Virus genome (UHGV): UHGV-0061407
Length of the DNA: 30,325 nt
Reading direction: 5' to 3' (one strand)
DNA from: a virus
In this document: positions 1-30,325 of the stretch, one piece after another
Numbering within the stretch: the stretch's first letter is position 1
How the letters are laid out: every line of letters begins with the position of its first letter
Position numbers and translations under genes: made by a program
The notes under the pieces: generated by a model
Seen by the model: the letters and a program-made list of their open reading frames with translations, nothing else
What the model was told of the DNA's origin: nothing
The model's database searches: none

Positions 1-1148
1 TCCGCACGAATGGTGACCATGTTTTTAATAAAGTCATCTTCGTTCTCAGTGGAGAGCAGCACTTCGATATCCATGCGATCGAAGATTTGCGCAGCCATGT
101 TGAAGGCTCCAGTTAGGAAGTTGTTCTGCGCCATAGCCTGAGTTTCCACAACAGGAAGACCCCAGATACGTGGAACACCACCATTGACCGGCTGCGCAAT
201 GATGTAGCGGCCTTCGTTATCTTTGGTTAACTCGATGCCTGCCCAGTCAATAGGGTTCAGTACAAAACCAGACGCCGGATATTCTGCAAGAACGGCCTGC
301 AGAACAGCCAGGCGAAGACGGTCGATCGGCGTGGCGTTGGACAGGGTAAGCGCTGGAGCAAATTCTGTTGCCTGCGGCAGAATACCGAGGATATTCGCGC
401 CGGTGCCATCGCCGCTCAGCAACTGCTGCTCCTCTTTAAAGCGAAGACCATACTGAGCACGGCCATCGATATAACTGGCCAGACCGGGCGCATCGTCCAG
501 GATCTGACGGGACGCTTTAAAATAATGCGCAATGGTACGAACCGGCGCACTTTTCAACTCAAACTTAATGTCTGATTTTGGCTTCAGAGCACCTTCCGCC
601 ACAGCTGCAGCATTATTGGTAAACCCCGTTTCCTGAACGAATTCAATACCGTTAGATGCGGTATTACCGGGGATAAGCAGATTACGGATGGTCAGAGTGC
701 GTTCCGGCGGGGCGATAATGCCCTGAACACGATCGGAGACCACCAGACTGTTGGTTGTGCTCACGCCAGTGCCCGTAGTCGCCGGCTCGTTCATAATATC
801 TTTCTGTTCCAGCTTAACGCGGATGCTCTTACGGGCCGAACTGTCCATGCCTTTGAACTCTTCACTTTCGACCACCAGCTCACCGAGCGATTTTCGCTGT
901 GCAGGTGCATCGTTCGGGCGGCGTGCACTTTTTTGCTCCAGCTCAGTGAGACGTTCTTTCAGCTCGTTCATCTGATTAATGCTTTCGTCCGTTCTTTGTT
1001 TCAGTTCCAGCGAAACGGTTTCTCCTGCCTCCATTTTTCTCTTCACGTCTTCGCCGAAGTTTTTGACCTGATCAATCACCATGGTGAGCTGGGAGGAGAT
1101 TTCGCCAATACTTTGTGGCTGATCGTCAGCCGATTTTTTCTGGTACAT
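1..1148 (-). CDS. Major capsid protein, HK97-fold family (partial; C-terminus runs off left edge of window)
   Basis: Minus-strand frame open from ATG at 1148 to position 1 without stop (382 codons + 2 nt). Translation begins MYQKKSADDQPQSIGEISSQLTMVIDQVKNFGEDVKRKMEAGETVSLELKQ (coiled-coil delta/scaffold-like N-terminus) then capsid-like body; follows prohead protease and portal in canonical HK97 order. Absent from the ORF track only because the stop lies outside the window. Confidence 0.85.
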   Translation of the reverse strand, partial: MYQKKSADDQPQSIGEISSQLTMVIDQVKNFGEDVKRKMEAGETVSLELKQRTDESINQMNELKERLTELEQKSARRPNDAPAQRKSLGELVVESEEFKGMDSSARKSIRVKLEQKDIMNEPATTGTGVSTTNSLVVSDRVQGIIAPPERTLTIRNLLIPGNTASNGIEFVQETGFTNNAAAVAEGALKPKSDIKFELKSAPVRTIAHYFKASRQILDDAPGLASYIDGRAQYGLRFKEEQQLLSGDGTGANILGILPQATEFAPALTLSNATPIDRLRLAVLQAVLAEYPASGFVLNPIDWAGIELTKDNEGRYIIAQPVNGGVPRIWGLPVVETQAMAQNNFLTGAFNMAAQIFDRMDIEVLLSTENEDDFIKNMVTIRA

Positions 1149-1157
1149 ATAAATCCC

Positions 1158-1865
1158 TTAGAGAATTTTTGGGAGAGAAAACTGGCTCAGTTGCTGGCGC
1201 ATCGCCGCAATAGCCGCTTTGGTTTCGCCGTCTTCGCCCCCGGACTCACTCCGGTCAAGCAGATAGGACAGTCCGCGGGAGGCGACCGCGGCGGACTGAC
1301 TTTTCGAGAAACCTGCCTCTCGCAGGAACTTCTCAAATTCAGGTAAGGAAGGAAGATCACCGTGTGACAGCTTCGACTTAATGACGTCAATACGCGCATC
1401 ATCATTGGCCGGCACGGTAACAATGGAGATTTCAACCAGGTCGAGCTTCGTTAAGGTGCGGATCCGGGTTTTCTCATCGTAATTTGACTCACGGACGTAA
1501 TAGCCAATGGAAAGGCCTGTAATGGCACGGGTTTTCATGCCCCGCCAGGCGGTTTTCGCGTAGGCCGCGTCTTCAAGCCACAGGGCCCCTTCACCAAAAA
1601 GCCCATGTTTATCTTCTTTCAGGGTCGAGATGTCCCAGTTCCCGATGGGTTCGCCGGTGCGATGCTGCCAGAGAACCGGGAACGTTCTCCCCTTCGCCCG
1701 TGTTTCCTCGATGCTTTCGAGGAACGCACCCGGCGCCACGACTTCGTTGTAACTATCGACAACATCGAAGACAGAACCGTATCCAGAAAAAAGGCCGTCA
1801 TCGTTGACGGCCTTAATATCGAAGTTGAATGCCTTTACTTTCATGGCTGCGTTTTTCCGGTACAT
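1158..1865 (-). CDS. Prohead maturation protease, HK97 family
   Basis: 235 aa ORF between portal and capsid; sequence pattern typical of HK97-family prohead proteases; start overlaps portal stop (1841-1865). Confidence 0.85.
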   Translation of the reverse strand: MYRKNAAMKVKAFNFDIKAVNDDGLFSGYGSVFDVVDSYNEVVAPGAFLESIEETRAKGRTFPVLWQHRTGEPIGNWDISTLKEDKHGLFGEGALWLEDAAYAKTAWRGMKTRAITGLSIGYYVRESNYDEKTRIRTLTKLDLVEISIVTVPANDDARIDVIKSKLSHGDLPSLPEFEKFLREAGFSKSQSAAVASRGLSYLLDRSESGGEDGETKAAIAAMRQQLSQFSLPKIL

Positions 1866-3160
1866 TCCGGCGTCTCCTCTGATTTAATGCCAAGCCATTC
1901 CCGCAGTGCGTTTTTGGCCGATTCACTGTCGCCGGACTTGCCAAGCTGATCTATCGGCAGCAGGTTAGATTGAACGGTTAGTTGGTCAGCGCCAGGTTTT
2001 GGCTGAAGGTTTTCTTTTTGCCGTGCTTCATTGCGAGTCATCAGACCGTTCTGGGTCATCGTTGAGTAAAAAGCGGCACGGGCGGCGCTGTCGGCACGTA
2101 AGAGACCTTCGATGGAAAACTCTGCGAAGTACTTATTTCTTTCTCCCGGAGCCAGGAGGCTTTTACGAATCGCCTGCTCAATACGGGTAAGCCATGGACG
2201 AAGTGAAAACGTTAAAAAGCCAATCAGCATCTGTTCGACGCCACTTCCCCACATTGTCTGCCCCTGGGCACTGTGTCCAATCAACCCCGGCCATACTCTG
2301 AACCACCGACAAATCTCTTCGATATTGAATGCCCTGGACTGCAGCATCTGGGCGTCTTCCGGGTTGAGGTCAACTGGCTGAAACTTCATTCCCGCTTCAA
2401 GAACCATCATTTTCCCGGTATTCATAGATCCAGAAAATTGTTCAACCATGCTTTCACGTACTTCATTGCGCTGCTCTTTTTTCAGGATTTGATCCATTGA
2501 GAGAACGCCACTGGGCCGCATACCATTTTTAAAAACTTTTGCGCTGGCTTCATCTGTTGCCATTGCCAGACCAAGTGTCTGTCGGGCATAACTGACAGGT
2601 GACAGGCCCATGACACCATTGGTGCTGAACGCACGGATGTGCATGATGTCCCGTTCATTAATGTTTCGGGATGTACCTGAAGGCCAGTCACGGTAGGTAT
2701 AAATAGGATCTCCGCTGCTACTTAAATCAACCTTCATCCTTTCTGGCCTGAGCGGTACAAGCGAGGTAATACGCTTTCCGGTACGGTCGATTTCCGCGTA
2801 AGCATTCCCCCATAAAAGAAGGCTGGCCATGATCATTTCCCAGAACTCCACAGCGGTCATGTCAGCATTCGGCTGATTATGGAGGAGCTCATAAAGCGGG
2901 TGATCATTTGCACTCTGGCGACCATCAGCCGTTTTTTCGTAAAAACCTACAGGCAAAGTCGCGATGGTTTCGGATAACAGCCTTACACATGACCACACTG
3001 CCGATAACTGCAGGGCTTTATCAACCGTAACGGATTTGCCTGCTGCGGACTGCCCACCAGCATAAGCAGCCCAGAATTCACCGTCTGTAAGTGCGATGGG
3101 TACGCCGAGCCACCGGCGAACGGCGCTTTTTATCCGGCCTGGCTTCTTATCTTTATTCAT
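1841..3160 (-). CDS. Portal protein, HK97 family
   Basis: 439 aa ORF immediately downstream of terminase large subunit; size and sequence character of HK97-type portal proteins. Confidence 0.85.
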   Translation of the reverse strand: MNKDKKPGRIKSAVRRWLGVPIALTDGEFWAAYAGGQSAAGKSVTVDKALQLSAVWSCVRLLSETIATLPVGFYEKTADGRQSANDHPLYELLHNQPNADMTAVEFWEMIMASLLLWGNAYAEIDRTGKRITSLVPLRPERMKVDLSSSGDPIYTYRDWPSGTSRNINERDIMHIRAFSTNGVMGLSPVSYARQTLGLAMATDEASAKVFKNGMRPSGVLSMDQILKKEQRNEVRESMVEQFSGSMNTGKMMVLEAGMKFQPVDLNPEDAQMLQSRAFNIEEICRWFRVWPGLIGHSAQGQTMWGSGVEQMLIGFLTFSLRPWLTRIEQAIRKSLLAPGERNKYFAEFSIEGLLRADSAARAAFYSTMTQNGLMTRNEARQKENLQPKPGADQLTVQSNLLPIDQLGKSGDSESAKNALREWLGIKSEETPECTGKTQP

Positions 3161-3166
3161 GGTGAC

Positions 3167-4903
3167 TCACACAATGATGGGATTACTGAAAAAGTCGTCG
3201 ATATCGCCAGAATCATCCTCATAGCCTTCGGAGGCACCGATTGCCATAGCGCCCGCTACAATGCCGTCGATACGCCCGGTACTTTTTTTCTTGGCAAAAA
3301 TTCGGTTTTCTTTCTGATCAGCCTCCGTCACTGCTGAAGCCGCATTCCAGCGAAGACAAGGGTTCGTCCTGATGATAATGACGCTGTCATCAAGCAACTC
3401 TTCAAACAATTCGATGGAGTGAGGCATCCACAGCCCGGAATCTTTCGCTTTGTAATACCCTTGCCCATGAGGGATTAAGGGAACAGAAACAGATGCTTCC
3501 TCAAGCTCCGGCTCAAGATATTTAATGCGATACTGGTCGAAGGCGATGGCCTTGATATCAAACTTCTGAGTCAGATCTGCAATGCGCTGGGCAACAAAGC
3601 CGTATTTCACTGCTTTGCCAGGAGTGGTGTGGATGTGACCATCTCGCTCCCAGGCGTCATAAGGTACCCGGTCCGTTTTGGCCCGTTCCAGTAACGTATC
3701 TTTCGGGGTCCAGAACTCCACCAGCAACTTACGTTGTTTTGGAAAAAACAACGCCAGTGCCGTCAAATCACGCGATCCGGACAGGTCTAAACCGCCATAG
3801 CATTCCTCACCTTCCAGTTCATCTGGATCAAAGCTCTCCTCACAACCCATCCAGACATCACTGCTCATCCACGGATTAGCCGCGTCAACCCACTGACAGA
3901 AGTTAAGACGTCTGACGATGCTCTCTTTCGAAGGCATCCCGCGGGCCTGAGTCACCTGCTCACGAAGATAGCTTTCTTCAAAGGTGTGACCCAGCGAAGG
4001 GTTAGCTTTTTTCCAGCAGGACTCATCCTTGAAAGGATCGTCTCCTTCATCCAGAGAACAAATGAAGGCAAAAAAGCTGTCATCTTCTATCGAACCGGCA
4101 GAAACCTTTCGGCCGTATTCGTGATAGTCATAGCAGACGCTCGTTTTATCGTGCCCACTGTTGGTGATCATGAAAATCAGCGCCTGCCGACGACCTTTGG
4201 TACCGGCACGCATCATTTCAACAACCTGATTGCTTTTATGCTCGTGAACTTCATCAATAAGAGCACAATGCGGTCGCGGGCCGGACTGTCCGTCATCTGA
4301 ACTGATTGGACGAAAGAAGGAACCAGACTGAAGAAAAGCCAGGTTCCATTCCTTCCCGGCACCACCTGATTTCTGAATACGTGCGGAAAGAGCTGGAGAC
4401 TGATCGACCATCGCCACCGCATCACGGAAAAGGACCATTGCCTGGTCTTTCTTCGTGGCAGCGGCATAAACTTCAGCGCGTGCTTCTTTATCCGCAGTGA
4501 GACAGTAAAGCCCTATACCCGCAGACAGAGGGGATTTACCGGATCCCTTCCCGGACTCCACATAGACCATTCGGAACCGGCGAAAACCTCTGGCGTTTTT
4601 CCAGCCAAAAATCGAACCGACGATGAAGCACTGCCATGGCAGCAACACGAAAGGCTCGCCTTCGAAATCACCACCATTGAGCTTCAGAACTTTCGCAAAA
4701 TAGTCAATCGAGCGTTGCGCCGCCTCAACATCCCAGTGCAGACCACGGGCATGACATGACTGCAGATCGTTAAGGTGGCGCTGGCATGAGTTACGTATGT
4801 CAGGACCAGCCAGTTCTTTGCCCGAGGTTACATCCATCGCATATTGGGTTGCAGGATCAACCGAAGAACTTGTCGAGCGTGTCCTCTTCGGGGTCTTCGC
4901 CAT
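3167..4903 (-). CDS. terL: Terminase large subunit
   Basis: 578 aa; Walker A-like ATPase motif (VESGKGSGKS) and C-terminal nuclease-like region; alternative start at internal Met (MDVTSG, about 4837) would remove the 47-nt overlap with terS. Confidence 0.9.
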   Translation of the reverse strand: MAKTPKRTRSTSSSVDPATQYAMDVTSGKELAGPDIRNSCQRHLNDLQSCHARGLHWDVEAAQRSIDYFAKVLKLNGGDFEGEPFVLLPWQCFIVGSIFGWKNARGFRRFRMVYVESGKGSGKSPLSAGIGLYCLTADKEARAEVYAAATKKDQAMVLFRDAVAMVDQSPALSARIQKSGGAGKEWNLAFLQSGSFFRPISSDDGQSGPRPHCALIDEVHEHKSNQVVEMMRAGTKGRRQALIFMITNSGHDKTSVCYDYHEYGRKVSAGSIEDDSFFAFICSLDEGDDPFKDESCWKKANPSLGHTFEESYLREQVTQARGMPSKESIVRRLNFCQWVDAANPWMSSDVWMGCEESFDPDELEGEECYGGLDLSGSRDLTALALFFPKQRKLLVEFWTPKDTLLERAKTDRVPYDAWERDGHIHTTPGKAVKYGFVAQRIADLTQKFDIKAIAFDQYRIKYLEPELEEASVSVPLIPHGQGYYKAKDSGLWMPHSIELFEELLDDSVIIIRTNPCLRWNAASAVTEADQKENRIFAKKKSTGRIDGIVAGAMAIGASEGYEDDSGDIDDFFSNPIIV

Positions 4904-5321
4904 TCACTTTCACCTTCGTCCTTGCCGCTGGCGTCAGACCGAATTCAACCAGGTAACTTTTAAAACGGCGGTCGGCATCGGCCAACATCGAAACGGCCGG
5001 GTTAGCTTTGATAAGAAAACCACCCTCGGTCTGGACGGTATAGGTTCTTCCCTCTACTGCGATGGTGTCGCGCAACTGAAGAATATCAGCGTAAATATCG
5101 CATAGCCGTTCAAGGGCTAAGGTGTCGGCAACCGTTAAAACCCCCATCCCGTCAAGGAGAACAGTCAACCTTCCCCAGGCAACCTTTCCCCAGTCGGTCA
5201 GGTGCGCCGGCGGGCTTGGAATTTCTCGCGCCGGAGTCGGTTCTTTATCGTTGAGTTTACGTTTGCCCGGGTTGCCTGAGACCACTTTGAGGTGGGTCGG
5301 TTTCGGGCGTCGTCCTGCCAT
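4857..5321 (-). CDS. terS: Terminase small subunit (P27-like family)
   Basis: 154 aa ORF directly upstream of terL on the same strand; composition and size typical of P27-family small terminase. Confidence 0.75.
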   Translation of the reverse strand: MAGRRPKPTHLKVVSGNPGKRKLNDKEPTPAREIPSPPAHLTDWGKVAWGRLTVLLDGMGVLTVADTLALERLCDIYADILQLRDTIAVEGRTYTVQTEGGFLIKANPAVSMLADADRRFKSYLVEFGLTPAARTKVKVNGEDPEEDTLDKFFG

Positions 5322-5438
5322 CGGAACCTCCCGGAAAAAAACTTTTCATTTCGCGGTTGTGCACAAAAAGGATGGGCGGCGGTCATTTCGGGTCAGACTT
5401 CTGAACTTTTGACCCGCCCCTCCCCTATGGAATTGACG

Positions 5439-5780
5439 TCATCTGAACCAGTGAGAATTTGGATCAAGCGGAATACCGTTTTCATCGCAGCCGATAACGG
5501 TGCCGCGCTTCTCCATTCGCTGCTTCGTTGAGTCATGGTGCTGCTTACACAGCCCTTGCCAGTTCTTCCGGCTCCAGAAAAGCTTTTGCGCTTTCGCTAT
5601 TGCCTTGCTGTCACCAGAACGCAGAGCCTCTTTCAGTTTATGCGGGATGATGTGGTCAACCACCGTGGCGGCTGTCACCCTGCCTTGCTCGTGGCACATG
5701 ACGCATAAGGGGTGCGCACGAAGGAATAGAAGACGCTCACGGTCCCATTTGCTGCCATATATGCGCGGTTCTTTGTTCAT
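5439..5780 (-). CDS. HNH endonuclease (packaging-associated)
   Basis: 113 aa with Cys/His-rich HNH-like motifs (CVMCHEQGR...VDHIIPH...LCKQHHDSTKQ); position upstream of terS as in HK97-like cos phages. Confidence 0.8.
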   Translation of the reverse strand: MNKEPRIYGSKWDRERLLFLRAHPLCVMCHEQGRVTAATVVDHIIPHKLKEALRSGDSKAIAKAQKLFWSRKNWQGLCKQHHDSTKQRMEKRGTVIGCDENGIPLDPNSHWFR

Positions 5781-5834
5781 GTTTTCGTTCCTTGAGCATT
5801 ATCACAGGCACTCAGTGAATGCCTGCTGTAATGC

Positions 5835-6080
5835 CTAGCTGGACTGCTCAGCAGCGGTATCAAAGAGCGGCAGCGCTTCAGTTGCTTCCTGCACTGCTTT
5901 CATCGTCTTTGCCACCACTTCAGTCTCTGATGTGACACGGCTGTATTGCTGGATGAATAGCTGATATTTAAGCGGACTATCCTGAACAAACTCTACAGCG
6001 ACTTTAGCTGCTGCTGTGTCGTAGTTCAGGGTGGAAAGCAGGTTCAGGCGAATCTGCTGGGCGTCGGTGATTTCTGCCAT
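5835..6080 (-). CDS. Hypothetical phage protein
   Basis: 81 aa ORF, same strand as packaging genes; no recognisable motif. Confidence 0.45.
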   Translation of the reverse strand: MAEITDAQQIRLNLLSTLNYDTAAAKVAVEFVQDSPLKYQLFIQQYSRVTSETEVVAKTMKAVQEATEALPLFDTAAEQSS

Positions 6081-6183
6081 GTCTTACCTCTGTGCGATGT
6101 GGGAGGCTTTATCAAACCACTTCGGAAAGCGGCTCCGTGATGCCATTAAAAAAGCCACCCGGAGGTGGCCTTTCTGATGGCTA

Positions 6184-6215
6184 AGAAAAAGGCCGCAAAA
6201 AAATGCGGCCTTTTG
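6184..6215. terminator. Terminator-like hairpin (ggccgca-aaaaaa-tgcggcc) flanked by A/T runs on both sides
   Basis: Perfect 7-bp GC-rich stem at 6192-6198/6205-6211, T-run 6212-6215 on plus strand and T-run on minus strand (complement of 6184-6190). Confidence 0.4.
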
Positions 6216-6657
6216 TCATGCACAGTTATCGATTAAATAAACTCTCAGGAGCCATCCGGGAGAGCCTCACTTAAACGAGTAACTAACCTCCGACAGACTG
6301 GTGTTGGGACGGAGGTGCAATGAGAGTAGTGTGTTTCATTTTTTTTCATACCAGCAACCACACAATAATGGCAGTTCTTCTTGTTAATCGATAACTGCTA
6401 TTCAATTAGTCTGGCCAGACGGATGATTATCCTGCCAGGGGTCATCACACTCACACGATGAAAATCTTTAAAATAAAACATTAGCCGGTTCACTCGCCTT
6501 CGAACAGGTGCAATGGCCTTGCACTGACGAAATTAGATTTAATCGTTCGTTGCCATCTTCCGTACAAGCCAAATAGTCACAAAAAAATAAAGGTTAAAAA
6601 GTGAGCTATTTACTGTCCTGTGGTGTATGGTTAGCAATCACTCACGAGGATAAAACC

Positions 6658-6828
6658 ATGTCTATGCTCAAAGACAAGATACGTACACTCAGGCCTGTAA
6701 AAAGCACCTGTCCTCACTGCTCTCGCCAGTCAACACATAGCCTGTCGAGAATTAAAAACGATATAACATTGATCTGCCCATACTGCGGAAATATTTTCCT
6801 CCCCTCAGAAAGTAAACCTGTTAAGTAA
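6658..6828 (+). CDS. Small zinc-ribbon protein (CxxC...CxxC), moron-like
   Basis: 56 aa from ATG 6658 with GAGGA RBS 9 nt upstream (track ORF 6601..6828 starts at an upstream GTG); CPHC and CPYC pairs; only plus-strand gene in a minus-strand block; hairpin actgaagc/gcttcagt downstream (6844-6877). Confidence 0.45.
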   Translation: MSMLKDKIRTLRPVKSTCPHCSRQSTHSLSRIKNDITLICPYCGNIFLPSESKPVK

Positions 6829-7042
6829 CTGATCGAATACTTTACTGAAGCTGATGTTCACTCTTAGGCTTCAGTAATCGAAACGTTGACATGCTTCTTC
6901 TCCTGCTTCTGGCAATAAAAAAGGCCGCCATTGGCGACCTGGGTTCAAATTATGTGTGTCAGGGCATATGACACGAGTAACCGCAGTAATAGCCACCGTT
7001 GGATTGCGGGTTGACTTTCTGCATATTCTCTGCAACCTACAT

Positions 7043-7237
7043 TTAAGTATAGATCGAACCAGCAGTCCCGATTATCGCAGCAAGCAGAAAGAAGGTGACG
7101 GCAGTTCTACGCATTTGCACGCCATAAAATGACAGAGCCAACCCGACGAAAGCAACAATTAAAACTGTCCACATATCCAGTAAGAGGAAGAGATATCCCT
7201 CGAAAGCACTGTCAATCAGTACGTCCACATCGCGCAT
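7043..7237 (-). CDS. Hypothetical small membrane protein
   Basis: 64 aa, two hydrophobic segments; poor RBS spacing, so weak. Confidence 0.3.
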   Translation of the reverse strand: MRDVDVLIDSAFEGYLFLLLDMWTVLIVAFVGLALSFYGVQMRRTAVTFFLLAAIIGTAGSIYT

Positions 7238-7406
7238 TCCTTTTAATAGATAAACTCCGCTGAAATACTATCACGATAGCGTTAGCAGACTATCTGCTAA
7301 TCATCAAGCATCGACTGACTTATTTTCGGTGGATTTCTTTTCGCAAGTTGTGTTAGCAATCAGCATCAGGGCGAGCCACCGCGCGGCATGCCCACATACA
7401 GGCTTC

Positions 7407-7646
7407 CTACATTTTGGTGCGAGCGATTGCCAGACAGCGCAAAGCTTCATCAATCTCCCGAGCCTGCTCAGCACTTAACATTGCCGGGCCATTACGGACA
7501 GCCAACAATTCACCTCGCTCGGTATCAAGCAAACTACATAAGTGGCGGCTGACGCCTTTGAGGCGGTTCATGCGCTCAATCTCGCCCGCGGTTAATGTGC
7601 GGTAGCCTTTTACAGTGCTGCCGTCCTGCGGTTTTGCTTCACTCAT
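7407..7646 (-). CDS. Hypothetical protein downstream of lysis cassette
   Basis: 79 aa ORF; stop/start overlap with o-spanin (7643-7646). Confidence 0.45.
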   Translation of the reverse strand: MSEAKPQDGSTVKGYRTLTAGEIERMNRLKGVSRHLCSLLDTERGELLAVRNGPAMLSAEQAREIDEALRCLAIARTKM

Positions 7647-7873
7647 TTCGTAGCCTTTTCGGTTGGTTGCGGGCAGTTAGCCTGCACTGATTTGTTGTGC
7701 GCCAGAATGTCGCGCTTGGTCTGCTTATCTAGCACGTCAATATCGTGGTCAGTCAGGTAGATAATCCGCACCCAGTTGCAGGCGGTATCAACCACCACCG
7801 GGGTGGGTAAATCTTTCGCGCAGCTCGCGATCAACATCGTCATCGCCCATACGCTTAACGTCTTCCTGTACAT
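7643..7873 (-). CDS. Outer-membrane spanin (Rz1-like lipoprotein), overlapping frame
   Basis: From internal Met (MYRKTLSVWAMTMLIASC...) signal peptide with lipobox I-A-S-C; Cys near C-terminus; begins inside the i-spanin gene in a different frame, the classic overlapped spanin architecture. Confidence 0.55.
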   Translation of the reverse strand: MYRKTLSVWAMTMLIASCAKDLPTPVVVDTACNWVRIIYLTDHDIDVLDKQTKRDILAHNKSVQANCPQPTEKATK

Positions 7874-8063
7874 CGCTGGCCCCTTTCGTTGCATCAGCCC
7901 GGCGTTCTGCCGCGGCGACGGTAGCAGCGGCGTTTTCTTCAGTGCGCTGCTGCTCGGCTTTGGCTTCCGCCTTGCTGGTCCCGCGCGCATGGCCTAACCC
8001 AAACGCGCCAGCGATTAAGCCAAGCAGAACGACTACCAGCCCGCTGATAAATTCAAGGCTCAT
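7788..8063 (-). CDS. Inner-membrane spanin (Rz-like)
   Basis: 91 aa; N-terminal TM segment (FISGLVVVLLGLIAGAFGL) followed by charged Ala/Glu/Arg-rich periplasmic region; overlaps o-spanin start. Confidence 0.5.
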   Translation of the reverse strand: MSLEFISGLVVVLLGLIAGAFGLGHARGTSKAEAKAEQQRTEENAAATVAAAERRADATKGASDVQEDVKRMGDDDVDRELRERFTHPGGG

Positions 8064-8404
8064 TGCGCCTCCTGCTGCTCATCGGCTATTTCTTTCAGCT
8101 TTGGCTGTCTGACGTATTGAGAGAGGATGGCGAGCACCACCAGGGCCGGGCTAATCATTGCCACAATGTTTGCAGGCAGAATATCTTTGATATCCGGCGG
8201 CAGCATCGCCCAGGCATGAAGAGCTGCGTCCGGAAATGATTGGGCCCATACACCGACCAAAGCGCCGGCAGCACCCAGGCGGACAGACCATGTTTTAAGC
8301 AGCAACCGGGCATGACCAACAAACTCCAGCCGGGTATATTTGCGCACTAGCAACAGAACCAGCACGGCCACCAGCGCCAGCAGAGCGAAAATAATCATCT
8401 TCAT
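8060..8404 (-). CDS. Lysis-cassette membrane protein (two TM segments; holin/antiholin-like or accessory)
   Basis: 114 aa between endolysin and spanins; two hydrophobic helices; start overlaps endolysin stop. Confidence 0.5.
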   Translation of the reverse strand: MKMIIFALLALVAVLVLLLVRKYTRLEFVGHARLLLKTWSVRLGAAGALVGVWAQSFPDAALHAWAMLPPDIKDILPANIVAMISPALVVLAILSQYVRQPKLKEIADEQQEAQ

Positions 8405-8943
8405 AGGCTCACCCGCTCTTTAACCCAGCCGTATAGAAACGCTTCGTTAGCCGGCCTCGCTTCGGCCAACTCAAGATAGCGAGCCCCCTGGCTGCAATTC
8501 AGCGCCTTTAGCAGCGTGGCTTCGCCATCTTTGCCACGAACGGCGAGATAACTTTTCAGGGCGGCGATGGTGAGATTGCCGATCGCGCCGTCCGTCTTCA
8601 GATCCGGATATAGCTTGCCCTGCATATTCAACGCCGTTAACCAGCGCTGCAGGAATGTACTGGCGACACGTGGCCCCATGTTCACGCCAGTATCACACAA
8701 TTCCTGTGCAATGGCTGGCGACAACTCGGCGATGCAGTCAAACTTCGGTTCTGTCCAGTATTGCGACAGATAAATTGCTTTGGCTGTATCCCGTGGTAAC
8801 GCCTTCATATCGCCGCTATAGCCATATGCGCGGGCGGTAGTCTGCGTGATACCCCAGCGCGTTGGGCCGCCTTTATCATTCGGGTTATTTACGTAACCCC
8901 CTTCTTTACCGAGGATGCCCTCGATAATCTGATCTGCTGTCAT
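8401..8943 (-). CDS. Endolysin, glycoside hydrolase family 108-like with C-terminal peptidoglycan-binding region
   Basis: 180 aa; N-terminal motif EGGYVNNPNDKGGPTRWGIT characteristic of GH108 phage lysozymes; flanked by holin and spanins. Confidence 0.85.
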   Translation of the reverse strand: MTADQIIEGILGKEGGYVNNPNDKGGPTRWGITQTTARAYGYSGDMKALPRDTAKAIYLSQYWTEPKFDCIAELSPAIAQELCDTGVNMGPRVASTFLQRWLTALNMQGKLYPDLKTDGAIGNLTIAALKSYLAVRGKDGEATLLKALNCSQGARYLELAEARPANEAFLYGWVKERVSL

Positions 8944-9251
8944 GGCTCCTTAACTCCGGTAATGCGCTCCCAGAAATAGGTCAAAGCAACAGAACCCATT
9001 GCCCCGCTAATTCCGGAAGTGGCCAGTATCATGTAAATGCTCAATCCGCTTTCAATGCTCACCAGGCCAGCAATAACGCCGGTAAACCCTGAAACCACCA
9101 TTTGGGCAAGAGCATTGATCAAGCTCCATGTTGCCTTGCTCTGCTTCACATCTATCAGGTAGCGGACAAGTCCACCCCAGCAAGCAATGATCAGCAGAAC
9201 CAGCCAGGACATCCCGGCAATGCTCTCTTTGTCTTGCATACGTTTAGCCAT
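8940..9251 (-). CDS. Holin (putative, 3 TM segments)
   Basis: 103 aa hydrophobic protein immediately upstream of endolysin with 4-nt overlap; GGAGG RBS upstream of ATG. Confidence 0.6.
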   Translation of the reverse strand: MAKRMQDKESIAGMSWLVLLIIACWGGLVRYLIDVKQSKATWSLINALAQMVVSGFTGVIAGLVSIESGLSIYMILATSGISGAMGSVALTYFWERITGVKEP

Positions 9252-9365
9252 AGTTACCGCCTCCGATGAAAGATCGGGAAGCTGTGTGTTTGAAAGGGGT
9301 CAGGCCCGTCAGGCTGGATTTAACAACGAAGCGTGTCGATGATGATTCCTGCGGGACCTGATAAT

Positions 9366-9389
9366 AAAAAAGCCATGCAAATGCATGGC
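9366..9389 (-). terminator. Intrinsic terminator (minus strand): gccatgca-aa-tgcatggc followed by U-run
   Basis: Perfect 8-bp stem 9372-9379/9382-9389; plus-strand A-run 9366-9371 gives a T-run on the minus strand. Confidence 0.45.
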
Positions 9390-9493
9390 CTTGTGATTTG
9401 AATCCGTTATTTACAAAATGTATTCGAGACAGTATCTTTCGACTTCCGGACAAAAAAACATATACCGGGACAAAATCTAAATGTAACTGCCTT

Positions 9494-9554
9494 GCCTGCA
9501 TGAAACCATGCGGGCTTTTTTTTTGCCCAAAGAAAAAGCCCACCGAAGTGGGCC
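9494..9554. terminator. Back-to-back terminator hairpins (plus-strand hairpin + T9; minus-strand hairpin ggcccac-uucg-gugggc + U5)
   Basis: Plus: stem 9494-9502/9507-9515 (one G-U), loop aaac, T-run 9516-9524. Minus: stem 9538-9543/9548-9553 with UUCG-type loop, followed by T-run (complement of 9531-9537). Confidence 0.5.
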
Positions 9555-9927
9555 TTACAGCTATCATCATTTTTTATTAGGTGTGGTGCCGGGTGCCTCC
9601 CGGTAAGTCGCCGCCAGTCCACAGACGACTCGCAATGCGCAAAAAAACATATCAGACTGGCAATGCCCCTCCGCATAGGGGGATTCACCACACGGATAAT
9701 TTAGGATGTAGTCATAGGCGGCGTCAATAACTGACACTCTGTCAAAGGCACCATTACGATGCCTTTTGCACAGTGCTAATCACTGGCTCTAATAAGGGGC
9801 CAGAGCAAAGCGATTACCCCGGCTACCAGCACTCCATCAGCCAGGATTGACATCATTTTGCTGGTGAAGTCGATAGCAACCACCAGAAACAAAAGCACCC
9901 CAGCTGCGGCCCAGCGAAGTTTACCGA

Positions 9928-10353
9928 TCACAGGTACTGGTCTAGTGGAAGTTGCAGAGCCTGGGCAATTTTCTTCAGCTGTTTCTCTTCTTCTTCCCCG
10001 ATGCCGTCGTTATCAGCTACATCAAGACACAGGCAAAGAACATCGACAGCGTCATCCGTCCCGGCAACATCAGCCAGTTCGCGCAGCGCCTGAGCGTTGG
10101 CTGAACGCGGTGATGCTTCATAGCGAGCGCGAATATTCGAACTCATCTGGGCAATTTCACCAGCAAATGGCGCGAATGCCGGGAGGGCCGAAATAGTCTT
10201 CTCCAGCACTGCAATCTCTTTTGCATCGCAGGTACCATCGGCGTATGCAATCGAGTACGCTCCCCAGACCGTGGCTTCTACGGCATCGCGGTTTTCCATT
10301 TTTTTCACTTCAACAACGGCTTTACGGGCTTTCTTTTTAAAAATACCAAACAT
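9928..10353 (-). CDS. TerB-like (tellurite-resistance TerB family) protein
   Basis: 141 aa; two repeats of the TerB-like pattern (AYADGTCDAKEIAVL and LDVADNDGIGEEEEKQLKKIAQAL) matching what I recall of TerB (a.aDG...eE...l..ia..l). Confidence 0.6.
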   Translation of the reverse strand: MFGIFKKKARKAVVEVKKMENRDAVEATVWGAYSIAYADGTCDAKEIAVLEKTISALPAFAPFAGEIAQMSSNIRARYEASPRSANAQALRELADVAGTDDAVDVLCLCLDVADNDGIGEEEEKQLKKIAQALQLPLDQYL

Positions 10354-10485
10354 AGTGACTTTCCTTTTAGCGGGTGAGCCAGCGCTCAGGAATGATCAGC
10401 CCACAGAGACAGTCACACTGACTATTCCCTATGGCTCACCCCTGAAAGGCTCTGTGGTTAAATAACGCCGAGCGTGGCGCAGATA

Positions 10486-10510
10486 CGAAAAAGGCCCGCG
10501 TATGCGAGCC
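10486..10510 (-). terminator. Terminator-like hairpin downstream of the methyltransferase gene
   Basis: 7-bp stem with one mismatch (10493-10499/10504-10510) followed on the minus strand by a T-run (complement of 10486-10491). Confidence 0.3.
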
Positions 10511-10796
10511 TGGTGGATCCGCTTACTGATACGGAGCGACCAACCTAAGTTGTCGTAGATTCAAATTGTGGCCCTGCTTTTAAGTCACTTTGCGGTCAGC
10601 TGGGACATGTAAGTTACGCATTGTGATCGGGATTCGCTTCAGACGCTGGCCCCGCAGCCATATAAGTGCCGGTTACGGTTCCGGCCAGGTCTCTTCCTCA
10701 ACAGGTTATTCTCCATACGGATTACCGTTTGTTGGTCGTTCCAGCGATCTCAATTTTCCGGTTACGTTTATCCGGCGGCTTACGCCCGGTTAAGCC

Positions 10797-11876
10797 CTAA
10801 GGTAAGGGATTTGGTTGTGGTGGCCGGTGCTCCAGCAAATTACGCATTTCACTGACCGTCTGTTCAAATCTCTCGGTTTCCAGTTCGACACCTAGCCCCC
10901 TTCGCCCGAGAAGAGCAGCCTGCTTGAGCGTTGAGCCTGATCCAAAAAAGAAATCAGCTACAACATCACCCGGGCGGCTACTCGCTGTGATTATCTGCTC
11001 CAGCATATCCGCAGGCTTTTCACATGGGTGTTTACCTGGATAAAACTGAACAGGCTTATGAGTCCAGACGTCGGTATATGGCACCGTGACTGATACGCTG
11101 AATGGTCGCCGTAAACGGTAATATTCCTGCTGGAGTTCAGAATATTTTCGGCTTAACGATTGCCAGGTGGCGACAAGCTGGTGGTGAGGTTTTCCCAGTT
11201 CGTTGCGCGAGTGCTTATCCATGGCGATTTTTTGAAACAAAGCCTGCAACTTTAAATAATCGGCTTCGTTCGGTAGCTGCCACTGACTAAGGCCAAACCA
11301 GTGGGAAACCATATTTTTCTTACCTGTGGCTTCTGCAATCTGAGCCGACGTCACGCCAAGAGATTCCCGTGCATCACGGAAGTAAGAAATTAAAGGCGTC
11401 ATGACGTGTTGCTTTAACTCATTACACTTTGCGGCATATCCATCGTCTTTGGGCCTGTATGGCCCCTGATAATGGTCGGCAAAAATGATACGCTCAGTGG
11501 CAGGGAAATAAGCGCGTAAGCTCTCCTTATTGCAGCCGTTCCATCGCCCTGATGGCTTAGCCCAGATGATATGGTTGAGCAGGTTAAACCGCTCTCTCAC
11601 CAACAGCTCAATATCCGCTGCCAGGCGGTGCCCACAGAACAGATACATGCTGCCGGCAGGTTTTAACACTCGCCAGAACTGTGCCAGACAGCTATCCAGC
11701 CAACGTAAATAGTCTTCGTCCCCCTTCCATTGGTTATCCCAGCCGTTTGGCTTCACCTTAAAATAAGGCGGATCGGTAACAATAAGATCAATGGAGTTAT
11801 CGGGTAGCGATGGGAGGTATTGCAGGCAATCAGCATTGATTAAATCAATACTGGATATTTTTACAGTATTTTTCAT
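10797..11876 (-). CDS. Orphan DNA methyltransferase, beta-class amino-MTase (N6-adenine or N4-cytosine)
   Basis: 359 aa; motif IV DPPY (LIVTDPPYF) near N-terminus and AdoMet motif I (DFFFGSGST) near C-terminus, the order typical of beta-class MTases; no adjacent restriction endonuclease ORF. Confidence 0.85.
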   Translation of the reverse strand: MKNTVKISSIDLINADCLQYLPSLPDNSIDLIVTDPPYFKVKPNGWDNQWKGDEDYLRWLDSCLAQFWRVLKPAGSMYLFCGHRLAADIELLVRERFNLLNHIIWAKPSGRWNGCNKESLRAYFPATERIIFADHYQGPYRPKDDGYAAKCNELKQHVMTPLISYFRDARESLGVTSAQIAEATGKKNMVSHWFGLSQWQLPNEADYLKLQALFQKIAMDKHSRNELGKPHHQLVATWQSLSRKYSELQQEYYRLRRPFSVSVTVPYTDVWTHKPVQFYPGKHPCEKPADMLEQIITASSRPGDVVADFFFGSGSTLKQAALLGRRGLGVELETERFEQTVSEMRNLLEHRPPQPNPLP

Positions 11877-12025
11877 AGATCAGTAAGCGTAACTCTGATA
11901 GGCTCACTTTGCTTTTGCGCTAAAGCAGTGGGCCGTGGTTAGCTTGTGACCTGAAAGCATGAGCTGATGGCTGGCCGGGTGCTACAACACCCACCAGCCG
12001 CCCATTTTCACAGCAAAAGCCCCCA

Positions 12026-12217
12026 TTACTGGAGGCGCTTATAACATCCGAACTGATAATCAGATAACCCCGCCATTACCAGCTGCGTAAGTATGAACTG
12101 GCAGCGTTCGCGGCTCAGGTGAGTATTCTGAGCAATCTCCCAAGCCGTAGCCGGTTTGTTACTTAACTCATCAAAAACAGCCTTGGCTGTTTCCGTCATA
12201 TCTTGCTGATTTAGCAT
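12026..12217 (-). CDS. Hypothetical small protein (possible winged-helix)
   Basis: 63 aa from internal ATG with GAGG RBS (track ORF 12026..12277 begins upstream of this); first gene after the tR'-like terminator. Confidence 0.4.
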   Translation of the reverse strand: MLNQQDMTETAKAVFDELSNKPATAWEIAQNTHLSRERCQFILTQLVMAGLSDYQFGCYKRLQ

Positions 12218-12320
12218 GTCTTTTACCTCAAATAAGTTGCGTGACATACAGATAACTCTGGTGACGGTATCCAGCAAGAAGTAATTGAAAGAGAAGAAGA
12301 TTTTATCGATTTTAGCCCAT

Positions 12321-12345
12321 AAAAAAACCCGCTCGCTGGCGGGTT
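12321..12345 (-). terminator. tR'-like intrinsic terminator immediately downstream of the Q-dependent promoter
   Basis: Minus-strand hairpin cccgc-cagcga-gcggg (extended by A-U pairs) followed by U7 (plus-strand A7 at 12321-12327). Confidence 0.55.
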
Positions 12346-12370
12346 AATCAACGTTGAACATACAAAGCCC

Positions 12371-12411
12371 ATCGTTATAAATAAAATTACACAAAAGCGG
12401 CAACTTTGCAA
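12371..12411 (-). promoter_or_regulatory. pR'-like late promoter with sigma-dependent pause element (qut-like region)
   Basis: Minus strand: -35 TTGCAA (12406-12411), 16-nt spacer, -10 TAATTT (12384-12389), then AACGATGGG (12368-12376), which matches the pause-inducing AACGATGGG motif I recall from lambda pR'; located within 60 nt of the Q stop codon. Confidence 0.5.
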
Positions 12412-12427
12412 GTAACGTGTCGCTAAA

Positions 12428-13276
12428 TTATGCGATATTTATCAAATCAGACACCTTTGTCACACGTTTAAGCTGTGAGTCGGTATAACTCTCTTCCTCA
12501 AAGCATTTTGTAACCAGACTTTCATAGAAAGGTTTCCAGCTATATCGCCAGGTACGTTCTGGCAGACCAGGCAGCTCAGAGAGCATGCCCCTGTATGCAT
12601 TCGAAGACTTAGGACGACTGTAACCGCGGCCTTCACAACGTTTACATATTTTGTAGACAGGCACTCCCTGCAGCTCTGACTCTTTACGGTCCAGGGTTTT
12701 TCCCGTACCGCCACACTGACATCGCTTGCTGATTTTCCCGGTGCCGCCGCATTTGAAGCAGAGAACATGGTCAACCTCTTCCACCTGACGTTTTACTTCA
12801 AAATCCGAAGGTGACTGCCTGAGGTCTTTTGCCCATTGCGGTAATCTCATTGTGTAGTGGCTTTTTTCCACCATTGAGGTTTTTTTTATGAAGCCTGAAC
12901 CAGAACACTTCCGGCAATCTACGCTGTCAGCTGCAGACGAGGCATAGTCGTTATAAGCGAACCGAGCTATTATCAGCATACACAGCGGGAACTTCTTCCC
13001 TGCTGCTTTTCTTATCGAACGAGGCGCTTTTGATTTTGCATATTCAGCCAACCAACTGACGGATGCCTTTCTGTCATGTTCGCTGATTCCAGCTTTACCC
13101 AAAAACATTGACAGGCCTATTCCTGCCTCTGCCTGTGTCATCCCCAGAGCCGCCATTACATCTGTCACAGTAAGTTGCTCGCTGGCGGTTGCACGACCGC
13201 TATCGGAAATATGCATTCCTTTGGGCGCGAAAAATTTGGGAATTGATTCAATATTCATGCTCAGTACTCCATACAC
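12428..13276 (-). CDS. Q: Late-gene antiterminator Q (lambda-Q family)
   Basis: 282 aa; segments read as clearly related to lambda Q as I recall it: GRATASEQLTVTDVMAALGM; ARFAYNDYASSAA; zinc-finger-like CRKCSGSG and CKRCEGRGYSRP; C-terminal PERTWRYSWKPFYESLVTKCFEEES. Confidence 0.85.
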   Translation of the reverse strand: MYGVLSMNIESIPKFFAPKGMHISDSGRATASEQLTVTDVMAALGMTQAEAGIGLSMFLGKAGISEHDRKASVSWLAEYAKSKAPRSIRKAAGKKFPLCMLIIARFAYNDYASSAADSVDCRKCSGSGFIKKTSMVEKSHYTMRLPQWAKDLRQSPSDFEVKRQVEEVDHVLCFKCGGTGKISKRCQCGGTGKTLDRKESELQGVPVYKICKRCEGRGYSRPKSSNAYRGMLSELPGLPERTWRYSWKPFYESLVTKCFEEESYTDSQLKRVTKVSDLINIA

Positions 13277-14332
13277 TCAAGCTTTTACAATGACACCGAT
13301 ACCCATTACCCGGTCCAGAAAACGAGCCCACAGCTCTAACTGAGTGCCATATTTCTTTTCGAACTCTGATGTATTGGCGTGTAATTCATCGTGATGCACT
13401 CTGCACAGTGGTATCACGAAGAGATCATGGGCCTTGGTGCCAGTTCCCCCCAGACCATTCCCTATTATATGGTGTGGATCGTCTGATGGTTGCCTACAGC
13501 ATTCACATGGCTGAGTTTTAACCCAACGTGTGTAAACTTCGCAGGTCCAGCGCCGGCGCTTTGGGCGGCGCATAAATGATTCGGGGCTGTTCGAATCGAC
13601 ACCAAGCCTCAGAATGGGTTTACTTTCAATCTGAGGTTGCTCAATGAGTAAACTGGCGTCCGTCAGGTCTATGCCCTCGACAAGATCCTGAAGGATTTCA
13701 CCTGCAGCAAATGACGGGACAATATCGCTATCCTTATAAACGGACAGGAAAGGTTCCTCAGGCAGTCTTAAGGCCTGTTGCGCCATCGTCTCGGTTATTG
13801 CGTCAGCAATGCCGGATTTCACAGCCCACCAGCAGAGCTCCGCCATCGATAATTCGCGCTCCTTATTGTATCCAAGGCTGATCAACACCCTTTCAATCAC
13901 CCACTGAACCAGATTCTGATAAGCCAGCTCTGACAACATTTCGGTGGTCTGCTCACGTAATTCATTATCACAATGCCAGCAGACAACCATGGCGCCAGGC
14001 GGATGCCGCATAGTCACTAATTCATGGTGGTGATAGTGGGAATGCGGGTACTGGCACTCTCTGACATGTCGTAGAAGCCAGGCCTCAAGAGCGTTAATTC
14101 CACCAGCTGCGTTAATAACCCTCTTATCCCTCATGAAAAAACGCAGAATGTCCATTTCTGCAAGGGGCTGACGTGCATCGGCGATCCGCCCAGTGGGCAG
14201 TGTTTTCATCTTCTCTGGCTGACGCTCTATCAGGACACGGCCGCCGGTAAAGAGAGACATCAATTCGCGGCCTGGTTTGAAAAGAACAACGCCCAGGCGC
14301 GGCACAATTTCCGGAGTAAGCAATGCTCGCAC
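13277..14332 (-). CDS. DUF968-like prophage protein with C-terminal His/Cys-rich motif
   Basis: 351 aa; C-terminal HHIIGNGLGGTGTKAHDLFVIPLCRVHHDELH; size and position (adjacent to Q) resemble the YdfU-type DUF968 proteins of lambdoid prophages; family assignment from memory. Confidence 0.5.
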   Translation of the reverse strand: MRALLTPEIVPRLGVVLFKPGRELMSLFTGGRVLIERQPEKMKTLPTGRIADARQPLAEMDILRFFMRDKRVINAAGGINALEAWLLRHVRECQYPHSHYHHHELVTMRHPPGAMVVCWHCDNELREQTTEMLSELAYQNLVQWVIERVLISLGYNKERELSMAELCWWAVKSGIADAITETMAQQALRLPEEPFLSVYKDSDIVPSFAAGEILQDLVEGIDLTDASLLIEQPQIESKPILRLGVDSNSPESFMRRPKRRRWTCEVYTRWVKTQPCECCRQPSDDPHHIIGNGLGGTGTKAHDLFVIPLCRVHHDELHANTSEFEKKYGTQLELWARFLDRVMGIGVIVKA

Positions 14333-14340
14333 AATCCCCC

Positions 14341-14871
14341 CTAAACAGTCAGATCTTTAAGCTTCTGCACGGCTTTACCAACTTCAGCCATAGCATCTAC
14401 GAACTCGTCAAACTTCCTGCTGGCCATTCCATATGCCTGGAGAATCTCCAACTTCAAGGGATCGAGCTGTTTCTTAATTTCTGCACGATCCCCGGCTTTT
14501 TTCTCCGCTTCCTCTGCCGCTTTGATCAAGGCGTCAGCCTGTTTACGTAATGCTTCCGGAGTTACTTCGAGTTGTTTATTCATTTTGCATTCCATCGTCG
14601 GCTGAGGAGGTGTCATTACAGGCGCCACAGATTTGTGACCATATTTCGGGTGGTGCAAGGTAGTAGACCTTCCATCATCTATCACGCAGAGCATCCCGCT
14701 TTCCCGGATTATTTCGATCAGGGTCTCTTTTTCTTTGCGATTGAGCCCACTGTATGCCGCCACTTTGTGCGTCAGGTGGGTTAGCGTTGCGCCTTCTGGT
14801 TGCCTCTCTACAAAACGCTTTACCCTGGAAAGCACTGGTTGCAGGTGTGGCGGAGTCATTCTCATGTTCAC
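14341..14871 (-). CDS. Hypothetical protein (N-terminal winged-helix-like, C-terminal coiled-coil-like)
   Basis: 176 aa ORF tightly packed between KilA-N and DUF968-like genes. Confidence 0.5.
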   Translation of the reverse strand: MNMRMTPPHLQPVLSRVKRFVERQPEGATLTHLTHKVAAYSGLNRKEKETLIEIIRESGMLCVIDDGRSTTLHHPKYGHKSVAPVMTPPQPTMECKMNKQLEVTPEALRKQADALIKAAEEAEKKAGDRAEIKKQLDPLKLEILQAYGMASRKFDEFVDAMAEVGKAVQKLKDLTV

Positions 14872-14874
14872 CCC

Positions 14875-15717
14875 TTACTGCGTGACAACGCCAATGAGCT
14901 TTAAAAGCTCAGGAAATTTCGATTCGAAGAAGTGCGGTTGCGTCTCACGTGGATTTGCCGGGCTGGTGATGTTTTTACCGTACAGACAACCTTTTGCCGT
15001 AACAGACCAGAATCTTTTCACGCCATTGATACCCGTTCGGCTGCGGCGCTCCTTCTGCTCGACTATGCCGTGACCAGCCATAAGGTGATAAGCCTGGTTC
15101 GCGGTCATTCTGATGTTGTTAGCTTTAAGCAAAGCGCTAAGAGACAGCGTTGGTCTGCTGGAACCATCCTGCGCGCCAGCTGGTGCATCAATGGCATATG
15201 AAGGCATTAAATCAGGCAGCCCTGCTACCTGCTGAAGCTTCTGATATGCTCCGAGCTTTGACGAATTAGAGAGATTGAGCATTTTGGCTGCAGATTCCAG
15301 GAGGATTATGCCAGCCTGAATGCGATCGGTATTGACGGTTGCAGCCCCAGCAGTGTGGAGCGCGTCAAACGTTCTGATGACCTTCAGATTAAAAACAGCG
15401 CTGATCCACATCGCGTAGGCATACACCAACTCACGGCAAACATAGGTACCTTGCTCATTTCCGCCGCGGATGACACTTACAGGTTCTGAAATATCCGAGT
15501 TGCTATTTTGCAACTCGCCTATCAATTGCGCAGTTTGTTCGTTACGTAGCCAGAATGCAGGCTTATGGCGGTCAAGGGAGCCGGAAGCACGATGGAGATC
15601 GTTTAGGCAATAACGACCAAGGACATCACGACGAACAGAAATACCATCAATAACAAAAAAAGTGTGATTATTGGATGCAGCAGCACCCATGACGTGGTTA
15701 GTCATAGCTTTCTCCAT
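14875..15717 (-). CDS. KilA-N domain protein (antirepressor-like)
   Basis: 280 aa; N-terminal region FFVIDGISVRRDVLGRYCLNDLHRASG...KPAFWLRNEQT...GTYVCRELVYAYAMWISAVFNLKVIRTFDAL fits the KilA-N pattern. Confidence 0.65.
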   Translation of the reverse strand: MEKAMTNHVMGAAASNNHTFFVIDGISVRRDVLGRYCLNDLHRASGSLDRHKPAFWLRNEQTAQLIGELQNSNSDISEPVSVIRGGNEQGTYVCRELVYAYAMWISAVFNLKVIRTFDALHTAGAATVNTDRIQAGIILLESAAKMLNLSNSSKLGAYQKLQQVAGLPDLMPSYAIDAPAGAQDGSSRPTLSLSALLKANNIRMTANQAYHLMAGHGIVEQKERRSRTGINGVKRFWSVTAKGCLYGKNITSPANPRETQPHFFESKFPELLKLIGVVTQ

Positions 15718-15793
15718 ACATTTTTATGTGACGAAGGGCCTGCACGCCCGTTTCGTTTGCACTCTTTGAGATTACTGGCAAGTTGCATAGACT

Positions 15794-16192
15794 TCAACCT
15801 ACCACTGAACAAACATCCAGCGTTTTTTTATACGCCGATATGGTGATTTCTACCCGCCCGCCTTTAACATTCTCACCCCACTCTATAGCCATGCGCTTTA
15901 CCTGGTTGTCGTCCTCCCAGATACCGGCATAAGTCAAAGCATCAAGAAGTGCCTTGTTGTAATTGTCCAGGTCACGCCGGCGATAGTCTGGCGGATAGAG
16001 AATAATTTCTACTGCTGCTGGCGCGGTAGATGGTTTTGGTATTGCACGCAGTTGCTCAATGATCGCTGACCGTACTGCATGTTTGAATTTACGGCCGGCT
16101 GCGCTGACAAGGTGTTTACCTTTTGCGGGCCCCTTATTTGGGGACCGCCAGTAGGTGTTCACGCTGGGCGGGAATGGAAGTAAAAATTTCAT
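15794..16192 (-). CDS. rusA: Holliday-junction resolvase RusA
   Basis: 132 aa; RusA-like motifs (PPSVNTYW, RRRDLDNYNKALLDALTYAGIWEDDNQV, KGGRVEITI). Confidence 0.85.
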   Translation of the reverse strand: MKFLLPFPPSVNTYWRSPNKGPAKGKHLVSAAGRKFKHAVRSAIIEQLRAIPKPSTAPAAVEIILYPPDYRRRDLDNYNKALLDALTYAGIWEDDNQVKRMAIEWGENVKGGRVEITISAYKKTLDVCSVVG

Positions 16193-16665
16193 TCTGCCTC
16201 CAGCACTATTTTCAACTCAAACGGAACATCTCCTCCGCAATAGCAGAGCGGGCCAAGGTCAGACATGAGGCTCCACAGGGTCATTGACGTATAGCCATTT
16301 TCGTCTGTTACCGGGGGCGAAAAGTCTCCGAAGATCGCCGGGTGCTGGATTCGATTCTGCTCGTGTTGTTTTTCCAAATGTCTGAGGGAAACTTCATTAA
16401 GTTTCACTTTTACGATGCTGTTGAGATTGACCGATATTTCTCTGGCCAACAGCGAAGGGGTGATACTGATACCGCGAGAAACCCCGCGGGTGATTGTGAT
16501 AACACCCTTTTTCTCCAACGCCTTAAGGTGTGTTGCTGCTGCATTGGGGGACCGGCACCCCAGCATGCCGGTCAGTTCGTAAGTTGTAGGCGGAAAACCA
16601 TGTTTACGCTGATATTCGATCAGGAGGTCAAGGACCTCCTGCTGCCTTAAGGTCAAGGAAGTCAT
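16189..16665 (-). CDS. LexA-type winged-helix DNA-binding domain protein lacking the S24 peptidase domain
   Basis: 158 aa from ATG 16665, which overlaps the C5-MTase stop (ATGA); N-terminus LTLRQQEVLDLLIEYQRKHGFPPTTYELTGMLGCRSPNAAATHLKALEKKGVITITRG resembles the LexA N-terminal DNA-binding domain; no Ser-Lys protease motifs. Confidence 0.55.
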   Translation of the reverse strand: MTSLTLRQQEVLDLLIEYQRKHGFPPTTYELTGMLGCRSPNAAATHLKALEKKGVITITRGVSRGISITPSLLAREISVNLNSIVKVKLNEVSLRHLEKQHEQNRIQHPAIFGDFSPPVTDENGYTSMTLWSLMSDLGPLCYCGGDVPFELKIVLEAE

Positions 16666-18749
16666 GCTGCCTGCTCCTCTCTGTTCACGCACATTTCGGG
16701 TAAGTTGGCGCGTACCAGCGCTTCGGCGAACGGTGGCGGAACGGCATTGCCACAGCGCGCGACCTGCTTATCTTTCGCGTACTTCACGCCGCGGTAATCC
16801 TGGTCAATGATGTACCACTCGGGGAAGCCCTGCGCCCGGTAAAGTTCGTGTGGCTGCAGCATGCGCATGCCGATATCAACGATGCGGTAAGTCACTCCGC
16901 CGATTTCCACCAGCCCGGTGCATTCCTCTCCGCAGTATTCCTGCAGGAACGCCAGCACCTGCTGCGCGCGCTCTTCGTCGTAGTCCTCGACCGCCAGAGT
17001 CGTTTTAACCTCCCCTACGTGCTGGCCGCCGGCAGTGATAGTCGGCATCGGCTCGTCAGTAGGCTGGCCGTCACGGCAAGTACCGCGGAGCTTGACCAGA
17101 TGAGACGTAACCATTGCGGCATCAGCCTTTGTCGTCATGGTTTGCAGTGGCTCGCTAACGTCACGTGGCCTGCTCTGCCCAGCGCAACCGCCGACACCAA
17201 CAACCTGAGCAGTAACCAGCGCATGATGATCGACAGTAGTAACTGAGTGAGTAGGTTCGTCCAGGTCAATACCGGTGCCCTGGTAGTTCCCGCCATAGTG
17301 TTTTGCCAGAAATGCCCCAACAACCGCATGTTTCCCGCCACCAGCCACAACGGTACCCAGTGGCTTATCCAGTCCTGGCACACGAGGTGCCTGGCCTGGC
17401 CGTTCCCCGTATCCCGTTTGAATGAGCGTCGGCACTACCAGCTGCGATTTACCGCCACCGCCCGCGGTGATTGTTGCGCTAGGCTCATCCGCACGGTGTC
17501 CGATGCTGGCGCCGAACTGCCGGGCGATAACCGGAGCGACGACACAGGCGCGTGATTCTTTCAGGATGGTGTGAGCGGGTTTATCTAGCGGGCGTGGTTT
17601 AGCCTGGTACTCGCTGCCGCCATTGCCAGCCAGGAACGGCGCCAGCTCTGCTTCAACAATACCCAGAGCGTGACCATTCCCGCCCGGGCGTTTTGCGGTA
17701 CCGGCCGTCACCGTCGGCAACGGATCGGTGACTTCCTGCCCGGTAGCGCCGGTTCGGAATTTTGTCAGATGAGGTACCGCAATTGCGTAGCCGTGGGTTT
17801 TCGTAATCGTCTGTAGCGGATCGTCCAGCGCCTGTCCCCGGAAACAGTCATATTTGCCACGTGTCGTTGTGTGATTGCACTTCACGATGAATGGCGAAGC
17901 ACTTTCGATAACAAAGCGCTGAATGCCGCGGGCAATCCGTTTTAGCGTATTCTCTGCCAGTGACTTTTTGCGACCGAAGATGCTCGGCGCGGGGATTGAC
18001 CAGTCTATGCATTCCGCAGCTGTACGCCACGGCTCCAGCTGGCCCGCCAGCACGGCGGCAGACTTCGGATCCCCGTGCGTGGCTTCCGGCCAGACTATCG
18101 ATTTCCCGTCCCGGCGCATCACCATGAAGAACCGCTTACGGATGGTCGGCGCGCCATAATCGCAGGCGCGCAGCTCGCGAAAATCGACGACATAACCCAG
18201 CCCGGCAATTAAGCGCTTGGCCTGCTCGCTATCCGGTGAAAACTCCAGAAACTCGCAACACTCCACCAGTGCAGGATGATCTGCTGGAATACCGGTGGTA
18301 AGCATCCCGACAAATGCATTGAAAGTTTCACCGATGCGTGCCGGATCCGGTCGCATTTCTGCCGCGAGTAACGGACCCCACGTTTTAAACTCTTCGACGT
18401 TTTCCAGCATCATGACTCGCGGGCCAACATCCAGCGCCCAACGAATGACGATCCATGCCAGCCCTCGAATAGCTTTCTCTACTGGTTTAGCACCTTTCGC
18501 TTTAGAAAAGTGACGACAGTCAGGCGAGAACCATGCCAGGCCGACAGGCTTGCCACTGGTAGCGGCTAATGGGGATACATCAAACACACTTTCGCAATAG
18601 TGAAGCGTGTCGGGATGGTTAGTGCGGTGCATAGCAACGGCGTTAACATCGTGGTTAATCGCGATATCAACGCTACGCCCTATCGCCAGCTCAATACCTG
18701 TACTGGCGCCACCGCCACCAGCAAAATTATCGACAATAATCTCACGCAT
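16662..18749 (-). CDS. DNA (cytosine-5)-methyltransferase, large, with eight internal repeat modules
   Basis: 695 aa; motif I FAGGGG, PC motif (FSPDCRHFSKAKG), ENV motif (MLENVEEF), C-terminal RCGNAVPPP; central 270 aa made of eight repeats with core D-x-P-x-x-T-[IVM]-T. Confidence 0.9.
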   Translation of the reverse strand: MREIIVDNFAGGGGASTGIELAIGRSVDIAINHDVNAVAMHRTNHPDTLHYCESVFDVSPLAATSGKPVGLAWFSPDCRHFSKAKGAKPVEKAIRGLAWIVIRWALDVGPRVMMLENVEEFKTWGPLLAAEMRPDPARIGETFNAFVGMLTTGIPADHPALVECCEFLEFSPDSEQAKRLIAGLGYVVDFRELRACDYGAPTIRKRFFMVMRRDGKSIVWPEATHGDPKSAAVLAGQLEPWRTAAECIDWSIPAPSIFGRKKSLAENTLKRIARGIQRFVIESASPFIVKCNHTTTRGKYDCFRGQALDDPLQTITKTHGYAIAVPHLTKFRTGATGQEVTDPLPTVTAGTAKRPGGNGHALGIVEAELAPFLAGNGGSEYQAKPRPLDKPAHTILKESRACVVAPVIARQFGASIGHRADEPSATITAGGGGKSQLVVPTLIQTGYGERPGQAPRVPGLDKPLGTVVAGGGKHAVVGAFLAKHYGGNYQGTGIDLDEPTHSVTTVDHHALVTAQVVGVGGCAGQSRPRDVSEPLQTMTTKADAAMVTSHLVKLRGTCRDGQPTDEPMPTITAGGQHVGEVKTTLAVEDYDEERAQQVLAFLQEYCGEECTGLVEIGGVTYRIVDIGMRMLQPHELYRAQGFPEWYIIDQDYRGVKYAKDKQVARCGNAVPPPFAEALVRANLPEMCVNREEQAA

Positions 18750-19695
18750 GAGCGGTCCCCCTCATGCTGCCGACCAGCCCACCAGCAACGGTGATGATTT
18801 CGCTGGTGGGCACGCGCTCCAGCCACAACTGGTTAATGTGGGCCTTCAGCTTGTTCTGCTGGGAGAACTCCAGATCCTCTGCGCCTTGTACCTGTCCAAA
18901 GACGAGTCCAACTTCCAGTGGCCAGATCCGGGATTCAGGCTCAGCCAATGATGCAACAGCATCGGGGATGATCACTTCAGGAGACTGAACTGGCGAAACT
19001 GGTGACAGGAATTTTCCTGCAGCAAACTCAGCCAGCACCATACTTGCGCGCCCTTTTGCTTCCAGCTCAACGCGATCGATATAGCTAAAATGTTCACCGC
19101 GCCAGGTCTTATCAAATACCGCAATGGCCCCGGCAAAGAATGCGCTGGTGGGCTTCTGCTTTTCGTCGGCCGGCACAAACCACGTTGGGAGATCGAATCC
19201 AATACGACCACGAATAAACATGATGTGATCGGCATATTCCGGCCACCATGTTTCACTTGTTGCTGACTTCACGAGGTAAATGTAACGACCACCCTTTTCA
19301 CGCTGCTCGGCGGTATAGTTCATAATATGAGTCATGCCAGTGATGGCTTGTTTTTCATGGTACTGCGAACGGCTGTACGGCGGATTAGCAAAGGCAGCTC
19401 CTCCGAGTTCTACCAAACGACCAGACCAGTCCTGCGTCAGCGCATTATCTTCAGCGGTATACCATGCCGGACATTTTGTATTGCTGTCGTCTGCAAACAG
19501 GTCCAGTACCAGCGGGCCAAACATAGCGTTAACGCCCCAGAACAGCAGATCTGGTGTCCGCCATTGATCGCCAACCTCTTTCAAATAATGCGCACTGCGC
19601 TGGCGCTGTTCCTCAAGTGCCAGGCAATAAGGGTTGATGGTTTTTGTCAAAGTTTGCTCTTCTGCGGTCATAGCTTCTTGTACTTCCTGACTCAT
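18742..19695 (-). CDS. Phage Dam-like N6-adenine DNA methyltransferase
   Basis: 317 aa; motif WRTPDLLFWGVNAMFGPLVLDLFADDSN followed by FANPPYS (NPPY catalytic motif) typical of phage Dam-family N6A MTases; 8-nt overlap with C5-MTase start. Confidence 0.75.
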   Translation of the reverse strand: MSQEVQEAMTAEEQTLTKTINPYCLALEEQRQRSAHYLKEVGDQWRTPDLLFWGVNAMFGPLVLDLFADDSNTKCPAWYTAEDNALTQDWSGRLVELGGAAFANPPYSRSQYHEKQAITGMTHIMNYTAEQREKGGRYIYLVKSATSETWWPEYADHIMFIRGRIGFDLPTWFVPADEKQKPTSAFFAGAIAVFDKTWRGEHFSYIDRVELEAKGRASMVLAEFAAGKFLSPVSPVQSPEVIIPDAVASLAEPESRIWPLEVGLVFGQVQGAEDLEFSQQNKLKAHINQLWLERVPTSEIITVAGGLVGSMRGTAHA

Positions 19696-19886
19696 AGTTT
19701 TCCCCTGCGCTGATCAGCATCAACAAGTGCTCTCAGTAACCAGTAACGGCGATCAAAGCTGAAAAGGTCATCTCTGAGGAGTGCGTATTTTCTGCGAAAA
19801 ATAACGTCGTGCTGCCACCAGTAACGCCAGTGATGCAAACGCACAAGGCGCCGGAGACTTATCAAAATCTTCTTCAATCGGAGCAC
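19692..19886 (-). CDS. Hypothetical small Arg/Trp-rich protein
   Basis: 64 aa ORF filling the gap between the PerC-like and Dam-like genes with overlaps at both ends; no motif. Confidence 0.25.
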   Translation of the reverse strand: MLRLKKILISLRRLVRLHHWRYWWQHDVIFRRKYALLRDDLFSFDRRYWLLRALVDADQRRGKL

Positions 19887-20332
19887 AAGTCACCTCCGCA
19901 GTAATTTCCTGCCAGATAGCATGACCCGGCGGAATCATTCATGTTTCTGGCGTTTCGAACAGAAGCATTCTTAAGACGCAGGTACCGCTCTCTTGCTTTA
20001 GCCGTACAGTTGCTGTCACAAAGTTGCTGCCATACCGTCGCCGCACGGCGGTAATAGCGTTTCTCTTCCAGCTTTTTGGCTGTCGCTTCAAGGGCAAGAA
20101 TCTCCCCCGAAAGCCCACCAGGCAGGTACTCTTCAATATCGATGGATCCCGCTACGAAGTAGATAAACCCACCAGTAACTTCAACGCTGGCAAGTTCCCC
20201 GTCGTAGTACAGGCGATGAACAGCGCTCTTCACTGTTACCGGTTTGGTTTCAGGAAATGCCGCAGTGATATCGCGCAGCATTTTGCCTGGATTCTTCTCA
20301 ATAAATTCAAAGATCGACTTGGCTATGTTCAT
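19874..20332 (-). CDS. Hypothetical protein, possibly PerC-family regulator-like
   Basis: 152 aa; segment RYYRRAATVWQQL resembles the RRAA..W signature I associate with PerC-like prophage regulators; weak. Confidence 0.35.
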   Translation of the reverse strand: MNIAKSIFEFIEKNPGKMLRDITAAFPETKPVTVKSAVHRLYYDGELASVEVTGGFIYFVAGSIDIEEYLPGGLSGEILALEATAKKLEEKRYYRRAATVWQQLCDSNCTAKARERYLRLKNASVRNARNMNDSAGSCYLAGNYCGGDLCSD

Positions 20333-21240
20333 CCCCGGAACCCCCGTGGAATAGTGGTTTGTACTGGACTAATTGAATTAACATCCCGCGGTCTGGTTTT
20401 GTCCCACAACTCCCTTGGCGGGCGGCCTTTGGCATCCCAACGGATAGCGCTTTGCAGATATCCCTCGAATTTTTTAGGGCCGAAAAGTGTCTCGGGTCGC
20501 ATGTACTGGTATTGCTCGTCGTTGCCATGCCAGTGCTCATGTTTGACGTCGATTACCAGTTTCAAGTCGCTAACGGTATGACCTTCGCGGAGGCGCGCGC
20601 GAATGTTCTCCAGTGAGGTCTTAGATTTCTGGTAACGGGAACCGCTGACCAGATTCAGGTGTGCCAGAACTTCGATCGCGTTATCGGTAATAACAACTTC
20701 AGGATCCGGCTTATCGTCGGGTTCCGCAGGAGCCCGACAAGAAGGTTTTTTAGATGACGGATCTAATGACGGATCTAATGACGGATCGCCTTCAACCATT
20801 GAGGGGTCCTCCCGCAATATTTGAGGGGGTACAGACCCATTATTTGAGGCATCAGAATTTGACCCCTCAAATTTTGAACCCTCAAATTCTGAGGCATCAA
20901 ATTTTGATTGTTCACGTGGCGTTGCGTAGAAGATTTTTGCTTCAGCTGCTGCACGTTCCAGCATGTCAACATTGAGTTTATAAACGTTCGAATTATTCTT
21001 TCCGCCCACGCGCCGTTCCTGCTTCTTCAGCCAGCCTTTAGCCTGAAGCTTTTTGATAGCGCTGCGGACAGTATTCTCGCTCTTGGCGCCGATCTGTCGC
21101 TGAATAGTGGTTACCGCTGGCCATGACACACCTTCGTCATTACTGAAATCTGCCAGGGGAGCCATGACCGCTATTTCTGAGATTATCAGCCCTTTGAAAG
21201 CGCATGCTTCCCATACGAGGCCGTGTAATTTACTGCTCAT
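20329..21240 (-). CDS. Replication initiator / replisome-organizer-like protein (N-terminal HTH, repetitive linker, conserved phage C-terminal domain)
   Basis: 303 aa; N-terminal HTH-like segment, repetitive linker (KFDASEFEGSKFEGS, PSLDPSLDPS) coinciding with DNA iterons, C-terminal domain of the kind found in phage replication proteins. Confidence 0.65.
   Translation of the reverse strand: MSSKLHGLVWEACAFKGLIISEIAVMAPLADFSNDEGVSWPAVTTIQRQIGAKSENTVRSAIKKLQAKGWLKKQERRVGGKNNSNVYKLNVDMLERAAAEAKIFYATPREQSKFDASEFEGSKFEGSNSDASNNGSVPPQILREDPSMVEGDPSLDPSLDPSSKKPSCRAPAEPDDKPDPEVVITDNAIEVLAHLNLVSGSRYQKSKTSLENIRARLREGHTVSDLKLVIDVKHEHWHGNDEQYQYMRPETLFGPKKFEGYLQSAIRWDAKGRPPRELWDKTRPRDVNSISPVQTTIPRGFRG
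20754..20905. repeat. Iteron cluster inside the replication gene (candidate origin)
   Basis: Tandem 12-bp repeat atgacggatcta x2.8 (20754-20788); repeated atttgagg / cctcaaatt motifs in both orientations and direct 10-bp repeat tgaggcatca (20845-20854, 20890-20899). Confidence 0.5.
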
Positions 21241-21409
21241 GGCTGCCCTCTACTTCCCTGAACTTGCGTTGAAACTGATCGAGTGGGCTAAAGCACTCGT
21301 GGGAATAGCCTTCCCGCAGGTAGATGACGCGACGTGTCTCAGGCTCCCAGCGGATAACTCTGACTGGATTGCCATAGTGGTCTTTGAACTTCCGGTTAAC
21401 TTCTCGCAT
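21230..21409 (-). CDS. Hypothetical small protein (59 aa), not in ORF track
   Basis: ATG at 21409 with GGAGGG RBS about 10 nt upstream; MREVNRKFKDHYGNPVRVIRWEPETRRVIYLREGYSHECFSPLDQFQRKFREVEGSHEQ; stop overlaps the start of the replication gene. Confidence 0.4.
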   Translation of the reverse strand: MREVNRKFKDHYGNPVRVIRWEPETRRVIYLREGYSHECFSPLDQFQRKFREVEGSHEQ

Positions 21410-21581
21410 AGCGCTTTAGCCCTCCGGTTAAAGACCCCCACAACCCCGCGTGCCCGACTGTGGTTACACTCGACCCATTTACCGCATACCATGCGCTCAT
21501 ACCGAAACGACGAAACGCCCGGGATCGGGTACATCCGTAGTTGCGGTAATTGAAGATTTACGATTAAATTGCTCATGCGGA

Positions 21582-22130
21582 TTATTTCTCCATACACAAA
21601 GATTTATTCGCCACGACGCCCGGAGCTGCACACTCGCGGGCGTCACTCTTTTCTGGCAGACAATAAACACGAGAAATCAGGTTGAGAAACGTCATCAACG
21701 TGACCCGGAACTGGTAGGCGATATCATTCAGGCTTTGCCACTCGCCATGTGTAACCACCCCATCATCGATATATTCCCGATAGGCGCTGACCAACTCGCC
21801 AAGCTGACCCACCAGCTCCGCCAGCTTCAAACCAATCTCTTCGTTCTCGTCTTCATGAGCAGCGCCAGATACATGGATTCCGTTGTCGGTTTCACGCGAA
21901 AAAACATCGGCGATGTAGCTAACACCTGCGGCCTTCTGCAAGACCATTGCCCAGCCCATAGGGAATATCTGATCTCCACCAGCACGCAGTCGGTTAAAGA
22001 TCGCGTCCTGGGTGGTATCCAGAATCTCAGCGGCTTCGATATAGCCACCAGGTAACGCGGCTATTGTTTTACGGATCGCCGCCCCCAGCCATGCTGGCTG
22101 CTTTTCGACTTTCCAGTGTTGTTCAATCAT
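21582..22130 (-). CDS. CII-like phage regulatory protein (tentative)
   Basis: 182 aa ORF in the position of cII/early regulators between cro and the replication gene; family assignment from general resemblance only. Confidence 0.4.
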   Translation of the reverse strand: MIEQHWKVEKQPAWLGAAIRKTIAALPGGYIEAAEILDTTQDAIFNRLRAGGDQIFPMGWAMVLQKAAGVSYIADVFSRETDNGIHVSGAAHEDENEEIGLKLAELVGQLGELVSAYREYIDDGVVTHGEWQSLNDIAYQFRVTLMTFLNLISRVYCLPEKSDARECAAPGVVANKSLCMEK

Positions 22131-22196
22131 TGCTCTATACCTCTGTTGGTGTATGATTTCTAAATCAATGACCTATCGAAAAAAACGGGATAAAAA

Positions 22197-22520
22197 ATGC
22201 AGAACCCGCTCGCCAAACTTTCCCTGGATTACTGGTACAAAGTTATGATCCTGATAGGCGCTTTTATTTTTCTTCTCAACGGTGCCGGACTCCTTCCCGC
22301 GTACCCCACAGCAGTCACAGGCTTCATATCCTCTGGACTTTTCTTTTGGGGTCTTGGCGAATGGATGAATCACCCTTATCAGGAGGTGTTGACCTTGGAT
22401 CCCTTTAACCGTCCGACTGGCAAGATATCTGGGCATCCACGGAACGCCTGTCTTATTGGGAATATCTTTGATTTGATTGGATTCGTACTGATCATCACAG
22501 GGCTGATTAAACTCTTCTAA
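22197..22520 (+). CDS. Small membrane protein (3 predicted TM segments), opposite orientation to early-right operon
   Basis: 107 aa with three clean hydrophobic helices; an overlapping minus-strand ORF (22173..22625) has K/E/Q/N-rich composition expected for the antisense shadow of a membrane-protein gene. Confidence 0.4.
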   Translation: MQNPLAKLSLDYWYKVMILIGAFIFLLNGAGLLPAYPTAVTGFISSGLFFWGLGEWMNHPYQEVLTLDPFNRPTGKISGHPRNACLIGNIFDLIGFVLIITGLIKLF

Positions 22521-22669
22521 ATGCCAGCCAATCAGGGTAACCGTTCGGCCATCATGACTATGCTTTACCGAACCGGGTGCAAGATTTTCCAGCACTTGAA
22601 ACATATTCTTAAGCTTGTCCCCCACTGCTTACCCCCTACGTCTGTGGTTAACGCTGCTAAAACCAAATG

Positions 22670-22870
22670 TTATTGTTTGGAATAGATATCTGGTCGGAGA
22701 TCAAACTTCGTGATCGCACCGGATGTGCTTTTTTCCAGTTTTTTTGCCAGATCAAATCCGGCTTTTTTGTAGCCGTTAAAAACTAAACGCAGATAACCGG
22801 GTGTAGAGCCAACGTTTGCAGCTAAATTGCTTTGTTGCTCTTTAGTTAATGAATCCCAGAACTCTTTCAT
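22670..22870 (-). CDS. cro: Cro-like repressor (HTH)
   Basis: 66 aa from ATG 22870 with AGGAGG RBS lying inside operator O1; divergent from cI; HTH-like segment QSNLAANVGSTPGYLRLVFNG. Confidence 0.65.
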   Translation of the reverse strand: MKEFWDSLTKEQQSNLAANVGSTPGYLRLVFNGYKKAGFDLAKKLEKSTSGAITKFDLRPDIYSKQ

Positions 22871-22873
22871 ATA

Positions 22874-22940
22874 TGTACCTCCTGTGTACATATTACACGA
22901 AAGAAATGAACCTTCAAGGCACTTGTACCTAGGAGGTACA
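22874..22940. promoter_or_regulatory. Right operator region: two 17-bp operators tgtacc-N5-(g/t)gtaca between cro and cI
   Basis: O1 22874-22890 tgtacctcctgtgtaca; O2 22924-22940 tgtacctaggaggtaca (perfect palindromic half-sites). Confidence 0.5.
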
Positions 22941-22957
22941 CACGGTTTAATTTCAAT

Positions 22958-23632
22958 ATGAAAACAATCCAGGAAATCAGGCGGTTAAACGCCAGAAAAT
23001 TGCGTGATGGTGTTGGCGGTAATATTTACTTCGCCAATATGATTGATCGCGAGCCGACTCAAACCAGCCGGTTCATGGGAGATGGCGCCACTAAAAACAT
23101 CGGCGATGCAATGGCAAGGCACATTGAAAAGTGTTTTGACTTACCTACTGGGTGGTTAGATCAGGAACATCAAACCACTAATGTTGCTAAAACGCCCGAT
23201 GTCTCTGATACATATAGAAATATCACCATGGTTCCGGTTATATCCTGGGTACAAGCAGGAGCATGGACCGAAGTTGGCTATGCTGAGGTTGATTTGAATA
23301 GCACTGAAAACTATCCATGCCCTGTTCCTTGTGGGCCGATGACTTATATTCTTCGTGTTATTGGCGACTCAATGATCGACGAATATCGGCCCGGTGATAT
23401 GATTTTTGTTGATCCCGAAGTTCCAGCAGTGCATGGAGATGATGTGATCGCCTTAATGCACGATTCTGGTGAGACTACATTTAAACGGTTGATTGAAGAT
23501 GCAGGACAACGCTATCTAAAAGCACTTAACTCAAACTGGCCAGAACCTTACATCAAAATCAATGGTAATTGCTCTATCATTGGTACCGTAATTTTTTCCG
23601 GTAAACCAAGACGATACCGAACGAAAACATAA
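22958..23632 (+). CDS. cI: CI-type prophage repressor with C-terminal S24 (LexA-like) autopeptidase domain
   Basis: 224 aa; N-terminal HTH region, C-terminal S24 motifs (VIGDSM serine, FKRL lysine); divergent from cro. Confidence 0.85.
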   Translation: MKTIQEIRRLNARKLRDGVGGNIYFANMIDREPTQTSRFMGDGATKNIGDAMARHIEKCFDLPTGWLDQEHQTTNVAKTPDVSDTYRNITMVPVISWVQAGAWTEVGYAEVDLNSTENYPCPVPCGPMTYILRVIGDSMIDEYRPGDMIFVDPEVPAVHGDDVIALMHDSGETTFKRLIEDAGQRYLKALNSNWPEPYIKINGNCSIIGTVIFSGKPRRYRTKT

Positions 23633-23646
23633 CAAAGACTATTAAA

Positions 23647-23667
23647 CCTGCTTCGGCGGGTTTTTTT
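23647..23667 (+). terminator. Intrinsic terminator after cI
   Basis: Hairpin cctgc-ttcg-gcggg (UUCG loop, one G-U) followed by T7 (23661-23667). Confidence 0.5.
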
Positions 23668-23671
23668 ACAC

Positions 23672-23704
23672 TTGACAATGTACCTCAACGGTACATAATG
23701 TACC
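23672..23704 (+). promoter_or_regulatory. pL-like early-left promoter with embedded operator O3
   Basis: -35 TTGACA (23672-23677), 16-nt spacer, -10 CATAAT (23694-23699); operator tgtacctcaacggtaca (23679-23695) between -35 and -10; extra half-site tgtacc 23699-23704. Confidence 0.5.
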
Positions 23705-23805
23705 TAAAAGAAACAGTGAACAGGCAGGACGCCCACGAAGTAGCCGCCCGGGGCATATGAAGACCGGGATGATTCGCTAACAGATAAACCAAATAGGAAC
23801 AGAAC

Positions 23806-24039
23806 ATGGCGAGCAAAGGCATTGAAAACCTTATAAAGGACGCATTAGCAAACGGCTGTCATGTAGTCCGTAAAGCGCATCGCTTCGAGGTAAGCAAGAA
23901 AGGCCAAAAATCAATCACTCTTATTATTTGTGAAGATGGCACAGCTTACCGCGGAGATATTGACCTAACGATCGCCATAGCCATTCGCACTCAAAAAGAA
24001 ATGCGTAGCGTCCTCGGCCTGCCGGCTAAGGCAATTTAA
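23806..24039 (+). CDS. Hypothetical protein, first gene of early-left operon
   Basis: 77 aa, AGGA RBS; no Arg-rich N-like motif; function unknown. Confidence 0.5.
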   Translation: MASKGIENLIKDALANGCHVVRKAHRFEVSKKGQKSITLIICEDGTAYRGDIDLTIAIAIRTQKEMRSVLGLPAKAI

Positions 24040-24049
24040 TTACCTCAGG

Positions 24050-25130
24050 TGTCTTCGGGAGGGGTTACGGAGCTGGATTGACCACCAGCAACAGAAACTC
24101 ACCCGACATACAGCAGCCGTTTAGCCCACGGCGTCGGGGGTCCAGTAGACCTGGATTAATACTGTAGGGGTTGTGCCGGTTGGTCGCCGGCGCCCCGCCC
24201 GAAGATTCCTGATCGAACATGGCGAAAGCCGACAGCGTTGAAGGCGATTTTCTCGGTTTGCGCGCTAAACAATAGCGGGGGTGAAATCGGGGCGGAGAAG
24301 CAGAATCCGCGATGTCGGGACTTGATACTTCCGGCCATACCAACAAGCCGAATGATCGCGTAACGATCCTTTGCATCTGCCCCGGCGAGGTGGCGCCGCC
24401 GGACCGGGGTAGATGAATCGTACACAACATGAAAGCGCATTCCATCTTCATCCGTCGTGGGGACTGGTTTGTAACTGAAGGAGTGCGCTTCCAGTTGTGA
24501 ACGGCAATATTCACGACCGTTGTATGGCACATGCAGCGTTAGCAGCCCGGATGGTTCCCTTGAAGTTCCATGCGCTATCCGGACAACTGGAATGTGCAAG
24601 CTAAGTGTTTCAGGCACGACGTGCGCCCCACCAGCGCGGCGAAAAGGTGTGACCCCGGGAAGAGTCCGGGAAACAACAGGTAAGAGCACTCCCGCCACAC
24701 GAGGCTGAAACCCAAGCGCCATGTGGATGCGCCGAAAAGCTACAACGGGGCGTTGGTAGAAGATCGGAGTGCTCTTTCCGTTGTGGTAATTGCGGCTATG
24801 CGCACGTGACGAGCCAAACCCGTTCAATGAATGCGTTTCCGGGAAGTGTACGTCGCCGGTTATGGCTTAACCCGGCAGGTGGAGGCACCACCGCCACAAC
24901 CTAGTTAACTGTGCTGTGTGTAGTCTTGGCGGTTATCCAGTTTTCCACTATCCAAAGGAGGAAGAGGATAACGTTCTGATGGATAACCGCCCTTTTTACA
25001 CAATACACAAGAGCATCACCGGGCGACGGGCTCATTACCCAATCCACCCGGGCGGCGTCCTAACCGCAGGTGCTCTTCTGTGTTGTGTACGGAGAAATTC
25101 CCGGCGGTGGCAGCCGCCTTTCGAGAGGGT
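24050..25130. other. GC-rich, ORF-poor island with long-range perfect inverted repeats (candidate structured RNA or decayed gene)
   Basis: About 62-65% GC on sampled 60-nt lines versus about 45-52% in flanks; no convincing ORF on the operon strand; 10-bp and 12-bp perfect inverted repeats (see findings). Confidence 0.4.
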
Positions 25131-25136
25131 AAAACC

Positions 25137-25508
25137 ATGAGTAATGATCGCATGACAGTAGTGCCCGATTTCCTGGGTGAACTGGACGCCGGCGTATTCA
25201 TGAACAAGATTGCGGCGGCTCTTAATACCACCGCGCTCGGCGTTCTGAACAACGGCAACAAAGGCAAGGTTGTCCTCACCTTTGATTTTGAGCGTATGGG
25301 CAACTCTGTTGAAGAGAAGCGCGTCAAGATTAAGCACAAGCTGAACTACAGCACCCCAACTCCCCGCGGCAAAGCGTCGGAAGAGGACACCACCGAAACA
25401 CCAATGTGGGTTAACAAAGGCGGCAAGCTCACAATCCTGCAAGAGGATCAGGGGCAACTCTTCGGTATCACCGGCGCGGTGGACGGAAAGCTTAAAGCGG
25501 CTCAGTGA
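25137..25508 (+). CDS. Hypothetical protein, YfdP-like by size and position (unverified)
   Basis: 123 aa from ATG 25137 (RBS GAGAGGG); precedes the YfdQ-like and YfdR-like ORFs as in CPS-53-type prophages (from memory). Confidence 0.5.
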   Translation: MSNDRMTVVPDFLGELDAGVFMNKIAAALNTTALGVLNNGNKGKVVLTFDFERMGNSVEEKRVKIKHKLNYSTPTPRGKASEEDTTETPMWVNKGGKLTILQEDQGQLFGITGAVDGKLKAAQ

Positions 25509-25564
25509 ACCGCACGTACAAATTCACTGATACCACTTCGCTAATCAGTTAATAAGGAATTTTT

Positions 25565-26392
25565 ATGTCTCAGTTAGACAGCGGTACTTTTCAGCAGGTT
25601 AAAGATCTGGTTCTTTCCGGTTATCACCTGAACGATATCCACGGCCTGGCCTGTCCGACCGCCCTGCTACCGCAGAATACCAGCGTTGAAAGCCTGGAGC
25701 GTTTTGCTCTTGAGCGTTTCCGTTTCCGCGGTGCCATGGACACGACCAGCATTGATGATTTCGTTCGCTATTCTGTCGCTTATGCCCGGGAAGAAGAAAA
25801 AGCACGTTGCTTTATTGATGCCGATAACATGCTGGCTCGTTCTATCTTCAATATCGGTACGTTGGACAACCTAGGCCACGCTGATAACGTCGCCTCGATC
25901 AAGCTTAAGAAGACAGCGCCCTTCCGCGCGTTACTGGCGATCAACGGCGATCACCTTAATCAGAAGCAAATAGCCGAATGGCTCGAAGACTGGAGTGACT
26001 ATCTCACTGCGTTCGATTCCGACGGTCAGACAATGAAAAATGCACAGGCAGCGCAGGCGGTTCGCCGTGTCACTATCCAGCAAACTAATGCCGCCGATCA
26101 TGAAGACGGTGATTTCAGCGGCAAAAAATCGCTGATGCAAAGTATCGAAGCCAGCAGTAAAGATGTTATGCCGGTCGCGTTTGAGTTTAAGTGTGTACCC
26201 TATGAAGGCCTGGGCGAACGTCGTTTCAGTCTTCGCAATAGCCTGCTCAAAAGTAGCGATCCGGTATTCGTTCTGCGTATTGTCCAGCTGGAAGCCCAGG
26301 AAGAAGCGATCGCCAATGAGTTCCGAGATCTGCTGATTGGCAAGTTCGACGGCAAGCCGGTAGAAACCTTTATCGGCAACTTCAAAGCCTGA
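25565..26392 (+). CDS. Hypothetical protein, YfdQ-like (DUF2303-type) by size and synteny (unverified)
   Basis: 275 aa ORF; assignment by length and neighbourhood, not by recognised motif. Confidence 0.5.
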   Translation: MSQLDSGTFQQVKDLVLSGYHLNDIHGLACPTALLPQNTSVESLERFALERFRFRGAMDTTSIDDFVRYSVAYAREEEKARCFIDADNMLARSIFNIGTLDNLGHADNVASIKLKKTAPFRALLAINGDHLNQKQIAEWLEDWSDYLTAFDSDGQTMKNAQAAQAVRRVTIQQTNAADHEDGDFSGKKSLMQSIEASSKDVMPVAFEFKCVPYEGLGERRFSLRNSLLKSSDPVFVLRIVQLEAQEEAIANEFRDLLIGKFDGKPVETFIGNFKA

Positions 26393-26521
26393 TTGCTCTC
26401 CATTAAATCCCCGGCGCCGCGGGGATTTATTAAAGCGTAATCCTGCAATTAATCGCCACATGGCGAGGGATTCCTACACCCAAAAAACAGCGCTGTGCAG
26501 GCGTAAAGTATGGAGAAAAAA

Positions 26522-27049
26522 ATGAGCTTTATTCAAACCTTTTCAGGCAAACATTTTAACTATCTCGACATCCAGCAAGACGCCATCGAGATCGAAGATA
26601 TTGCTAATGCACTCTCGAACATCTGCCGCTTTGCCGGTCACCTGCCTGAGTTCTATAGCGTCGGCCAGCACAGCGTTTTAACAAGCCAACTGGTACCTCA
26701 AGAATTTGCGCTTGAAGCGCTGCTGCATGACGCCGCCGAGGCATATTTGCAGGATATCCCTGCCCCATTAAAACGCCTTCTTCCTGACTACCGCGCAATT
26801 GAAGATCAGGTTGATGCAGCTATTCGCCAAAAATTCGGCCTGCCGGCTGAGCAGCACCCGACCGTTAAATATGCCGACCTGGTGATGCTGGCCAGCGAAC
26901 GTCGCGACTTTGAGATCGACGACGGCACCCACTGGCCGATGCTCGACGGCGTCATTCCTACCGACCAGTTTTTGATTAACCCCGTCCGCCCGGGCCAGTC
27001 TTACGGCATGTTCATGAACCGCTTTAACCAACTGATGGAGCGGCGCTAA
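26522..27049 (+). CDS. HD-domain phosphohydrolase (YfdR-like)
   Basis: 175 aa from ATG 26522 (GGAG RBS); His...His-Asp pattern (GQHSV...LLHDAAEAYLQD) consistent with the HD superfamily. Confidence 0.6.
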   Translation: MSFIQTFSGKHFNYLDIQQDAIEIEDIANALSNICRFAGHLPEFYSVGQHSVLTSQLVPQEFALEALLHDAAEAYLQDIPAPLKRLLPDYRAIEDQVDAAIRQKFGLPAEQHPTVKYADLVMLASERRDFEIDDGTHWPMLDGVIPTDQFLINPVRPGQSYGMFMNRFNQLMERR

Positions 27050-27249
27050 TGGCACATGTGAAAGTGAAAGAATTGGTTGCTGCAGCATACGCTGCAGCAC
27101 CTGACCTACCACCAGCAGCAGCACAATTAATGCAAGACATAGCGTCAAGGCTGGATGTGACCTTTGTCGCCCTTACAGAGGCAATGGACCAGAACACCGC
27201 TATGGCCGCGATGATAGCGAACCTGAGCGAGGAAAACAGAAATGGCTAA
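27049..27249 (+). CDS. Hypothetical small protein
   Basis: 66 aa; start overlaps previous stop (TAATG) and stop overlaps next start, indicating translational coupling. Confidence 0.45.
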   Translation: MAHVKVKELVAAAYAAAPDLPPAAAQLMQDIASRLDVTFVALTEAMDQNTAMAAMIANLSEENRNG

Positions 27250-28027
27250 AAACTCGATCGATGCTTATGGCGCCAGCGGCAAGACAAACGTTCTGATGTT
27301 CGAGCCGGAAAATCTGCATATTGTCACTGACAAGGCCCACCCGCTTTACGATGAGCGAGTCAATCTGCCGATCGATGAAGGGATGGTGCTGAATATCAAA
27401 GAGCTGGGTGTTCTTGAGCCGATTATTGTCTGGAAAGACCCTGAAAAGGGGCTCACCTGTGTGGTTGTCGGTCGTCAGCGCGTTAAACATACGCTGGAAG
27501 CCAATAAGCTCCTGCTGAAAGAAGGCAAAACACCGCTGCTTGTTCCTGGAGTCGTTAAGCGTGGGTCGGCAAACCAAATGGCCAAATATATGGTCAGCGA
27601 AAACGAAATCCGCCGACCTGATACGCCACTAGGTCGAGCTAAGAAAATGTCAGACGCGCTGGATCGTGGTCATGACGAGGACGACCTTGCGGTGTTGTTT
27701 GGCTGTAGCGTTCAGACTGTCCGTGCAACGCTGTCACTACTCGATGCTACCCAGGCTGTTCGGGAAGCGGTGGAGTCTGGCACAGTTACCGTTACCCAGG
27801 CGCGTCAGCTTGGCGCGCTCCCACCTGAAGAGCAGCGGGCAAAAGTGGCAGAAATCGAGCTGGCGACAGCTGGTACCAAAGGCCATGAAAAATCCCGTCG
27901 GCAGCGTCAGGTTCTCGGTGAGGCAAAGCCGCGCATCAAATCGCGTAAGGAAATAACTAAAGCCCTTGAAGATGCCAGCGGCGAATATGCCGAGGCTCTG
28001 CGCTGGGTAATTGGGGAGGCGCAATGA
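27242..28027 (+). CDS. ParB-like nuclease/partition-domain protein
   Basis: 261 aa; ParB-box-like segment LGVLEPIIVWKDPEKGLTCVVVGRQRVKH and HTH-like LAVLFGCSVQTVRATL. Confidence 0.65.
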   Translation: MAKNSIDAYGASGKTNVLMFEPENLHIVTDKAHPLYDERVNLPIDEGMVLNIKELGVLEPIIVWKDPEKGLTCVVVGRQRVKHTLEANKLLLKEGKTPLLVPGVVKRGSANQMAKYMVSENEIRRPDTPLGRAKKMSDALDRGHDEDDLAVLFGCSVQTVRATLSLLDATQAVREAVESGTVTVTQARQLGALPPEEQRAKVAEIELATAGTKGHEKSRRQRQVLGEAKPRIKSRKEITKALEDASGEYAEALRWVIGEAQ

Positions 28028-28254
28028 ACTTTGAACCTGAAAATTACAGCCGGCGCGCCCTTCTCTGGTTTGCTGCACTGGTTAATGTTGCCGGGTGGGT
28101 TGCAGTAGTCGCTGTGACCTGGGCTAATGGTGATTCAGAAAAACGAATGACTGGTGCTGACTGGCCTACCGCCATCGAGATGTATAAGCCCACCGTTCGC
28201 ATTGTTGAGGAAAATATACCTCGCGCCGCCGGCATCAAGGTGGAGGCTGAGTAG
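28024..28254 (+). CDS. Hypothetical small membrane protein
   Basis: 76 aa; hydrophobic segment LLWFAALVNVAGWVAVVAVTWA; ATGA overlap with upstream gene. Confidence 0.5.
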   Translation: MNFEPENYSRRALLWFAALVNVAGWVAVVAVTWANGDSEKRMTGADWPTAIEMYKPTVRIVEENIPRAAGIKVEAE

Positions 28255-28773
28255 ATGGCACTGACACACGATGAACTTTGCCAGATAGCCTATCAATTCC
28301 TTAAGCGGAACGGCTTCAAAGTCTGCTTTCATGATCGCTTTGTCGCTGTCACCAGTACCGGTGAGCAGCCAGACGCGATGGGGTTCAGGAACTTCGCATC
28401 CTGCCTGATAGAGGCGAAGTGCTCCCGTGCCGACCTACTGGCAGACAGGAAAAAACGCTTCCGGATACGCCCGGAGCTTGGCATGGGTGACTGGCGATTC
28501 TTTATCAGCGAGCCGGGGATTATCTCTGTTGAAGACCTTCCGCCAGGCTGGGGTCTGCTGCACGTAATCAACGGGAAAGTGCGCAAGATTCACGGGTGGC
28601 CGCAGGGTAATTGCTGCTGGGGTAATCCAGAGGATAAGCCATTCGCAGGCAATAAACAGGTCGAATGCGATTACATGCTGTCAGCACTGCGTCGGATGGA
28701 GCTGAGAGGGCATCTAAACGAAATTTACGACGGCGTGATAGTCAATCGCGCCGCAGAAGGAGCCAATCAATGA
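28255..28773 (+). CDS. PD-(D/E)XK-like nuclease fold protein (MmcB-like, tentative)
   Basis: 172 aa; candidate D...E-x-K motif (GEQPDAMGF...CLIEAKCS). Confidence 0.45.
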   Translation: MALTHDELCQIAYQFLKRNGFKVCFHDRFVAVTSTGEQPDAMGFRNFASCLIEAKCSRADLLADRKKRFRIRPELGMGDWRFFISEPGIISVEDLPPGWGLLHVINGKVRKIHGWPQGNCCWGNPEDKPFAGNKQVECDYMLSALRRMELRGHLNEIYDGVIVNRAAEGANQ

Positions 28774-28982
28774 CAAATAACGACGAAACGAAAGGTCGCT
28801 ATATCTACCACTTCTGTGGCGCACTGAAAGGTCAGAACGCCACGTTTTCAGGTGTCGCTCAACTGTCGTTCAGAATCACGAGCCAGCAGGATTTGGAGAG
28901 ATTCAAAGCGGTCGCCAGTTGTGAGGGAAAAGAAATCGCTGCAGTTTTATCTCTGAGCTATCTGGGCCGGGAGCACGAATAA
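28771..28982 (+). CDS. Hypothetical small protein
   Basis: 70 aa from ATG 28771 overlapping previous stop (ATGA); track ORF 28665..28982 has this as its likely true start. Confidence 0.4.
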
Positions 28983-30023
28983 ATGACCAAATCAACCATA
29001 ACCAGAGAGCGCCTGCAGGAAATCGCCGAAGATGGTTTCCTGAAGCATGGCGAAAGCAAAGAGCTAGCGCGTATGGCGCTGGCCGCAATGGACAGCGAGC
29101 CGGTGGCGTACACCGACGAACGCAACCTGGGCTATATCGACCGAGGGAGGGAGACGGCATATCTGTGGGGCAAGCAGAACTCAGAGGCGGGAGATGTACC
29201 GCTCTATCGCCACACGCTGCCAGCGCCAGAACGCGACCGAGTACGCTGCGAGCATGCCGAGTGGTCACAATCAACATTCGGTAATGTTGGCCCGATTGGC
29301 CCGCTGAAGCATCTCAGCAAAGAAGCACTGGAAGCCGCTGCCGATCCTAGCGACCTGTCGGAATGGGCCGATATGCAATTCCTACTGTGGGACGCCCAGC
29401 GACGGGCTGGTATTACAGACGAGCAGATTACCCAGGCGATGATCGAAAAACTGGCGGTGAACAAGCAACGCGAATGGCCTGAGCCGAAAGACGGTGAGCC
29501 GCGGTTGCACATTAAAGATCAGCCATCGGCGGTAGGGCCAGTAACAGATGCTATGGCTTACGCATTCCATCATGCGCTAACCGATGGCCCCTTGGGTGAT
29601 GACGATGTGGAGGATATTAAGACCGGATTGCGAGCAGCTTTCGCTACTGTAACCCTCAATCAGCCAGCGCCGGTAGTGCTTACATTTGAGGAATGGTGTA
29701 AGAGAACCGGCCAGAAACCTCAAGGTTGGGTGTGTGACGCCATGAAAGAAGCCTATGAAGGCGCCAACTCTCCGGTAATCCCGGATGGTTACGTGATGGT
29801 ACCAATGAGGCTTACCGCTGAGAACGGTGCAAAGGGCGCGCTATCTGGTGAATTTTCAGAAACACAGTTTGTAAACTGCCCGGAGTGTTTTGGTGATGAT
29901 GAATGCGAAACCTGCGACGGCAGCGGCAGAGTTGAAATAAAAGTGCCTGTCAGTTGGACGACTATCAAAGCAATTTGGGTTAAAGGTGTCGAGCATTTTG
30001 CAACCACCATTACCGAAGAATAA
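28983..30023 (+). CDS. DUF550-like (MazG-like dATP/dGTP pyrophosphohydrolase domain) protein with C-terminal Cys-rich region
   Basis: 346 aa; central region (WSQSTFGNVGPIGPLKHLSKEALE...LLWDAQRRAGITDEQI...REWPEP) resembles phage DUF550; C-terminal CPECFGDDECETCDGSG zinc-ribbon-like. Confidence 0.5.
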   Translation: MTKSTITRERLQEIAEDGFLKHGESKELARMALAAMDSEPVAYTDERNLGYIDRGRETAYLWGKQNSEAGDVPLYRHTLPAPERDRVRCEHAEWSQSTFGNVGPIGPLKHLSKEALEAAADPSDLSEWADMQFLLWDAQRRAGITDEQITQAMIEKLAVNKQREWPEPKDGEPRLHIKDQPSAVGPVTDAMAYAFHHALTDGPLGDDDVEDIKTGLRAAFATVTLNQPAPVVLTFEEWCKRTGQKPQGWVCDAMKEAYEGANSPVIPDGYVMVPMRLTAENGAKGALSGEFSETQFVNCPECFGDDECETCDGSGRVEIKVPVSWTTIKAIWVKGVEHFATTITEE

Positions 30024-30065
30024 ACCTCACGCCCGGGTGCAGCCGGGCTGTATGGAGATCCTGTC

Positions 30066-30275
30066 ATGGCAAAACTTATGAAAGCGAGTCAATGGGGAAA
30101 ACGCGAATTTACCAAAGACTCTATTCCGGATAATCGAACCATTAAACGTTGGGTCGAAAATGGCCTCCTCACAGGCAAAATCGTCGACGGCTCTGTTTTC
30201 GTCTTCGAGTCTGAAAAATGGGGGGTCGACTCAATGGTTAATCATGCGGTTCGCCAGCTTATCAGTGAGGATTAA
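30066..30275 (+). CDS. xis: Excisionase (lambda Xis-like)
   Basis: 69 aa immediately upstream of the integrase start; TIKRWVENGLLTGKIVDGSVFVFESE resembles the lambda Xis winged-helix pattern. Confidence 0.6.
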   Translation: MAKLMKASQWGKREFTKDSIPDNRTIKRWVENGLLTGKIVDGSVFVFESEKWGVDSMVNHAVRQLISED

Positions 30276-30277
30276 CC

Positions 30278-30325
30278 ATGGCAGCCAGACCAAGAAAAAG
30301 AGAATACCGCCATCTACCTGATTAT
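30278..30325 (+). CDS. int: Integrase, N-terminus only (partial; continues beyond right edge)
   Basis: MAARPRKREYRHLPDY: basic N-terminus typical of lambda-family tyrosine integrase arm-binding domains; follows xis. Confidence 0.5.
   Translation, partial: MAARPRKREYRHLPDY

Follow-up and report, generated by a model that had tools for sequence, protein, structure and literature searches.

A probable cos site with 10-nt 3′ cohesive ends between the HNH endonuclease and small terminase genes of an HK97-like prophage

The late genes of the virus genome UHGV-0061407 contain a GC-rich element with inverted symmetry, which lies in the non-coding gap between an HNH endonuclease gene and terS. The window, i.e. 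the whole stretch of 30,325 nucleotides that was analysed, raises the question of whether this element is the site at which the phage DNA is cut for packaging, a transcription terminator, or a structure whose symmetry has a function of its own. The initial annotation had described it as a set of nested inverted repeats in a 117-bp gap and had considered a cos site and an intrinsic terminator equally likely. The gap has this length (5322-5438), the quoted letters are present on the plus strand (gggcggcggtcatttcgggtca at 5374-5395 and tgacccgccc at 5410-5419), and a TTTTT does follow the element on the minus strand (5369-5365).

All of the local genes are encoded on the minus strand in the order lysis cassette, HNH endonuclease, the 117-nt gap, terS, terL, portal and S78 protease (Table 1). 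The region represents the late operon of an HK97-like prophage of the lambdoid kind; in the databases, the closest records (96-98% identity) are prophages and phages of Klebsiella. The HNH protein is 74% identical to HK97 gp74 and 73% identical to the HNH protein of phage AH07; by its sequence it is a homologue of gp74, the accessory nuclease of cos cleavage. The large terminase shares 30% identity with HK97 gp2 over 531 aligned positions, and on this homology it is the predicted main cos-cutting enzyme. The setting is of the cos type, with the gap situated between the HNH gene and a terS that heads an HK97-like terS-terL-portal-protease cluster. The longest ORF for terL and the end of terS have 47 nt in common (4857-4903), and the true start of terL may be located further downstream.

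Several other features of the late region were recorded. The minus strand of the segment 6081-7042 (about 960 nt) contains no ORF of 60 aa or longer. A sub-threshold Rfam match to STnc100 is present on the minus strand at 6180-6249 (27 bits, the gathering score being 47; E 0.002); on the plus strand, a terminator-like hairpin occupies 6154-6169. In the interval that separates the lysis cassette from the DUF2560/HNH genes, the minus strand carries at 6922-6940 a strong hairpin resembling a canonical terminator and oriented in the late-gene direction; this hairpin, AGGTCGCCAATGGCGGCCT with TTTTTATT after it, has 8 pairs (6 of them GC) and a loop of 3 nt. A 141-aa ORF immediately upstream of the lysis cassette (9928-10353, minus strand) matches PHROG 632, which is annotated as a 'tellurite resistance' moron.

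Table 1. Genes of the late region and elements of the predicted cos site in the window; signed positions are counted from the predicted top-strand nick.
Feature	Coordinates	Strand	Details
S78 prohead protease	1158-1865	-	
Portal	1841-3160	-	
terL, large terminase, ATPase and RNase-H-like nuclease	3167-4903	-	Pfam TerL_ATPase, TerL_nuclease
terS, small terminase, P27 family	4857-5321	-	Pfam Terminase_4, E 1.5e-24
Candidate TerS recognition site ACCGCGAAATGAAAA, cosB-like	5343-5357	-	+15..+29; positional equivalent of the HK97 site
Left genome end CCTTTTT (predicted)	5365-5371	-	+1..+7; holds the T-run initially taken as a terminator tail
Predicted cohesive end (cosN), 10-nt 3′ overhang CGCCGCCCAT	5372-5381	-	same register as four known cases
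AAATGAC, flank of the predicted bottom-strand nick (GAC^CGCC)	5382-5388	-	-17..-11; conserved
Variable spacer GAAGTCTGACCCG	5389-5401	-	-30..-18; lowest information content in the alignment
Conserved upstream block AAAGTTCA	5402-5409	-	-38..-31; near-invariant in 64 unique gaps
G-box GGGGAGGGGCGGG, one arm of the flagged repeat	5413-5425	-	-54..-42; high information content (64 gaps)
HNH endonuclease gene, 113 aa	5439-5780	-	ORF; Pfam HNH, E 1.8e-4; PHROG 2323, E 4e-52
Holin/endolysin/Rz lysis cassette	7643-9251		upstream of HNH, with small ORFs

Comparison with phages of known termini indicates that the element is very probably the cos site of a temperate siphophage of the HK97/phiP27 type, integrated as a prophage, whose genome would carry 10-nt 3′ cohesive ends. 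The minus strand of the window reads ...GGGGAGGGGCGGG TCAAAAGTTCA GAAGTCTGACCCG AAATGAC CGCCGCCCAT | CCTTTTTGTGCACAACCGCGAAATGAAAAGTTTTTTTCCGGGAGGTTCCG ATG(terS), and the immediate surroundings of the predicted cut are ...CCCGAAATGAC CGCCGCCCAT|CCTTTTT. The ends of HK97 are 10-nt 3′ overhangs (PMC9410871, Fig. 1 legend; PMC11331095). Its GenBank record ends with ...GCCCCAAATGAC CGCCGCCAAA and begins with GTTTGAATTT, with terS at nucleotide 50. The right end of HK97 therefore reads ...AAATGAC|CGCCGCCAAA, and the sequence around the cut is ...CCCCAAATGAC CGCCGCCAAA(record end)|GTTTGAA(record start). The Discussion of PMC9410871 assigns 10-nt 5′ overhangs to lambda and 12-nt 3′ overhangs to HK97, which contradicts its own Figure 1 legend as well as PMC11331095 and appears to be a slip.

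The second reference is Pantoea phage AH07 (MZ501270), for which PAUSE and PhageTerm were applied to virion reads to define the ends (PMC8567787). Its record begins with CCTTTTTATGCACAACCGCG, the initial CCTTTTTATGCAC corresponding to position 5371 of the window, has terS at nucleotide 51, and ends with ...GCGACCTCCTGAC (final stretch CCTCCTGAC). In 28 loci that carry this site in the prophage form, the two ends are exactly 10 nt apart, and these ten nucleotides are CGCCCGCCCC in 26 loci and CGCCCGCCCT in the other two. A 3′ overhang is trimmed during the end repair of sequencing libraries, and as a result it is missing from the assembled genome and not duplicated. The absence of the 10 nt from the AH07 virion genome therefore supports both the register of the cut and the 3′ polarity of the ends.

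In phiP27 the same ten nucleotides, CGCCCGCCCC, are annotated as 'cos-site' in GenBank (AJ298298, misc_feature); they occupy the same register, being preceded by GGGGAGGGGCGGGTCAAA...GGGAC and followed by GTCAAATTTTTACACCCGCGAAATTAAAAATT. The record of Burkholderia phage phi1026b ends with ...GGGAC CGCCCGCTTC and starts with GTCAAATTTTCACGCCCGCGAAATT (GTCAAATTTTCACGCCCGCGAAAT), with the ATG of terS at position 46. The ten-base 3′ extension published for phi644-2 has the sequence CGCCCGCTTC; it was equated with the phiE125 cos site and described as common to phi1026b (PMC2920897).

In all four reference phages the bottom-strand nick follows GAC and the overhang starts with CGCC, and the window has the same arrangement of GAC|CGCC, six further nucleotides and the left end. 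Because of this in-register homology with the cos sites of HK97, AH07, phiP27 and phi1026b, the cohesive end of the prophage is predicted to be CGCCGCCCAT, and nicks are likely to be made in the minus strand at 5372|5371 and in the plus strand at 5381|5382; both the position and the register of the cut in this prophage are thus assigned by homology. The terS ATG of the window is 50 nt past the predicted nick. The earlier suggestion of a cos site at the position where HK97 carries one, between HNH and terS, is borne out by base-for-base homology with four phages of known ends, and the proposed comparison with the cos sites of HK97-like phages gave a match in exact register. Contig ends in IMG/VR were surveyed through the TerS-based loci and through the left-end pattern, and none of the positions listed fell on the predicted cut; +10 is the start of one contig (L069), and the entries checked appear to be prophage-derived. 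The record of Klebsiella phage P7641 was considered as one that might start near cos and was set aside, since it omits the whole gap and is uninformative on termini. This 'complete genome' (PQ133623.1; loci L001 and L006) starts at the HNH stop codon and ends at the terS start codon, and it looks as though it was trimmed to the CDS boundaries.

The conservation of the gap was analysed among relatives of the prophage. A scan of IMG/VR yielded 596 confirmed TerS relatives, from which the best 80 loci, with TerS at least 89% identical, were kept; 79 of these reach far enough upstream to be usable, and together with the gap of the window they gave 64 unique gap sequences. Anchored on the ATG of terS, the 64 sequences align without gaps. 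Besides the blocks listed in Table 1, the sequence AATGACCGCC is near-invariant at -17..-8, the tail of the overhang is variable at -7..-1, and the left half of the site is almost invariant at +1..+50, while the sequence further upstream of the G-box is unconserved. Blocks conserved at fixed distances amid variable flanks point to purifying selection on this site. Across clades, the left end repeatedly includes a T-run, situated at either +3..+7 or +7..+11.

The predicted cut (5371/5372) coincides exactly with an abrupt break in conservation between an invariant left half and a mosaic right half, a switch that is partly explained by the selection of loci by TerS identity. At least 12 different 10-nt overhangs are combined with essentially one TerS. 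The type of HNH protein tracks the right half of the site: the window-type HNH is accompanied by AAATGAC and CGCCGCC..., and the AH07-type HNH by CCTGAC and CGCCCGCCCC, with TerS and the left half constant across both HNH types. This pattern suggests that recombination joints cluster at cos; the tracking between HNH and the right half is only suggestive, because physical linkage would produce the same pattern anyway. A sister cos clade was also found in IMG/VR (L140, L148, L091, L125 and similar loci). It has the same G-box, AGTTCA and AATGACCGCC blocks, with one nucleotide less between AGTTCA and TGAC, overhangs of the type CGCCCCCCTA and the left end GTCACATTTTTACGCACGCGAAATTAAAAATT, and it bridges the enterobacterial and the Burkholderia phi1026b types.

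The inverted symmetry that first drew attention to the element was evaluated separately. Two inverted repeats are detected: an outer one of 10 nt (5370-5379 / 5414-5423) with one mismatch (90% complementary), and an inner one of 7 nt (5389-5395 / 5410-5416), which is perfect. Of the earlier description as nested repeats, the existence of the two repeats stands; they are not strictly nested, since bases 5414-5416 belong to one arm of both, and they are not above chance. Among 117-nt windows of the same 30-kb sequence, an inverted repeat of 7 nt without mismatches occurs in 24%, one of 10 nt with a single mismatch in 15%, and the two kinds occur together in 11%. Thus, the inverted repeats of the window are no more than expected by chance. 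The symmetry arises because the conserved G-rich block upstream happens to complement the C-rich cohesive end.

It is nevertheless conceivable that the symmetry itself is functional, either through a hairpin or cruciform in the DNA or through a two-fold site recognised by a dimer of the HNH protein or TerL, and that it is needed for cos cleavage. Some of the folding results agree with this explanation. When only the 13-nt spacer was shuffled, the native sequence folded better in 80% of 41 variants (mean z -1.4); in a test of the inner region in 19 lineage representatives, the mean z was -0.94 and the Fisher combined p for energy was 0.0017, a value which is inflated because the lineages are not independent; and phi1026b has a perfect 6-bp repeat, GAAGGC-GCT-GCCTTC, in the same spacer. 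However, the window's own repeat is close to chance (p 0.28-0.37, besides the frequency in background windows given above), the stem-length statistic for the 19 lineage representatives is not significant (p 0.10), and HK97 and several other lineages have no hairpin in the spacer. The spacer includes the TGACCC arm of the inner repeat, and the arms shift register between lineages with no column pair covarying. When all pairs of alignment columns between -60 and +10 were searched for covariation in 60 unique homologous gaps, no fixed-register helix was supported, and the high mutual information reflected lineage structure only; for the outer repeat, formed by the G-box and the C-rich end, covariation is uninformative, since both arms are conserved as sequence. 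In addition, the predicted cut (5372-5381) falls inside the left arm of the element, away from its centre, and not on the dyad axis, and the repeats do not hold up as the defining feature of the site. The spacer shows a weak and non-universal bias toward a small hairpin, and a functional role for the symmetry in cleavage is unlikely. The inverted repeats are incidental and are unnecessary for the cos explanation. A G-quadruplex in the G-box was also considered and rejected, as the window has only three G-runs there.

Alternatively, the element could act on RNA, as an intrinsic terminator of the late transcript or another RNA hairpin, with the G-box pairing with the C-rich segment and UUUUU (5369-5365) releasing polymerase that is not Q-modified; such a function could coexist with cos. 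The minus-strand hairpin predicted for the window (-23.6 kcal/mol) closes at +2, directly before the TTTTT, folding of an AH07-like locus (L054) and of a member of the sister clade (L140) likewise predicts a stem with a T-run after it, and the folding z was negative in all six family members folded (-0.8 to -2.9). Against this, the hairpin is branched and its loop has 24 nt, compared with the usual 3-8 nt of a compact terminator hairpin. The loop length accounts for the silence of the consensus terminator scan, which did not call the element, though it reported five others nearby. The folding energy is not significant either for the 61-nt element (z -1.65; 11 of 200 shuffled sequences were at least as stable) or for the whole gap (z -0.08), and a permissive Rfam search of 5100-7100 gave no match at the element. 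The geometry is also inconstant: no T-run follows the stem in HK97, phiP27 and phi1026b, and in four further lineages (L035, L038, L062 and L075) the predicted hairpin is about 20 nt away from the T-run, the hairpin moving off the T-run where the tail of the overhang is not C-rich. Covariation supports no helix, and there is no conserved combination of a hairpin and a U-tract. All three components of the supposed terminator (G-box, C-rich end and T-run) find an explanation as blocks of cos. The terminator, which the initial annotation had put on an equal footing with cos, is thus quite improbable as an explanation of the element, and termination here is at best a side effect.

Finally, headful (pac) packaging without fixed ends, with the resemblance to cos being a vestige, is hardly credible, given that an HNH gene directly upstream of terS combined with an HK97-type TerL is a cos-type arrangement, that the site matches four defined cos sites in register, and that its cos blocks have been kept by selection across 64 variants.

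For the cos site, a mechanism modelled on HK97 can be outlined. The HK97 TerS binds at +15..+29, to a GC core followed by an A-tract (PMC11331095). By analogy, ACCGCGAAATGAAAA of the window is a putative TerS binding site. The analogy is positional and not homologous, because a BLASTP comparison of the window TerS with HK97 gp1 revealed no similarity. The window TerS has 32% identity with that of phiP27 and 33% with that of phi1026b, and the sequence CCGCGAAAT occurs at +16..+24 in the window, phiP27 and phi1026b. The protein pattern fits the DNA pattern, in that the right half of the site is common with HK97, and CCGCGAAAT is common with phiP27 and phi1026b.

Late in infection, the terminase, consisting of TerS, TerL and the HNH protein, would bind concatemeric DNA at cos. 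TerS docked on ACCGCGAAATGAAAA would form a roadblock stalling the incoming motor, as in HK97, and TerL together with the HNH protein would then make two staggered nicks, producing unit genomes with 10-nt 3′ cohesive ends, with CGCCGCCCAT on the right end. Of the two, the bottom-strand nick would be specified by its invariant surroundings, GAC^CGCC, and the top-strand nick would be set by distance. The proposal that one nick is made by sequence and the other by distance is based on the fact that only the bottom-strand nick lies in invariant sequence; the top-strand nick is flanked by a variable sequence and, across the cut, by a lineage-specific one.

The conserved blocks upstream of the spacer have no counterpart in the HK97 packaging papers found, including PMC9410871 and PMC11331095, in which no upstream cos subsite is defined. 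The 3′ edge of the G-box is located at -42 ± 1 in the window, HK97, phiP27 and phi1026b, i.e. in phages of very different hosts. The block AAAGTTCA also occurs in the sister clade, with spacing shorter by 1 nt, and is weaker in HK97, phiP27 and phi1026b; in the window, 16 nt separate AGTTCA from TGACCGCC. The position of the G-box resembles that of cosQ, which in lambda is upstream of the nicking site. The G-box/AGTTCA block may therefore be a cosQ-like element, and the G-box and AAAGTTCA, 31-54 bp upstream, could serve as a termination or positioning subsite analogous to lambda cosQ. A broader model for the HK97/phiP27 cos family can be advanced tentatively. It combines a third subsite three to four helical turns upstream, composed of the G-rich box ending at -42 ± 1 and, in enterobacterial clades, AAAGTTCA, which would be cosQ-like or would dock the HNH-TerL nuclease; a bottom nick that alone is specified by sequence, the top nick being measured from the TerS site; and two exchangeable half-modules, one comprising HNH and the right half and the other the left half and TerS, which would recombine exactly at the cut. 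An IHF site (WATCAANNNNTTR) was sought in TCAAAAGTTCA and rejected, as it has mismatches at core positions on inspection by eye and its TCAA part is not conserved.

The exact position of cos, if assigned correctly, fixes the true genome ends of this prophage and of many Klebsiella and other enterobacterial relatives. A base-level definition of cos would aid annotation, the re-orientation of phage assemblies, and the prediction of mobilisable cos-bearing satellites and plasmids and of cosmid-like packaging substrates. The G-box, AAAGTTCA, GAC^CGCC and CCGCGAAAT are candidate targets for mutation in the HK97 in vitro system, and the list of conserved positions bears on how the cutting of the two strands is divided between TerL and the HNH protein.

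Among known systems, the element resembles a Rho-independent terminator in that TTTTT comes after a GC-rich stem on the transcribed strand, but differs from it in that this geometry is not conserved across the cos family. The resemblance to lambda concerns the layout. The cos of lambda consists of a nicking site, a TerS-binding region downstream beside terS, and cosQ upstream, and the window likewise has a predicted nicking site, a TerS-side region downstream and a conserved upstream element positioned like cosQ. Lambda, however, has 12-nt 5′ overhangs, no HNH partner, gpNu1 R-sites with IHF, and a partial two-fold symmetry in cosN. The window does not conform to the lambda type, as its homologues have 10-nt 3′ ends and its TerS belongs to the P27 family; direct inspection of the sequence found no dyad centred on 5372-5381.

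The Burkholderia phages phi1026b, phiE125 and phi644-2 share with the window the layout HNH - cos - terS, the G-box and GGGAC|CGCC. Phage phi1026b differs in the phylum-level group of its host, in GC content, in the perfect 6-bp palindrome of its spacer, and in having AGTCTG in place of AGTTCA. The Stx2e phage phiP27 has a G-box (GGGGAGGGGCGGGTCAAA) identical to that of the window, GAC|CGCC, and a TerS of the same Terminase_4/P27 family. Its overhang is CGCCCGCCCC compared with CGCCGCCCAT in the window, the AGTTCA block is not kept, the T-run is at +7..+11 and not at +3..+7, and the HNH protein is only 37% identical over 70 residues. AH07 has a left half nearly identical to that of the window (CCTTTTTATGCACAACCGCGAAATGAAAAG...), while its right half is of the other type (CCTGAC and CGCCCGCCCC). 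In HK97 it is the right half that is shared: the two sites have in common the 14-nt stretch AAATGACCGCCGCC spanning the bottom-strand nick, at the same distance from the end, cos is located between HNH and terS with terS starting 49-50 nt past the cut, and there is a G-rich box, which ends at about -43 in HK97. The differences from HK97 include gp1, which has no Pfam match, a different sequence of the left half (+1..+50), the last three bases of the overhang (CAT in HK97, AAA in the window), and the spacer between HNH and cos, which is 319 nt long in HK97 and 57 nt in the window. The conserved G-box/AGTTCA block, with its possible cosQ-like role, is the only mildly new point, and the predicted cos site is otherwise an ordinary member of a well-known family.

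Follow-up and report, generated by a model that had tools for sequence, protein, structure and literature searches.

A perfect inverted repeat between the lysis and packaging genes of a Klebsiella prophage overlaps a member of a conserved family of sRNA-like elements

The window analysed here, a 30,325-nucleotide stretch of UHGV virus genome UHGV-0061407 taken at its full length, is a Klebsiella pneumoniae lambdoid prophage that is 97% identical to phage Kp4866-6 across 72% of 25 kb. All of its late genes are on the minus strand. The inverted repeat considered below lies between the lysis and packaging modules, and the neighbourhood, in late-gene order, contains the following genes and features:

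9525-9722, minus strand: copy of the STnc100 sRNA (RF02076, 99.8 bits), directly ahead of the holin, where a pR'-leader/6S-like RNA would lie
about 9251-7643, minus strand: holin, endolysin and spanins
7407-7646, minus strand: Acb2/Tad1-like ORF of 79 aa (Pfam Acb2/Tad1 hairpin domain, E = 3.7e-7, above the cut-off)
between the Acb2/Tad1-like ORF and the YnfU-family gene in late-gene order: small membrane ORF
6658-6828, plus strand: YnfU-family zinc-ribbon gene of 56 aa (Pfam PF23499, E = 4.5e-14), divergent from the RNA element described below
5835-6080, minus strand: DUF2560 gene (Pfam PF10834, E = 3.8e-18), directly 3' of the terminators of that element
5439-5780, minus strand: HNH gene
4857-5321, minus strand: terminase small subunit (terS)
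3167-4903, minus strand: terminase large subunit

The gene at 7407-7646 has the spanins on one side and the RNA element on the other, and its domain match makes the product a candidate nucleotide sponge against CBASS or Thoeris. With STnc100 at 9525-9722 and the RNA element, the lysis cassette has an sRNA-like locus on either side, and STnc100 copies are also present in two related loci (L004 and L008). Farther upstream of the late region are a TerB-domain ORF (9928-10353, minus strand) and an N6/N4 DNA methyltransferase (10797-11876, minus strand); TerB is listed as a typical neighbour of prophage sRNAs in a preprint on the Pas sRNAs (10.64898/2026.05.13.724894). A promoter-like site for the YnfU-family gene is found at 6550-6577. 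In related contigs, this gene goes with the perfect-repeat haplotype, and those loci have common upstream flanks. The DUF2560 family gene is placed upstream of the RNA element, not downstream, in many relatives.

The region around the repeat is a variable accessory region, since Kp4866-6 has the whole block 5782-7673 (1.9 kb) swapped out and carries 887 unrelated bases in its place (6282-7168 of L126). The replaced block comprises the DUF2560 gene, the RNA element, ynfU and the Acb2-like gene. Identity between Kp4866-6 and the window is about 97% on the terminase/HNH side and 83% from 7674, where similarity resumes, with a clean mosaic junction where the HNH gene ends.

A preliminary description of the window, made from the sequence alone, had reported a 14-bp perfect inverted repeat in this region. 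A repeat search and an exact pattern search both recovered it: the left arm, CAGTTATCGATTAA, occupies 6223-6236, and its reverse complement, TTAATCGATAACTG, occupies 6384-6397, with 14 of 14 positions matching. The left-arm position and the spacer length given earlier were each off by one base; the spacer is 147 nt, and the whole unit (6223-6397) measures 175 bp. First-order Markov simulations of the window (400 runs) put the chance expectation for perfect 14-nt inverted repeats no more than 200 nt apart at 0.0275 per window, in agreement with the earlier rough estimate of 0.03, and this pair is the sole example in the window. The 14-nt repeat is thus confirmed and is non-random. The only other perfect 12-nt inverted repeat with a gap of up to 200 nt is at 24928-24939/24980-24991, where 0.47 would be expected by chance. 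The inner hairpin noted previously was also seen in both sequence and folds: CCTCCGAC (6287-6294) pairs with GACGGAGG (6308-6315) over 7 of 8 positions.

Comparison with related prophages showed that the left arm and the inner hairpin belong to a conserved structured module that runs on the minus strand from ≈6340 to 6184, a length of ≈155–165 nt, and consists of a leader, a hairpin (H1), a helix (P2) around a second hairpin (H2), terminator 1 and a second terminator. Its parts, with the two arms denoted D and U, are:

6178-6340, minus strand: conserved RNA core with 5' leader, H1, P2 enclosing H2, and terminator 1 (covariance model R1, 172.7 bits, E = 6e-44)
6384-6397, minus strand: right arm U, 5'-CAGUUAUCGAUUAA-3', 45–60 nt upstream of the core in a faster-evolving flank
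6287-6315, minus strand: hairpin H1, the cctccg...cggagg hairpin of the preliminary description, with the CA-rich motif (G)CCAACACCAG in its loop
6271-6286, minus strand: segment P (UAGUUACUCGUUUAAG), which forms the 5' side of helix P2 by pairing with arm D and repeats arm U imperfectly in direct orientation
6242-6264, minus strand: hairpin H2 (CUCUC...GAGAG), which carries the 13-mer UGGCUCCUGAGAG at 6242-6254
6223-6236, minus strand: left arm D, 5'-UUAAUCGAUAACUG-3', the 3' strand of helix P2
6182-6214, minus strand: intrinsic terminator 1, a AAAAGGCCGCA-loop-UGCGGCCUUUU hairpin with a U run behind it, where the RNA presumably ends and where homology within the family stops sharply on the 3' side
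6142-6181, minus strand: second, tandem intrinsic terminator, GCCACCUCCGGGUGGC followed by UUUUUU, common to A-type and SEN34-type members

Distant matches to 6085-6660 were found by BLAST in Salmonella phage SEN34, in several Klebsiella prophage records and in one E. coli prophage. Every one of them falls between the lysis genes and terS, despite unrelated terminases beyond the element: Terminase_4 with HNH in the window, a DUF1073-portal type in SEN34, and a terS of about 330 aa in the Klebsiella phages. A pattern derived from the best-conserved block matched at least 120 IMG/VR contigs, and among the matches listed there were 64 distinct variants, which form five subfamilies, with type A being that of the window. 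In E. coli, matches were present in 10 of 5,426 genomes, none spanning more than about a quarter of the query, and the element is essentially absent from this species. Clustering of neighbouring ORFs gave the order endolysin/spanin, small genes, element, and terS at about +340 nt in 69 loci. In ≈70 related loci, an ORF for a predicted lipoprotein of 53 aa (MKRIMLAVFVICGALSLSGC...) lies about +270 nt downstream on the opposite strand, convergent with the element; the window lacks this ORF. In many prophages the element is present as two diverged paralogues ≈1 kb apart (978–1301 bp), the first of D type and the second of C or A type, often with a DUF2560 gene between them (loci with such pairs include L003, L011, L016, L019, L025, L030 and L045). 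One locus (L034) has a chimeric copy that retains only H2 and the terminator.

The boundaries of the element are sharp. In BLAST comparisons between family members, homology breaks 70–80 nt upstream of an anchor at 6264 (≈6334–6344) and, on the right-hand side, at +57/+63 from the same anchor (≈6185–6179), which is the end of terminator 1; in the A and SEN34 types it extends to the second terminator. Identity in the A-type alignment is ≈75% upstream of ≈6349 and ≈97% downstream. The covariance model built from the family found exactly one copy in the window (6178-6340) and none in Kp4866-6. Within the core, the 13-mer UGGCUCCUGAGAG was exact in 116 of 120 members recovered via an independent H1 anchor, which partly controls for the inflation of apparent invariance that comes from gathering the family by sequence patterns. 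The strand of H2 that faces the 13-mer (the 5' strand) varies and the 3' strand does not, and the 13-mer is therefore conserved as sequence, not through structure alone.

A consensus structure was calculated with RNAalifold from 27 sequences that cover all five subfamilies. It contains H1 (6315-6287), P2, H2 (6264-6242) and the terminator, with P2 formed by YAGUUAC.CG (6286-6271) and CG.UAACUG (inside 6236-6223) around H2. The five-way alignment has conserved minus-strand blocks, indels of 2–5 nt and compensatory changes in the hairpin. Two pairs between D and P, the segment just after H1, covary across the family (CG/AU/GC and GC/AU/GU by RNAalifold), as do pairs in the stem of H1 (UA/AU and UA/CG), the loop of which is almost invariant (alignments A3 and A5). 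Terminator 1 has the form GGCCGCA-U7-UGCGGCC followed by UUUUUCUU (6214-6182), that is, an intrinsic terminator with a 3' U tail, and the G·U pairs in its stem are possible on the minus strand only. Hairpins homologous to it were predicted as minus-strand terminators in two related loci (L001 and L005), and a homologue of the second terminator was predicted in another (L015).

Standard pairs made up 98.4% of the 836 cells on the consensus structure, compared to 37–47% in slid controls. Changes on both sides were seen at 5 pairs, amounting to 32 cells against 9.8 cells in shuffled alignments, and none of 500 shuffles reached the observed value. When the structure was read on the opposite strand, pairing fell to 91.9%, because 57 of the cells are G·U, which argues for a minus-strand RNA and against both a plus-strand RNA and a DNA cruciform. 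Between diverged relatives, the structure is thus kept by compensatory changes and by G·U changes specific to one strand, as expected of a structured non-coding RNA.

The family-wide partner of arm D is P (6271-6286), and its pairing with this adjacent segment accounts for the conservation of D. Arm U is complementary to D because it is a diverged, imperfect direct copy of P, and in the sequences compared, the match between U and D is perfect only in the window's own lineage. The preliminary description had offered a long-stem small RNA as one option. The structured, RNA-like element on the minus strand was borne out, and a 14-bp long stem as its architecture was not. We considered the possibility that U is a remnant of a decayed upstream duplicate of the RNA, and rejected it: the covariance model found nothing at 6340-6660.

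Folding the RNA without U gave the P2 helix (P:D). With U included, the U:D pairing was favoured, at −81.0 kcal/mol compared to −73.1 kcal/mol when U was blocked, and with a pair probability of 0.93 against 0.06 for P:D. How much weight the long stem deserves is thus a matter of the start site of the RNA, since U:D wins only if U is transcribed. If the transcript started upstream of 6397, U would capture D, unzip P2 and close the RNA, and a switch between long and short isoforms would alter the stability of the RNA or the exposure of its seeds. The ≈38 A-type loci collected by scanning viral sequences, genomes and metagenomes have six U haplotypes between them, which pair with D at 14, 13, 13, 12, 13 and 13 of 14 positions with G·U allowed, so that each keeps 12–14 pairs; the genome and metagenome scans added no further U haplotypes. 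Across the A-type haplotypes, 93% of U:D cells are paired, and 14 of the 27 changed cells are wobble pairs valid on the RNA strand only, an excess of wobble-compatible changes in U that is suggestive but not significant by a rough count. C- and D-type members have CAGTTA-like segments about equally far upstream, and the promoter scan gave nothing between U and the core. Against a functional long stem, D is almost invariant and no pair is changed on both sides, there being no compensatory change in U:D among the six A-type haplotypes, and U evolves like its flanks (≈71% vs. ≈70% identity in divergent A-types). When the 100 nt upstream were paired with the D region, the duplex energy beat shuffles only in the A-type, with z scores of about −5 for the perfect haplotype and −1 to −2.8 for other A-types, and could not be told from that of shuffles in subfamilies B–E. 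Furthermore, RNAalifold picks P:D even on A-type alignments that contain U, and homology between subfamilies ends at ≈6340, not at 6397. We consider a functional role for the long stem distinctly unlikely; in the best reading, it is a by-product or an optional alternative pairing.

The start of the RNA was examined with a consensus scan, which found no consensus sigma-70 promoter in the RNA orientation in this part of the window or in four homologous loci. Alignments A3 and A4 suggest a candidate non-consensus promoter region at 6333-6376 on the minus strand, in which a conserved box, AACUGCCAU (6376-6368, with a −35-like CTGCCA), is followed by 18 nt and then TATGAA (6350-6345). A T(G/A/U)AAA(C/U) motif at 6338-6333 precedes an A/U-rich run. 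This run, which lies before the core, could equally be a candidate RNase E site. Judging by the homology boundary, the RNA probably starts near 6326-6340, which would place U at about −46 to −59, outside the RNA.

Two readings at the level of DNA were weighed against this RNA. The preliminary description had suggested a miniature inverted-repeat transposable element (MITE), and the unit does resemble MITEs in its size and in having perfect 14-bp terminal inverted repeats around about 150 bp. Unlike MITEs, it is single-copy and undispersed. No other copy is present in the window, the exact unit occurs in just 6 of 2.9 million viral contigs, once each and always in the same prophage context, and there were no plasmid matches to it. 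There is no target-site duplication: the flanks, ...GTCATGCA|CAGTT and AACTG|CTATTCAA, contain no direct repeat. Kp4866-6, the closest relative and one without the unit, misses the whole 1.9-kb block rather than a precise unit, and the arms are embedded in a larger block of homology, with D inside the conserved RNA helix and homology running past the arm to the terminator. We regard a MITE as extremely improbable. A site for a dimeric DNA-binding protein had also been proposed. In this case, the arms would be sites for a regulator that acts by DNA looping, or by binding both upstream of the promoter and within the gene, and that controls the RNA or the divergent ynfU. Consistent with such a role, U would sit at about −46 to −59 relative to a start at the candidate promoter, each arm has an ATCGAT core, and a partial third copy, TTAATCG (6539-6545), lies near the promoter-like site of ynfU. 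The arms are 147 bp apart, however, and matches of 7–9 nt are at chance level in 800 nt; neither the right arm on its own across subfamilies nor the arm pair outside one lineage is conserved, and no candidate regulator was identified. The conservation of D needs no protein site, because RNA pairing, including G·U pairs possible on one strand only, explains it. Regulator sites are accordingly very improbable.

Among readings at the level of RNA, the main functional rival to a trans-acting sRNA is a cis-acting part of the late operon, in which the module would serve for processing and termination. In the lysogen, it would keep unregulated transcription from reaching the packaging genes, and it would mark a site of RNase cleavage or stabilisation in the Q-antiterminated late transcript. 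The late-gene orientation and lysis-to-packaging position in every locus examined agree with this, as do the one or two strong intrinsic terminators, the A/U-rich stretch ahead of the core in all subfamilies, and the failure to find a consensus promoter of its own in the loci scanned. On the other hand, neither a near-invariant single-stranded motif of 13 nt nor a conserved hairpin loop is required for termination or processing; the two diverged paralogues ≈1 kb apart in many prophages are as in sRNA families; and Kp4866-6 and similar close relatives without the element show that it is accessory and outside the late-operon core. We consider the cis-acting reading unlikely, if well short of negligible. 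Another suggestion, which we hold to be quite improbable, is that the element is a prophage regulatory or anti-defence RNA family with two exclusive folds, in which, in the window lineage, U would unzip P2 in a long isoform (ΔΔG of about −8 kcal/mol). The switch would alter the exposure of UGGCUCCUGAGAG and the CA-rich motifs as decoys or seeds directed at host RNAs or at defence systems, and the position beside the Acb2/Tad1-like anti-defence gene fits this idea.

The repeat is probably, on balance, a side feature of a prophage sRNA-like "moron", that is, a terminator-ended, trans-acting RNA. This reading fits the accessory slot, the presence or absence in close relatives, the paralogue pairs, the combination of a variable 5' leader with a conserved 3' scaffold, and the conserved unpaired motifs. 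The putative RNA would be expressed from the prophage as a trans-acting, terminator-ended sRNA that is probably chaperone-dependent, and its seeds against host or competitor transcripts may be the H1 loop and the 13-mer, in which a CUCCU resembles an anti-Shine-Dalgarno sequence. The tandem terminators might also shield the packaging genes from unregulated read-through. The module occupies the accessory ("moron"/anti-defence) slot between lysis and packaging genes in lambdoid prophages of Klebsiella, Salmonella and E. coli with any terminase type. In the window and SEN34, searches for seed complements and duplex scans of translation-initiation regions gave no consistent targets.

The region itself was compared with Rfam at E ≤ 10, and the window and six homologous loci were compared at gathering thresholds; no known family accounted for the element, and neither the window element nor its homologues reached any threshold. 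The best match was to STnc100 (RF02076), at 27.1 bits where the gathering score is 47; the alignment skips 142 model positions and covers mainly the terminator. Other weak, terminator-driven matches included STnc40, MicA and GcvB. No tRNA or tmRNA was found in the window. Nor does the repeat region contain a conserved ORF: indels of 1, 2, 3 and 5 nt between subfamilies fall inside the core, and inspection of the alignments showed that neither a start codon nor the reading frames of the core are kept across subfamilies. A GTG ORF of 38 aa (6361..6245) and an AUG ORF of 18 codons were rejected, being unconserved and broken by indels. In HK97-like phages, cos lies between HNH and terS. A cos or terminase-binding site was rejected, since the element precedes unrelated terminase types. 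Likenesses to CRISPR I-F repeats, boxB/nut, put and hammerhead sequences, as well as to CsrA sites and the 3' end of tRNA, were also set aside, as the relevant bases are not conserved across subfamilies. A search of the literature by topic and by sequence string found no description of the element.

The closest parallels are STnc100 (RF02076), PasD and lambda 6S RNA, which, like the element, are intergenic RNAs from the late region of lambdoid prophages, lie on the late-gene strand and end in an intrinsic terminator. They differ in position, being upstream of the holin (Q/pR' leader), whereas the element is downstream of the lysis cassette; the STnc100 copy of the window is 3.2 kb away from it. 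Identity with the Pas sRNAs or with lambda PreS/LPR2 was rejected, as these occupy other loci. The Pas/STnc100 sRNAs are described as diverse, multi-copy and horizontally spread (preprint 10.64898/2026.05.13.724894). The anti-sRNAs AgvB and AsxR of EHEC (Tree et al. 2014, PMC4104026; RF02702 and RF02703) likewise come from lambdoid prophages and target the RNA network of the host, and neither of their Rfam models matches the element, even at E ≤ 10. The CA-rich H1 loop, CCAACACC, may resemble the CA-rich sites of GcvB, the sRNA that AgvB sponges, and no more than about 6 contiguous bases of the element would be complementary to the GcvB seed.

The slot itself also has a precedent. The lambda bor gene is a moron between Rz and cos. 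The element shares with bor and other lambdoid morons the position between lysis and packaging, a terminator of its own, and presence or absence among close relatives, and in many relatives a small lipoprotein gene lies on the opposite strand beside it, as bor does in lambda. It differs from such morons in that the cargo is RNA, not protein, and in that no promoter was found for it.

The element is widespread and adds to the known class of prophage sRNA-like genes, and it is absent from Rfam. The object of interest is this RNA family rather than the repeat, and the interest is moderate until expression and targets are demonstrated. The repeat itself offers a more general lesson, namely that a statistically improbable inverted repeat can arise from an RNA helix together with a diverged copy of one of its strands. 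Prophage sRNAs rewire host gene expression, and they are poorly catalogued beyond E. coli and Salmonella. If it is expressed, the RNA described here would be a candidate regulator of Klebsiella physiology or of phage–host conflict.

Follow-up and report, generated by a model that had tools for sequence, protein, structure and literature searches.

Why does a gene of 56 codons stand alone between the packaging and the lysis genes of a prophage, on the strand opposite to both, and does its product serve the phage or the bacterium that carries it? The question is raised by a 30,325-nt stretch of the virus genome UHGV-0061407 (hereafter the window, meaning the whole stretch at full length), which is a lambdoid prophage of the Klebsiella oxytoca complex. 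The original prediction, made from the letters of this DNA, had described a lone plus-strand zinc-ribbon gene lying between the two modules, oriented against the late operon and flanked by non-coding DNA, and this description agrees with what is found: the gene, here called ynfU, has DUF2560, HNH, TerS and TerL on one side and the spanins, the endolysin and the holins on the other (Table 1), and every one of these flanking lysis and packaging genes is on the minus strand, whereas ynfU is on the plus strand. Since the cI-like repressor is encoded on the plus strand and the late genes on the minus strand, ynfU shares the strand of the repressor and opposes late transcription. The gene is preceded by 577 nt and followed by 214 nt in which no supported ORF is present; the 440-nt spacer upstream contains small ORFs (24 aa at 6320-6394, plus strand; 34-38 aa, minus strand), which were rejected because start or stop codons are not conserved, and an Rfam search of positions 6080-7060 at E ≤ 1 gave sub-threshold, terminator-like matches only.

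Table 1. Positions of the features of the window that are discussed in the text.
Feature	Position	Strand	Remarks
TerL	3167-4903	-	packaging side
TerS	4857-5321	-	packaging side
HNH	5439-5780	-	packaging side
DUF2560	5835-6080	-	packaging side
Two tandem G+C-rich hairpins	6142-6217	both	A runs before, T runs after
Exchangeable cassette (moron unit)	6145-6884	+	terminators, 440 nt non-coding, ynfU, 3' hairpin
Conserved upstream block	6592-6657	+	GGTTA(a/t)AAA..AGCTAT..N16..GTATGGT..CAC..AGGA; footprint of about 70 nt
Candidate -10 hexamer TATGGT	6626-6631	+	predicted; transcription start site (TSS) near 6638-6640
Shine-Dalgarno GAGGA	6646-6650	+	7 nt before ATG; read from sequence
ynfU-family CDS	6658-6828	+	56 aa + stop; Cys4 zinc-ribbon small protein; MSMLKDKIRTLRPVKSTCPHCSRQSTHSLSRIKNDITLICPYCGNIFLPSESKPVK
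3' hairpin	6842-6877	+	14 nt past stop; -17.1 kcal/mol, z = -2.7, 2/200 shuffles as good
Intrinsic terminator of converging minus-strand gene	6922-6940	-	stem then TTTTTTAT; outside cassette
64-aa two-TM protein (phrog_36556)	7043-7237	-	converges on ynfU; PHROG 1.9e-28
Acb2/Tad1-hairpin-like gene	7407-7646	-	nonsense codon at 7407-7409
Spanins	7788-8063 and 7643-7990	-	lysis side
Second holin	8060-8404	-	lysis side
GH108 endolysin	8401-8943	-	lysis side
Holin	8940-9251	-	lysis side
STnc100 match	9525-9722	-	full-length Rfam sRNA
DNA methyltransferases	10797-11876, 16662-18749, 18742-19695	-	three genes
Q antiterminator	12428-13276	-	same window
cI-like S24 repressor	22958-23632	+	same window
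Operon beyond the repressor	25565-30023	+	nucleotide-metabolism genes

Other parts of the window are of interest in their own right. The match to the sRNA STnc100 reaches 99.8 bits against a gathering score of 47 and is located upstream of the first holin gene in the direction of late transcription, where it may correspond to a late-promoter leader region. The three DNA methyltransferases are of an N6/N4 type II-like orphan, a C5-cytosine and a Dam-like type, and presumably represent anti-restriction cargo. The plus-strand operon beyond the repressor encodes a DUF2303 protein, a YfbR-like 5'-deoxynucleotidase (a weak match), a ParB-HTH protein and a protein with a dATP/dGTP pyrophosphohydrolase domain.

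As judged from its sequence, the product of the small gene is almost certainly a member of the YnfU family. It scores 52.5 bits with the Pfam model PF23499 (YnfU; gathering threshold 27, E = 4.5e-14) and 69.1 bits with the NCBIfam model NF038384 (zinc_YnfU_fam; cut-off 36), where its residues 1-51 are aligned with profile positions 1-52 of 52. The two CxxC pairs that had been noticed earlier are present as C18-P-H-C21 and C40-P-Y-C43, both of the CPxC form; the family is marked by two such knuckles, spaced about 18 residues, in proteins about 50-60 aa long, and among 54 family members their columns are invariant or at least 90% conserved. The identical protein has a GenBank entry, "YnfU family zinc-binding protein [Klebsiella]", which covers about 89 contigs of the K. 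oxytoca complex, so that the gene itself is no discovery, the exact protein being already annotated under the family name. CP110123.1 is 99.9% identical to the window over 4500-9800. A profile search gave 90 clusters (at 90% identity), almost all named YnfU and, apart from a single one labelled Azospira oryzae, from Enterobacterales. When 1.84 billion representatives were searched exhaustively with phmmer, just 39 proteins were found at E ≤ 1e-3, which indicates that the family is small and taxonomically narrow. At the nucleotide level the region has no close match by megablast among INPHARED phages or complete E. coli genomes, and a sensitive blastn search found one E. coli homologue with 75% identity.

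The mechanical ORF list gives this frame as 6601-6828 on the plus strand, 75 aa from a GTG codon, but in relatives the extension is hit by indels and stops and is not conserved in frame. The 56-aa start at ATG 6658 is preferred on account of that broken extension, of the spacing to the Shine-Dalgarno sequence and of the shared methionine, which opens all 22 distinct homologous CDS; the E. coli K-12 protein is also 56 aa long. The good ribosome-binding site of the original prediction stands, and its AGGA core is kept in all but one of 21 distinct upstream sequences, L012 having GGGA. Initiation at Met3, which gives the 54-aa form of some GenBank entries, was rejected, for this ATG is 13 nt from the Shine-Dalgarno sequence and the methionine is absent in relatives. 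Within the subfamily of the window protein dN/dS is 0.03-0.15 with synonymous sites saturated, and this strong purifying selection implies that the peptide itself is selected. With two curated HMM cut-offs passed as well, the predicted 56-aa protein is real, and conservation, one of the two points on which the original prediction had staked itself, is present across the 22 distinct CDS.

The gene is carried on a discrete cassette that is replaced as a unit. In three phages (L080, L081 and L130) about 190 unrelated bp are found in its place, and the flanks, corresponding to window positions 5796-6144 and 6885-7647, retain 89-98% identity to the window. Sister contigs were taken to be phage contigs on which this DUF2560 gene is preceded by a recognisable lysis gene; there are 74 of them, and in 68 the interval between the two genes contains no YnfU gene. 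That interval measures anywhere from 108 bp to 3.3 kb, and the DUF2560/lysis junction is a cargo-accepting site. When the window was compared by BLAST with loci that encode the identical protein, a common block of about 6126-7345 was seen in prophages with differing packaging and lysis modules. The cassette has a G+C content of 42.2%; the figure is 51.2% in the window as a whole, 54.6% in the lysis genes and 52.0% in the packaging genes, and it is higher than in the cassette for every sampled stretch of the window that has the cassette's length of 740 bp. According to a review (PMC3594210), in which Bor of phage lambda is cited as a moron product, the hallmarks of a moron are extra DNA, deviant composition, a promoter and terminator of its own, and expression from the repressed prophage. 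Extra DNA relative to sister phages and a deviant G+C content are both found here; the architecture is that of a classic moron, and the reading of the gene as a moron in the original prediction is supported.

Regarding expression, the DNA immediately upstream of the start codon is a conserved block that is retained among relatives whose synonymous sites are saturated and that travels with the gene. This block may be a promoter/operator region, containing an operator or a site for an activator, or it may act as a 5' RNA element. Its TATGGT motif is invariant in all 21 distinct upstream sequences, and a -10-like hexamer, read by eye, is located 21-30 nt before the ATG in seven of seven YnfU subfamilies (TAGAAT, TGgTAGAAT, TGaTATAAT, TATACT, TATGGT and TACTGT being the forms encountered); from this invariance, and from the same distance in the seven subfamilies, TATGGT is taken as the probable -10 element and the TSS is placed accordingly (Table 1). 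No conserved -35 element was found in the block, the AGCTAT at that position having 0/6 consensus matches, and a PWM scan gave no consistent sigma-70 promoter. Two other kinds of signal were considered and rejected: a sigma-70 candidate, TTGCCA-16-AATAGT at 6550-6577, whose spacer differs by +4/-6 nt in relatives and which is absent in the E. coli/Citrobacter types, and sigma-54, LexA-box and Zur-box sites within the block, for which comparison by eye with the consensus showed key bases to be unconserved or misspaced. On the plus-strand RNA, pairing of AGCUAU with AUGGUU is possible, and two outer pairs covary. RNAalifold assigns the 5' block only -5.8 kcal/mol; the covariation score beats the shuffles (0/500), the structure being taken from the same alignment, and single-sequence folds of the block are no better than shuffles.

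On its upstream side the cassette is closed by the two tandem G+C-rich hairpins, which fold at -46.7 kcal/mol (z = -8.5) on the minus strand and at -40.4 kcal/mol (z = -5.9) on the plus strand; the A runs and T runs around them make them predicted terminators in both directions. Late transcription has to pass these hairpins before it reaches the packaging genes, which follow closely. The downstream hairpin of the original prediction is present, but lacks the U tract of a canonical intrinsic terminator; it is possibly a weak terminator or a 3' stabiliser. Klebsiella and Raoultella keep its stem; three other loci (L043-L045) have at the equivalent place a hairpin that differs in sequence, and the E. 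coli/Citrobacter type has none. Farther on, the terminator of the converging minus-strand gene has a stem of 8 pairs, of which 6 are G-C, at -14.7 kcal/mol. The proposal that ynfU has its own expression signals is favoured by the insulating terminators and by the conserved block with TATGGT, and it is weakened by the lack of a recognisable -35 element and by a 3' hairpin without a U tract. Own signals of a non-canonical kind are likely.

Evidence that a family member is expressed comes from E. coli K-12, where YnfU (b4776) is encoded by the cryptic prophage Qin. It was found by Ribo-RET and confirmed by SPA tagging in uninduced cells, and no other of the small proteins newly found there reached its level or had a recognisable motif, its two CPXC knuckles being noted and zinc binding inferred from them (bioRxiv 10.1101/511675); PIRT-seq found it independently (PMC12350097). 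Since Qin is defective and the cells were uninduced, this represents prophage-state expression of a member of the family. Taken with the signals described above, the window unit is probably an autonomous moron, predicted to be expressed in the lysogen.

What the protein does has been approached from its physical character and from remote similarity. YnfU proteins are uniformly basic (median pI 9.7, net charge +7), and the window protein is predicted from its motif to bind zinc. Its AF2 model, of moderate confidence (pLDDT 74.1, pTM 0.47), has strands at residues 13-17 and 24-28 and short bridges. Foldseek gave no match at E ≤ 0.001 in the PDB or BFVD, the top ones being zinc ribbons, and a PDB sequence-profile search gave nothing significant. 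The weak top matches of the PDB-profile and Foldseek searches are ribosome-bound or RNA-polymerase zinc ribbons (eL42, bL33, HVO_2753-like and Rpo12); because these matches are non-significant and zinc ribbons are promiscuous, this lead towards the ribosome or RNA may reflect the abundance of the fold in the PDB. The literature that mentions YnfU gives no function for it, and a paper on silver nanoparticles reports only a polymorphism in the ynfU/cspB intergenic region.

The reading that we favour on balance is that of a YnfU-family zinc ribbon encoded by a self-contained, lysogen-orientated moron and acting on a host macromolecule; the degree of belief given to the whole leans chiefly on the family identity and on the moron architecture. 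The product would be a cytoplasmic, strongly basic, single-domain Cys4 zinc ribbon, its low-G+C cargo cassette having entered a lambdoid prophage at the point where lysis and packaging genes meet. A promoter just upstream, with TATGGT as the putative -10 element, would drive ynfU in the repressed prophage, the flanking terminators would insulate it from the late operon, and head-on late transcription would probably silence it during lytic growth. In the most speculative step, the target of YnfU would be a host macromolecule that is itself conserved, with RNA, the ribosome or some other nucleic-acid machine as the likeliest candidates, and by binding it YnfU would adjust host physiology in the lysogen rather than serve phage growth; this step is suggested by the uniform basicity of the family, by chromosomal orthologues that have no partner gene, and by the repeated company of csp and gns cargo genes in E. 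coli lineages. That YnfU is specifically a cytoplasmic zinc-ribbon adaptor binding RNA, the ribosome or a related host machine can be put forward only tentatively. A still more detailed version, which we consider rather improbable, would make YnfU a bacterial family of mini zinc ribbons that bind the ribosome or RNA, analogous to the archaeal ribosome-bound HVO_2753-like proteins; prophages would have captured and multiplied such genes repeatedly, next to those for Csp RNA chaperones and Gns proteins, and their expression in the lysogen would readjust host translation during stress, for example cold or metal limitation. YnfU itself might then bind the conserved 5' block and so regulate its own gene.

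These proposals can be weighed against the surroundings of the gene in other genomes. The context census comprised 54 loci with a window-type YnfU (at least 75% identical), collected from genome and IMG/VR scans and from exact-protein look-ups, together with hand-picked members of other subfamilies. One or two extra divergent YnfU paralogues are present within 5 kb at 16 of the 54 loci, and several prophages (L033, L050, L056, L065 and others) have two or three paralogues, 35-45% identical, which occupy both the Q-to-holin and the spanin-to-terminase niches on either strand. An Acb2/Tad1-like anti-CBASS gene adjoins YnfU in 18 of the 54 loci. In the window codon 80 of this gene, of the anti-CBASS sponge family (Pfam PF24729, 30.7 bits), has changed from CAG to the nonsense codon TAG, which leaves 79 aa, and sister prophages have an intact 97-aa protein that is identical up to the nonsense site. 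The 64-aa two-TM protein is found at 14 of the 54 loci and is a frequent neighbour of YnfU; it was rejected as an obligatory partner on that count, the E. coli neighbour being moreover unrelated. In two loci (L004 and L010) a second YnfU paralogue is placed beside an 80%-identical second copy of this protein, and at L004 (4731-4916 and 5210-5374) the pairing of the 64-aa protein with a divergent YnfU paralogue can be seen to recur.

Such neighbours and paralogues give the main rival its footing. It holds that YnfU acts between phages or in counter-defence, as a zinc-ribbon inhibitor of a superinfecting phage or of a host defence, and that the paralogues have diversified by target; the presence of up to three divergent copies per prophage, the extra copies at the 16 loci and the anti-CBASS neighbour at the 18 speak for it, and lysogen-orientated morons often encode exclusion functions (PMC3594210). 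However, PADLOC-DB yielded no significant defence model for the window protein, the match over the CxxC region (PDC-M14A, 15.9 bits, E = 0.0032) being to a candidate model; the very low dN/dS reveals no arms-race diversification within the subfamily; and the single chromosomal copies of YnfU at fixed loci, with no phage or defence genes nearby, fit a role in physiology better. We consider this rival unlikely, and the action of a lysogen-expressed YnfU on a host macromolecule is preferred to it.

The position of the gene across loci bears on two further alternatives. When reference lysis and packaging proteins were mapped onto the 54 loci, 51 had recognisable genes within 5 kb, and in all 51 ynfU has the lysis genes downstream of its 3' end and the packaging genes upstream, every one of them on the opposite strand. 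The loci are not independent, many being near-identical prophages, and it is the mosaic backgrounds that give this regularity its meaning: four terminase types (P27-type with HNH, Nu1/GpA, DUF1441/GpA and Terminase_2/6) and three endolysin families are represented. So strict an antisense orientation, with terminators on both sides, could be taken to mean that the gene works in cis, its convergent transcription dampening read-through from lysis to packaging genes in the lysogen while the peptide is secondary; yet purifying selection acts on the amino acids, the Cys/Pro knuckles are invariant, which argues that the protein itself is selected, and the chromosomal orthologues have no late operon to oppose, so that this explanation appears very improbable. 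A part in the lytic cycle, for instance as an accessory to packaging or lysis that is made together with the late proteins, would agree with a location between the two modules and nevertheless has only a very slight probability, given that the gene is on the strand opposite to every late gene at all 51 informative loci, is missing at this junction in 68 of the 74 sister phages, is common to phages with four unrelated terminase systems, occurs outside prophages as well, and in K-12 is expressed without induction from a defective prophage. Finally, the shortness of the ORF might suggest a chance frame or a decaying pseudogene fragment without function, but with two curated models matched above their cut-offs, 90 homologue clusters across Enterobacterales, dN/dS of 0.03-0.15 and a translated K-12 homologue, there is next to no probability in this.

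Taken together, the comparative picture suggests that the function of YnfU concerns the host cell rather than phage growth. If ribosome or RNA binding is true, a prophage-borne layer of translational control would exist in lysogens; if it is not, YnfU is one more small moron, and the finding gains interest only if the family has a defined target such as the ribosome. The antisense position at the lysis cassette, the paralogues, the chromosomal orthologues, the basic charge and the upstream element all offer experimental handles. Modestly new here are the strict antisense placement, the discrete boundaries of the cassette, the multiple paralogues, the chromosomal orthologues and the non-canonical upstream element.

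Among known systems, K-12 YnfU is the only family member with experimental evidence of translation. It and the window protein are of the same family, both basic, 56 aa long and with two CPxC knuckles at the same spacing, and both genes are prophage-borne, run opposite to the late operon and adjoin the lysis cassette; the two proteins share only 38% identity, however, and their promoter regions differ. Genes of the K-12 type (in Qin, phage HannyBb and Klebsiella phage ST13-OXA48phi12.4), again antisense to the late operon, lie ahead of the holin with Q on their other side; the window gene is downstream of the spanins and before the packaging genes. The company also differs: the K-12 type keeps cspB- and cspF-like genes beside it, whereas the window type has the 64-aa TM protein and Acb2-like genes, and in E. 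coli lineages ynfU is repeatedly found beside cargo of the csp, gns and ymcF type. The arrangement of cspB-like and cspF-like genes with a K-12-type ynfU is common to Qin (L001 8806-10068) and to E. coli phage PHB10 (L148 3959-5083), and in PHB10 the module is near the integrase and umuDC and not near lysis genes.

Outside prophages, YnfU genes of other subfamilies are found on the chromosomes of Serratia, Yersinia and Enterobacter. These are lone genes for PF23499 proteins of 53-56 aa, 37-47% identical to the window protein, and they share with it the -10-like hexamer 21-30 nt before the ATG; they are single-copy and differ in occupying fixed loci between housekeeping genes (AKR/VIT1; dsbB; tautomerase), and no conserved partner gene was found at these Serratia, Yersinia and Enterobacter loci. 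The archaeal HVO_2753-like proteins, eL42, bL33 and Rpo12 resemble the window protein in size and basic character, a resemblance across domains of life with E values from 0.0009 (over a partial stretch) to above 0.05, for which membership is not claimed. Mu Com and P2 Ogr are likewise small Cys4 phage regulators, Com binding RNA and Ogr RNA polymerase. Both are late-gene activators in lytic development, so that, although comparable to YnfU in size and in the Cys4 motif, they are not lysogen-orientated cargo, and neither is among the 25 Pfam matches listed for the window protein. The bor gene of phage lambda is found immediately after Rz, is transcribed against the late operon and is expressed in lysogens. 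Bor is an outer-membrane lipoprotein, whereas YnfU is predicted to be cytoplasmic and has neither signal peptide nor TM segment; the proteins are unrelated, but the two genes occupy the same niche, each being a small cargo gene that is placed where the lysis cassette ends and runs against late transcription.

Follow-up and report, generated by a model that had tools for sequence, protein, structure and literature searches.

Lambda OOP is an RNA of ~77 nt that is transcribed against a phage operon, from a promoter of its own to a strong intrinsic terminator. In the early-right operon it covers the 3′ end of cII, and it acts on the cII mRNA through RNase III. Lambdoid phages also carry morons, which are autonomous insertions of a promoter, a gene, and a terminator. 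In the late region of EPEC E2348/69 prophages, PasA (85 nt) and PasC (78-79 nt) are Hfq-dependent sRNAs that were validated by Northern blot and RIL-seq (PMC8550237). Both lie on the strand opposite the flanking late genes, in the arrangement "> < >" (PMC8550237, table S6), and this orientation was confirmed here from the sequence, in which that strand carries the hairpins and U-tails of their terminators. Their homologues in EHEC are EcOnc51/52. PasD has been reported to be related to the sRNA STnc100 (bioRxiv 10.64898/2026.05.13.724894), and in Stx phages STnc100 is located downstream of stx2 (PMC12370729). The gene order in prophage PP2 of E2348/69 is DUF3927, PasD2 (STnc100-like), esterase, PasA, a late-sense terminator, holin, and lysozyme.

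The DNA analyzed here (the window) is the complete stretch of 30,325 nt of the virus genome UHGV-0061407. It is a lambdoid prophage of Klebsiella, and its late genes lie on the minus strand. Its late operon runs from the Q antiterminator through morons, STnc100 (9722-9525), and a non-coding cassette of ~190 bp to the holin and the endolysin, and within it the order of the DUF3927 gene (9776-9931), STnc100, the cassette, and the holin matches that of PP2. The closest database relatives are the Klebsiella phages ST974-OXA48phi18.2, ST11-VIM1phi8.2, ST846-OXA48phi9.2, and KPP5665-2, which are 97-99% identical to the window over 9693-9200. The features of the locus are as follows.

12428-13276: Q antiterminator (Pfam PF03589)
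10797-11876: DNA methylase (Pfam)
9928-10353: TerB-like protein (Pfam)
9776-9931: DUF3927 protein (Pfam)
9727-9698, minus strand: predicted STnc100 promoter, TTGACG (9727-9722), 18-nt spacer, TAAATT (9703-9698), from the consensus scan; third in the window by position weight matrix (PWM)
9525-9722, minus strand: STnc100 sRNA (Rfam RF02076), cmscan score 99.8 bits against a gathering threshold of 47
9535-9556, minus strand: stem of the STnc100 intrinsic terminator, nine pairs, with a U-rich tail at 9534-9525
9363-9550, no strand assigned: cassette, a recombining module whose ends lie in the 3′ half of the STnc100 terminator and in the U-run of the terminator before the holin
9494-9524, plus strand: putative intrinsic terminator, GCCTGCATG-AAAC-CATGCGGGC followed by T9, nine pairs of which six are G-C
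9445-9524, plus strand: predicted sRNA of ~80 nt, antisense to the late operon, from the fold and the flanking signals
9410-9438, plus strand: candidate sigma-70-like promoter, TTTACA-17-TATCTT, from the consensus scan (9/12 matches)
9362-9392, minus strand: late-sense intrinsic terminator of 10 pairs that closes the cargo slot ~115 nt before the holin start
9252-9361, minus strand: conserved pre-holin leader, with a sequence kept across phages that have different holins and terminators
8940-9251, minus strand: holin of the LydA type, first gene of the lysis cassette (Pfam Phage_holin_3_3, E=5.7e-21)
8401-8943: endolysin, GH108 (Pfam)

A sequence-only reading of the window had proposed that the interval 9366-9486 encodes an sRNA on the minus strand, between two terminators and upstream of the holin. 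The Pfam assignment given above confirms the holin. In an Rfam scan of the whole window, STnc100 was the sole match above threshold. Its promoter hexamers are kept in copies with differing spacers, and its terminator shows compensatory changes among variants, with 96.5% of the cells paired on the minus strand versus 85.2% on the plus strand. The terminator that had been noted at 9531-9554 is thus real, with its stem at 9556-9535, and because the STnc100 match spans 9722-9525, it represents the 3′ end of a known prophage sRNA. That it belongs to STnc100 had been overlooked. Directly after Q, at 12408-12319, there is another candidate promoter-terminator unit, of the short promoter-proximal late-transcript type. 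The idea that STnc100 itself is the Q-proximal pR′-tR′ leader was softened in view of this separate unit and of the position of STnc100 downstream of stx2 in Stx phages.

Intrinsic terminators were identified as a G+C-rich hairpin directly before a U-run, with variants that keep the pairing on the transcribed strand. This combination was found at 9556-9535 and 9392-9369 on the minus strand and at 9494-9515 on the plus strand, and terminator-like sites were above chance in this region (8 versus 2.4 ± 1.4 in shuffles of 8500-10500). The hairpin nearest to the holin, previously described as 8 bp followed by a U-run (9366-9389), turned out to be stronger than stated, as it has 10 pairs (5 G-C) at 9392-9369 with a 4-nt loop. 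Its U-run reads UUUUUU after the GGC that ends the G-C core, then AUUAUC, and half of the run lies inside the 10-pair stem; 99.8% of the cells were paired on the minus strand versus 89.8% on the plus strand. In every related locus examined, including eight loci from species-level GTDB genomes retrieved by a holin-anchored search, a late-sense terminator occupies the corresponding position, with ~95-115 nt between it and the holin start. The stems of these terminators are unrelated in sequence and are followed by a T-run-ATTATCAGG (ATT(A/T)TCAGG) and the conserved leader, for which no covariation-supported fold was found. Relatives that do not have the cassette body still carry the terminator, as is the case for all eight GTDB loci, none of which has the cassette. 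Conversely, in three copies (L030, L087, and L109) the U-run of this terminator is replaced and the cassette body is intact. Because every relative has a terminator here, with an unrelated stem, the 9392-9369 hairpin is a part of the conserved late leader and not private to an sRNA. A terminator placed just ahead of the holin belongs to the conserved design of these phages.

The interval had been described as devoid of ORFs, which is effectively right. Mechanical ORFs do run across it (9244-9570 on the minus strand, 108 aa; 9398-9580 on the plus strand, 60 aa), and GenBank phage records annotate a hypothetical protein across the cassette region. These ORFs span the terminators, and among copies that are otherwise ~99% identical they are frameshifted by length polymorphisms of homopolymeric A/T-runs at 9452 and 9516; therefore, the interval is regarded as non-coding, and the database annotation of a "hypothetical protein" is corrected. 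A type I toxin-antitoxin system was also considered, but no conserved small hydrophobic ORF was found in the sequence, which contains only non-hydrophobic frames of 16-20 aa that would be frameshifted by the same run-length polymorphisms. An Rfam scan over 9150-9950 with E values up to 10, which had been suggested as a check on the sRNA, assigned the interval to no family on either strand. No family of Rfam 15, including AgvB, AsxR, Esr41, Sok, and IsrJ/K, matched the interval at or above its gathering threshold on either strand. The best matches below threshold were BcKCsr7 (30.4 bits, gathering 59) and Leu_leader (28.4 bits, gathering 50), and both alignments cover essentially the terminator only. 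Nothing in 9366-9486 matched the STnc100 model (gathering 47 bits).

The cassette is a discrete module. Its body was found by blastn in four near-identical Klebsiella phage records, and it is present in more than 180 IMG/VR and gut-metagenome contigs, which were retrieved by exact-pattern scans (three anchors in IMG/VR and one metagenome scan). The same body (~97-100% identical) is joined to at least four STnc100 variants and to at least three different downstream lysis modules, and it also occurs in a context without STnc100 (L128). The breakpoints of the module lie in the STnc100 terminator and just past the U-run of the second terminator. Diverged relatives conserve only two parts, the STnc100 core and the sequence that begins with the U-run of the second terminator and reaches the holin; what lies between these parts is replaced, often by tRNA genes, and the cassette is absent. 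Inverted repeats flanking the module were dismissed, as they are A/T runs of low complexity whose order does not suit a single helix. Blastn of the cassette (9375-9535) against 5,426 E. coli genomes gave no match, and neither did a literature search with 16-18-mers from the cassette. The supplements of a Klebsiella dRNA-seq/RIL-seq paper had no phage, holin, or STnc100 entries. The 186 copies collapse to 69 unique variants of 9360-9560. Because all of them are at least ~97% identical, the variation permits inference at the level of SNPs within the population only and offers no deep covariation.

The best candidate for a promoter-to-terminator unit between the two late-sense terminators is on the plus strand, as judged from the sequence signals. 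The promoter-like site and the terminator on this strand had both been missed before. Candidate sigma-70 promoters were required to have at least 4/6 matches per hexamer, A2 and T6 in the −10 hexamer, and a spacer of 16-18 nt, and it was further asked whether the hexamers are more conserved than the spacer. The putative promoter at 9410-9438 has the hexamer matches, the A2 and T6 bases, the spacer length, and the conservation of such a site. It scored 11.9 bits with a rough PWM, which uses approximate base frequencies from promoter compilations, and it ranked fifth of the 302,940 configurations on both strands of the window. Among the 69 unique variants (186 copies), none of the 12 hexamer positions varies, compared with 17 of the 40 surrounding positions in 9393-9444 (hypergeometric p=0.004; p=0.009 when a linked three-SNP haplotype is counted once). 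Of these 17 positions, seven are located upstream of the hexamers, six belong to the 17-nt spacer, and four belong to the discriminator. The scan had set the hexamers prior to any look at the variation. Transcription is predicted to start near 9445 (range 9444-9448), where the sequence TTCCG offers no purine at the ideal distance.

The plus-strand terminator (stem 9494-9515) lies 56 nt downstream of the promoter, tail-to-tail with the STnc100 terminator. Only on the plus strand do all nine positions of the hairpin pair; the T·G wobble at 9497/9512 corresponds to a C·A mismatch on the other strand. The cells of this stem were paired in 97.8% on the plus strand versus 88.1% on the minus strand, and a mismatch is present in the stem of 12 of the 60 unique variants compared for pairing (9512 G>T, 9509 T>C, and 9514 G>T), which counts against a plus-strand RNA. 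The predicted RNA consists of a 5′ hairpin (9445-9469) of 5 bp with an A-rich loop, an A/U-rich single-stranded stretch of 24 nt (9470-9493), the terminator hairpin (9494-9515), and a U9 tail. Its fold has a minimum free energy (MFE) of -21 kcal/mol (z=-3.1), and the MFE structure accounts for 39% of the ensemble. In the 5′ hairpin, 100% of the cells were paired on the plus strand versus 79.3% on the minus strand, and both variants that fall in the 5′ stem retain pairing on the plus strand only. No compensatory double change was found among the variants of the plus-strand hairpins. These features suggest that the cassette probably encodes a prophage sRNA of ~80 nt on the plus strand. The minus-strand hairpin at 9392-9362 is not the terminator of this RNA.

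Of the original proposal, the discrete non-coding cassette that probably encodes an sRNA is retained, and the assignment of strand, promoter, and terminator found little support. The minus-strand hexamers do exist, as TTACAT (9486-9481) and TATATG (9464-9459) with a 16-nt spacer, but the promoter that they were taken to form is weak and unsupported, no better than chance. The hexamers have 2/6 and 4/6 matches to the −35 and −10 consensus, respectively, with no T at -7. TATATG lacks T6, and the pair was not listed by the consensus scan; it scored 1.8 bits with the rough PWM, at rank 4039 of the 302,940 configurations in the window. Four of the 12 hexamer positions vary among the copies, which is no depletion (P(>=4)=0.16). 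An independent minus-strand sRNA of ~90 nt that starts from this or a nearby weak promoter and ends at the 9392-9362 terminator is nevertheless credited with hexamers and a good terminator. Shifted alternatives on the same strand scored 4.0-7.1 bits, the top pairs being TTACAT-18-TATGTT and TGGTTT-17-TACATT at 6.6-7.1 bits, and a few SNPs improve the −10 elements (TATATG to TATATA; TACATT to TATATT in two variants). The corresponding 91-nt RNA folds with z=-2.2, mostly from the terminator, whereas the cassette body has no well-defined minus-strand structure (z=-0.86). The terminator, moreover, is common to relatives that do not have the body, and its U-run is lost in the three body-retaining copies described above, which speaks against a self-contained promoter-to-terminator unit on this strand. 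A minus-strand RNA ending at 9366, derived from a weak promoter or from STnc100 read-through, is possible, but an independent sRNA gene of this kind is unlikely. Slightly less probable again is the expression of both strands from face-to-face promoters with starts that overlap over a few nt (plus ~9445, minus ~9452) and mutual interference. Such interference, whether transcriptional or by antisense pairing, would set the leak of polymerase toward the holin, and the outward-facing terminators around the 101-bp body and the promoter-like hexamers on both strands are compatible with it. The weakness and variability of the minus-strand promoter count against this arrangement as well; it also contains no toxin-like or other conserved small ORF, which the homopolymer indels exclude.

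The other alternative is that there is no RNA gene at all and that the cassette is a stack of terminators, or an insulator, in the late leader, in which promoter hexamers arise fortuitously in A/T-rich DNA. A back-to-back bidirectional pair together with the pre-holin terminator would shield both the lysis genes and STnc100 against read-through from STnc100 and stray antisense transcription, and the relatives as a rule have late-sense terminators in tandem between STnc100 and the holin. Promoter-like sites are not enriched in the region (4 found by the scan versus 2.2 ± 1.6 expected). High-scoring ones are also located inside coding regions of the window, and transcription from strong plus-strand sites inside the lysis genes could need stopping. 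Furthermore, the divergence is very low, and the conservation could reflect recent spread. On the other hand, the cassette-less relatives manage without an antisense-oriented terminator, and both the invariance specific to the hexamers and the strand-specific 5′ hairpin would be unexpected for spacer DNA. It is also not evident from this explanation that ~100 bp of body should travel with the terminators through several contexts, and the EPEC analogue at the same position is a proven sRNA. We consider an insulator without an RNA gene doubtful, while according it a fair minority of the chances.

Here, we propose that the cassette represents a non-coding moron, inserted in the late-leader cargo slot, which carries a plus-strand sRNA of ~80 nt and is flanked by late-sense terminators that Q-modified polymerase reads through, and we give this reading as a whole a probability of roughly one half. 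The cassette (~9363-9550) lies between STnc100 and the holin, where the late operon has a cargo slot of variable content. The sigma-70 promoter at 9410-9438 would direct transcription of the plus strand from near 9445, and the RNA would end near 9524 with a GC-rich terminator hairpin and a U9 tail, a 3′ end of the Hfq type. Its synthesis in the lysogen probably does not depend on Q, and like PasA and PasC in EPEC, it probably base-pairs with mRNAs of the host or the prophage. Because the plus-strand RNA is perfectly complementary to the leader of the late transcript, it could also act on the Q-antiterminated late RNA. The STnc100 and pre-holin terminators would prevent unmodified RNA polymerase from reaching the lysis genes, and Q-modified polymerase would read through these late-sense terminators.

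A further point concerns the relation of the predicted RNA to STnc100. A 13-nt direct repeat, CAAAAAAACATAT, is found at 9451-9463 and 9640-9652; consequently, the loop of the predicted 5′ hairpin (CAAAAAAACAUAU, 9451-9463) is a 13-nt perfect complement to a stretch of the linked STnc100, its variable loop (9640-9652). Apart from this 13-mer, a k-mer search for trans targets within the window stayed at chance level, and the cassette body has no other homology to STnc100. Co-evolution of the two 13-mers was rejected, as the cassette also occurs with STnc100 variants that lack the 13-mer, and the run lengths do not covary. For these two reasons, an sRNA-sRNA interaction has a low probability. 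It is thus very unlikely that the plus-strand RNA and STnc100 form a convergent interacting pair, in which the RNA would act as an anti-sRNA or an antisense lock, titrating STnc100 and/or controlling leak-through into the holin. If true, such a lock would add a new level to the control of lysis timing.

The cassette is common in Klebsiella pneumoniae prophages, and its four named carriers are called after carbapenemase-producing clinical strains. If the plus-strand RNA is real, Klebsiella prophages hold a counterpart of the Pas sRNAs of EPEC and EHEC in the same slot, and the lambdoid late-operon leader would be extended as a hotspot of regulatory-RNA cargo that is able to rewire the expression of the lysogenic host. 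This would be a modest and as yet unproven addition to the known sRNA cargo of prophage late regions. It introduces no new principle; what it offers is a candidate open to testing and an improved map of the locus.

The comparison with described systems places the candidate near several of them. The neighboring STnc100 (PasD) resembles it as an sRNA of the prophage late region bounded by its own promoter and terminator, but STnc100 is on the late-sense strand, has ~200 nt, and is structurally conserved across genera. Lambda 6S RNA, StxS of Stx phages, and IsrJ are likewise ORF-less promoter-to-terminator units in the late regions of lambdoid prophages. They are, however, transcribed in the sense direction from a Q-dependent late promoter and stop at tR′, whereas the candidate is antisense in the best model; the minus-strand model would instead place it downstream of the second terminator. 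Morons are similar in that the cassette is present or absent between conserved neighbors, has a putative promoter and terminator of its own, and sits in a slot that holds tRNAs in relatives. They differ in their cargo, which would be a non-coding RNA here and not a protein gene. The likeness to OOP is that of a short antisense RNA inside a phage operon, perfectly complementary to the operon transcript, although the candidate would be in the untranslated late leader and overlaps no coding sequence.

The closest resemblance in synteny and strand is to PasA and PasC. Like them, the candidate is located in the late region just upstream of the holin and downstream of an STnc100/PasD-type sRNA and a DUF3927 gene, with a late-sense terminator between the sRNA and the holin. 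It is, by prediction only, antisense to the late genes and ~80 nt long, with a 3′ stem-loop and a U-tract. From the EPEC synteny and strand, the predicted RNA therefore matches PasA and PasC in position, orientation, size, and 3′ architecture. The differences are that the host is Klebsiella and that the candidate has no sequence similarity to them, as local alignment matches the terminator tail only (scores 21-22). In addition, the cassette directly follows STnc100, whereas PasA follows an esterase gene, and the mature 5′ end of PasA reportedly results from processing, whereas the candidate has a predicted primary start beside a good promoter. By analogy, the candidate would work like PasA and PasC and resembles OOP, yet it does not qualify for membership in either family.

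The small RNA gene that precedes the non-coding cassette upstream of the holin matches the Rfam family STnc100 over its full length, and its variable loop shares a perfect direct repeat, CAAAAAAACATAT, with the candidate sRNA predicted on the opposite strand of the cassette.
9525-9722, minus strand: full-length STnc100 sRNA (Rfam, 99.8 bits)
9451-9463 and 9640-9652: the two copies of the 13-nt direct repeat

Because of this repeat, the predicted plus-strand RNA has a loop complementary to the STnc100 variable loop; the repeat is lost in cassette copies joined to other STnc100 variants. The STnc100 promoter (TTGACG-18-TAAATT) is conserved, and GTGGTGAATCCCCC at the transcript start is common to all STnc100 copies. 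The DUF3927 gene directly precedes STnc100 in the window, the same gene order as around PasD2 in the EPEC prophage PP2. The tails of the convergent terminators of STnc100 and the predicted RNA (9512-9541) are mutually complementary (GGGCTTTTTTTTTG / CAAAGAAAAAGCCC; 14 nt, 93%). In read-through RNA of either strand, this stretch could fold into an alternative hairpin that competes with both terminator stems. Three IMG/VR cassette copies (L030, L087, and L109) have other sequence in place of the pre-holin terminator's U-run, which lengthens the hairpin into a perfect inverted repeat of 18 bp, CAAATCACAAGGCCATGC ATTT GCGTGGCCTTGTGATTTG, and the downstream module differs after it.

Two further features on the minus strand reach the holin start.
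9252-9368, minus strand: leader from the last terminator to the holin start, also in L002, L003, L005, L006, L130, L159, L161, and L163
9244-9570, minus strand: 108-aa ORF, which phage entries in GenBank (QBP28630.1 of MK448237, for example) label a hypothetical protein

The leader sequence is kept across phages despite differing holins and terminator stems, with the pattern CAGG..GGAATCATCATCGA..GTTGTTAAATC.AGCC.GACGGGCCTGA; a search for covarying structure in this leader found none. Two terminators lie within the 108-aa ORF, which also runs into the holin start; copies that are nearly identical differ in homopolymer length, and these differences shift its reading frame. The ORF is very probably a spurious call.

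In related prophages, the slot between STnc100 or Q (the antiterminator gene) and the holin holds one or two tRNA genes, followed by a conserved stretch of ~135 nt and then a terminator.
L002, 3373-3444
L005, 2868-3021
L006, 2872-3025
L130, 2277-2351
L158-L161, upstream of the holin

L003, L004, and L005 carry an additional unit of ~100 nt after STnc100, bounded by a late-sense terminator.

Elsewhere in the window, the methylase and lysis genes contain three high-scoring sigma-70-like sites in antisense orientation, each of which may be either an antisense promoter or spurious. A second promoter-to-terminator unit without an ORF directly follows Q.
11232-11260, 8312-8340, and 8158-8187, plus strand: sigma-70-like sites
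12319-12408, minus strand: ORF-less unit 3' of Q

The latter contains a promoter-like TTGCAA-16-TAATTT just after Q and, ~60 nt past it, a strong terminator (12345-12326 plus U7). No Rfam family matched the unit, and Rfam isrJ occupies the equivalent position in the related locus L002. The unit is probably a Q-proximal late promoter with a short leader RNA, and its putative product resembles the short leader RNAs lambda 6S, StxS, and IsrJ.

Follow-up and report, generated by a model that had tools for sequence, protein, structure and literature searches.

A moron slot between Q and the lysis genes of a lambdoid Klebsiella prophage, with a covarying RNA leader upstream of an M.EcoGII-family methyltransferase gene

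Organization of the region from Q to the lysis genes

In the window analysed here, which comprises the whole of UHGV virus genome UHGV-0061407 (30,325 nucleotides), the genes from the late antiterminator Q to the lysis cassette all lie on the minus strand. An earlier note on this DNA had listed Q, a small ORF, a methyltransferase, a TerB-like protein, a hydrophobic ORF and a holin, and every one of these is present on that strand. The features are given below in the order of transcription.

12428-13276, minus strand: late antiterminator Q, 282 aa (Pfam PF03589, E = 1.5e-45; PHROG 127 'anti-termination protein Q-like', E = 1e-95)
12368-12411, minus strand: pR'-like late promoter (aligned with lambda pR')
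12319-12345, minus strand: tR'-like intrinsic terminator (hairpin 12345-12326, 7-bp GC-rich stem followed by T7)
12026-12217, minus strand: small winged-helix protein, probably 63 aa from the ATG at 12217 (homologues; weak matches to Pfam TrmB and DprA_WH)
12013-12036, minus strand: intrinsic terminator (hairpin 12036-12019)
11885-12012, minus strand: structured RNA leader of the methyltransferase gene, ∼128 nt (covariance model R1, 155 bits)
10797-11876, minus strand: orphan beta-class N6-adenine DNA methyltransferase, 359 aa (PF01555, E = 1.8e-40)
10512-10796, minus strand: spacer 3' of the methylase gene, an insertion site in close relatives
10354-10511, minus strand: terminator (10511-10492) and structured 5' leader of the TciA gene (Shine-Dalgarno AAGGA)
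9928-10353, minus strand: TerB-like (TciA-like) protein, 141 aa (PF05099; PHROG 632)
9776-9931, minus strand: small membrane protein, DUF3927/TciB-like, 51 aa (PF13064, E = 9e-14)
9525-9727, minus strand: STnc100-family sRNA gene (Rfam RF02076)
9369-9392, minus strand: last intrinsic terminator before the lysis cassette (terminator scan)
8401-9251, minus strand: start of the lysis cassette (PF16083, PF05838, PF09374)

The Q protein contains DnaJ-like CXXCXGXG zinc-finger motifs, and its gene is followed by a promoter that aligns base for base with lambda pR' (TAAATT/TAATTT, then AACGATGGG). The −35 (TTGCAA) and −10 (TAATTT) hexamers occupy 12411-12406 and 12389-12384, respectively, and the lambda-type pause element AACGATGGG at 12376-12368 is identical to that of lambda, placing a sigma-70 promoter-proximal pause element with a −10-like AACGAT just past Q. 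A scan for consensus promoters did not flag pR', the hexamers of which are too weak and fall below threshold. The alignment with lambda pR' and the hairpin at 12345-12326 with its T7 bear out the earlier placement of pR' and tR' right after Q. The promoter is kept in all 67 distinct relatives of Q (48-100% amino acid identity) and tR' is kept beside Q in relatives; sequence conservation among them ends right after tR'.

In its succession of Q, a promoter bearing the lambda pause element and then an intrinsic terminator, the region matches the late leaders of lambda and Stx phages, whose short pR' transcripts are 6S RNA and StxS (PMC7547250). The present region departs from these leaders in that Q is a larger protein of the PF03589 type with zinc-finger motifs, in that the pR' transcript of the lysogen is predicted to be ∼60 nt long (∼194 nt in lambda), and in that the toxin genes and tRNAs of Stx phages are absent from the slot. 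ARAGORN found neither tRNA genes nor degenerate tRNAs in the slot gaps.

Terminator-like hairpins are over-represented (14 found versus 4.9 ± 2.3 expected), and five intergenic terminators lie on the coding strand, at 12345-12326, 12036-12019, 10511-10492, 9556-9535 and 9392-9369. The gaps between the genes had been described as non-coding, with terminator-like hairpins of their own. Both the gaps and the hairpins are real, but two of the gaps hold RNA elements, namely the STnc100 sRNA (9525-9722) and the leader of the methyltransferase gene (11885-12012). At the far end of the region, the lysis cassette begins with genes for a LydA-type holin (8940-9251) and a GH108 endolysin (8401-8943); the stretch with the terminator at 9369-9392 moves with the holin and is 99% identical in phage ST974-OXA48phi18.2.

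Slot variability and the cargo modules

The earlier note had proposed a comparison of this slot across relatives, and the slot proves variable. We compared 79 phage loci that encode a related Q and in which the beginning of the lysis genes can be recognised. Their slots, measured from the stop codon of Q to the first lysis gene, are 247-5137 nt long (median 1060) and show 45 distinct cargo architectures. The methylase module is found at 26 of the 79 loci, the TerB module at 16 and both at 10; the slot at 12 loci is without any ORF of ≥60 aa. Among the alternatives are genes for an NMT1-like binding protein, a RelA/SpoT-like enzyme and an HNH homing endonuclease, and a SocA/Panacea antitoxin gene beside an uncharacterised ORF. 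The likening of this position to that of stx also stands. Stx2a phage Stx2_EH1910 has the order Q, 65-aa ORF, DNA methylase, three tRNAs, stx2A, stx2B and holin, so that a small ORF and a methylase lie between Q and stx2, and its methylase is 77% identical to that of this prophage. SfV and phiNP likewise carry the small ORF and methylase between Q and holin, and TerB/TciB directly follow a different Q in Klebsiella phage 1 LV-2017 and JLK-2012. A cargo slot of this kind is textbook lambdoid biology, to which the present locus adds a Klebsiella example and a quantified measure of slot plasticity.

Judged from sequence comparison with relatives, the slot of this prophage is built from three independently mobile modules, A, B and C. 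Module A consists of the winged-helix protein, a terminator, the ∼128-nt RNA leader and a methyltransferase of the M.EcoGII family. The ORF finder begins the winged-helix ORF at a TTG (12277) and gives 83 aa; the product is probably the shorter one of 63 aa because the 237 homologues are mostly 63-73 aa long and the ATG at 12217 is preceded by a GAGG Shine-Dalgarno sequence. These homologues carry the source names 'TrmB family' or 'DprA-like winged helix', and the ORF belongs to PHROG 331 (function unknown) and is the counterpart of SfV orf47. Its stop codon sits within the loop of the terminator at 12013-12036, which is kept among enterobacterial relatives.

The methyltransferase has the beta-class order of motifs, with VTDPPYF in the N-terminal part (about residues 32-38) and FFFGSGST (FxGxG) in the C-terminal part (about residues 309-316), and the PF01555 match covers residues 29-340 with an insertion of ∼90 aa. 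Over the full length it shares 264 of 349 residues with M.EcoGII (76% identity, two gaps), including a conserved target-recognition region, and it is 83% identical to the reconstructed ancestor Anc291, for which methylation activity on both DNA and RNA has been measured (sequences and activity from PMC11551740). A search for a solved structure of the family matched only distant beta-class enzymes (E ∼1e-24). The neighbours of the gene are the winged-helix ORF and TciA, with no restriction-enzyme gene adjoining. In motif order, length class, sequence identity, prophage location and orphan status, the enzyme resembles M.EcoGII and M.EcoGI, which come from prophages of E. coli O104:H4 C227-11 (PMC5778455); it differs from them in its Klebsiella host and in the 24% of residues that diverge from M.EcoGII. 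Homologues are labelled 'dam' in some records.

According to PMC5778455, adenine methylation by M.EcoGII is non-specific, and M.EcoGII and M.EcoGI are unexpressed in the lysogen and deleterious once expressed. M.EcoGII also binds RNA and methylates it (PMC5778455; PMC11551740). We infer from the homology that the enzyme of this prophage is probably a non-specific adenine methylase and that it would benefit the phage as a broad anti-restriction device. A methylome of the lysogen would probably show nothing because enzymes of this family are not expressed in lysogens and recognise no sequence motif, which explains why lysogen methylomes miss such enzymes. The flanking winged-helix gene and the structured leader are both unmentioned in the available portions of the published M.EcoGI/M.EcoGII descriptions, and a comparative paper on the Stx pR' does not mention the methylase. 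In close relatives (L013-L015, L017, L019 and L023), the spacer 3' of the methylase gene holds an insert of ∼650 bp with an HNH-AP2 homing endonuclease.

Module B comprises a terminator, a structured leader, TciA (TerB-like) and TciB (DUF3927). The leader, with the stems CCACAGAG/CTCTGTGG and GGGGTGAGCC/GGCTCACCC, matches 187 phage records and moves together with the TerB-like gene; it is also found before tciA in phage JLK-2012 and before the ant gene in a Stx2a-type phage. The TerB domain (PF05099) is matched just in part, with residues 15-57 aligned to profile positions 64-106 of 118 at 30 bits (cut-off 24.4). The full-length match of TciA is to PHROG 632 ('tellurite resistance', moron category, E = 4e-64). 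The TciB ORF overlaps the TciA stop codon and falls into PHROG 1470 ('TciB-like inhibition of cell division or resistance to colicin'), and DUF3927 always occurs with the TerB-like gene. For TciA and TciB alike, the assigned functions are those of annotation. Together with this leader, the two genes form a unit that also occurs downstream of Q in lambdoid phages such as JLK-2012 as the TciA/TciB moron pair. We rejected a known anti-phage defence system as the identity of TerB/TciB, for which PADLOC returned no match, and a literature search on TciA/TciB and DUF3927 found no experimental function.

Module C is the STnc100-family sRNA with its own promoter and terminator. The RF02076 match (9525-9722) spans model positions 1-206 of 206 at 99.8 bits, compared with a gathering score of 47, and promoter and terminator scans place a promoter-like site TTGACG-18-TAAATT at 9727-9698 and a terminator at 9556-9535. 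This sRNA is probably independent of Q. Its full-length Rfam match, its place in a prophage late region and its position between Q and holin liken it to the STnc100/PasD prophage sRNAs, although the host is Klebsiella here and E. coli or Salmonella there; related Pas sRNAs adjoin the holin-lysozyme operon (bioRxiv 10.64898/2026.05.13.724894).

A covarying RNA leader upstream of the methyltransferase gene

The RNA leader occupies the 150-nt gap upstream of the methylase gene and ends 8 nt before its ATG. It contains helices P1-P4, plus the alternative pairings P4a and P5 that involve GAGCCUA. Covariance model R1 has the leader as its sole hit in the window (155 bits). In the alignment, 90.8% of cells are paired versus 33-46% in slid controls, compensatory changes occur in 26 of the 29 pairs, and the covariation score is 0.435 compared with 0.05-0.10 in the slid controls. 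RNAalifold independently finds P1, P2 and P4, and not P3. A structure-aware covariance-model alignment was required for this analysis; with MAFFT alone, which misaligned the hairpin arms, RNAalifold gave just P1. The G-U pairs and the low score of the opposite strand (≤15 bits) show that the leader acts as a sense RNA.

The leader is more conserved than the genes that flank it, with 85-99% identity where the methylase has only 71-83% (amino acids). Searches with the covariance model place it ahead of homologues of the methylase gene in enterobacterial, Vibrio and Aeromonas phages. It is present at all 30 loci with the methylase and at none of 58 without it. In a pattern scan of IMG/VR, the motif-like matches with enough downstream sequence have the methylase next (one is truncated); ∼15 chance matches that are unlike the motif have no methylase. 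Among the more distant homologues of the methylase, about one in three has no detectable leader. A search of Rfam 15 (4227 models) left the leader unmatched, both in the window (E ≤ 5) and in eight diverse instances (E ≤ 1), and we rejected a known RNA family as its identity even at these permissive thresholds. Weak matches to Leu/Trp-leader and MicC elsewhere in the region score well under the gathering scores and overlap terminators. A literature search for an RNA motif upstream of phage methyltransferases found nothing relevant. The leader is an RNA structure of strong covariation and wide distribution, exclusive to this enzyme family, and seems undescribed.

The position and pairings of this structure suggest that it is probably a translational gate on methylase production. 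The conserved element GAGCCU has two potential partners, AGGC at the foot of P1 on its upstream side (P4a) and, on its downstream side, a purine-rich AGGYU that resembles a Shine-Dalgarno sequence and lies shortly before the start codon (P5). A choice between P4a and P5 would give the leader the arrangement of a translational switch. Pairing in P4a reaches 96.8%, and pair 114-161 varies among GC, GU, AU and UG. P5 complementarity averages 4.1 versus 3.0 in shuffles, with several compensating arm pairs, and, in keeping with a gate, the methylase start here has no Shine-Dalgarno sequence within 15 nt. The 3' arm of P5, however, is degenerate in this prophage's own clade, where only AGC/GCU or AGC/GUU is found. 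P1 and P4a overlap by only 2 nt and might therefore form side by side as a pseudoknot. We set aside a pairing between the P3 loop (GGUCA) and UGAUC just 5' of the AUG, which recurs in several clades, as it is no better than in shuffled sequences (5.25 versus 4.73).

A precedent for such gating is the com-mom system of phage Mu, where a toxic late DNA-modification gene is controlled translationally by mRNA structure and the zinc-finger protein Com. Here, too, a structured leader stands in front of the start region of a late gene for a toxic DNA-modification enzyme, and in Vibrio and Aeromonas phages a Com-type zinc ribbon (PF10122, 26-34 bits, cut-off 22.9) lies between leader and methylase, tying this methylase family to a known paradigm of translational activation. 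The leader may work like the translation-inhibition structure of mom. The enzyme here is a methyltransferase and not Mom, the leader is far larger, multi-helical and without an Rfam match, and the window has no Com gene (no Cys-rich small ORF within 11877-12025).

Our tentative reading is that the leader belongs to an undescribed family of cis-regulatory RNAs, a conformational switch responsive to a metabolite or a protein, in which P1-P4 would steer GAGCCU between the P1 foot and the ribosome-binding region and so gate the translation of non-specific m6A methyltransferases carried by temperate phages from no fewer than three orders of Gammaproteobacteria. An mRNA operator bound by a protein, be it the methyltransferase itself in autogenous repression, the winged-helix protein or Com, is a doubtful alternative. 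The leader strictly co-occurs with the methylase, M.EcoGII acts on RNA (PMC5778455; PMC11551740), and the candidate partners do adjoin the leader, the winged-helix gene in 52 of 79 distinct leader instances and the Com-type zinc ribbon in Vibrio and Aeromonas phages. Neither of these partners is universal, however, and the winged-helix protein was rejected as an obligatory partner, its gene being missing from 27 of the 79 instances. Com is an mRNA-binding translational activator in phage Mu, but no DNA methyltransferase is known to regulate its own synthesis at the RNA level.

We consider it unlikely that the leader is a true riboswitch, with P1-P4 as the aptamer, a small molecule as the ligand (SAM, SAH or some other metabolite derived from nucleotides being the most plausible) and methylase translation set through GAGCCU as an anti-Shine-Dalgarno element. 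The multi-helix junction, the highly conserved unpaired nucleotides and the pseudoknot-like P4a would suit an aptamer, the AGGC / GCCU / AGGYU layout of three elements is typical of expression platforms, and the one partner that never varies is a SAM-dependent enzyme, as many instances lack the winged-helix protein and many lack Com. Yet there is no resemblance to the known riboswitch classes of Rfam 15, and metabolite riboswitches are seldom confined, as this leader is, to phages and one gene family. That the conserved 150 nt are instead an element acting as DNA (a linker for module recombination, a promoter or operator for the winged-helix protein, or a leader-peptide gene) is very improbable. 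Such an element would fit the position at a module junction, the conserved AUG/GUG (AUGGGCG), from which a mini-ORF of seven codons starts in the window, and the 5' end TGTGAAAAT, which looks like an extended −10. Covariation largely refutes this possibility: compensatory changes keep four helices, the many G-U pairs would be A-C on the other strand, and P1 covaries (UGGGC/GCCCA versus GUGGC/GCCAC) even though it spans bases that would not be transcribed from a promoter at TGTGAAAAT. The leader also stays with the methylase where the upstream winged-helix gene has been swapped (L025, L114). A leader peptide from AUGGGCG was rejected, as the mini-ORF is conserved in neither length nor sequence (MGGWWVL in the window versus MGAAA in phiKO2).

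Expression and role of the cargo

We consider it likely that the locus represents the late-operon leader of a lambdoid Klebsiella prophage, with a moron slot between Q/pR'-tR' and lysis that includes an RNA-gated methylase. The sequence comparisons establish the anatomy, homologies and modularity of the locus, as well as the RNA structure and its exclusive tie to the methylase; Q-dependence is deduced from that anatomy and from relatedness to the lambda and Stx phages. Transcripts from pR' would end at tR' in the lysogen, with four more terminators insulating the cargo, and upon induction Q-modified RNA polymerase would pass all five. The methyltransferase would then modify adenines of the replicating phage DNA before packaging, with little or no sequence specificity, and restriction systems in the next host would then spare the methylated progeny DNA. 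The RNA leader may provide a second gate on methylase synthesis because the enzyme is toxic. Late expression on induction only is consistent with the published findings on M.EcoGII and M.EcoGI (PMC5778455).

It is quite unlikely that the cargo genes are classical morons expressed in the lysogen from promoters of their own, without dependence on Q, and serving in lysogenic conversion, for instance by site-specific Dam-like regulatory methylation and TerB-type stress resistance. The STnc100 gene does have its own promoter-like site and terminator, the PHROGs category of TciA/TciB is 'moron, auxiliary metabolic gene and host takeover', and the methylase carries the label 'dam' in some records. 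However, the methylase and TciA genes both follow a terminator, and neither has a promoter-like site in front of it. The target-recognition region of M.EcoGII is retained in the enzyme, and its nearest characterised relatives, M.EcoGI and M.EcoGII, are toxic and go unexpressed in the lysogen (PMC5778455).

The locus is of a known kind and its methylase comes from a characterised family; the part that looks new is the RNA leader. A probable non-specific methylase is relevant to the spread of prophages among clinical Klebsiella. M.EcoGII is widely used as a reagent for the footprinting of chromatin and RNA, and its toxicity makes it harder to express. If the M.EcoGII family does have a natural RNA gate, this would be of interest both to RNA biologists concerned with new classes of riboswitches and riboregulators and to tool developers.

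Gene order and the late-gene switch

The window is a Klebsiella lambdoid prophage. In a search of phage records, Klebsiella phage Kp4866-6 matches positions 9665-13300 at 97.8%, and the other records match pieces of this region only. The relevant genes from Q to lysis all lie on the minus strand, and Q, the methylase, the TerB-like ORF and the hydrophobic ORF, along with a promoter and terminator after Q, are present as the earlier note described. No tRNA genes were found in the window.

Genes and control elements from Q to the lysis cassette (window coordinates)
13277-14332, minus: DUF968/HNH NinG-like gene, preceding Q
12428-13276, minus: Q (PF03589)
12411-12406, minus: pR' -35, TTGCAA, from the lambda alignment
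12389-12384, minus: pR' -10, TAATTT (TAAATT in relatives, as in lambda)
12376-12368, minus: pause-inducing element, AACGATGGG, identical to lambda
12345-12326, minus: tR'-like terminator, followed by T7
ending at 12026, minus: small winged-helix ORF, most likely starting at ATG 12217
10797-11876, minus: beta-class N6/N4 methyltransferase
9928-10353, minus: TerB-like ORF
9776-9931, minus: DUF3927 membrane peptide, overlapping the TerB-like ORF
9727-9698, minus: promoter-like site of the STnc100 sRNA, TTGACG-18-TAAATT
9556-9535, minus: STnc100's own terminator
8940-9251, minus: LydA-type holin
8401-8943, minus: GH108 endolysin

A consensus scan flagged no promoter after Q. Sequence is nevertheless conserved over the 105 nt 3' of the Q stop codon among 67 distinct relatives (Q 48-100% identical), and diverges completely directly past the hairpin and T-run. 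This stretch aligns with lambda pR' and, together with the hairpin, bears out the pR'-like promoter and tR'-like terminator proposed earlier. At 282 aa the Q protein is long, and it contains CXXCXGXG zinc-finger repeats of the DnaJ type (PF00684, 28 bits, below threshold); despite this, the promoter-proximal region is near-identical to lambda pR', including the pause element.

Terminator-like hairpins are enriched (14 versus 4.9 +/- 2.3 expected), and five of them are intergenic, on the coding strand of the Q-to-holin interval. The gaps between the cargo genes do contain such hairpins, as had been claimed, but they are not empty: RNA elements lie inside them. The stretch at 9525-9727 (minus strand), taken earlier for a non-coding gap and ∼270 nt 5' of the holin gene, holds a full-length match to the sRNA family STnc100 (Rfam RF02076, 99.8 bits). 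A recent preprint links STnc100 with the PasD sRNAs and reports that the related Pas sRNAs adjoin the holin-lysozyme operon in Stx-type prophages (bioRxiv 10.64898/2026.05.13.724894).

The small ORF likewise exists, but most likely not with the start at 12277 that it had been given: its Shine-Dalgarno sequence (GAGG) and the length of its homologues (63-73 aa) favor ATG 12217 as the most likely start, for a predicted product of 63 aa. Its stop codon, TAA (12028-12026), falls inside the loop of an intrinsic terminator (12019-12036, minus) whose 5' arm is coding sequence of the ORF, an arrangement kept in enterobacterial relatives. A terminating ribosome could therefore melt this terminator, and translation of the ORF could be coupled to it in an attenuation-like manner.

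Cargo between Q and the holin

The earlier note placed these genes in the slot that stx occupies in Stx phages. The Stx2a phage Stx2_EH1910 agrees with this placement, with the order Q, 65-aa ORF, DNA methylase, three tRNAs, stx2A, stx2B and holin, where the 65-aa ORF and methylase are homologues of the window's small ORF and methylase. SfV and Citrobacter phage phiNP have the order Q, terminator, small ORF, methylase, terminator and holin. The TerB-like and DUF3927 genes, annotated as tciA/tciB, lie 3' of a different Q in Klebsiella phage 1 LV-2017 and E. coli phage JLK-2012, and phage ST974-OXA48phi18.2 shares the window's holin and STnc100 stretch but has other ORFs and a tRNA 3' of its Q.

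We fetched 88 loci encoding Q relatives and mapped the window features onto them. In these loci, the small ORF, the 150-nt gap and the methylase co-occur without exception, as do the TerB-like gene and DUF3927, and either unit can directly follow tR'. Plasticity was counted by clustering all ORFs 3' of Q in the 79 loci whose lysis start could be recognised. The distance from the Q stop to the first lysis gene ranges from 247 to 5137 nt (median 1060), and 45 distinct cargo architectures occur. The methylase unit is found in 26 of the 79 loci, the TerB unit in 16 and both in 10, and 12 loci have a slot without any ORF of at least 60 aa. The slot is thus variable among related phages, and the window's genes are variable cargo rather than a conserved core.

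Further occupants include an NMT1-like periplasmic binding protein, a DUF2513 protein, a 359-aa RelA/SpoT-domain protein resembling small alarmone synthetases (L043, 233-1312 nt past the Q stop) and, next to an uncharacterised ORF, a SocA/Panacea antitoxin-domain protein (L037, L065). The RelA/SpoT-like and SocA/Panacea occupants look like toxin-antitoxin or defence cargo. In near-identical relatives (L013-L015, L017, L019, L023), an HNH_3 and AP2 homing endonuclease and a 56-aa ORF sit on a ∼650-bp insertion in the 444-nt gap between the methylase and TerB-like genes (∼window 10512-10560; ∼1900-2550 nt past the Q stop); this insertion is absent from the window. Late-operon cargo slots that carry an orphan methylase are already known, and the comparative evidence supports interpreting the interval as an stx-like slot, whose cargo would be Q-dependent.

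The methylase and its structured leader

The window methylase is 76% identical over its full length to M.EcoGII (sequence from Supplementary Table S1 of PMC11551740) and 83% identical to the reconstructed ancestor Anc291, whose activity in methylating DNA and RNA has been measured (PMC11551740). No M.EcoGII-family structure was found in the PDB. According to its description (PMC5778455), M.EcoGII methylates adenine in any context, and its gene is prophage-borne, silent in the lysogen and deleterious on expression; the authors propose that prophage excision is when it becomes active. From protein similarity we infer both specificity and benefit: the window enzyme most likely methylates adenines non-specifically and would serve as a broad anti-restriction device. 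If it is of this probable type and silent in the lysogen, a lysogen methylome, as suggested in the earlier note, would probably show nothing. A GATC (Dam) site lies directly 5' of the methylase start codon (CUGAUCUAUG, window 11877-11890, minus) and is conserved in enterobacterial and several other clades.

The 150-nt gap 5' of the methylase gene is 85-99% identical where the methylase protein is 71-83% identical. Its motifs are recognisable in phiKO2 (methylase 59% identical), Vibrio phages ST2-1pr and vB_VpaM_MAR and Aeromonas phage PhAER-2, with differences that are compensatory by eye, e.g. UGGGC...GCCCA versus GUGGC...GCCAC. A degenerate pattern scan of IMG/VR gave 121 matches: in motif-like matches with enough 3' sequence the methylase comes next, usually 23 nt past the pattern end (one copy is truncated), and ∼15 evident chance matches are without a methylase. 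A covariance model (R1), built from 12 enterobacterial sequences and a hand-drawn structure of four helices (P1-P4), has one match in the window (11885-12012, minus, 155 bits), versus at most 15 bits on the opposite strand. By this model, the leader precedes 62 of the 100 methylase homologues that the Aeromonas and Vibrio enzymes retrieved, and is present in most of another 47 loci, always on the coding strand and ending ∼10 nt before the methylase start, or ∼145 nt if a small ORF intervenes. Within the 88 Q-anchored loci (1.26 Mb), it was matched in 30/30 with the methylase and 0/58 without.

In the alignment of 79 distinct sequences, paired cells make up 90.8% versus 33-46% with slid partners, 26 of 29 pairs show compensatory changes, and the covariation score is 0.435 versus 0.05-0.10 in slid controls, although the alignment was fitted to the model and these covariation figures are somewhat inflated by it. 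RNAalifold, run on the same alignment, independently recovered P1, P2 and P4, and 18 of the 20 pairs show compensation; P3 is the weakest helix. Frequent G-U pairs and the strand asymmetry show that the element functions as sense RNA. Rfam 15 at permissive thresholds gave no leader match in the window or in eight diverse instances, and literature searches found no description of it. The leader is a strongly supported and apparently uncatalogued RNA structure dedicated to M.EcoGII-family enzymes.

Some methylase homologues missed by R1 (L299, L301, L304, L306, L309) still have the winged-helix gene, and 3' of it another conserved leader, ∼130 nt 5' of the methylase homologue at 2501. This leader reads TGATGGGGCAATG...CTTAAGCGGTGA..., includes a GGCTGG...CCAGCC hairpin, and may be a diverged variant of the R1 motif. 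Vibrio phage loci (L095:2160-2227; L271, L274, L280) share a further, conserved non-coding block, GATGCCTTGAGTACCTGAGACCC...GGAGAGGAAGC, 5' of the methylase region, ∼100-150 nt from the gene in L271, L274 and L280, with or without the R1 motif.

The last ∼160 nt of the methylase/TerB-like gap (10354-10511, minus) comprise a terminator and a conserved leader, which moves as one with the TerB-like gene. This leader has matches in 187 phage records, and also precedes tciA in JLK-2012 and, within the lysis cassette of a Stx2a-type phage, the ant gene (L348:2485-2661 and L347:2480-2653). Compensatory changes maintain its two nested stems, and it may be a second portable cis-regulatory RNA. PHROGs classes TciA and TciB as morons ('tellurite resistance' and 'TciB-like inhibition of cell division or resistance to colicin'). 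PADLOC gave no match for the two proteins, and literature searches found no experimental work on them.

Possible control of methylase translation

Three features suggest how the methylase leader may work. The window methylase start has no Shine-Dalgarno sequence within 15 nt. An invariant GAGCCU after P4 can pair 5' with AGGC at the P1 foot (P4a; 96.8% paired), where pair 114-161 occurs as GC (39), GU (21), AU (15) and UG (3). On its 3' side, this segment can pair with AGGYU (P5), a purine-rich stretch 12-17 nt 5' of the AUG, with a mean complementarity of 4.1 versus 3.0 in shuffles and compensating arm pairs (AGCCU/AGGCU, AGCUU/AGGUU, GCUUAU/AUAAGC, AGUUU/GAACU). Together these features point to translational gating. 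P1 and P4a have two nucleotides in common, so that they would either alternate, switch-like, or stack as a pseudoknot. A proposed interaction between the P3 loop and the bases directly 5' of the AUG was no better than in shuffled controls.

A translational gate, its trigger left unspecified, is the most likely reading. Protein-responsive control, whether autogenous or through the winged-helix protein or Com, ranks second. Com is a classic translational activator of the toxic mom gene, and a Mu Com-type zinc ribbon (PF10122, above cut-off) is encoded between leader and methylase in Vibrio and Aeromonas phages. The winged-helix gene lies 5' of the leader in 52 of 79 instances (the phiKO2 group among them) and is absent from the rest, which leaves the methylase gene as the RNA's only constant partner. 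A metabolite riboswitch comes third.

The earlier observation is confirmed overall, with corrections to the small-ORF start and the gaps. To it are added the assignment of the methylase to the M.EcoGII family, a quantified slot plasticity, and a strongly supported RNA structure, apparently new to the catalogues, that is tied to this enzyme family.

Follow-up and report, generated by a model that had tools for sequence, protein, structure and literature searches.

Does a phage gene predicted to encode a TerB-like protein really belong to the TerB family and, if so, in which phase of the phage life cycle would its product act? This question was raised by an open reading frame in the UHGV virus genome UHGV-0061407, whose sequence of 30,325 nucleotides was analysed throughout and is here called the window. 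The original prediction described the gene as a stand-alone TerB copy lying downstream of the late promoter pR′, an arrangement regarded as unusual in a prophage; modulation of host stress, superinfection exclusion and anti-defence were suggested as possible roles. The assignment to TerB stood, and so did, by inference, the position behind pR′, but neither "stand-alone" nor "unusual" could be maintained. The gene is called tciA in the following, and the features of its locus are collected in Table 1.

Table 1. Features of the tciA region and its surroundings in the window (leader elements without coordinates are listed under the leader).
Feature	Position	Strand	Description
LydA-type holin gene, first lysis gene	8940..9251	minus	PHROG 785, E 2e-39; Pfam Phage_holin_3_3
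STnc100-family sRNA gene	9525..9722	minus	Rfam RF02076, 99.8 bits vs gathering 47
tciB	9776..9931	minus	51 codons; GTG start; two hydrophobic helices
tciA	9928..10353	minus	single ORF with ATG start, 141 aa and TGA stop; TerB-family
tciA 5′ leader, ~130 nt	10351..10484	minus	conserved, structured
Leader, P0 hairpin			GCGCC/GGCGU
Leader, helix P1			CCACAGAG/CUCUGUGG
Leader, helix P2			GGGUGAGCC/GGCUCACCC; crosses P1; mostly invariant
Leader, remaining parts			inner hairpin; Shine-Dalgarno AAGGA; AGUCAC spacer before AUG
Terminator-like hairpin and T-run	10492..10511	minus	terminator scan; immediately 5′ of leader
N6/N4 DNA methyltransferase gene	10797..11876	minus	orphan-looking
PHROG 331 small ORF	12026-12277	minus	weak winged-helix matches; another terminator after the ORF
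tR′-like intrinsic terminator	12318..12345	minus	terminator scan: AACCCGCCAGCGAGCGGGTT then TTTTTTATGGG
Lambda-like pR′	12368..12411	minus	−35 TTGCAA (12411-12406), −10 TAATTT (12389-12384)
Pause-type motif AACGATGGG	12376-12368	minus	downstream of the pR′-like −10
Antiterminator Q gene	12428..13276	minus	lambda-Q family with an extra Cys-rich insert

The absence of a significant Pfam TerB match had been named in advance as the result that would speak against the prediction; such a match was found instead, since the PF05099 profile aligned with two stretches of TciA at 30.0 bits, above the gathering cut-off of 24.4 (E 7.1e-07). Moreover, PHROG 632 ("tellurite resistance") matched the protein end to end (E 3.6e-64). 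A family alignment was built from 73 full-length relatives with 30–67% identity, taken from an exhaustive search, and its profile aligned over positions 7-143 with positions 12-149 of the NMR structure 2JXU, the TerB of K. pneumoniae (E 5.5e-27), followed among solved structures by 2OU3 and 2H5N. The single TciA sequence gave no match when solved structures were searched with phmmer. Because of these significant profile matches we count TciA, as judged from its sequence, as a bona fide TerB-family member with duplicated acidic motifs.

The two internal repeats that had been noticed by eye were confirmed by independent comparisons. They correspond to two acidic "ADG....E...L" repeats, AYADGTCDAKEIAVLEKTISAL and VADNDGIGEEEEKQLKKIAQAL, and when residues 1-71 and 72-141 were scanned separately, both hit one and the same part (positions 60-109) of the 118-position TerB profile, with E-values of 4.5e-4 and 0.038, respectively, each half alone being below the Pfam threshold. 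In the 73-member alignment, G40, E46, G117 and E122 are the sole nearly invariant columns, and they occupy equivalent positions of the two repeats. A profile–profile comparison of the N-terminal and C-terminal halves of the alignment by hhalign aligned 22-55 with 99-131 (probability 94%, E 1.4e-7), which places the internal repeat beyond chance.

An AlphaFold2 model computed on the family alignment reached a pLDDT of 92.5 and showed six helices, so the predicted fold is all-alpha and TerB-like; a Foldseek search of the PDB returned just one relevant match, a weak one. The N-terminus of TciA is lysine-rich and amphipathic, with a net charge of +6 over 18 residues and a hydrophobic moment of ~0.5, and it would suit peripheral membrane binding. 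Centrin and troponin C appeared in the searches only at E 0.04–0.3, which is a resemblance of acidic loops and not EF-hand membership.

tciA is not a stand-alone gene, as had been proposed, but is translationally coupled to a second one: the tciA stop codon and the GTG start codon of tciB overlap as GTGA, and tciB is translated by coupling to the tciA stop codon. The product of tciB, whose hydropathy profile has two peaks, matched PHROG 1470 "TciB-like" (E 2.8e-22) and Pfam DUF3927 (51.6 bits vs 25), and it is 44.7% identical to TciB of phage P1 (E 2.3e-9). The arrangement is widely kept, as tciB lies directly 3′ of the TerB gene in 78 of 80 related viral loci, with the same overlap in 72 of these 78. 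A single database protein of 196 aa (P0095) consists of a P1-like TciA fused in frame to TciB/DUF3927 at the overlap; this singleton may be a real fusion or an assembly error or sequencing frameshift. As for a counterpart of tciC, the best tblastn match of P1 TciC in the window had an E-value of 0.33 and was not at the tci locus.

The gene is not unusual in prophages either. TciA is 84.4% identical over all 141 residues to the product of P1 tciA, annotated in 2004, and an identical copy is present in Klebsiella phage Kp4866-6. A translated search of deposited phage genomes for TciA gave 82 records; relatives of three family members are encoded by 459, 316 and 105 viral contigs, the first figure being that for close relatives of TciA. 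A large protein search with TciA yielded over 200 clusters, whose sources include Klebsiella, Escherichia, Enterobacter, Salmonella, Yersinia and Pantoea and which carry the existing names "TerB family" or "tellurite/colicin resistance protein"; more distant copies turned up in Salmonella phages of the N4-like type, in jumbo phages of Erwinia and in phages of Pseudomonas and Vibrio. The presence of TerB in Klebsiella prophages has already been pointed out (PMC7371120), and a 2026 preprint notes that TerB is conserved next to sRNAs of prophages in pathogenic E. coli. TciA is, in short, a known and widely annotated phage family, and its finding is in itself ordinary.

Regarding the time of expression, the surroundings of the module are informative. 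The Q gene matched PHROG 127 (E 1.3e-95) and Pfam Antiterm PF03589 (E 1.5e-45), and its product is 31% identical to lambda Q (E 1e-39). At 282 aa, compared to 207 in lambda, it has ~70 extra residues in the form of an insert; this insert contains further CxxC motifs and produces a weak DnaJ_CXXCXGXG match. The pR′ of lambda reads TTGACT..TAAATT..AACGATGGG, and when the site of the window was aligned with lambda and a Klebsiella phage, its −10 element was likewise seen to be followed by these nine bases. The motif is responsible in lambda for the sigma70-dependent pause, the point where Q loads. The constitutive transcript expected from the pR′-like site, ending at the strong tR′-like terminator, would be only ~55–60 nt long.

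The tciAB genes lie between Q/pR′/tR′ and the lysis cassette and on the same strand; the LydA-type holin gene marks the downstream end of this cargo slot, with GH108 endolysin and spanin genes beyond it. The position downstream of pR′ was thus recovered by inference from the Q gene, the lambda-like promoter with its pause motif, the terminator and the common strand. The order Q, tRNA genes where present, tciA-tciB and lysis genes recurs in E. coli UMNK88, CharmingMan and JLK-2012, and of 55 related viral loci with a Q gene, 30 have the tciA start ~283 nt after Q, so that tciA is the first gene behind tR′ there. The methyltransferase gene and the PHROG 331 ORF form an insertion between tR′ and the tci module, and were found in 11 and 9 of 80 loci, respectively.

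Immediately 5′ of the tciA leader, where the window has a terminator-like hairpin, CharmingMan and UMNK88 have a terminator with a different stem at the same place. No sigma70-like promoter reached the scan threshold on the minus strand between 10354 and 10800, in a scan that is a simple consensus match and may let a weak promoter escape. A promoter inside the leader was considered and rejected, the candidate hexamers being poor and not conserved. With no promoter of its own found, tciAB falls outside the strict definition of a moron, which has both its own promoter and its own terminator. Since a terminator lies upstream, no own promoter was found and the genes stand on the late strand behind Q/pR′, late, Q-dependent expression of tciAB is the best reading of the sequence; read-through of tR′ or an unrecognised promoter could also express the genes in lysogens.

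Downstream, a gap of only ~50 nt separates tciB from the STnc100 gene, which follows the tci module in 46 of 80 related viral loci compared by blastn; STnc100 has been related to the EPEC sRNA PasD in the 2026 preprint. The sRNA gene has its own lambda-pR′-like promoter site, TTGACG-18-TAAATT (9727-9698), and a terminator at 9556-9535. We asked whether this site could be the true late promoter, which would put tciAB upstream of pR′, and rejected it because a closer pR′ look-alike with AACGATGGG lies directly after Q and because tciA usually stands ~283 nt after Q. Between STnc100 and the holin gene (9252-9524), terminator-like hairpins were observed at 9392-9369 (minus strand) and 9494-9515 (plus strand), together with a sub-threshold match to a Leu leader at 9365-9492 (E 0.005); the ORFs of this region (e.g., 9244..9570, 108 aa) had no family match and are probably not genes. 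Upstream of tciA, two non-coding remnants were observed: 10665-10746 is 91% identical to the part of the P1 plp region between tRNA-Thr and tciA, and 10610-10678 matches sequence flanking tRNA-Thr of Klebsiella phage ST974-OXA48phi18.2 (87% identity). ARAGORN found no tRNA gene in the window, where only these flanking remnants are present.

The conserved RNA leader in front of tciA is a less ordinary item than TciA itself. It is nearly invariant in three otherwise different phage contexts in which the tciA coding sequence is 86% identical, and it is ~90% conserved also 5′ of TerB proteins only ~40% identical to TciA. In one genome, the leader stands in front of an unrelated secreted protein, and remote copies, which scored 19–24 bits with nhmmer and E 1e-5 to 1e-13 with covariance models, precede HNH endonucleases and unassigned proteins located after the lysis genes of the same phages. 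The leader covariance model (R1) gave 145.7 bits at the single copy in the window; of 5426 complete E. coli genomes, 940 have the leader, the median number of copies being three, and no annotated feature covers it.

The leader was also compared with known RNAs. Rfam gave no match to it at E≤1 in the region 9200-12500, nor at the gathering threshold in the whole window, and its identification with a known RNA was rejected, as none of the Rfam families, ribozymes and riboswitches included, matches. A full-text literature search with six leader sequence strings found nothing. The 2026 preprint places PasA/PasC next to a holin gene and PasD2 next to an esterase gene; from this placement, we judged it unlikely that the leader corresponds to PasA/PasC.

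Two views of the leader were weighed against each other. In the first, which we put forward tentatively, as a possibility rather than an expectation, it belongs to an undescribed class of structured cis-regulatory RNAs, used modularly before unrelated genes (TerB, HNH endonucleases, a secreted protein and others). In the second, which we consider unlikely, it is a recombination linker at lambdoid module boundaries and not a functional RNA. The leader does mark precisely where nucleotide similarity ends between phages that otherwise differ, and in the loci L012-L016 a junction falls inside it: at about position 2816 of these loci, the first ~45 nt, corresponding to P0 and the 5′ strand of P1, are joined to a different downstream gene, an arrangement that suggests recombination junctions within the leader. 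On the other hand, compensatory changes, which a linker does not predict, were observed. When 27 variants were aligned by plain MAFFT, pairing in the proposed helices amounted to 87.5%, compared to at most 45% with slid partners, and 13 pairs changed on both sides, compared to 5.1 ± 1.6 in shuffles, none of 500 of which reached the observed value; every slid control was thus exceeded as well. In a model-guided alignment of 46 distinct sequences, which leans towards the proposed structure, all 8 pairs of P1 showed compensatory changes and 92.6% of the cells were paired, and at least eight different P1 sequences remain complementary.

As P1 crosses P2, the leader RNA would have to form a pseudoknot or to switch between alternative folds. 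The energies calculated for the nested conformers allow for alternative states without being decisive; the minimum-free-energy fold of the leader alone had a modest z of −2.4 against shuffles and differs from the helices that covariation supports. One loop contains the segment GUGACU, the complement of the spacer that separates the Shine-Dalgarno sequence from the AUG. This anti-RBS pairing (P4) covaries in the leader types A, L012, L027b and L105b and is absent from the "type D" copies, and its per-sequence shuffle p-values were weak (0.05–0.65); P4 is therefore kept only as a hypothesis. Overall, the leader is a probable structured control element for the translation or processing of late-operon cargo.

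What the module does for the phage is a separate question, and no functional experiment on a phage TerB, TciA or TciB came up in a literature search. CRISPRi has shown that P1 tciA, tciB and tciC are non-essential for plaque formation (PMC10695390), and this dispensability fits accessory cargo. No PADLOC-DB 2.0 defence model matched TerB or TciB at E≤1. The interpretation to which we give about an even chance is that tciAB is a P1-type cargo module of a lambdoid Klebsiella prophage, acting as an inner-membrane module in lytic growth; the identity and the operon position of the module are near-certain, and its physiological role is much less so. TciA would be a soluble, all-helical protein of TerB fold and TciB a hairpin of two membrane helices, both made mainly when Q-modified RNA polymerase reads through, i.e., in lytic growth, with the conserved leader probably gating the translation of tciA. 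As suggested by the coupling of the genes and by the one singleton fusion, TciB may tether TciA to the inner membrane on its cytoplasmic side. There, the acidic repeats of TciA might bind a cation or a membrane partner, as is supposed for TerB with TerC. In this way TciAB could protect or condition the membrane during virion production, acting on membrane or ion homeostasis; excluding the DNA of superinfecting phages, protecting against pore-forming colicins and ensuring the correct timing of lysis are candidate roles.

The last of these roles can be stated as an explanation of its own, in which TciB works with or against the holin and TciA is its cytoplasmic regulator, sensing ions or membrane potential. 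In lambdoid phages the lysis cassette follows directly on tciAB, and the size and topology of TciB are like those of small holin- or antiholin-like proteins. However, TciB matches no holin family, the tci module occurs together with holins of at least three unrelated types and P1 has its tciABC genes in an early operon beside ban, a long way from lydA/lydB/lyz. We regard a dedicated function in lysis timing as quite unlikely.

Even less probable, in our view, is lysogenic conversion, in which TerB expressed in the lysogen would give the host resistance to tellurite or oxidative stress. TciA is homologous to TerB of terZABCDEF, and databases name its family "tellurite resistance"; on the other hand, no other ter gene is near tciA, whose neighbours are Q, the winged-helix-like ORF, the methyltransferase, TciB, STnc100, holin and endolysin genes, and tciAB has terminators upstream and no own promoter. 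For the classical phenotypes concerning tellurite, phages and colicins, the entire ter cluster is required. Plain tellurite resistance by tciAB is thus unlikely, because the rest of the cluster is absent, and the name "tellurite resistance" is probably misleading for the TciA family. The authors of a paper on another phage TerB also doubted its activity without the other Tel genes (PMC8421299). Furthermore, the P1 tci genes belong to a repressor-controlled lytic operon, and control by the lytic cycle in both P1 and lambdoid phages argues for a role in phage growth over lysogenic conversion. A takeover function, in which TciAB blocks cell division or another host process during infection, has just as little likelihood: cell division is the third meaning of the P1 name tci in the annotation, a dicF-like region lies in the same P1 operon and the PHROG class is "moron, auxiliary metabolic gene and host takeover", yet the "tellurite/colicin/cell division" label of P1 tci was given by homology only, from phenotypes of the whole plasmid ter cluster, and nothing in the sequence of TciAB points to a division target.

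Returning to tciAB as lytic-growth cargo, the present analysis adds that TciA is half of a coupled pair of a TerB protein and a membrane peptide, and that, in the late operons of lambdoid phages, tciAB typically comes before all other genes after tR′, in the slot that carries stx in Shiga-toxin phages. If the leader proves to be a functional switch, it would offer a handle on the silencing and activation of prophage cargo at a medically important position and would also represent a new family of RNAs, carried by roughly one in six complete E. coli genomes.

Among known systems, the TerB of Klebsiella (2JXU) is like TciA in its full-length profile homology, similar size, duplicated motif and all-helical structure, although pairwise similarity is below what phmmer detects. 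Its gene context is different: TerZ, TerA, TerC, TerD, TerE and TerF of the ter cluster are absent here, and where the cluster supplies the multi-pass TerC as partner, TciA has a 51-aa DUF3927 protein. Compared to the TerB-like domain of DjlA, 2H5N (PG1108) and 2OU3 (COG3793), TciA has neither a J-domain nor a fused transmembrane segment, and sequence similarity is marginal. As for the leader, it shares with pseudoknotted riboregulators and with the nested double pseudoknots of HDV-like RNAs the order P1-5′, P2-5′, hairpin, P1-3′ and P2-3′ and, like pseudoknotted translational riboregulators, it has a loop that complements the spacer separating the Shine-Dalgarno sequence from the AUG. No HDV-like Rfam model matches it at E≤1, and its spacer lengths and first P1 pair presumably do not fit the HDV-like consensus.

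The closest relative is P1 itself. Both parts of a P1-type tci module, a TciA orthologue and a coupled TciB/DUF3927 gene, are present here, with the same gene order and the same overlap of stop and start codons as in P1; the plp-region remnant lies upstream in the same order as in P1, and both phages have a DNA methyltransferase gene upstream. The differences are that P1 has tciC, whereas the present locus has no TciC homologue, that the P1 genes follow tRNA genes in the C1-operator-controlled ban operon, whereas those described here are in a lambda-type, Q-dependent late operon, and that the structured leader is missing from P1, where upl/plp stand in its place on the opposite strand. In contrast to classical morons, which have their own promoter, tciAB has none. 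In its location, the module is comparable to the cargo of lambdoid phages in general, for which expression is likewise expected to depend on Q read-through and which often has tRNA genes just upstream, as in JLK-2012 and, with a tRNA-Thr gene, in a related Klebsiella phage. In particular, tciAB has the same position, between Q/pR′ and the lysis genes, and the same strand as stx in Shiga-toxin phages; the product of stx is a secreted toxin, whereas that of tciAB would be a pair of intracellular and membrane proteins.

Follow-up and report, generated by a model that had tools for sequence, protein, structure and literature searches.

Why would a single prophage carry three DNA methyltransferases (MTases) of different classes, and does any of them have a restriction partner? 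The window analyzed here, the 30,325-nucleotide virus genome UHGV-0061407, is a Klebsiella lambda-like (lambdoid) prophage in which an earlier note, made from the sequence alone, had placed three such genes.

Three methyltransferase genes in the nin region and the late operon

All three genes are intact open reading frames on the minus strand: MTase 1, a beta-class N6-adenine/N4-cytosine MTase of 359 aa in the late operon (10797-11876; PF01555 N6_N4_Mtase, E 1.8e-40), a C5-cytosine MTase of 695 aa (16662-18749; PF00145 C5 DNA_methylase, E 1.1e-18, in three stretches) and a phage-type, Dam-like N6-adenine MTase of 317 aa (18742-19695; PF05869 Dam, E 1.1e-42; NCBIfam TIGR01712). Each matches its own family above the curated Pfam cut-off and, together with the motifs described below, these matches bear out the positions and classes given by the earlier note.

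The gene order is cI, cro, replication genes, a PerC-like gene, the Dam-like and C5 MTases, a LexA-like gene, RusA, KilA-N, an unknown gene, DUF968-HNH and Q, and past Q come a terminator, a small open reading frame, MTase 1, a second terminator, a TerB-like gene and the lysis genes. This agrees with the earlier placement of the Dam-like and C5 genes in the nin region, and of MTase 1, which lies after Q and before the lysis genes, in a late cargo slot. The Dam-like stop lies over the C5 start in an 8-nt overlap (ATGCGTGA) that is real, as had been noted, and the LexA-DNA-binding-domain protein downstream (16189-16665, minus strand; PF01726, 4.5e-20) is translationally coupled to the C5 MTase via an ATGA overlap, its start being most likely ATG 16665 as opposed to GTG 16692, judging by phage 1720a-02 homology and the sequence. 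The two overlaps are signs of operon coupling and support the suggested co-transcription of the Dam-like and C5 MTases, which would be translated from one delayed-early nin-region transcript shared with the LexA-like gene and RusA.

MTase 1 has a different transcriptional setting. The Q antiterminator gene (12428-13276, minus strand; PF03589, E 1.5e-45) is followed about 80 nt past its stop by a tR'-like intrinsic terminator (12326-12345, minus strand; AACCCGC-CAGCGA-GCGGGTT then T7), with a pR'-like promoter just upstream of the terminator. Between Q and MTase 1 lies a small conserved open reading frame (12026-12277, minus strand; phrog_331; likely start ATG 12217) that has an equivalent in phage 1720a-02 and ends in a terminator-like hairpin (12019-12036), and a further terminator-like hairpin of 8 pairs, 6 of them G-C, with a T-run is found downstream of MTase 1 (10492-10511, minus strand). 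Because of its position after Q and the tR'-like terminator, MTase 1 should be expressed late only; behind these pR'/tR' signals its transcription would depend on antitermination by Q, and a lysogen should not express it.

The two adenine methyltransferases and their prophage relatives

MTase 1 shows the motif order DPPY (aa 34-37), recognition region, FGSGS, matches the PADLOC model MTase_II PDLC03265 at 4.8e-144, and has a homolog in half of the complete E. coli genomes (2722 of 5426). It shares 77% identity over 348 aa with the MTase of Stx2 phage 1720a-02, both genes being placed after Q, and this phage enzyme has been described as closely resembling M.EcoGII (PMC5778455). The lambdoid prophages of E. 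coli O104:H4 encode M.EcoGII and M.EcoGI, which methylate adenines non-specifically (Murray et al. 2018, PMC5778455), and which are like MTase 1 in the beta-class motif order (DPPY, recognition region, FxGxG), a length of about 350 aa and an orphan gene in a lambdoid prophage; M.EcoGII is described as silent in the lysogen, toxic if expressed and probably anti-restriction (PMC5778455). Through the 1720a-02 enzyme and the shared position between Q and the lysis genes, sequence comparison assigns MTase 1 to the M.EcoGII group, although its host is Klebsiella and not E. coli. Judged from homology, adenine methylation by MTase 1 probably depends little or not at all on the surrounding sequence; since 23% of residues differ from the 1720a-02 enzyme, recognition region included, this loss of specificity is something that we infer.

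The Dam-like MTase scores 187 bits against TIGR01712 phage_N6A_met (cut-off 97) and retains an NPPY motif, with its MTase domain at about aa 21-228. It resembles the Dam type of T1, HP1 and VT2-Sakai (PF05869, TIGR01712), which likewise has a small core with (D/N)PPY and no separate recognition domain, and which in lambdoid phages is also found in the nin region. M.EcoVT2Dam is reported to be GATC-specific (PMC6602927), but the Dam-like MTase is only 33% identical to this enzyme (VT2-Sakai orf32), and its nearer relative, the nin-region Dam of phage 1720a-02 (69% identity), is uncharacterised. Unlike the T1/HP1/VT2-Sakai type, the window protein carries a C-terminal extension of about 90 aa, of which aa 253-315 (18751-18939, minus strand) match phrog_16025. 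In Klebsiella phage 5 LV-2017 the extension has a counterpart (43% identity) in a separate 85-aa open reading frame, which lies upstream of that phage's C5 gene, and it is Dam-fused also in 118970_sal3, a phage without a C5 gene; elsewhere the module occurs as a free small open reading frame or a Dam fusion, depending on the phage.

The C5 methyltransferase carries an array of eight recognition-like modules

The only unusual feature among the three MTases is found in the C5 enzyme. Every catalytic motif is present (FAGGGG; SPDC78RHFS; ENV116-118; GAPTIRKR; RMLQPHE..QGFP; GNAVPP), in variant forms that are family-wide (SPDC.HFS, GAPT.R.R): an Asp is inserted between the Pro and Cys of motif IV, and Thr replaces Gln in motif VIII. 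We know of no characterised member of the family with these variants, while C78, E116-N117-V118, R204 and R206 are invariant in 113 diverse members. The NCBIfam dcm model gives 44.8, below its cut-off of 100.65. AlphaFold2 predicts the catalytic core with pLDDT 85-97, and the model matches C5 MTase structures, the best match in sequence and fold being PDB 3g7u, a putative DNA modification MTase of E. coli prophage CP-933R. This protein of 376 aa is likewise prophage-encoded, but it has just one variable region, of the ordinary kind, and shares only about 20% identity with the C5 MTase. With a GC content of 0.56-0.59, compared with about 0.50 in the flanks, and an order of Dam-C5-LexA-like-RusA where phage 1720a-02 has Dam-LexA-like-RusA, the C5 gene has the appearance of a GC-rich insertion between the Dam and LexA-like genes, acquired as a cassette. 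The family is very large: at E<=1e-3 it counts 8196 representatives of 50%-identity clusters, of which 2526 remain at E<=1e-30.

What makes the C5 protein large, as the earlier note had remarked it to be, is an array of eight recognition-like modules of about 35 aa (aa 285-580; 17010-17897, minus strand) that lie between motifs VIII and IX and follow the type order J-B-P-D-A-C-F-E. Each unit ends in D-x-P-x-x-T-[IV]-T, and the pattern P..[TS][IVML][TLVI] occurs eight times in the protein, against 0.19 expected and a maximum of three in 5000 shuffles. A normal C5 MTase has the P-x-x-T-[IV]-T element once, in its target-recognition domain. Within the window protein the units are just 11-36% identical to one another, whereas each module type is 50-86% conserved among Klebsiella, Burkholderia and Paenibacillus proteins. 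We built a unit HMM, assessed module typing and shuffling over 261 relatives and found 225 distinct module architectures; the number of units per family protein ranges from 1 to 12 with a mode of 7, and at least 26 conserved module types have been gained, lost, swapped and reordered. Several type pairs are found in both orders in these 261 proteins (A/D 35:20, A/B 13:56, C/D 13:50 and A/O 12:12), and between proteins that are 77-89% identical, entire modules have been inserted, deleted or exchanged one for another (F for O).

This architecture recalls the multispecific C5 MTases reportedly described by Trautner and colleagues in Bacillus temperate phages (M.SPRI, M.Phi3TI, M.Rho11sI, M.H2I and M.SPBetaI). 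In both groups, orphan genes on temperate phages encode a single C5 core with tandem short (about 35-50 aa) recognition units between motifs VIII and IX, and related phages differ through the gain, loss and exchange of units. There is also a motif-level likeness, with SPTITT and DGEPAFTVNTIDRHG in SPR and DEPxxTVTTxDHH in the C5 family. The groups differ in their core motifs (SPDC.HFS and GAPT.R.R in the C5 family, PCQ and QxRxR in the Bacillus phage enzymes) and in unit number (up to 12 compared with 3-4), and the C5 family, unlike the Bacillus phage MTases, is very large and spans several phyla. The unit HMM gave no significant match to the experimentally defined recognition domains of M.SPRI, M.Rho11sI, M.H2I and M.SPBetaI (E 0.3-0.7), nor to PDB chains. 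Multi-domain arrays in Bacillus temperate phages have been cited in reviews as an anti-restriction strategy (PMC12707154). By this analogy, the C5 modules would be alternative recognition units that dock singly onto one standard catalytic core, giving the enzyme several cytosine target sequences. We infer this multispecificity, as homology to the Bacillus phage recognition domains was not seen and the array was left unfolded by AlphaFold2.

A possible but unlikely alternative is that the array forms one large DNA-binding or structural repeat domain, so that the enzyme recognizes one target, perhaps a long or degenerate one, or methylates cytosines with almost no regard to context and is thereby the equivalent of M.EcoGII for cytosine. 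Some types are indeed fixed in relative position, with J or K first, E or N penultimate and always after A-D, and H or G last; the order of units is thus constrained, and part of the array may serve as a structural scaffold. The shortest relatives still hold 1-3 units, so that several may be needed per functional recognition domain, the units lack significant similarity to the Bacillus phage domains, and the probably non-specific MTase 1 suggests that such phages do use a non-specific strategy. However, the inner units vary in number and order and replace each other singly in close relatives, which is hard to fit to a single cooperative fold. Solenoid-type repeat domains are usually predicted confidently by AlphaFold2, but pLDDT across the array was only 22-35 in two runs. 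In addition, each module type is as well conserved between phyla as the catalytic core is, which suggests that each type has a function of its own.

Orphan enzymes with a probable role in anti-restriction

Taking the locus as a whole, the best explanation, to which we give a probability of about 65%, is that these are orphan anti-restriction MTases of the lytic phase, with MTase 1 of the M.EcoGII group and a modular, multispecific C5 enzyme. Made only in lytic growth, the three would modify the phage's own DNA, and the self-modified progeny would escape restriction in the next host.

We consider it improbable that the MTases instead serve the phage life cycle or host epigenetics, for example by controlling when genes are expressed, altering host transcription in lysogens, or tagging DNA that is to be packaged or replicated. 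In P1, Dam methylation is required at the pac sites, and orphan MTases have been proposed as regulators of the viral cycle (PMC12707154); the Dam-like and C5 genes also sit amid nin-region regulators (a PerC-like activator, the LexA-like protein and KilA-N). On the other hand, the MTase genes behave as dispensable cargo, with the close relatives 1720a-02 and 118970_sal3 lacking the C5 gene and remnants or deletion fusions known (mEp237, phrog_29443), and MTase 1 is preceded by Q-dependent terminators. The combinatorial variation of modules is also easier to explain by an arms race with diverse restriction systems than by a fixed regulatory role.

The orphan state of the genes, claimed in the earlier note, held up under closer search. 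No restriction endonuclease match was found among open reading frames of at least 50 aa on both strands from 9.8 to 20.6 kb, and antisense frames had no Pfam match. The nuclease-like proteins present, namely RusA, the DUF968/HNH nin-region protein (13277-14332, minus strand; PF06147, 5e-70; phrog_96 'HNH endonuclease') and a terminase-associated HNH protein, all lie non-adjacent to any MTase. The DUF968/HNH protein is the only endonuclease-like frame between the MTases, and is four genes and about 2.3 kb away from the C5 MTase, while Q and the small open reading frame lie in the 1.4 kb between it and MTase 1; we rejected it as a restriction partner, given that it has no PADLOC match and is kept beside Q in phages without the C5 MTase such as 118970_sal3. 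These MTase genes also occur without an endonuclease in Stx2 phage 1720a-02, Salmonella phage 118970_sal3, Aeromonas phiARM81mr, and Ralstonia and Paenibacillus prophages, and C5 family members lack an adjacent one in five unrelated prophages. Because catalytic and AdoMet-binding motifs are intact in all three enzymes, no cognate endonuclease was found in this region and related loci are likewise endonuclease-free, the proposal of orphan anti-restriction or epigenetic cargo is well supported. It is very improbable that one MTase provides the modification activity for a hidden restriction-modification or other defence system (e.g. DISARM- or Druantia-like) whose nuclease was overlooked: the C5 core does give generic PADLOC matches to the DruM and DrmMII models, and the operon holds an unannotated 176-aa frame besides the DUF968/HNH protein, but those matches are confined to the shared core and outscored by plain type II MTase models, other DISARM and Druantia components are absent, and neighboring proteins have no PADLOC match.

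Orphan MTase sets in lambdoid prophages have already been documented (PMC5778455, PMC6602927), and an anti-restriction role for them is ordinary and well known. The new point is the module array of the C5 MTase, whose shuffled modules may let one enzyme protect many DNA sites.

Three methyltransferases in a lambdoid prophage

The phage in the window is temperate and lambdoid and falls in the Klebsiella/Raoultella group, with a 9.5-kb slice 96.5% identical to Klebsiella phage Kp4866-6 and a C5-cytosine methyltransferase 99% identical to proteins encoded on K. michiganensis chromosomes. All genes of the methyltransferase region lie on the minus strand; in the order that follows, cI (22958-23632) alone is on the plus strand. 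From cI, the order runs through a cro-like gene (22670-22891), a replication protein (20329-21240), a PerC-like activator (19874-20332), the Dam-like methyltransferase (18742-19695), the C5 methyltransferase (16662-18749), a LexA-DNA-binding-domain protein (16189-16665), RusA (15794-16192), a KilA-N protein (14875-15717), a gene of unknown function (14341-14871), a DUF968/HNH protein (13277-14332), Q (12428-13276), a small ORF (12026-12277) and a beta-class N6-adenine/N4-cytosine methyltransferase (MTase 1; 10797-11876). It ends with a TerB-like gene (9928-10353; ‘tellurite resistance’, phrog_632) and, farther downstream on the same strand, the lysis genes, an HNH gene and terminase.

An earlier note had placed three methyltransferases of different classes in this prophage, and all three ORFs match its coordinates exactly, each scoring above the curated Pfam cut-off of its own family (139.7 bits to PF01555 for MTase 1, 68.2 bits to PF00145 against a cut-off of 22 for the C5 enzyme, and 146 bits to PF05869 against 28.1 for the Dam-like enzyme). 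The Dam-like and C5 genes do overlap by 8 nt (ATGCGTGA) as described, and the C5 stop and the LexA-like gene overlap as ATGA, the latter most likely starting at the ATG at 16665. Inactive catalytic motifs were raised in the same note as a possible objection; catalytic and cofactor motifs are intact in all three enzymes, two of those of the C5 enzyme in variant form.

Pfam, PHROG and PADLOC scans covered every sizeable ORF of either strand from 9.8 to 20.6 kb and gave no restriction endonuclease, and no cognate endonuclease adjoins a methyltransferase on either strand in the manner of a type II restriction-modification system. Adjacent endonucleases were likewise absent beside the methyltransferase relatives in Stx2 phage 1720a-02, Aeromonas phiARM81mr, Burkholderia BgManors32, and Ralstonia and Paenibacillus prophages. 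Because none occurs at the window locus or beside these relatives, the original reading of the genes as orphan, anti-restriction or epigenetic cargo is supported, and it is very probable that the three are orphan, lytic-cycle, self-protective enzymes. Such orphan sets in lambdoid prophages, non-specific enzymes included, are documented, and the description of this one is correct but ordinary.

RusA resolves Holliday junctions. The DUF968/HNH protein, whose conserved nin-region gene lies beside Q, also occurs in Salmonella phage 118970_sal3, which is without a C5 methyltransferase, while the 113-aa HNH protein (5439-5780) sits just upstream of the terminase genes in the usual layout of HNH-dependent cos packaging and is unrelated to the methyltransferases. 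Membership of DISARM or Druantia was rejected, with generic C5-core matches only, neighboring genes without a PADLOC match, and no helicase, DUF1998 or DruA-E.

In Burkholderia phage BgManors32, the C5 methyltransferase overlaps at its end with a gene (locus L002, 4821-5690) that has a PD-(D/E)xK-like ‘YECK’ motif recognized by eye only. A Paenibacillus prophage (locus L014) encodes, directly after its C5 methyltransferase, a 465-aa N6_N4 methyltransferase (6812-8209) and a weak MmcB-like protein 3.6 kb downstream (10424-11212).

Elsewhere in the window, the early-left operon (26510-27049 and 28983-30023 (+), also 25565-26392 and 27242-28027) encodes several nucleotide-related proteins, including one with a dATP/dGTP pyrophosphohydrolase domain (PF04447, E 1.5e-42) a weak match to a YfbR-like HD 5'-deoxynucleotidase, a DUF2303 protein and a ParB-HTH protein. 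DUF2303 is also found together with the C5 methyltransferase in Ralstonia prophages. A link to nucleotide-pool manipulation is possible.

The two adenine methyltransferases

MTase 1 (359 aa) carries DPPY and FGSGS motifs. Over 348 aa it shares 77% identity (89% similarity) with the beta-class methyltransferase of Stx2 phage 1720a-02, and the two enzymes share a slot: Q, small ORF, methyltransferase, then stx or lysis genes. The 1720a-02 enzyme has been named as very similar to M.EcoGII, a non-specific adenine methyltransferase that is reported as silent during lysogeny and as harmful once expressed, and for which an anti-restriction role was proposed (Murray et al., PMC5778455). Similar to the M.EcoGII group, MTase 1 has the beta motif order with DPPY and FxGxG, a length of ~350 aa and a lambdoid prophage setting, its closeness to M.EcoGII being measured indirectly through the 1720a-02 homolog. 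From the 77% identity to the homolog named in that study (PMC5778455), we infer that MTase 1 probably methylates adenine independently of sequence. Among 5426 complete E. coli genomes, 2722 have homologs, and a single genome may have as many as 8.

Following Q there is a pR'-like promoter and then a strong tR'-like terminator (12345-12326, minus strand), with more terminator-like hairpins at 12036-12019 and 10511-10492 (minus strand). Given this layout, expression of MTase 1 should depend on Q antitermination and hence be late and confined to lytic growth. The TerB-like gene (9928-10353) is a second late-region cargo gene, lying past the terminator that follows MTase 1 and ahead of the lysis genes; a scan of the late region for tRNAs found none.

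The Dam-like methyltransferase (317 aa) is a member of the phage N6-adenine family of the T1, HP1 and VT2 Dam enzymes; besides its match to PF05869, it scores 187.1 bits to TIGR01712 against a cut-off of 97.05, and its (D/N)PPY motif reads ANPPYS. With the uncharacterised Dam from the nin region of phage 1720a-02 it shares 69% identity, and with the product of VT2-Sakai orf32, which is reported to be GATC-specific (PMC6602927), only 33%. Two other candidates were rejected: the non-specific adenine methyltransferases Hia5/Hin1523 belong to a family that is kin to classical Dam/DpnM rather than to PF05869, and M.EcoGIX (SAY) was dismissed as a counterpart because it is plasmid-borne. P1 Dmt is a possible analogue in which N6-adenine and C5 activities would be fused.

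The last ~65 residues of the Dam-like enzyme (18751-18939) have a homolog in a free-standing 85-aa ORF that precedes the C5 methyltransferase in Klebsiella phage 5 LV-2017; in Salmonella phage 118970_sal3, without a C5 gene, the segment is fused to Dam. Judging from these arrangements, it may mark a mosaic recombination junction.

The C5 methyltransferase cassette and its catalytic core

The C5 gene looks like an inserted cassette because phage 1720a-02 has the order Dam-LexA-like-RusA where the window has Dam-C5-LexA-like-RusA, and because its GC content (56-59%) exceeds that of its flanks (~50%). Two observations concern rearranged forms. The 273-position family phrog_29443 matches both aa 1-155 of the C5 methyltransferase (18285-18749) and aa 39-167 of the LexA-like ORF (16189-16692), and therefore some phages have a deletion fusing the two genes. 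In E. coli phage mEp237 (our match H91), only the last ~119 aa of the enzyme are left, at 81% identity, and the cassette evidently decays in some lineages.

The catalytic core of the 695-aa enzyme comprises aa 1-284 and 613-695, modeled by AlphaFold2 with pLDDT of 85-97 and matching C5 methyltransferase structures that include 3g7u, DNMT1 and M.HhaI. The C5 motifs FAGGGG, SPDC, ENV, GAPTIRKR, RMLQPHE..QGFP and CGNAVPPP are all found. Motif I, the FxGxG AdoMet-binding loop (DNFAGGGGAS, aa 7-16), and E116-N117-V118 of motif VI are invariant in 113 diverse relatives. Motif IV reads S-P-D-C, with an Asp inserted relative to the standard P-C and the catalytic C78 invariant (PDC in 107 and PTC in 3 of the 110 representatives in which the pattern was found), and motif VIII reads T-x-R-x-R instead of Q-x-R-x-R, with Thr for Gln and R204 and R206 invariant. 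The two variants run through the whole family, and catalytic residues do not vary among the 113 relatives. The score to NCBIfam TIGR00675 is only 44.8 against a cut-off of 100.65.

Within the catalytic domain, an extra helical insertion of ~30 aa (aa 151-181; 18207-18299; TTGIPADHPALVECCEFLEFSPDSEQAKRLIAGL) characterizes the enterobacterial clade and is missing from relatives in betaproteobacteria and Firmicutes. A search of the long C5-family members for proteins fusing Dam and C5 domains, as a Rosetta-stone link, found none; inteins were found there instead. Relatives of more than 900 aa (our P0126, P0184, P0192, P0248, P0257, P0220 and P0173) carry an intein with Hint and LAGLIDADG homing endonuclease domains exactly at motif IV (...SPD / C-FPAGT...VVHN / C(K/T)HFS), so that the catalytic cysteine serves as the +1 extein nucleophile. 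The window enzyme has no intein, the equivalent site being codon C78 (18516-18518).

A shuffled array of short modules

Between motifs VIII and IX, within aa 285-580, the C5 methyltransferase contains eight units of ~32-48 aa, each with a short hydrophobic stretch, a Gly-rich loop and then D-[EK]-P-x-x-T-[IV]-T, a pattern seen eight times against 0.19 expected (maximum of 3 in 5000 shuffles). The pattern is an element present once in ordinary C5 methyltransferases, just before motif IX, as in the DKPSPTITT printed for a monospecific enzyme (PMC11954522). Pairwise identity among the eight units is only 11-36%; they are ancient and distinct and not the products of recent duplication.

An exhaustive search showed how large the family is, with 8196 representatives of 50%-identity clusters at E<=1e-3 and, under the stricter limit of E<=1e-30, 2526. 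Lengths span 470-1113 aa, and members occur in Proteobacteria, Paenibacillus, Brevibacillus and others and in many temperate phages. By a profile built from the units (unit HMM), family proteins contain 1-12 units, with a mode of 7. Clustering of 1663 units gave at least 26 recurrent module types, each with its own signature, such as GYGERPGQAPRV..L.KPLGTVVAGG for type A, AKHYGGNYTGPG..LDEP.HTVTTVDHH for type C and HLVKLRGTCKDGQPVTEPMPTITAGG.H for type E. Any given type is 50-86% conserved across proteins of Klebsiella, Burkholderia and Paenibacillus whose overall identity is only ~50%.

The modules of the window enzyme run J-B-P-D-A-C-F-E, with A at aa 443-478 and F at aa 513-545, and inner orders in relatives include A-B-C-D-E, A-C-D-E, B-x-A-D-C-E, B-x-D-C-A-E and B-P-D-C-E, where x is an untyped unit. 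Among 261 proteins there are 225 distinct architectures, with type pairs occurring in both orders (A/D 35:20, A/B 13:56, C/D 13:50 and A/O 12:12). Alignments of close relatives (77-99% identity) show clean insertions and deletions of whole modules and one-for-one swaps of F for O at the same position, and the Klebsiella clade has a helical segment in place of the usual last module. Natural variants differing by one module include our 660-aa P0097, P0375 (O for F) and P0338, which is without A. The first unit, the penultimate one (E or N) and the last hold fixed places, and thus the array has a constant frame and a variable interior.

Possible multispecificity of the C5 methyltransferase

Multispecific C5 methyltransferases of Bacillus temperate phages carry several recognition domains of ~40-50 aa in one polypeptide, one for each target. 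The window enzyme likewise has tandem units of recognition-domain size between motifs VIII and IX of a single core, and the gain, loss and exchange of units between related Bacillus phage enzymes have their counterpart in its family. We propose that the window enzyme may be multispecific because its architecture matches theirs; the Bacillus phages are known to use 3-4 recognition domains, whereas this family has up to ~12 modules. Recent reviews still cite only Bacillus phages for the multi-domain strategy (PMC12707154, PMC8936443).

The unit HMM gave no significant match to four Bacillus phage enzymes (SPR, rho11s, H2 and SPbeta, GenBank sequences; E 0.3-0.7), and the unit profile against all PDB sequences gave a chance match only. 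AlphaFold2 left the array (aa ~285-625) unfolded, with pLDDT of 22-35, both from the diverse 113-sequence alignment and from one limited to 54 collinear architectures.

In the main rival reading, the array may form a single large domain for recognition or scaffolding, or the enzyme may methylate cytosine irrespective of context. Against a single large domain, inner modules are inserted, deleted and swapped between close relatives. By analogy with the Bacillus phage enzymes, we give the modules slightly less than an even chance of acting as independent specificity units. For the full reading, the probability is roughly 40%: the 695-aa enzyme would represent a very large, apparently undescribed prophage C5 family, marked by SPDC and spread through Proteobacteria, Firmicutes and beyond, in which combinatorial arrays of up to ~12 modules of dozens of types, each specifying a different cytosine target, form a single-polypeptide shield against many restriction systems.

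Implications

Several orphan methyltransferases in one lambdoid prophage are routine, and their value lies mainly in predicting how well phage or transduced DNA crosses Klebsiella restriction barriers. The module-array C5 family merits experiment. To our knowledge, the multi-recognition-domain mechanism has been known for 35 years, in Bacillus phages only. Should each module recognize DNA independently, the family would amount to a large natural library pairing ~35-aa modules with DNA motifs, a natural code from module type to motif. It would aid the prediction of 5mC methylomes, which PacBio sequencing covers poorly, and the engineering of methyltransferases with chosen target sets. It would also extend the Bacillus-phage mechanism to thousands of prophages in many phyla and help to account for the ability of temperate phages to keep up with diverse restriction systems.

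Follow-up and report, generated by a model that had tools for sequence, protein, structure and literature searches.

The late promoters of lambdoid phages are the closest described systems to the locus analyzed here, and the reference for them is the Q-dependent regulatory cassette as defined in PMC9388147. The lambda late promoter (NC_001416) reads TTGACT-N17-TAAATT-TGACTC-AACGATGGGTTAATT, and AACGAT at lambda +1 to +6 is a -10-like sequence that is bound again by sigma70, giving rise to a pause at +16, with the GGG that follows it resembling a discriminator (Strobel and Roberts, PMC4005639). Lambda Q binds a 13-bp asymmetric site, contacted by its helix-turn-helix body at positions 1-4 and by its arm at positions 11-13 (Yin et al., PMC9388147), and repositioned sigma region 4 binds a -35-like element and touches the tip of the Q arm (PMC9388147). 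The RNA 5′ end threads the Q torus by about 15-16 nt (Yin et al., PMC9388147), Q-modified complexes are out of the pause by about +25, and some 20 bp past the pause site tune Q-dependent escape (PMC4005639). Short late-promoter RNAs are known for phages 21, phi80, 82 and P22, and in Stx phages the terminated pR′ leader, StxS, is made in lysogens (PMC7547250).

The present study analyzes a 91-nt module on the minus strand behind the Q gene of virus genome UHGV-0061407, the whole 30,325-nt stretch of which is referred to below as the window. The closest phage record, Klebsiella phage Kp4866-6, is 98.5% identical and is unannotated. Our results indicate that the 91-bp stretch is very probably an ordinary Q-dependent late-promoter/pause/terminator cassette from a lambdoid Enterobacteriaceae (pro)phage whose Q is of the phi80-type, long-arm form.

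Compared with lambda pR′-qut-tR′, the locus has the same Q family, the same order of elements, the same pause element (AACGATGGG) and the same 27-bp offset from a TTG(A/C) block to that element. It differs in having a leader of about 56 nt rather than 194 nt, a promoter spacer of 16 rather than 17 nt, 7 rather than 6 nt between the -10 hexamer and the pause element, no TTGACT beside the pause element, and a Q protein that carries an arm insertion of about 66 aa lacking in lambda Q. The spacer sequence itself is unrelated to that of lambda, which implies a different Q specificity. The P-late/gene 23/t-late region of P22 has a lambda-family Q (gp23), the pause element AACGATGG and a compact leader of about 59 nt, as here, but its Q is of the short-arm lambda type, its spacer is lambda-type, TTGACT is present, and its terminator hairpin is stronger (-18.7 kcal/mol). 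At phi80 pR′ (Q protein gp17) the likeness lies in a long-arm Q of the same length class and 42% identity, a TTGCAT -35 hexamer and 7 nt between the -10 hexamer and the pause element; this promoter is the source of a short late-promoter RNA, and the leaders of its clade, at 69-74 nt, are compact like the one here. The phi80 record (NC_021190) carries annotations for promoter, Q site and terminator, and the elements annotated in it and in the P22 record have the order and place seen here, but phi80 differs in its pause element, AACGCTGGG, and in the sequences of its spacer and leader. Phages SfV and mEp460 and the Qin prophage of E. coli K-12 (ydfT-quuQ) have nearly the same transcribed leader, AACGATGGGCTTTGTAT...CGTT...AACCCGC-loop-GAGCGGGTTTT, but their Q proteins are only about 35% identical, the spacer between -35 and -10 is unrelated, and 7-12 nt are inserted before the hairpin.

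Anatomy of the segment behind the Q gene

A sequence-only reading of the window had called the Q protein lambda-type, and homology searches bear this out. The protein matches Pfam PF03589 (E 1.3e-45), named as the lambda Q family by Yin et al. (PMC9388147), is 31% identical to lambda Q by BLASTP (E 1e-39), and matches lambda Q in PDB entry 7ubm at E 2.8e-43. Its N-terminal, torus-forming segment is strongly conserved. Alignment with the Q proteins of phi80, Gifsy-2 and lambda locates the insertion of about 66 aa, relative to lambda Q, to residues ~116-182 of the zinc-ribbon arm, where it adds a second CxxC...CxxC pair and brings the number of Cys motifs to four in all. The long-arm Q is common to phi80, Gifsy-2 and several Klebsiella phages, and the Q proteins of lambda and P22 are without the insertion.

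The module begins 17 nt past the Q stop codon (Table 1). The same reading had described TTGCAA-N16-TAATTT-AACGATGGG followed by a hairpin and U7 after that stop, a description exact to the base on the minus strand, and it had correctly identified AACGATGGG as the lambda pR′ pause sequence, to whose +1 to +9 (NC_001416) the element is identical. It had also proposed an alignment with lambda pR′, which gives TTGACT-N17-TAAATT-TGACTC-AACGATGGG in lambda and a matching order of elements. Within the 30-kb window AACGATGGG has a single exact match, where about 0.2 would be expected by chance for a 9-mer; the match is regarded as more than chance because it occupies the lambda-equivalent position after the -10 hexamer directly behind Q, recurs at the same offset in relatives, and belongs to a module that is conserved as a whole.

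The -35 hexamer annotated in phi80 (TTGCAT) is at the same position as TTGCAA here. A consensus promoter scan did not call this promoter, which is attributable to its weak hexamer matches (TTGCAA 4/6, TAATTT 3/6, together 7/12, with no extended -10). The start prediction is based on spacing and on lambda, in which +1 is the first A of AACGAT (PMC4005639), and the BLAST homology with E. coli prophage leaders starts exactly at 12376, the first A of the pause element. An alternative -10 hexamer, TATAAC (12379-12374) with TTGCCG as its -35, was considered and rejected, being unconserved (relatives have GTTAAC, ATTAAC or CTTAAC) and having C at -7.

Table 1. Coordinates of the Q gene, the module behind it and the genes that follow, in window positions.
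Feature	Position	Strand	Basis or remark
Q antiterminator gene, 276 aa	12428..13258	minus	ATG at 13258, GGAG Shine-Dalgarno upstream
Q stop codon TAA	12430-12428	minus	read from sequence
-35 hexamer TTGCAA of the predicted late promoter (pR′ equivalent)	12411-12406	minus	sequence; invariant in 50/50 distinct relatives
Spacer, 16 nt, AGTTGCCGCTTTTGTG; putative Q-binding element	12405-12390	minus	sequence
Conserved spacer block TTGCCG	12403-12398	minus	
Conserved spacer block TTTTGTG	12396-12390	minus	
-10 hexamer TAATTT	12389-12384	minus	sequence
TATTTAT, 7 nt between -10 and pause element	12383-12377	minus	sequence
Predicted transcription start	12376-12378	minus	most likely A12376, 8 nt past -10; A12378 possible
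Sigma-dependent pause element AACGATGGG	12376-12368	minus	AACGAT 12376-12371 (-10-like) and GGG 12370-12368 (discriminator-like)
Conserved initial transcribed region, 22 nt, CTTTGTATGTTCAACGTTGATT	12367-12346	minus	highly conserved in relatives
Predicted sigma70-dependent pause / Q-loading position, ~+16/+17	12362-12359	minus	analogy with the lambda +16 pause (PMC4005639)
tR′-equivalent intrinsic terminator	12345-12321	minus	stem AACCCGC/GCGGGTT, loop CAGCGA, U7
First gene past the terminator, 63 aa	12026..12217	minus	ORF, weak winged-helix hits; own terminator 12036-12019
N6/N4 DNA methylase	10797-11876	minus	Pfam N6_N4_Mtase; then terminator 10511-10492
TerB-like protein	9928-10353	minus	Pfam TerB
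51-aa hydrophobic ORF	9776-9931	minus	

The terminator hairpin, AACCCGC-CAGCGA-GCGGGTT at 12345-12326, was called by a terminator scan, and its 3′ arm merges into T7 at 12327-12321. With its tail it has a minimum free energy of -10.7 kcal/mol, versus -18 to -27 kcal/mol for P22, phi80 and lambda, and so modest a hairpin may allow some Q-independent readthrough. A second difference concerns the -35-like element that adjoins the pause element and in lambda docks sigma region 4, which is absent from the window. The sequence before AACGAT is TTTATTTAT in the window (also written TAATTTTATTTATAACGAT), TTGACGTT in relatives (also TAAATTTGACGTTAACGAT) and TTGACTC in lambda. Lambda and P22 have TTGAC. 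Within the Q clade the element is polymorphic (window 12377-12383 versus L034-L079): relatives at about 78% Q identity carry it (TTGACGTT or TTGACATT), the 88% Q subclade (TTTAATCTT) does not, and the window's subclade (TTTATYTAT) has lost it. Since phi80 and Gifsy-2 are also without TTGAC, the element is dispensable in parts of the family and there is no family-wide requirement for it. The loss of TTGAC and the weaker hairpin are the differences from lambda that might matter, and together with the weak promoter hexamers they count against the reading as a Q-dependent cassette.

If the module operates as a Q-dependent cassette, sigma70 RNA polymerase would start from TTGCAA-N16-TAATTT directly downstream of Q, at about A12376, and the non-template AACGAT and GGG at the start of the transcript would be bound again by sigma region 2, leading to a pause at about +16/+17. 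When Q is absent, the polymerase would escape and terminate at the hairpin and U7 (12345-12321), yielding an RNA of about 54-56 nt. When it is present, Q would bind the spacer element between -35 and -10 and engage the paused complex; by homology with lambda Q it would form a nozzle on the RNA-exit channel, and the polymerase so modified would read through this terminator and those that follow it ahead of the lysis and morphogenesis genes. Promoter activity, start site, pause position, binding of Q to the spacer and Q-dependent readthrough are all predicted here from homology and conservation.

Conservation of the module and its spacer

Relatives were taken as 80 viral contigs with Q proteins 75-99% identical to that of the window, comprising 50 distinct modules with a proximal terminator. 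In about 70 of the 80, the 9-mer and Q are the same distance apart as in the window. Over 74 related loci the median identity to the window was 87% for the module, versus 45% for third-codon positions of Q and 57% for the next 100 nt. At loci where the third-codon positions of Q are saturated, at 42-49% identity, the 91-nt module is still 80-89% identical, a level about that of codon positions 1 and 2 of Q at the same loci. Identity is down to 50-57% in the 100 nt past the U-run, and this collapse of similarity shows that the module ends at the terminator and that mosaic cargo begins there.

Patterns of variation within the module differ by element. The 50 relatives show little or no variation in the whole -35 hexamer, in TTGCCG and TTTG of the spacer (both invariant, 50/50), in the stem or in the U-run. 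The -10 hexamer keeps T-12, A-11 and T-7 in at least 90% of them, with a variable middle (TAAATT, TATATT, TAGATT). In the pause element A1, A2, A5, T6 and GGG are invariant, and variation of the hexamer is confined to positions 3 and 4 (AATGAT, AACAAT, AATCAT); across the wider family, with AACGAT, AATGAT, AACGCT, AACAGT and AACACT, A2 and T6 are always kept, and these are the bases captured by sigma region 2 in -10 recognition. Further into the transcribed region G+14 and T+15 are invariant in relatives and the neighbouring positions nearly so. The terminator loop varies freely, including by 1-nt indels, and the stem is conserved, while divergent members have other stems that are still paired, e.g. 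CCTCACC/GGTGGGG. Maintenance of the stem was judged by inspection, as the stem is nearly invariant in the MAFFT alignment and the divergent stems are misaligned there, leaving covariation uninformative.

Three contigs (L038, L062 and L081) keep the promoter and pause element and have no proximal terminator, diverging about 25-30 nt past the pause element; their leaders must be longer or differently terminated.

An early-operon terminator has to be weighed at this point, i.e. a hairpin that merely ends the operon containing Q, with promoter- and pause-like sequences that are fortuitous or vestigial. Such a reading would fit the weak hexamers and the position of the hairpin, only about 85-110 nt past the Q stop, but it does not sit well with a 9/9 match to the lambda pause element in an equivalent register, with purifying selection on the -35, spacer, -10 and pause element and variation of the kind typical of sigma recognition, or with the annotation of the same layout in phi80 and P22. 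We consider it hardly probable at all. The segment was also compared with translation-coupled attenuators of the Trp-leader type and with coding sequence, given a sub-threshold Rfam hit to Trp_leader (RF00513; 12319-12408, 25 bits, E 0.066) and a 62-aa ORF at 12223-12411 in the ORF list. The score is far under the gathering threshold of 41 bits, however, there is no leader peptide with regulatory codons in the segment, and the 1-nt loop indels and complete divergence past the U-run in relatives are incompatible with a conserved reading frame, so that we consider this explanation refuted and its probability negligible.

The preferred reading, a Q-dependent late-promoter cassette, gives the spacer a particular role. 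The distance from the start of TTGCCG to the pause element downstream is 27 bp, as it is for the TTGA block in lambda, even though the two phages differ in the lengths of the spacer (16 nt here, 17 nt in lambda) and of the interval between the -10 hexamer and the pause element (7 versus 6 nt). Variants with a 1-nt insertion carry it between the -35 hexamer and TTGCCG, and the offset is preserved. Phages with other Q proteins (SfV, mEp460, phi80, Gifsy-2 and lambda) have spacers unrelated to this one, even though the leader or the -35 hexamer is similar (SfV, phi80, lambda), and the phi80 record has its Q site annotated at the location of the spacer here. We infer that TTGCCG...TTTTGTG is a Q-binding element that changes with the Q clade, and the mapping of sub-sites within it is of the same standing.

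The transcribed leader

Leader length was counted from base 1 of the pause element to the last base of the first terminator U-run, inclusive. By this measure the predicted leader is 56 nt here, and leaders of the window's clade are 53-64 nt with a mode of 56 nt. The P22 leader is about 59 nt (annotated RNA 5′ end 37887, t-late 37917-37945), most contigs with a lambda-identical Q have leaders of 55-60 nt, and the Gifsy-2 and phi80 clades have leaders of 59-73 and 69-74 nt, respectively. The 194-nt leader of lambda (6S RNA) is an outlier. The sequence-only reading had placed the terminator close to the predicted start, and its distance is indeed about 32-56 nt; shortness relative to lambda 6S RNA (56 versus 194 nt) also stood, but not the idea that it is remarkable, as short leaders are the rule in the Q lineages surveyed. 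Compactness is a family norm and not novel. The survey covered five Q-lambda lineages with a lambda-like pause element, together with single phage records, and left a sixth lineage, ST405phi1.3, unscored. Short late leaders of about 55-75 nt predominate in the surveyed lineages, and the textbook 194-nt 6S RNA of lambda is atypical. By analogy with lambda the short geometry should be workable mechanistically, since the 5′ arm of the terminator starts at +32 from the predicted start, beyond the exit from the lambda pause at about +25.

A regular-expression survey of the ST405phi1.3 clade gave 0/80 for a lambda-like pause element with the expected spacing, and the clade may use a different register. 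Its members (ST405-OXA48phi1.3 clade, L249-L328 and L085, L086 and L088; Q about 41-45% identical) have TATATT, then 3 nt, then AATCGTGGA, and an interval of only 3 nt points to a pause element of another register or type.

The leader predicted for the window (12321-12376) is nearly identical in SfV (L414, ~1320-1384), whose Q is 35% identical to that of the window, in mEp460_ev081 (L420) and in the cryptic Qin prophage of K-12 (L421, 6357-6423, minus strand), where it lies downstream of ydfT/quuQ. A BLAST search located it, without annotation, in 290 of 5426 complete E. coli genomes. The leader is kept almost unchanged in prophages of Klebsiella, Citrobacter, Leclercia, Shigella and E. coli whose Q proteins are predicted to differ in DNA specificity, and matches to the promoter core extend to Citrobacter, Atlantibacter, Phytobacter and Leclercia genomes. 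At Qin an abundant "orphan" Term-seq 3′ end has been reported at NC_000913.3 1642356 (minus), with two entries of average read counts of about 103,600 and 55,400 (Adams et al. 2021, eLife, supplementary file 1). The U-run of the Qin copy ends 4 nt before this position, which demonstrates directly that the terminator family works in vivo and that RNA ending there accumulates; 3′-end formation in vivo is thus shown at the homologous, Qin terminator. A search of the Cappable-seq supplement for a mapped start of the Qin transcript gave no entry where one was expected.

These observations raise the question whether the terminated leader of about 56 nt, besides being a by-product of the switch, could be a small RNA of the Hfq type that the prophage produces constitutively and that acts in trans, like StxS. 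In its favour, the block from pause element to U-run stays conserved where Q has only about 35% identity and the spacer is unrelated (SfV, mEp460_ev081, Qin), recurs in E. coli genomes in the number given above, ends in a hairpin and U-tail, and yields the abundant orphan 3′ end in its Qin copy. There is precedent in StxS (PMC7547250) and in lambda 6S RNA, for which Hfq binding and RIL-seq partners have been described (bioRxiv 10.1101/2024.10.31.621285). StxS, compared with the leader here by description, differs in being processed from a 258-nt primary transcript to 74 nt, and Hfq binding and targets have been shown for it. On the other hand, conservation over +1 to +30 is explicable by constraints at the DNA level (the pause element and an initial transcribed sequence that tunes escape) or by recombination at the shared 9-mer, the leader matches no Rfam family, its fold is no better than that of shuffles (z = -1.5), and it shows no covariation relative to shuffle controls. 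The lambda and P22 leaders likewise match no Rfam family. Taken together, we think it unlikely that pause element, about 25 conserved nt and terminator form a portable RNA cassette whose 55-67-nt product would act as a constitutive regulatory RNA of lysogens. As the same leader is present in K-12 Qin, the question can be tested with existing K-12 tools.

A conserved 5′ stem, pairing AACG with a downstream CGUU, for which a family-level change from G:C to A:U was suggestive, was dropped as unsupported; the 4-bp stem was no rarer than in shuffles in 13 of 16 lineages, its fourth pair is broken in 17 of 50 relatives, and judged by shuffle controls it does not covary.

Downstream genes and late transcription

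Genes for RusA, KilA-N and DUF968 proteins lie 5′ of Q on the minus strand. Past the module, the region at 9776-12217 (minus), between the terminator and the lysis cassette, consists of moron-like cargo genes (Table 1). Late genes follow on the same strand: further downstream are a match to STnc100 and genes for a holin, a GH108 endolysin, TerS, TerL and portal (by Pfam, and by Rfam for STnc100). Between the module and the holin gene the minus strand has at least four more terminator-like hairpins, and further terminators before the late genes make this a setting that needs a processive antiterminator.

In some relatives a tRNA gene is positioned close behind the late terminator, as in Stx phages (L087, 2246-2318; L017, 5422-5494; L420, ~1460-1540), and it is absent from that position in the window.

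The match to STnc100 (RF02076) is strong, at 99.8 bits, and occupies 9525-9722 on the minus strand (flanks 9365-9760), between the cargo genes and the holin gene. TTGACG-N18-TAAATT (9727-9698) is found at its 5′ end, and terminators follow at 9556-9535 and 9392-9369. Klebsiella phages KPP5665-2 and ST405-OXA48phi1.3 and Escherichia phage SaltyDalty likewise have STnc100 between Q and their lysis genes, and the family is related in the literature to PasD small RNAs.

It could be argued that TTGACG-N18-TAAATT, 2.7 kb downstream of the module, is the operative late promoter for lysis and structural genes and that the module behind Q controls only the cargo. The site is promoter-like (9/12), two terminators come after it shortly before the holin gene, and in other phages, too, STnc100 is seen ahead of lysis cassettes. 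However, there is no pause-element-like sequence and no adjacent Q gene at this site, the distance from STnc100 to Q is variable (215-1000 nt in L085, L086 and L088), and STnc100 has been described in the literature as a prophage small RNA; moreover, Q-modified polymerase is processive over kilobases (PMC9388147), so that one cassette suffices. This arrangement is very unlikely in our estimation.

With the module behind Q as the probable site of late control, a previously unannotated Klebsiella-type prophage gains a precise late-gene switch, which helps to predict the timing of expression of its cargo, including the DNA methylase and the TerB-like protein, and of its lysis genes.

Follow-up and report, generated by a model that had tools for sequence, protein, structure and literature searches.

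Several short recognition modules lie between motifs VIII and IX of the Bacillus phage C5-methyltransferases M.SPRI, M.Phi3TI, M.Rho11sI and M.H2I, and also of M.BssHII. The Bacillus phage enzymes have 2-5 specificities each, and according to work reportedly done in the Trautner laboratory, modules can be lost from an enzyme that still works. To our knowledge, the structural basis on which one catalytic domain serves several recognition modules has been an open question ever since these enzymes. An anti-restriction role has been assigned to the multispecific Bacillus phage methyltransferases (review PMC12707154).

A second group of phage m5C methyltransferases, with proteins of ~700 aa, shows relaxed specificity. 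Its tested members are JCM7686_0772 and JCM7686_2655 from Paracoccus aminophilus prophages, ARM81mr_p29 and ARM81ld_p31 from Aeromonas phages, and Pyei1_p05. In E. coli, the P. aminophilus prophage enzymes give partial protection at many unrelated m5C-sensitive sites (PMC3925955). AGCT, GGCC, CCGG, CCWGG, CCNGG, GCGC, ACGT, CTCGAG, GCN7GC and others are partly protected, whereas CGCG, GATC, CATG and CCATGG are unprotected (PMC3925955 Additional file 8). All of the protection is partial, and its authors interpret it as relaxed specificity and not as several discrete targets (PMC3925955). In our own reading of these data, one short motif is insufficient, because half of the protected sites lack CC and several of the unprotected sites contain it. 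ARM81mr_p29 is called a relaxed-specificity enzyme in a passage of a paper that cites the original work (PMC5537653), and the homologue Phi2LM21_p23 is inactive in E. coli.

The window considered here is the whole 30,325-nucleotide stretch of virus genome UHGV-0061407. It encodes a 695-aa protein (Table 1) that is a C5 DNA methyltransferase, as an earlier note on this DNA had claimed, and has a standard catalytic core. The protein matches Pfam PF00145 (E = 1.1e-18; 68 bits, cutoff 22) and the PHROG families phrog_23072 (3e-147) and phrog_116 (3e-102). Motifs I, IV, VI, VIII, IX and X are all present in canonical order and are invariant in 140 homologues. Motif VIII aligns with 'APTIRTRYF' of 3g7u, motif IX is RMLQPHELYRAQGFP at aa 629-643 (RMLQPHE..QGFP), and the strands of aa 613-648 align with motif IX of DNMT1 and 3g7u. 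The AF2 model reaches a pLDDT of 85-98 in the catalytic parts, where the large domain has the class I AdoMet-dependent methyltransferase fold, and its best Foldseek matches are DNMT1, 3g7u, M.HaeIII and M.HhaI (E = 1e-8 to 1e-6). Invariant positions in the family-specific segment after motif VIII include W220, P221, T224, H225, I248, S256-F258, R271, G275, P286 and F287; pLDDT declines from ~90 to ~40 across it.

Table 1. Features of the methyltransferase gene and its upstream partner, in window coordinates.
Feature	Residues	Position	Strand	Basis
Dam-family N6-adenine methyltransferase, upstream partner		18742..19695	(-)	PF05869 1.1e-42; phrog_111 7e-95
C5 DNA methyltransferase gene, complete, orphan, prophage-borne		16662..18749	(-)	695-aa ORF
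Motif I, AdoMet binding, DNFAGGGG	7-14	18708..18731	(-)	D7, F9, G11-G14 invariant in 140 homologues
Motif IV, catalytic cysteine, SPDCRHFS	75-82	18504..18527	(-)	S75, P76, D77, C78, S82 invariant
Motif VI, LENVEEF	115-121	18387..18407	(-)	E116, N117, V118 invariant
Motif VIII, APTIRKRFFMV	200-210	18120..18152	(-)	P201, T202, R204, R206 invariant
Conserved non-repeat segment, family-specific, N-terminal of array	211-305	17835..18119	(-)	many invariant positions
Unit 1, type A, LDDPLQTITKTHGYAIAVPHLTKFRTGATGQE	308-339	17733..17828	(-)	unit HMM 33 bits; type by clustering
Unit 2, type J, long loop TAGTAKRPGGNGH	340-387	17589..17732	(-)	unit HMM; clustering
Unit 3, type D	388-419	17493..17588	(-)	unit HMM; clustering; P391, T394 invariant
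Unit 4, type F, ...TLIQTGYGERPGQAPRVPG	420-459	17373..17492	(-)	unit HMM; clustering
Unit 5, type B, ...AFLAKHYGG	460-495	17265..17372	(-)	unit HMM; clustering
Unit 6, type I, core S for T	496-530	17160..17264	(-)	unit HMM; clustering
Unit 7, type G, ...SHLVKLRGTCRDGQ	531-563	17061..17159	(-)	unit HMM; clustering
Unit 8 and helical insert, type M, DEPMPTITAGGQHVGEV...AQQVLAFLQEYCG	564-612	16914..17060	(-)	unit HMM; clustering
Strands into motif IX, GLVEIGGVTYRIVDIGMRMLQPHELYRAQGFPEWYII	613-648	16806..16913	(-)	D625, R629, M630, E635, Q640, F642 invariant
Motif X, CGNAVPPP	666-673	16731..16754	(-)	G667, N668, V670, P672 invariant

Where ordinary enzymes have one recognition domain, this protein has an array of eight old, diverged units of ~35 aa, each with a P-x-x-T-[IVM]-T core. 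Their cores occupy aa 309-316, 341-348, 388-395, 421-428, 460-468, 496-504, 532-539 and 564-572 and span positions 17034-17825, inside the interval 17012-17828 given in the earlier note. The regular expression [DEK]P..[TS][IVM] has exactly 8 matches in the protein, all of them between motifs VIII and IX; 50,000 shuffles of the protein average 0.12 matches and never exceed 3. The eight repeats proposed in that note are therefore real, and every core that it quoted could be located. It had also placed them between motif VIII and the C-terminal motif, in the target-recognition position, which agrees with the location found here once the conserved segment of ~100 aa preceding the array is taken into account. 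Each core is followed by a variable loop and then by a patch of the form x-A-h-V-x-x-h-L, so the hydrophobic end described for each repeat is present as well. The T-to-T spacing of the cores is 32, 48, 32, 40, 36, 35 and 33 aa; of the 32-46 aa proposed for the modules, the lower bound stands and the upper one is exceeded. The eight units share 16-41% pairwise identity, and no tandem repeat is found in the array at the DNA level, where the only matches are weak ones of 15-27 nt at the cores. P343 and T346 of unit 2 are invariant in 13 divergent homologues, and P463 and T466 of unit 5 in 140. In unit 8, AF2 predicts a strand (584-587) and a helix (592-606).

The family that carries such units is large, with 8196 matches at E <= 1e-3 and 1-12 units per protein. 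Unit number ranges from 1 to 12 (median 6.5) in 150 family representatives and has a mode of 8 in 109 closer profile matches, and the median unit spacing is 35 aa. Eight modules, which had been expected to be unusually many, are thus high only relative to the Bacillus phage enzymes. Clustering separates ~13 unit types that occur in differing combinations across the family and are kept across phyla and very distant hosts. The types have preferred neighbors: B comes after F in 60 of 84 cases, E after C in 80 of 117, and C after G in 52 of 77. The last unit in most relatives is of type E and runs straight into motif IX. The 695-aa protein has the order A-J-D-F-B-I-G-M, which is without the usual terminal C and E units and includes the rarer M type with its helical insert. 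Family members longer than 1000 aa were considered as possible adenine-cytosine methyltransferase fusions and rejected as such; they carry inteins.

The array is under purifying selection, with a constraint like that of the catalytic domain (dN/dS of 0.08-0.10 for the repeats and 0.05-0.11 for the catalytic domain). Dozens of positions within the units are invariant or nearly so across 40-140 homologues, and almost all of the 120 closest clusters have proteins of 692-703 aa. Two one-unit deletions occur in close relatives. The Klebsiella phages 5 LV-2017 and Kp4866-6 lack aa 437-475 (39 aa) in register, which removes the C-terminal half of unit 4 and the N-terminal half of unit 5. Phage Kpn_R1 and the cluster P0097 (55 sequences) lack 35 aa in register, about aa 512-546, corresponding to the C-terminal half of unit 6 and the N-terminal half of unit 7. 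Microhomology of 7-8 nt is present at or near the junctions of both one-unit deletions. Recent duplication of units is ruled out, since unit pairs within a protein are at most 65% identical.

The units were compared with known recognition domains, as the earlier note had recommended. In a published monospecific enzyme, the unit HMM finds 'DKPSPTITTQ' just upstream of motif IX with a score of 6.4 bits, which none of 1000 shuffles reached. The unit core thus matches a motif that is present once at the recognition-domain end of an ordinary monospecific C5-methyltransferase. For the SPR, phi3T, rho11s and H2 enzymes, the same HMM gives only -2.7 to +0.2 bits, compared with a maximum of 3.2 in 1000 shuffles. 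It does align to the expected cores there, but on these scores the units were rejected as homologues of the recognition domains in the Bacillus phage enzymes. Likewise discarded was a resemblance between the F-to-B junction, 'GYGER...PLGTVVAGGG', and 'GQGER...ITLSAYGGG' in the recognition loops of M.HhaI (profile score -1.9 bits; equaled by 1635 of 2000 shuffles). Against the PDB, the unit profile and a profile of the F-to-B junction match no methyltransferase, and a profile of the terminal unit with motifs IX-X aligns only in motifs IX-X. Single units have no Pfam match at E <= 10 in the recognition part of PF00145. AF2 gives aa 278-590 a pLDDT of 20-55 and almost no secondary structure, with alignments of either 40 or 140 sequences. 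At this confidence, fold searches with the repeats are meaningless, the fold is confirmed for the catalytic part only, and the model supports no claim on how the repeats face DNA.

The gene belongs to an early operon, with the replication genes on one side and the Q antiterminator on the other; it directly follows the Dam-family gene, whose stop overlaps the C5-methyltransferase start. The prophage early-operon neighbors are CI, CII, an O-like replication protein, the Dam-family methyltransferase, a LexA-wHTH protein, RusA and Q. No nuclease partner is found near the gene, which makes the enzyme an orphan. Near-identical genes occur in Klebsiella and Raoultella genomes and in Klebsiella phages, and a megablast-level search of complete E. 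coli genomes finds no copy.

The 695-aa protein is a member of the already tested class of relaxed-specificity phage methylases, of which ARM81mr_p29 and Pyei1_p05 are full-length homologues with the same tandem units, and its eight-unit build is normal there. ARM81mr_p29 is 46% identical to it (E = 7e-146) and has 5 units. Pyei1_p05 is 41% identical over 4-695 (E = 1e-166) and has 8 unit-HMM matches at i-E <= 0.01, with 4-17 bits each. Pyei1_p05 is in turn ~69% identical to JCM7686_0772 and JCM7686_2655 (PMC6536676), and the link from the 695-aa protein to the P. aminophilus enzymes runs through Pyei1_p05 and rests on that published identity figure. A scan of genome contigs located 55 relatives, in other Rhodobacterales and outside that order, and none in P. 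aminophilus. Like the gene described here, those of the tested class are orphans of temperate phages that adjoin a replication module; that of ARM81mr_p29 neighbors the genes for replication proteins O and P. The host clade differs, being that of a Klebsiella lambdoid prophage here, and so do the unit sets, A-J-D-F-B-I-G-M compared with roughly I-A-J-F-F-B-C-L in Pyei1 and K-B-G-C-E in ARM81mr. The repeat array is unmentioned in the searched passages of the papers on these enzymes.

We favor, with a probability of roughly 0.55, a reading in which this gene comes from a lambdoid Klebsiella prophage and encodes a broad-specificity anti-restriction methylase whose breadth derives from its unit array. 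The multi-site or relaxed protection in this picture is taken from the papers on homologues, and the enzyme identity, the array, its spread, the selection on it and the deletion variants were computed here. The family's many-site methylation probably serves evasion of host restriction enzymes. Upon prophage induction, the enzyme would methylate phage DNA during replication at a wide range of short sequences, and progeny would thereby arrive in new hosts with protection already in place against many m5C-sensitive restriction systems. We infer that the units are specificity determinants that dock alternately. An array that is flexible until DNA binding could place either a unit or a junction of two neighboring half-units beside motif IX, where it would complete a small domain and present its own recognition loop to the DNA.

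A stricter form of this idea can be put forward only tentatively. The ~13 unit types might be a combinatorial set of ~35-aa recognition modules in which each unit or half-unit junction has its own short target and a disordered array folds unit by unit on DNA. If so, 6-12 specificities would be served by one catalytic domain, making these the most multispecific DNA methyltransferases known, and each 7-unit Klebsiella phage variant would be missing exactly one target.

The breadth of these enzymes may also have a different origin, in which the eight units together fold or wrap DNA as a scaffold with general DNA affinity. Such a composite, relaxed recognition domain would read a very short or degenerate context, and unit number would tune affinity or processivity without any unit having its own target. 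The partial protection of all sites in the homologue assays is as expected from this arrangement, and so are the strong neighbor preferences of the units, a unit number that varies as it does in solenoid-type repeats, and the lack of significant similarity to proven recognition domains. In examples of single unit types, conservation is higher in the C-terminal strand and the G-rich part than in the loop behind T-I-T, which points in the same direction. However, no single di- or trinucleotide separates the protected from the unprotected sites, AF2 with 140 sequences predicts no packed repeat fold, and ~13 types that are each conserved in very distant hosts fit type-specific function better than a generic scaffold. 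On balance, we regard the joint scaffold as rather unlikely.

The remaining two explanations remove the units from target recognition or make them unstable. One refutation that the earlier note had named, repeats that act as a linker off the DNA, would leave specificity in the last unit beside motif IX and make the rest a flexible or protein-interacting region. The very low AF2 confidence, the near absence of predicted secondary structure and a high content of G, A, T and P are what a linker might have, but a linker is hard to reconcile with the low repeat dN/dS, the many fixed unit positions and unit types conserved across phyla, and it would not retain a motif characteristic of the recognition domain in ordinary enzymes. 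We consider it very improbable. Still less credible is a hypervariable or phase-variable specificity cassette, in which frequent repeat recombination would reshuffle modules within populations. Hypervariability had been suggested for this gene, with a nucleotide-level comparison of the repeats for shuffling as a check, and unit order does differ among family members, with two independent in-register one-unit deletions and their microhomologies in close relatives. The DNA repeats are nevertheless too short for homologous recombination and could not drive shuffling, the units of one protein are at most 65% identical, length is essentially fixed in the closest clusters, and purifying selection is strong, so the suggestion is not supported.

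Thousands of natural variants exist in the family, carrying between 1 and 12 units drawn from ~13 recurring types, and near-isogenic pairs with 8 and 7 units exist in real Klebsiella phages. If one ~35-aa unit corresponds to one target, then the units would offer compact building blocks for methyltransferases with a designed set of targets, and the breadth of phage methylation could be read from sequence, which bears on host range in Klebsiella phage therapy. If it does not, then this gene is an ordinary member of the tested class of broad-specificity phage methylases.

The 695-aa protein shares the catalytic fold and motifs of the ordinary monospecific enzymes M.HhaI, M.HaeIII and the prophage CP-933R enzyme 3g7u. 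Monospecific enzymes have one recognition domain of ~80-110 aa in place of the ~300-aa array, and in the example noted above a single D-x-P-x-x-T-I-T core occurs just before motif IX. The non-specific adenine methylases M.EcoGII, ARM81ld_p56 and PhiOS31_p25 presumably follow the same strategy, with a silent prophage gene and blanket methylation on induction as a defense against many restriction systems, but they differ in their N6-adenine chemistry and fold class and have no repeat array. Like the Bacillus phage enzymes, the protein described here is a phage-borne orphan C5-methyltransferase, and the likeness of their tandem modules is one of architecture only. Bacillus module cores such as SPTITT, SPTLTT, ATTLTS, SHTLSA and EPAFTVNT look alike by eye, but the sequence similarity is not significant, and the present array has shorter units at more regular spacing. 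The catalytic subfamily differs as well: motif IV has PDC here and PCQ there, and ~40 aa are inserted between motifs VI and VIII. Unit number is 8 here and up to 12 in the family, compared with 2-5 specificities in the Bacillus enzymes. The Klebsiella phage variants with one-unit deletions are a natural analogue of module loss in the Bacillus enzymes.

The 695-aa ORF encodes a C5 DNA methyltransferase (C5-MTase). Pfam family PF00145 matches it at 1.1e-18, two PHROG DNA-methyltransferase families match more strongly (phrog_23072 at 3e-147 and phrog_116 at 3e-102), and its nearest solved relative by sequence is 3g7u, the prophage CP-933R enzyme. Six hallmark motifs are readable in canonical order and are invariant among 140 homologues. 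The catalytic parts give a confident AF2 model, with which Foldseek retrieves DNMT1, 3g7u, M.HaeIII, and M.HhaI. A helical insert of ~40 aa (TTGIPADHPALVECCEFLEFSPDSEQAKRLIAG; window 18150-18300, aa ~150-200) lies between motifs VI and VIII, where AF2 confidently predicts three helices. Some family members share it (e.g., P0134, P0210, P0129, and ARM81mr_p29 of an Aeromonas phage) and others do not.

Features of the methylase locus and hallmark motifs of the C5-MTase
Feature	Position	Strand	Match or remark
Large HNH endonuclease	13277-14332	minus	phrog_96, 5e-149
KilAC-type antirepressor or regulator	14875-15717	minus	phrog_129
ORF with LexA DNA-binding domain, 167 aa	16189-16692	minus	PF01726, 4.5e-20
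C5-MTase ORF, 695 aa	16662-18749	minus	Pfam PF00145, PHROG matches
Dam-family (PF05869) N6-adenine methyltransferase	18742-19695	minus	immediately upstream of C5-MTase
DNFAGGGG	aa 7-14		C5-MTase hallmark motif
SPDC	aa 75-78		C5-MTase hallmark motif
ENV	aa 116-118		C5-MTase hallmark motif
TIRKR	aa 202-206		C5-MTase hallmark motif
RMLQPHELYRAQGFP	aa 629-643		C5-MTase hallmark motif
GNAVPPP	aa 667-673		C5-MTase hallmark motif

The eight repeated cores that an earlier note had described between the catalytic motifs are borne out. They span aa 309-572 (window 17034-17825) at intervals of 32-48 aa, and the pattern [DEK]P..[TS][IVM] occurs eight times, compared with a mean of 0.12 and a maximum of 3 in 50,000 shuffles. 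Each unit runs from the core through a variable loop to a hydrophobic strand and a G-rich tail. The units must be old, because their pairwise identity is 16-41% and a nucleotide-level comparison of the repeats finds no tandem repeat in the array DNA, only short weak matches at the cores.

Selection has constrained the array about as it has the rest of the enzyme. Against the Klebsiella phages 5 LV-2017, Kpn_R1, and Kp4866-6, the repeats have dN/dS values of 0.082, 0.085, and 0.097, respectively, versus 0.045-0.108 for the catalytic parts, and alignments of 40-140 homologues show many invariant residues within the units. The repeat region is not a sloppy linker, and it is not hypervariable either, although the earlier note had suspected a possibly hypervariable enzyme. 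Close relatives show two clean one-unit losses, both in register. Phages 5 LV-2017 and Kp4866-6 lack 39 aa (window 17323-17439), so that the first half of unit 4 runs directly into the latter half of unit 5; ~15-20 nt upstream of this junction, rather than at it, there is an 8-nt identity, GGTGGCGG. Kpn_R1 and the 55-sequence cluster P0097 lack 35 aa (about window 17112-17216), which joins unit 6 to unit 7 with a 7-nt identity (TGGTTAC) at the junction. The array tolerates in-register loss of one unit length, and the natural eight-unit and seven-unit alleles (phage loci L005, L006, and L007; P0097) offer natural pairs for testing what a unit does. AF2 predicts the array fold confidently neither with 40 sequences (pLDDT 20-30 across aa 252-630) nor with 140 diverse ones (pLDDT 23-55 across aa 278-590, the hydrophobic patches forming a few short strands). 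This low confidence may reflect true flexibility of the DNA-free protein or poor alignability from unit shuffling.

An exhaustive search returned 8196 relatives at E<=1e-3, of which 2526 reach E<=1e-30. Phages of Pseudomonas (including F116), Burkholderia, Ralstonia, Rhizobium, Aeromonas, Pectobacterium, Citrobacter, Myxococcus, Paracoccus, and Nostoc carry such relatives, as do Paenibacillus and many other genomes. An HMM built from the eight units of the window protein finds 1-12 units per protein (median 6.5) in the best 150 representatives and 6-12 (mode 8) in 109 further profile matches, with a median spacing of 35 aa. Eight units, which had been thought unusually many, are therefore typical rather than extreme. 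Clustering of 993 units gives ~13 types, and the window protein has the order A-J-D-F-B-I-G-M. Most relatives end in G-C-E, and the type E unit ('PLHTVTTKDRFGLV..IVDIGMRML') continues directly into motif IX. Neighbor preferences are strong (F is followed by B in 60/84 cases, C by E in 80/117, and G by C in 52/77), although unit number and order still vary widely. No two units within a protein are >65% identical, so the arrays have not grown by recent duplication. Members of >900 aa (P0126, P0184, P0248, and P0173) were considered as two-methylase fusions, a reading that we rejected; they carry an intein with a Hint domain, in some cases with a LAGLIDADG homing endonuclease, inserted near query residue 77 in the catalytic SPDC cysteine motif. 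The Paracoccus sp. ME4 chromosome has four separate copies of the family (L012, L015, L040, and L049), presumably in four prophages; their match lengths differ, so their unit counts probably differ too.

The locus is the early-right operon of a lambdoid prophage. Its other genes encode a CI-like repressor, a CII-like protein, an O-like replication protein, the Dam-family methylase, the LexA-type wHTH protein, RusA, an antirepressor, an HNH protein, and the Q antiterminator, and no restriction partner for the C5-MTase is found in this operon. The HNH endonuclease and KilAC-type protein, which sit between the methylase cluster and Q, do not look like one either. The stop of the Dam-family gene overlaps the C5-MTase start by 8 nt, and the phage adenine and cytosine methylases therefore form one translational unit. 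The C-terminal ~90 aa of the Dam-family protein match a separate PHROG, phrog_16025, and the protein has no PDB relative by sequence. The LexA-domain ORF and the stop end of the C5-MTase gene overlap by 31 nt, and a methylase and a LexA-type wHTH recur as a pair: in family member P0336 (914 aa), a LexA domain is fused at the methylase N-terminus, and phrog_29443 combines the N-terminus of the methylase with the LexA-domain ORF. Klebsiella and Raoultella genomes commonly encode proteins 89-99% identical to the C5-MTase, and three Klebsiella phages have the gene at 81-96% nucleotide identity; a megablast-level search of complete E. coli genomes found no copy.

Published data on homologues bear on what the array does. 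Two m5C MTases from P. aminophilus prophages were reported to have 'relaxed substrate specificity' when expressed in E. coli (Dziewit et al. 2014, PMC3925955), with partial protection against AluI, BglI, Bme1390I, BsuRI, CaiI, EcoO109I, EcoRII, Hin6I, HpaII, MspI, HpyF10VI, NciI, PauI, PvuII, TaiI, and XhoI and none at CGCG, TCGCGA, GATC, GGNNCC, CCWWGG, CTAG, CATG, GANTC, CCGCTC, ACGCGT, or CCATGG. Half of the protected sites lack CC and some unprotected sites contain it, which we read as a poor fit to any single short context. Pyei1_p05, ~69% identical to these enzymes according to PMC6536676, shares 41% identity with the window protein over the full length and has eight unit-HMM matches. 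PMC5537653 describes the Aeromonas ARM81 enzymes as likewise relaxed, ~700-aa homologues as widespread (Gammaproteobacteria included), and the homologue Phi2LM21_p23 as inactive in E. coli; ARM81mr_p29, with five units, is 46% identical to the window protein. The searched passages of these three papers make no mention of repeats.

The window gene is a member of a known, partly characterized class of broad-specificity phage cytosine methylases. We consider it most likely (probability roughly 0.55) that the array supplies target breadth, which on induction would serve anti-restriction. Its main rival, a composite relaxed domain, is distinctly less probable, and a correspondence of one unit to one target is less likely than not. 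In a monospecific C5-MTase printed in PMC11954522, the unit HMM selects 'DKPSPTITTQ', ~25 residues ahead of motif IX (6.4 bits; 0/1000 shuffles as good), so the unit core is a motif present in single copy at the end of the recognition domain in ordinary enzymes. The remaining units look like copies of this motif. Comparison of the repeats with known target-recognition domains gave ~0 bits on those of SPR, phi3T, rho11s, and H2, and searches of the PDB and Pfam found no homology to proven recognition domains. A tempting match to M.HhaI loops did not exceed chance and was rejected.

Recognition-core units in tandem seem not to have been described explicitly as the basis of this class, and a 2025 review (PMC12707154) credits recognition-domain arrays to Bacillus temperate phages only. 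The window protein likewise carries its units in tandem; they have no significant sequence similarity to the domains of those Bacillus phage enzymes.
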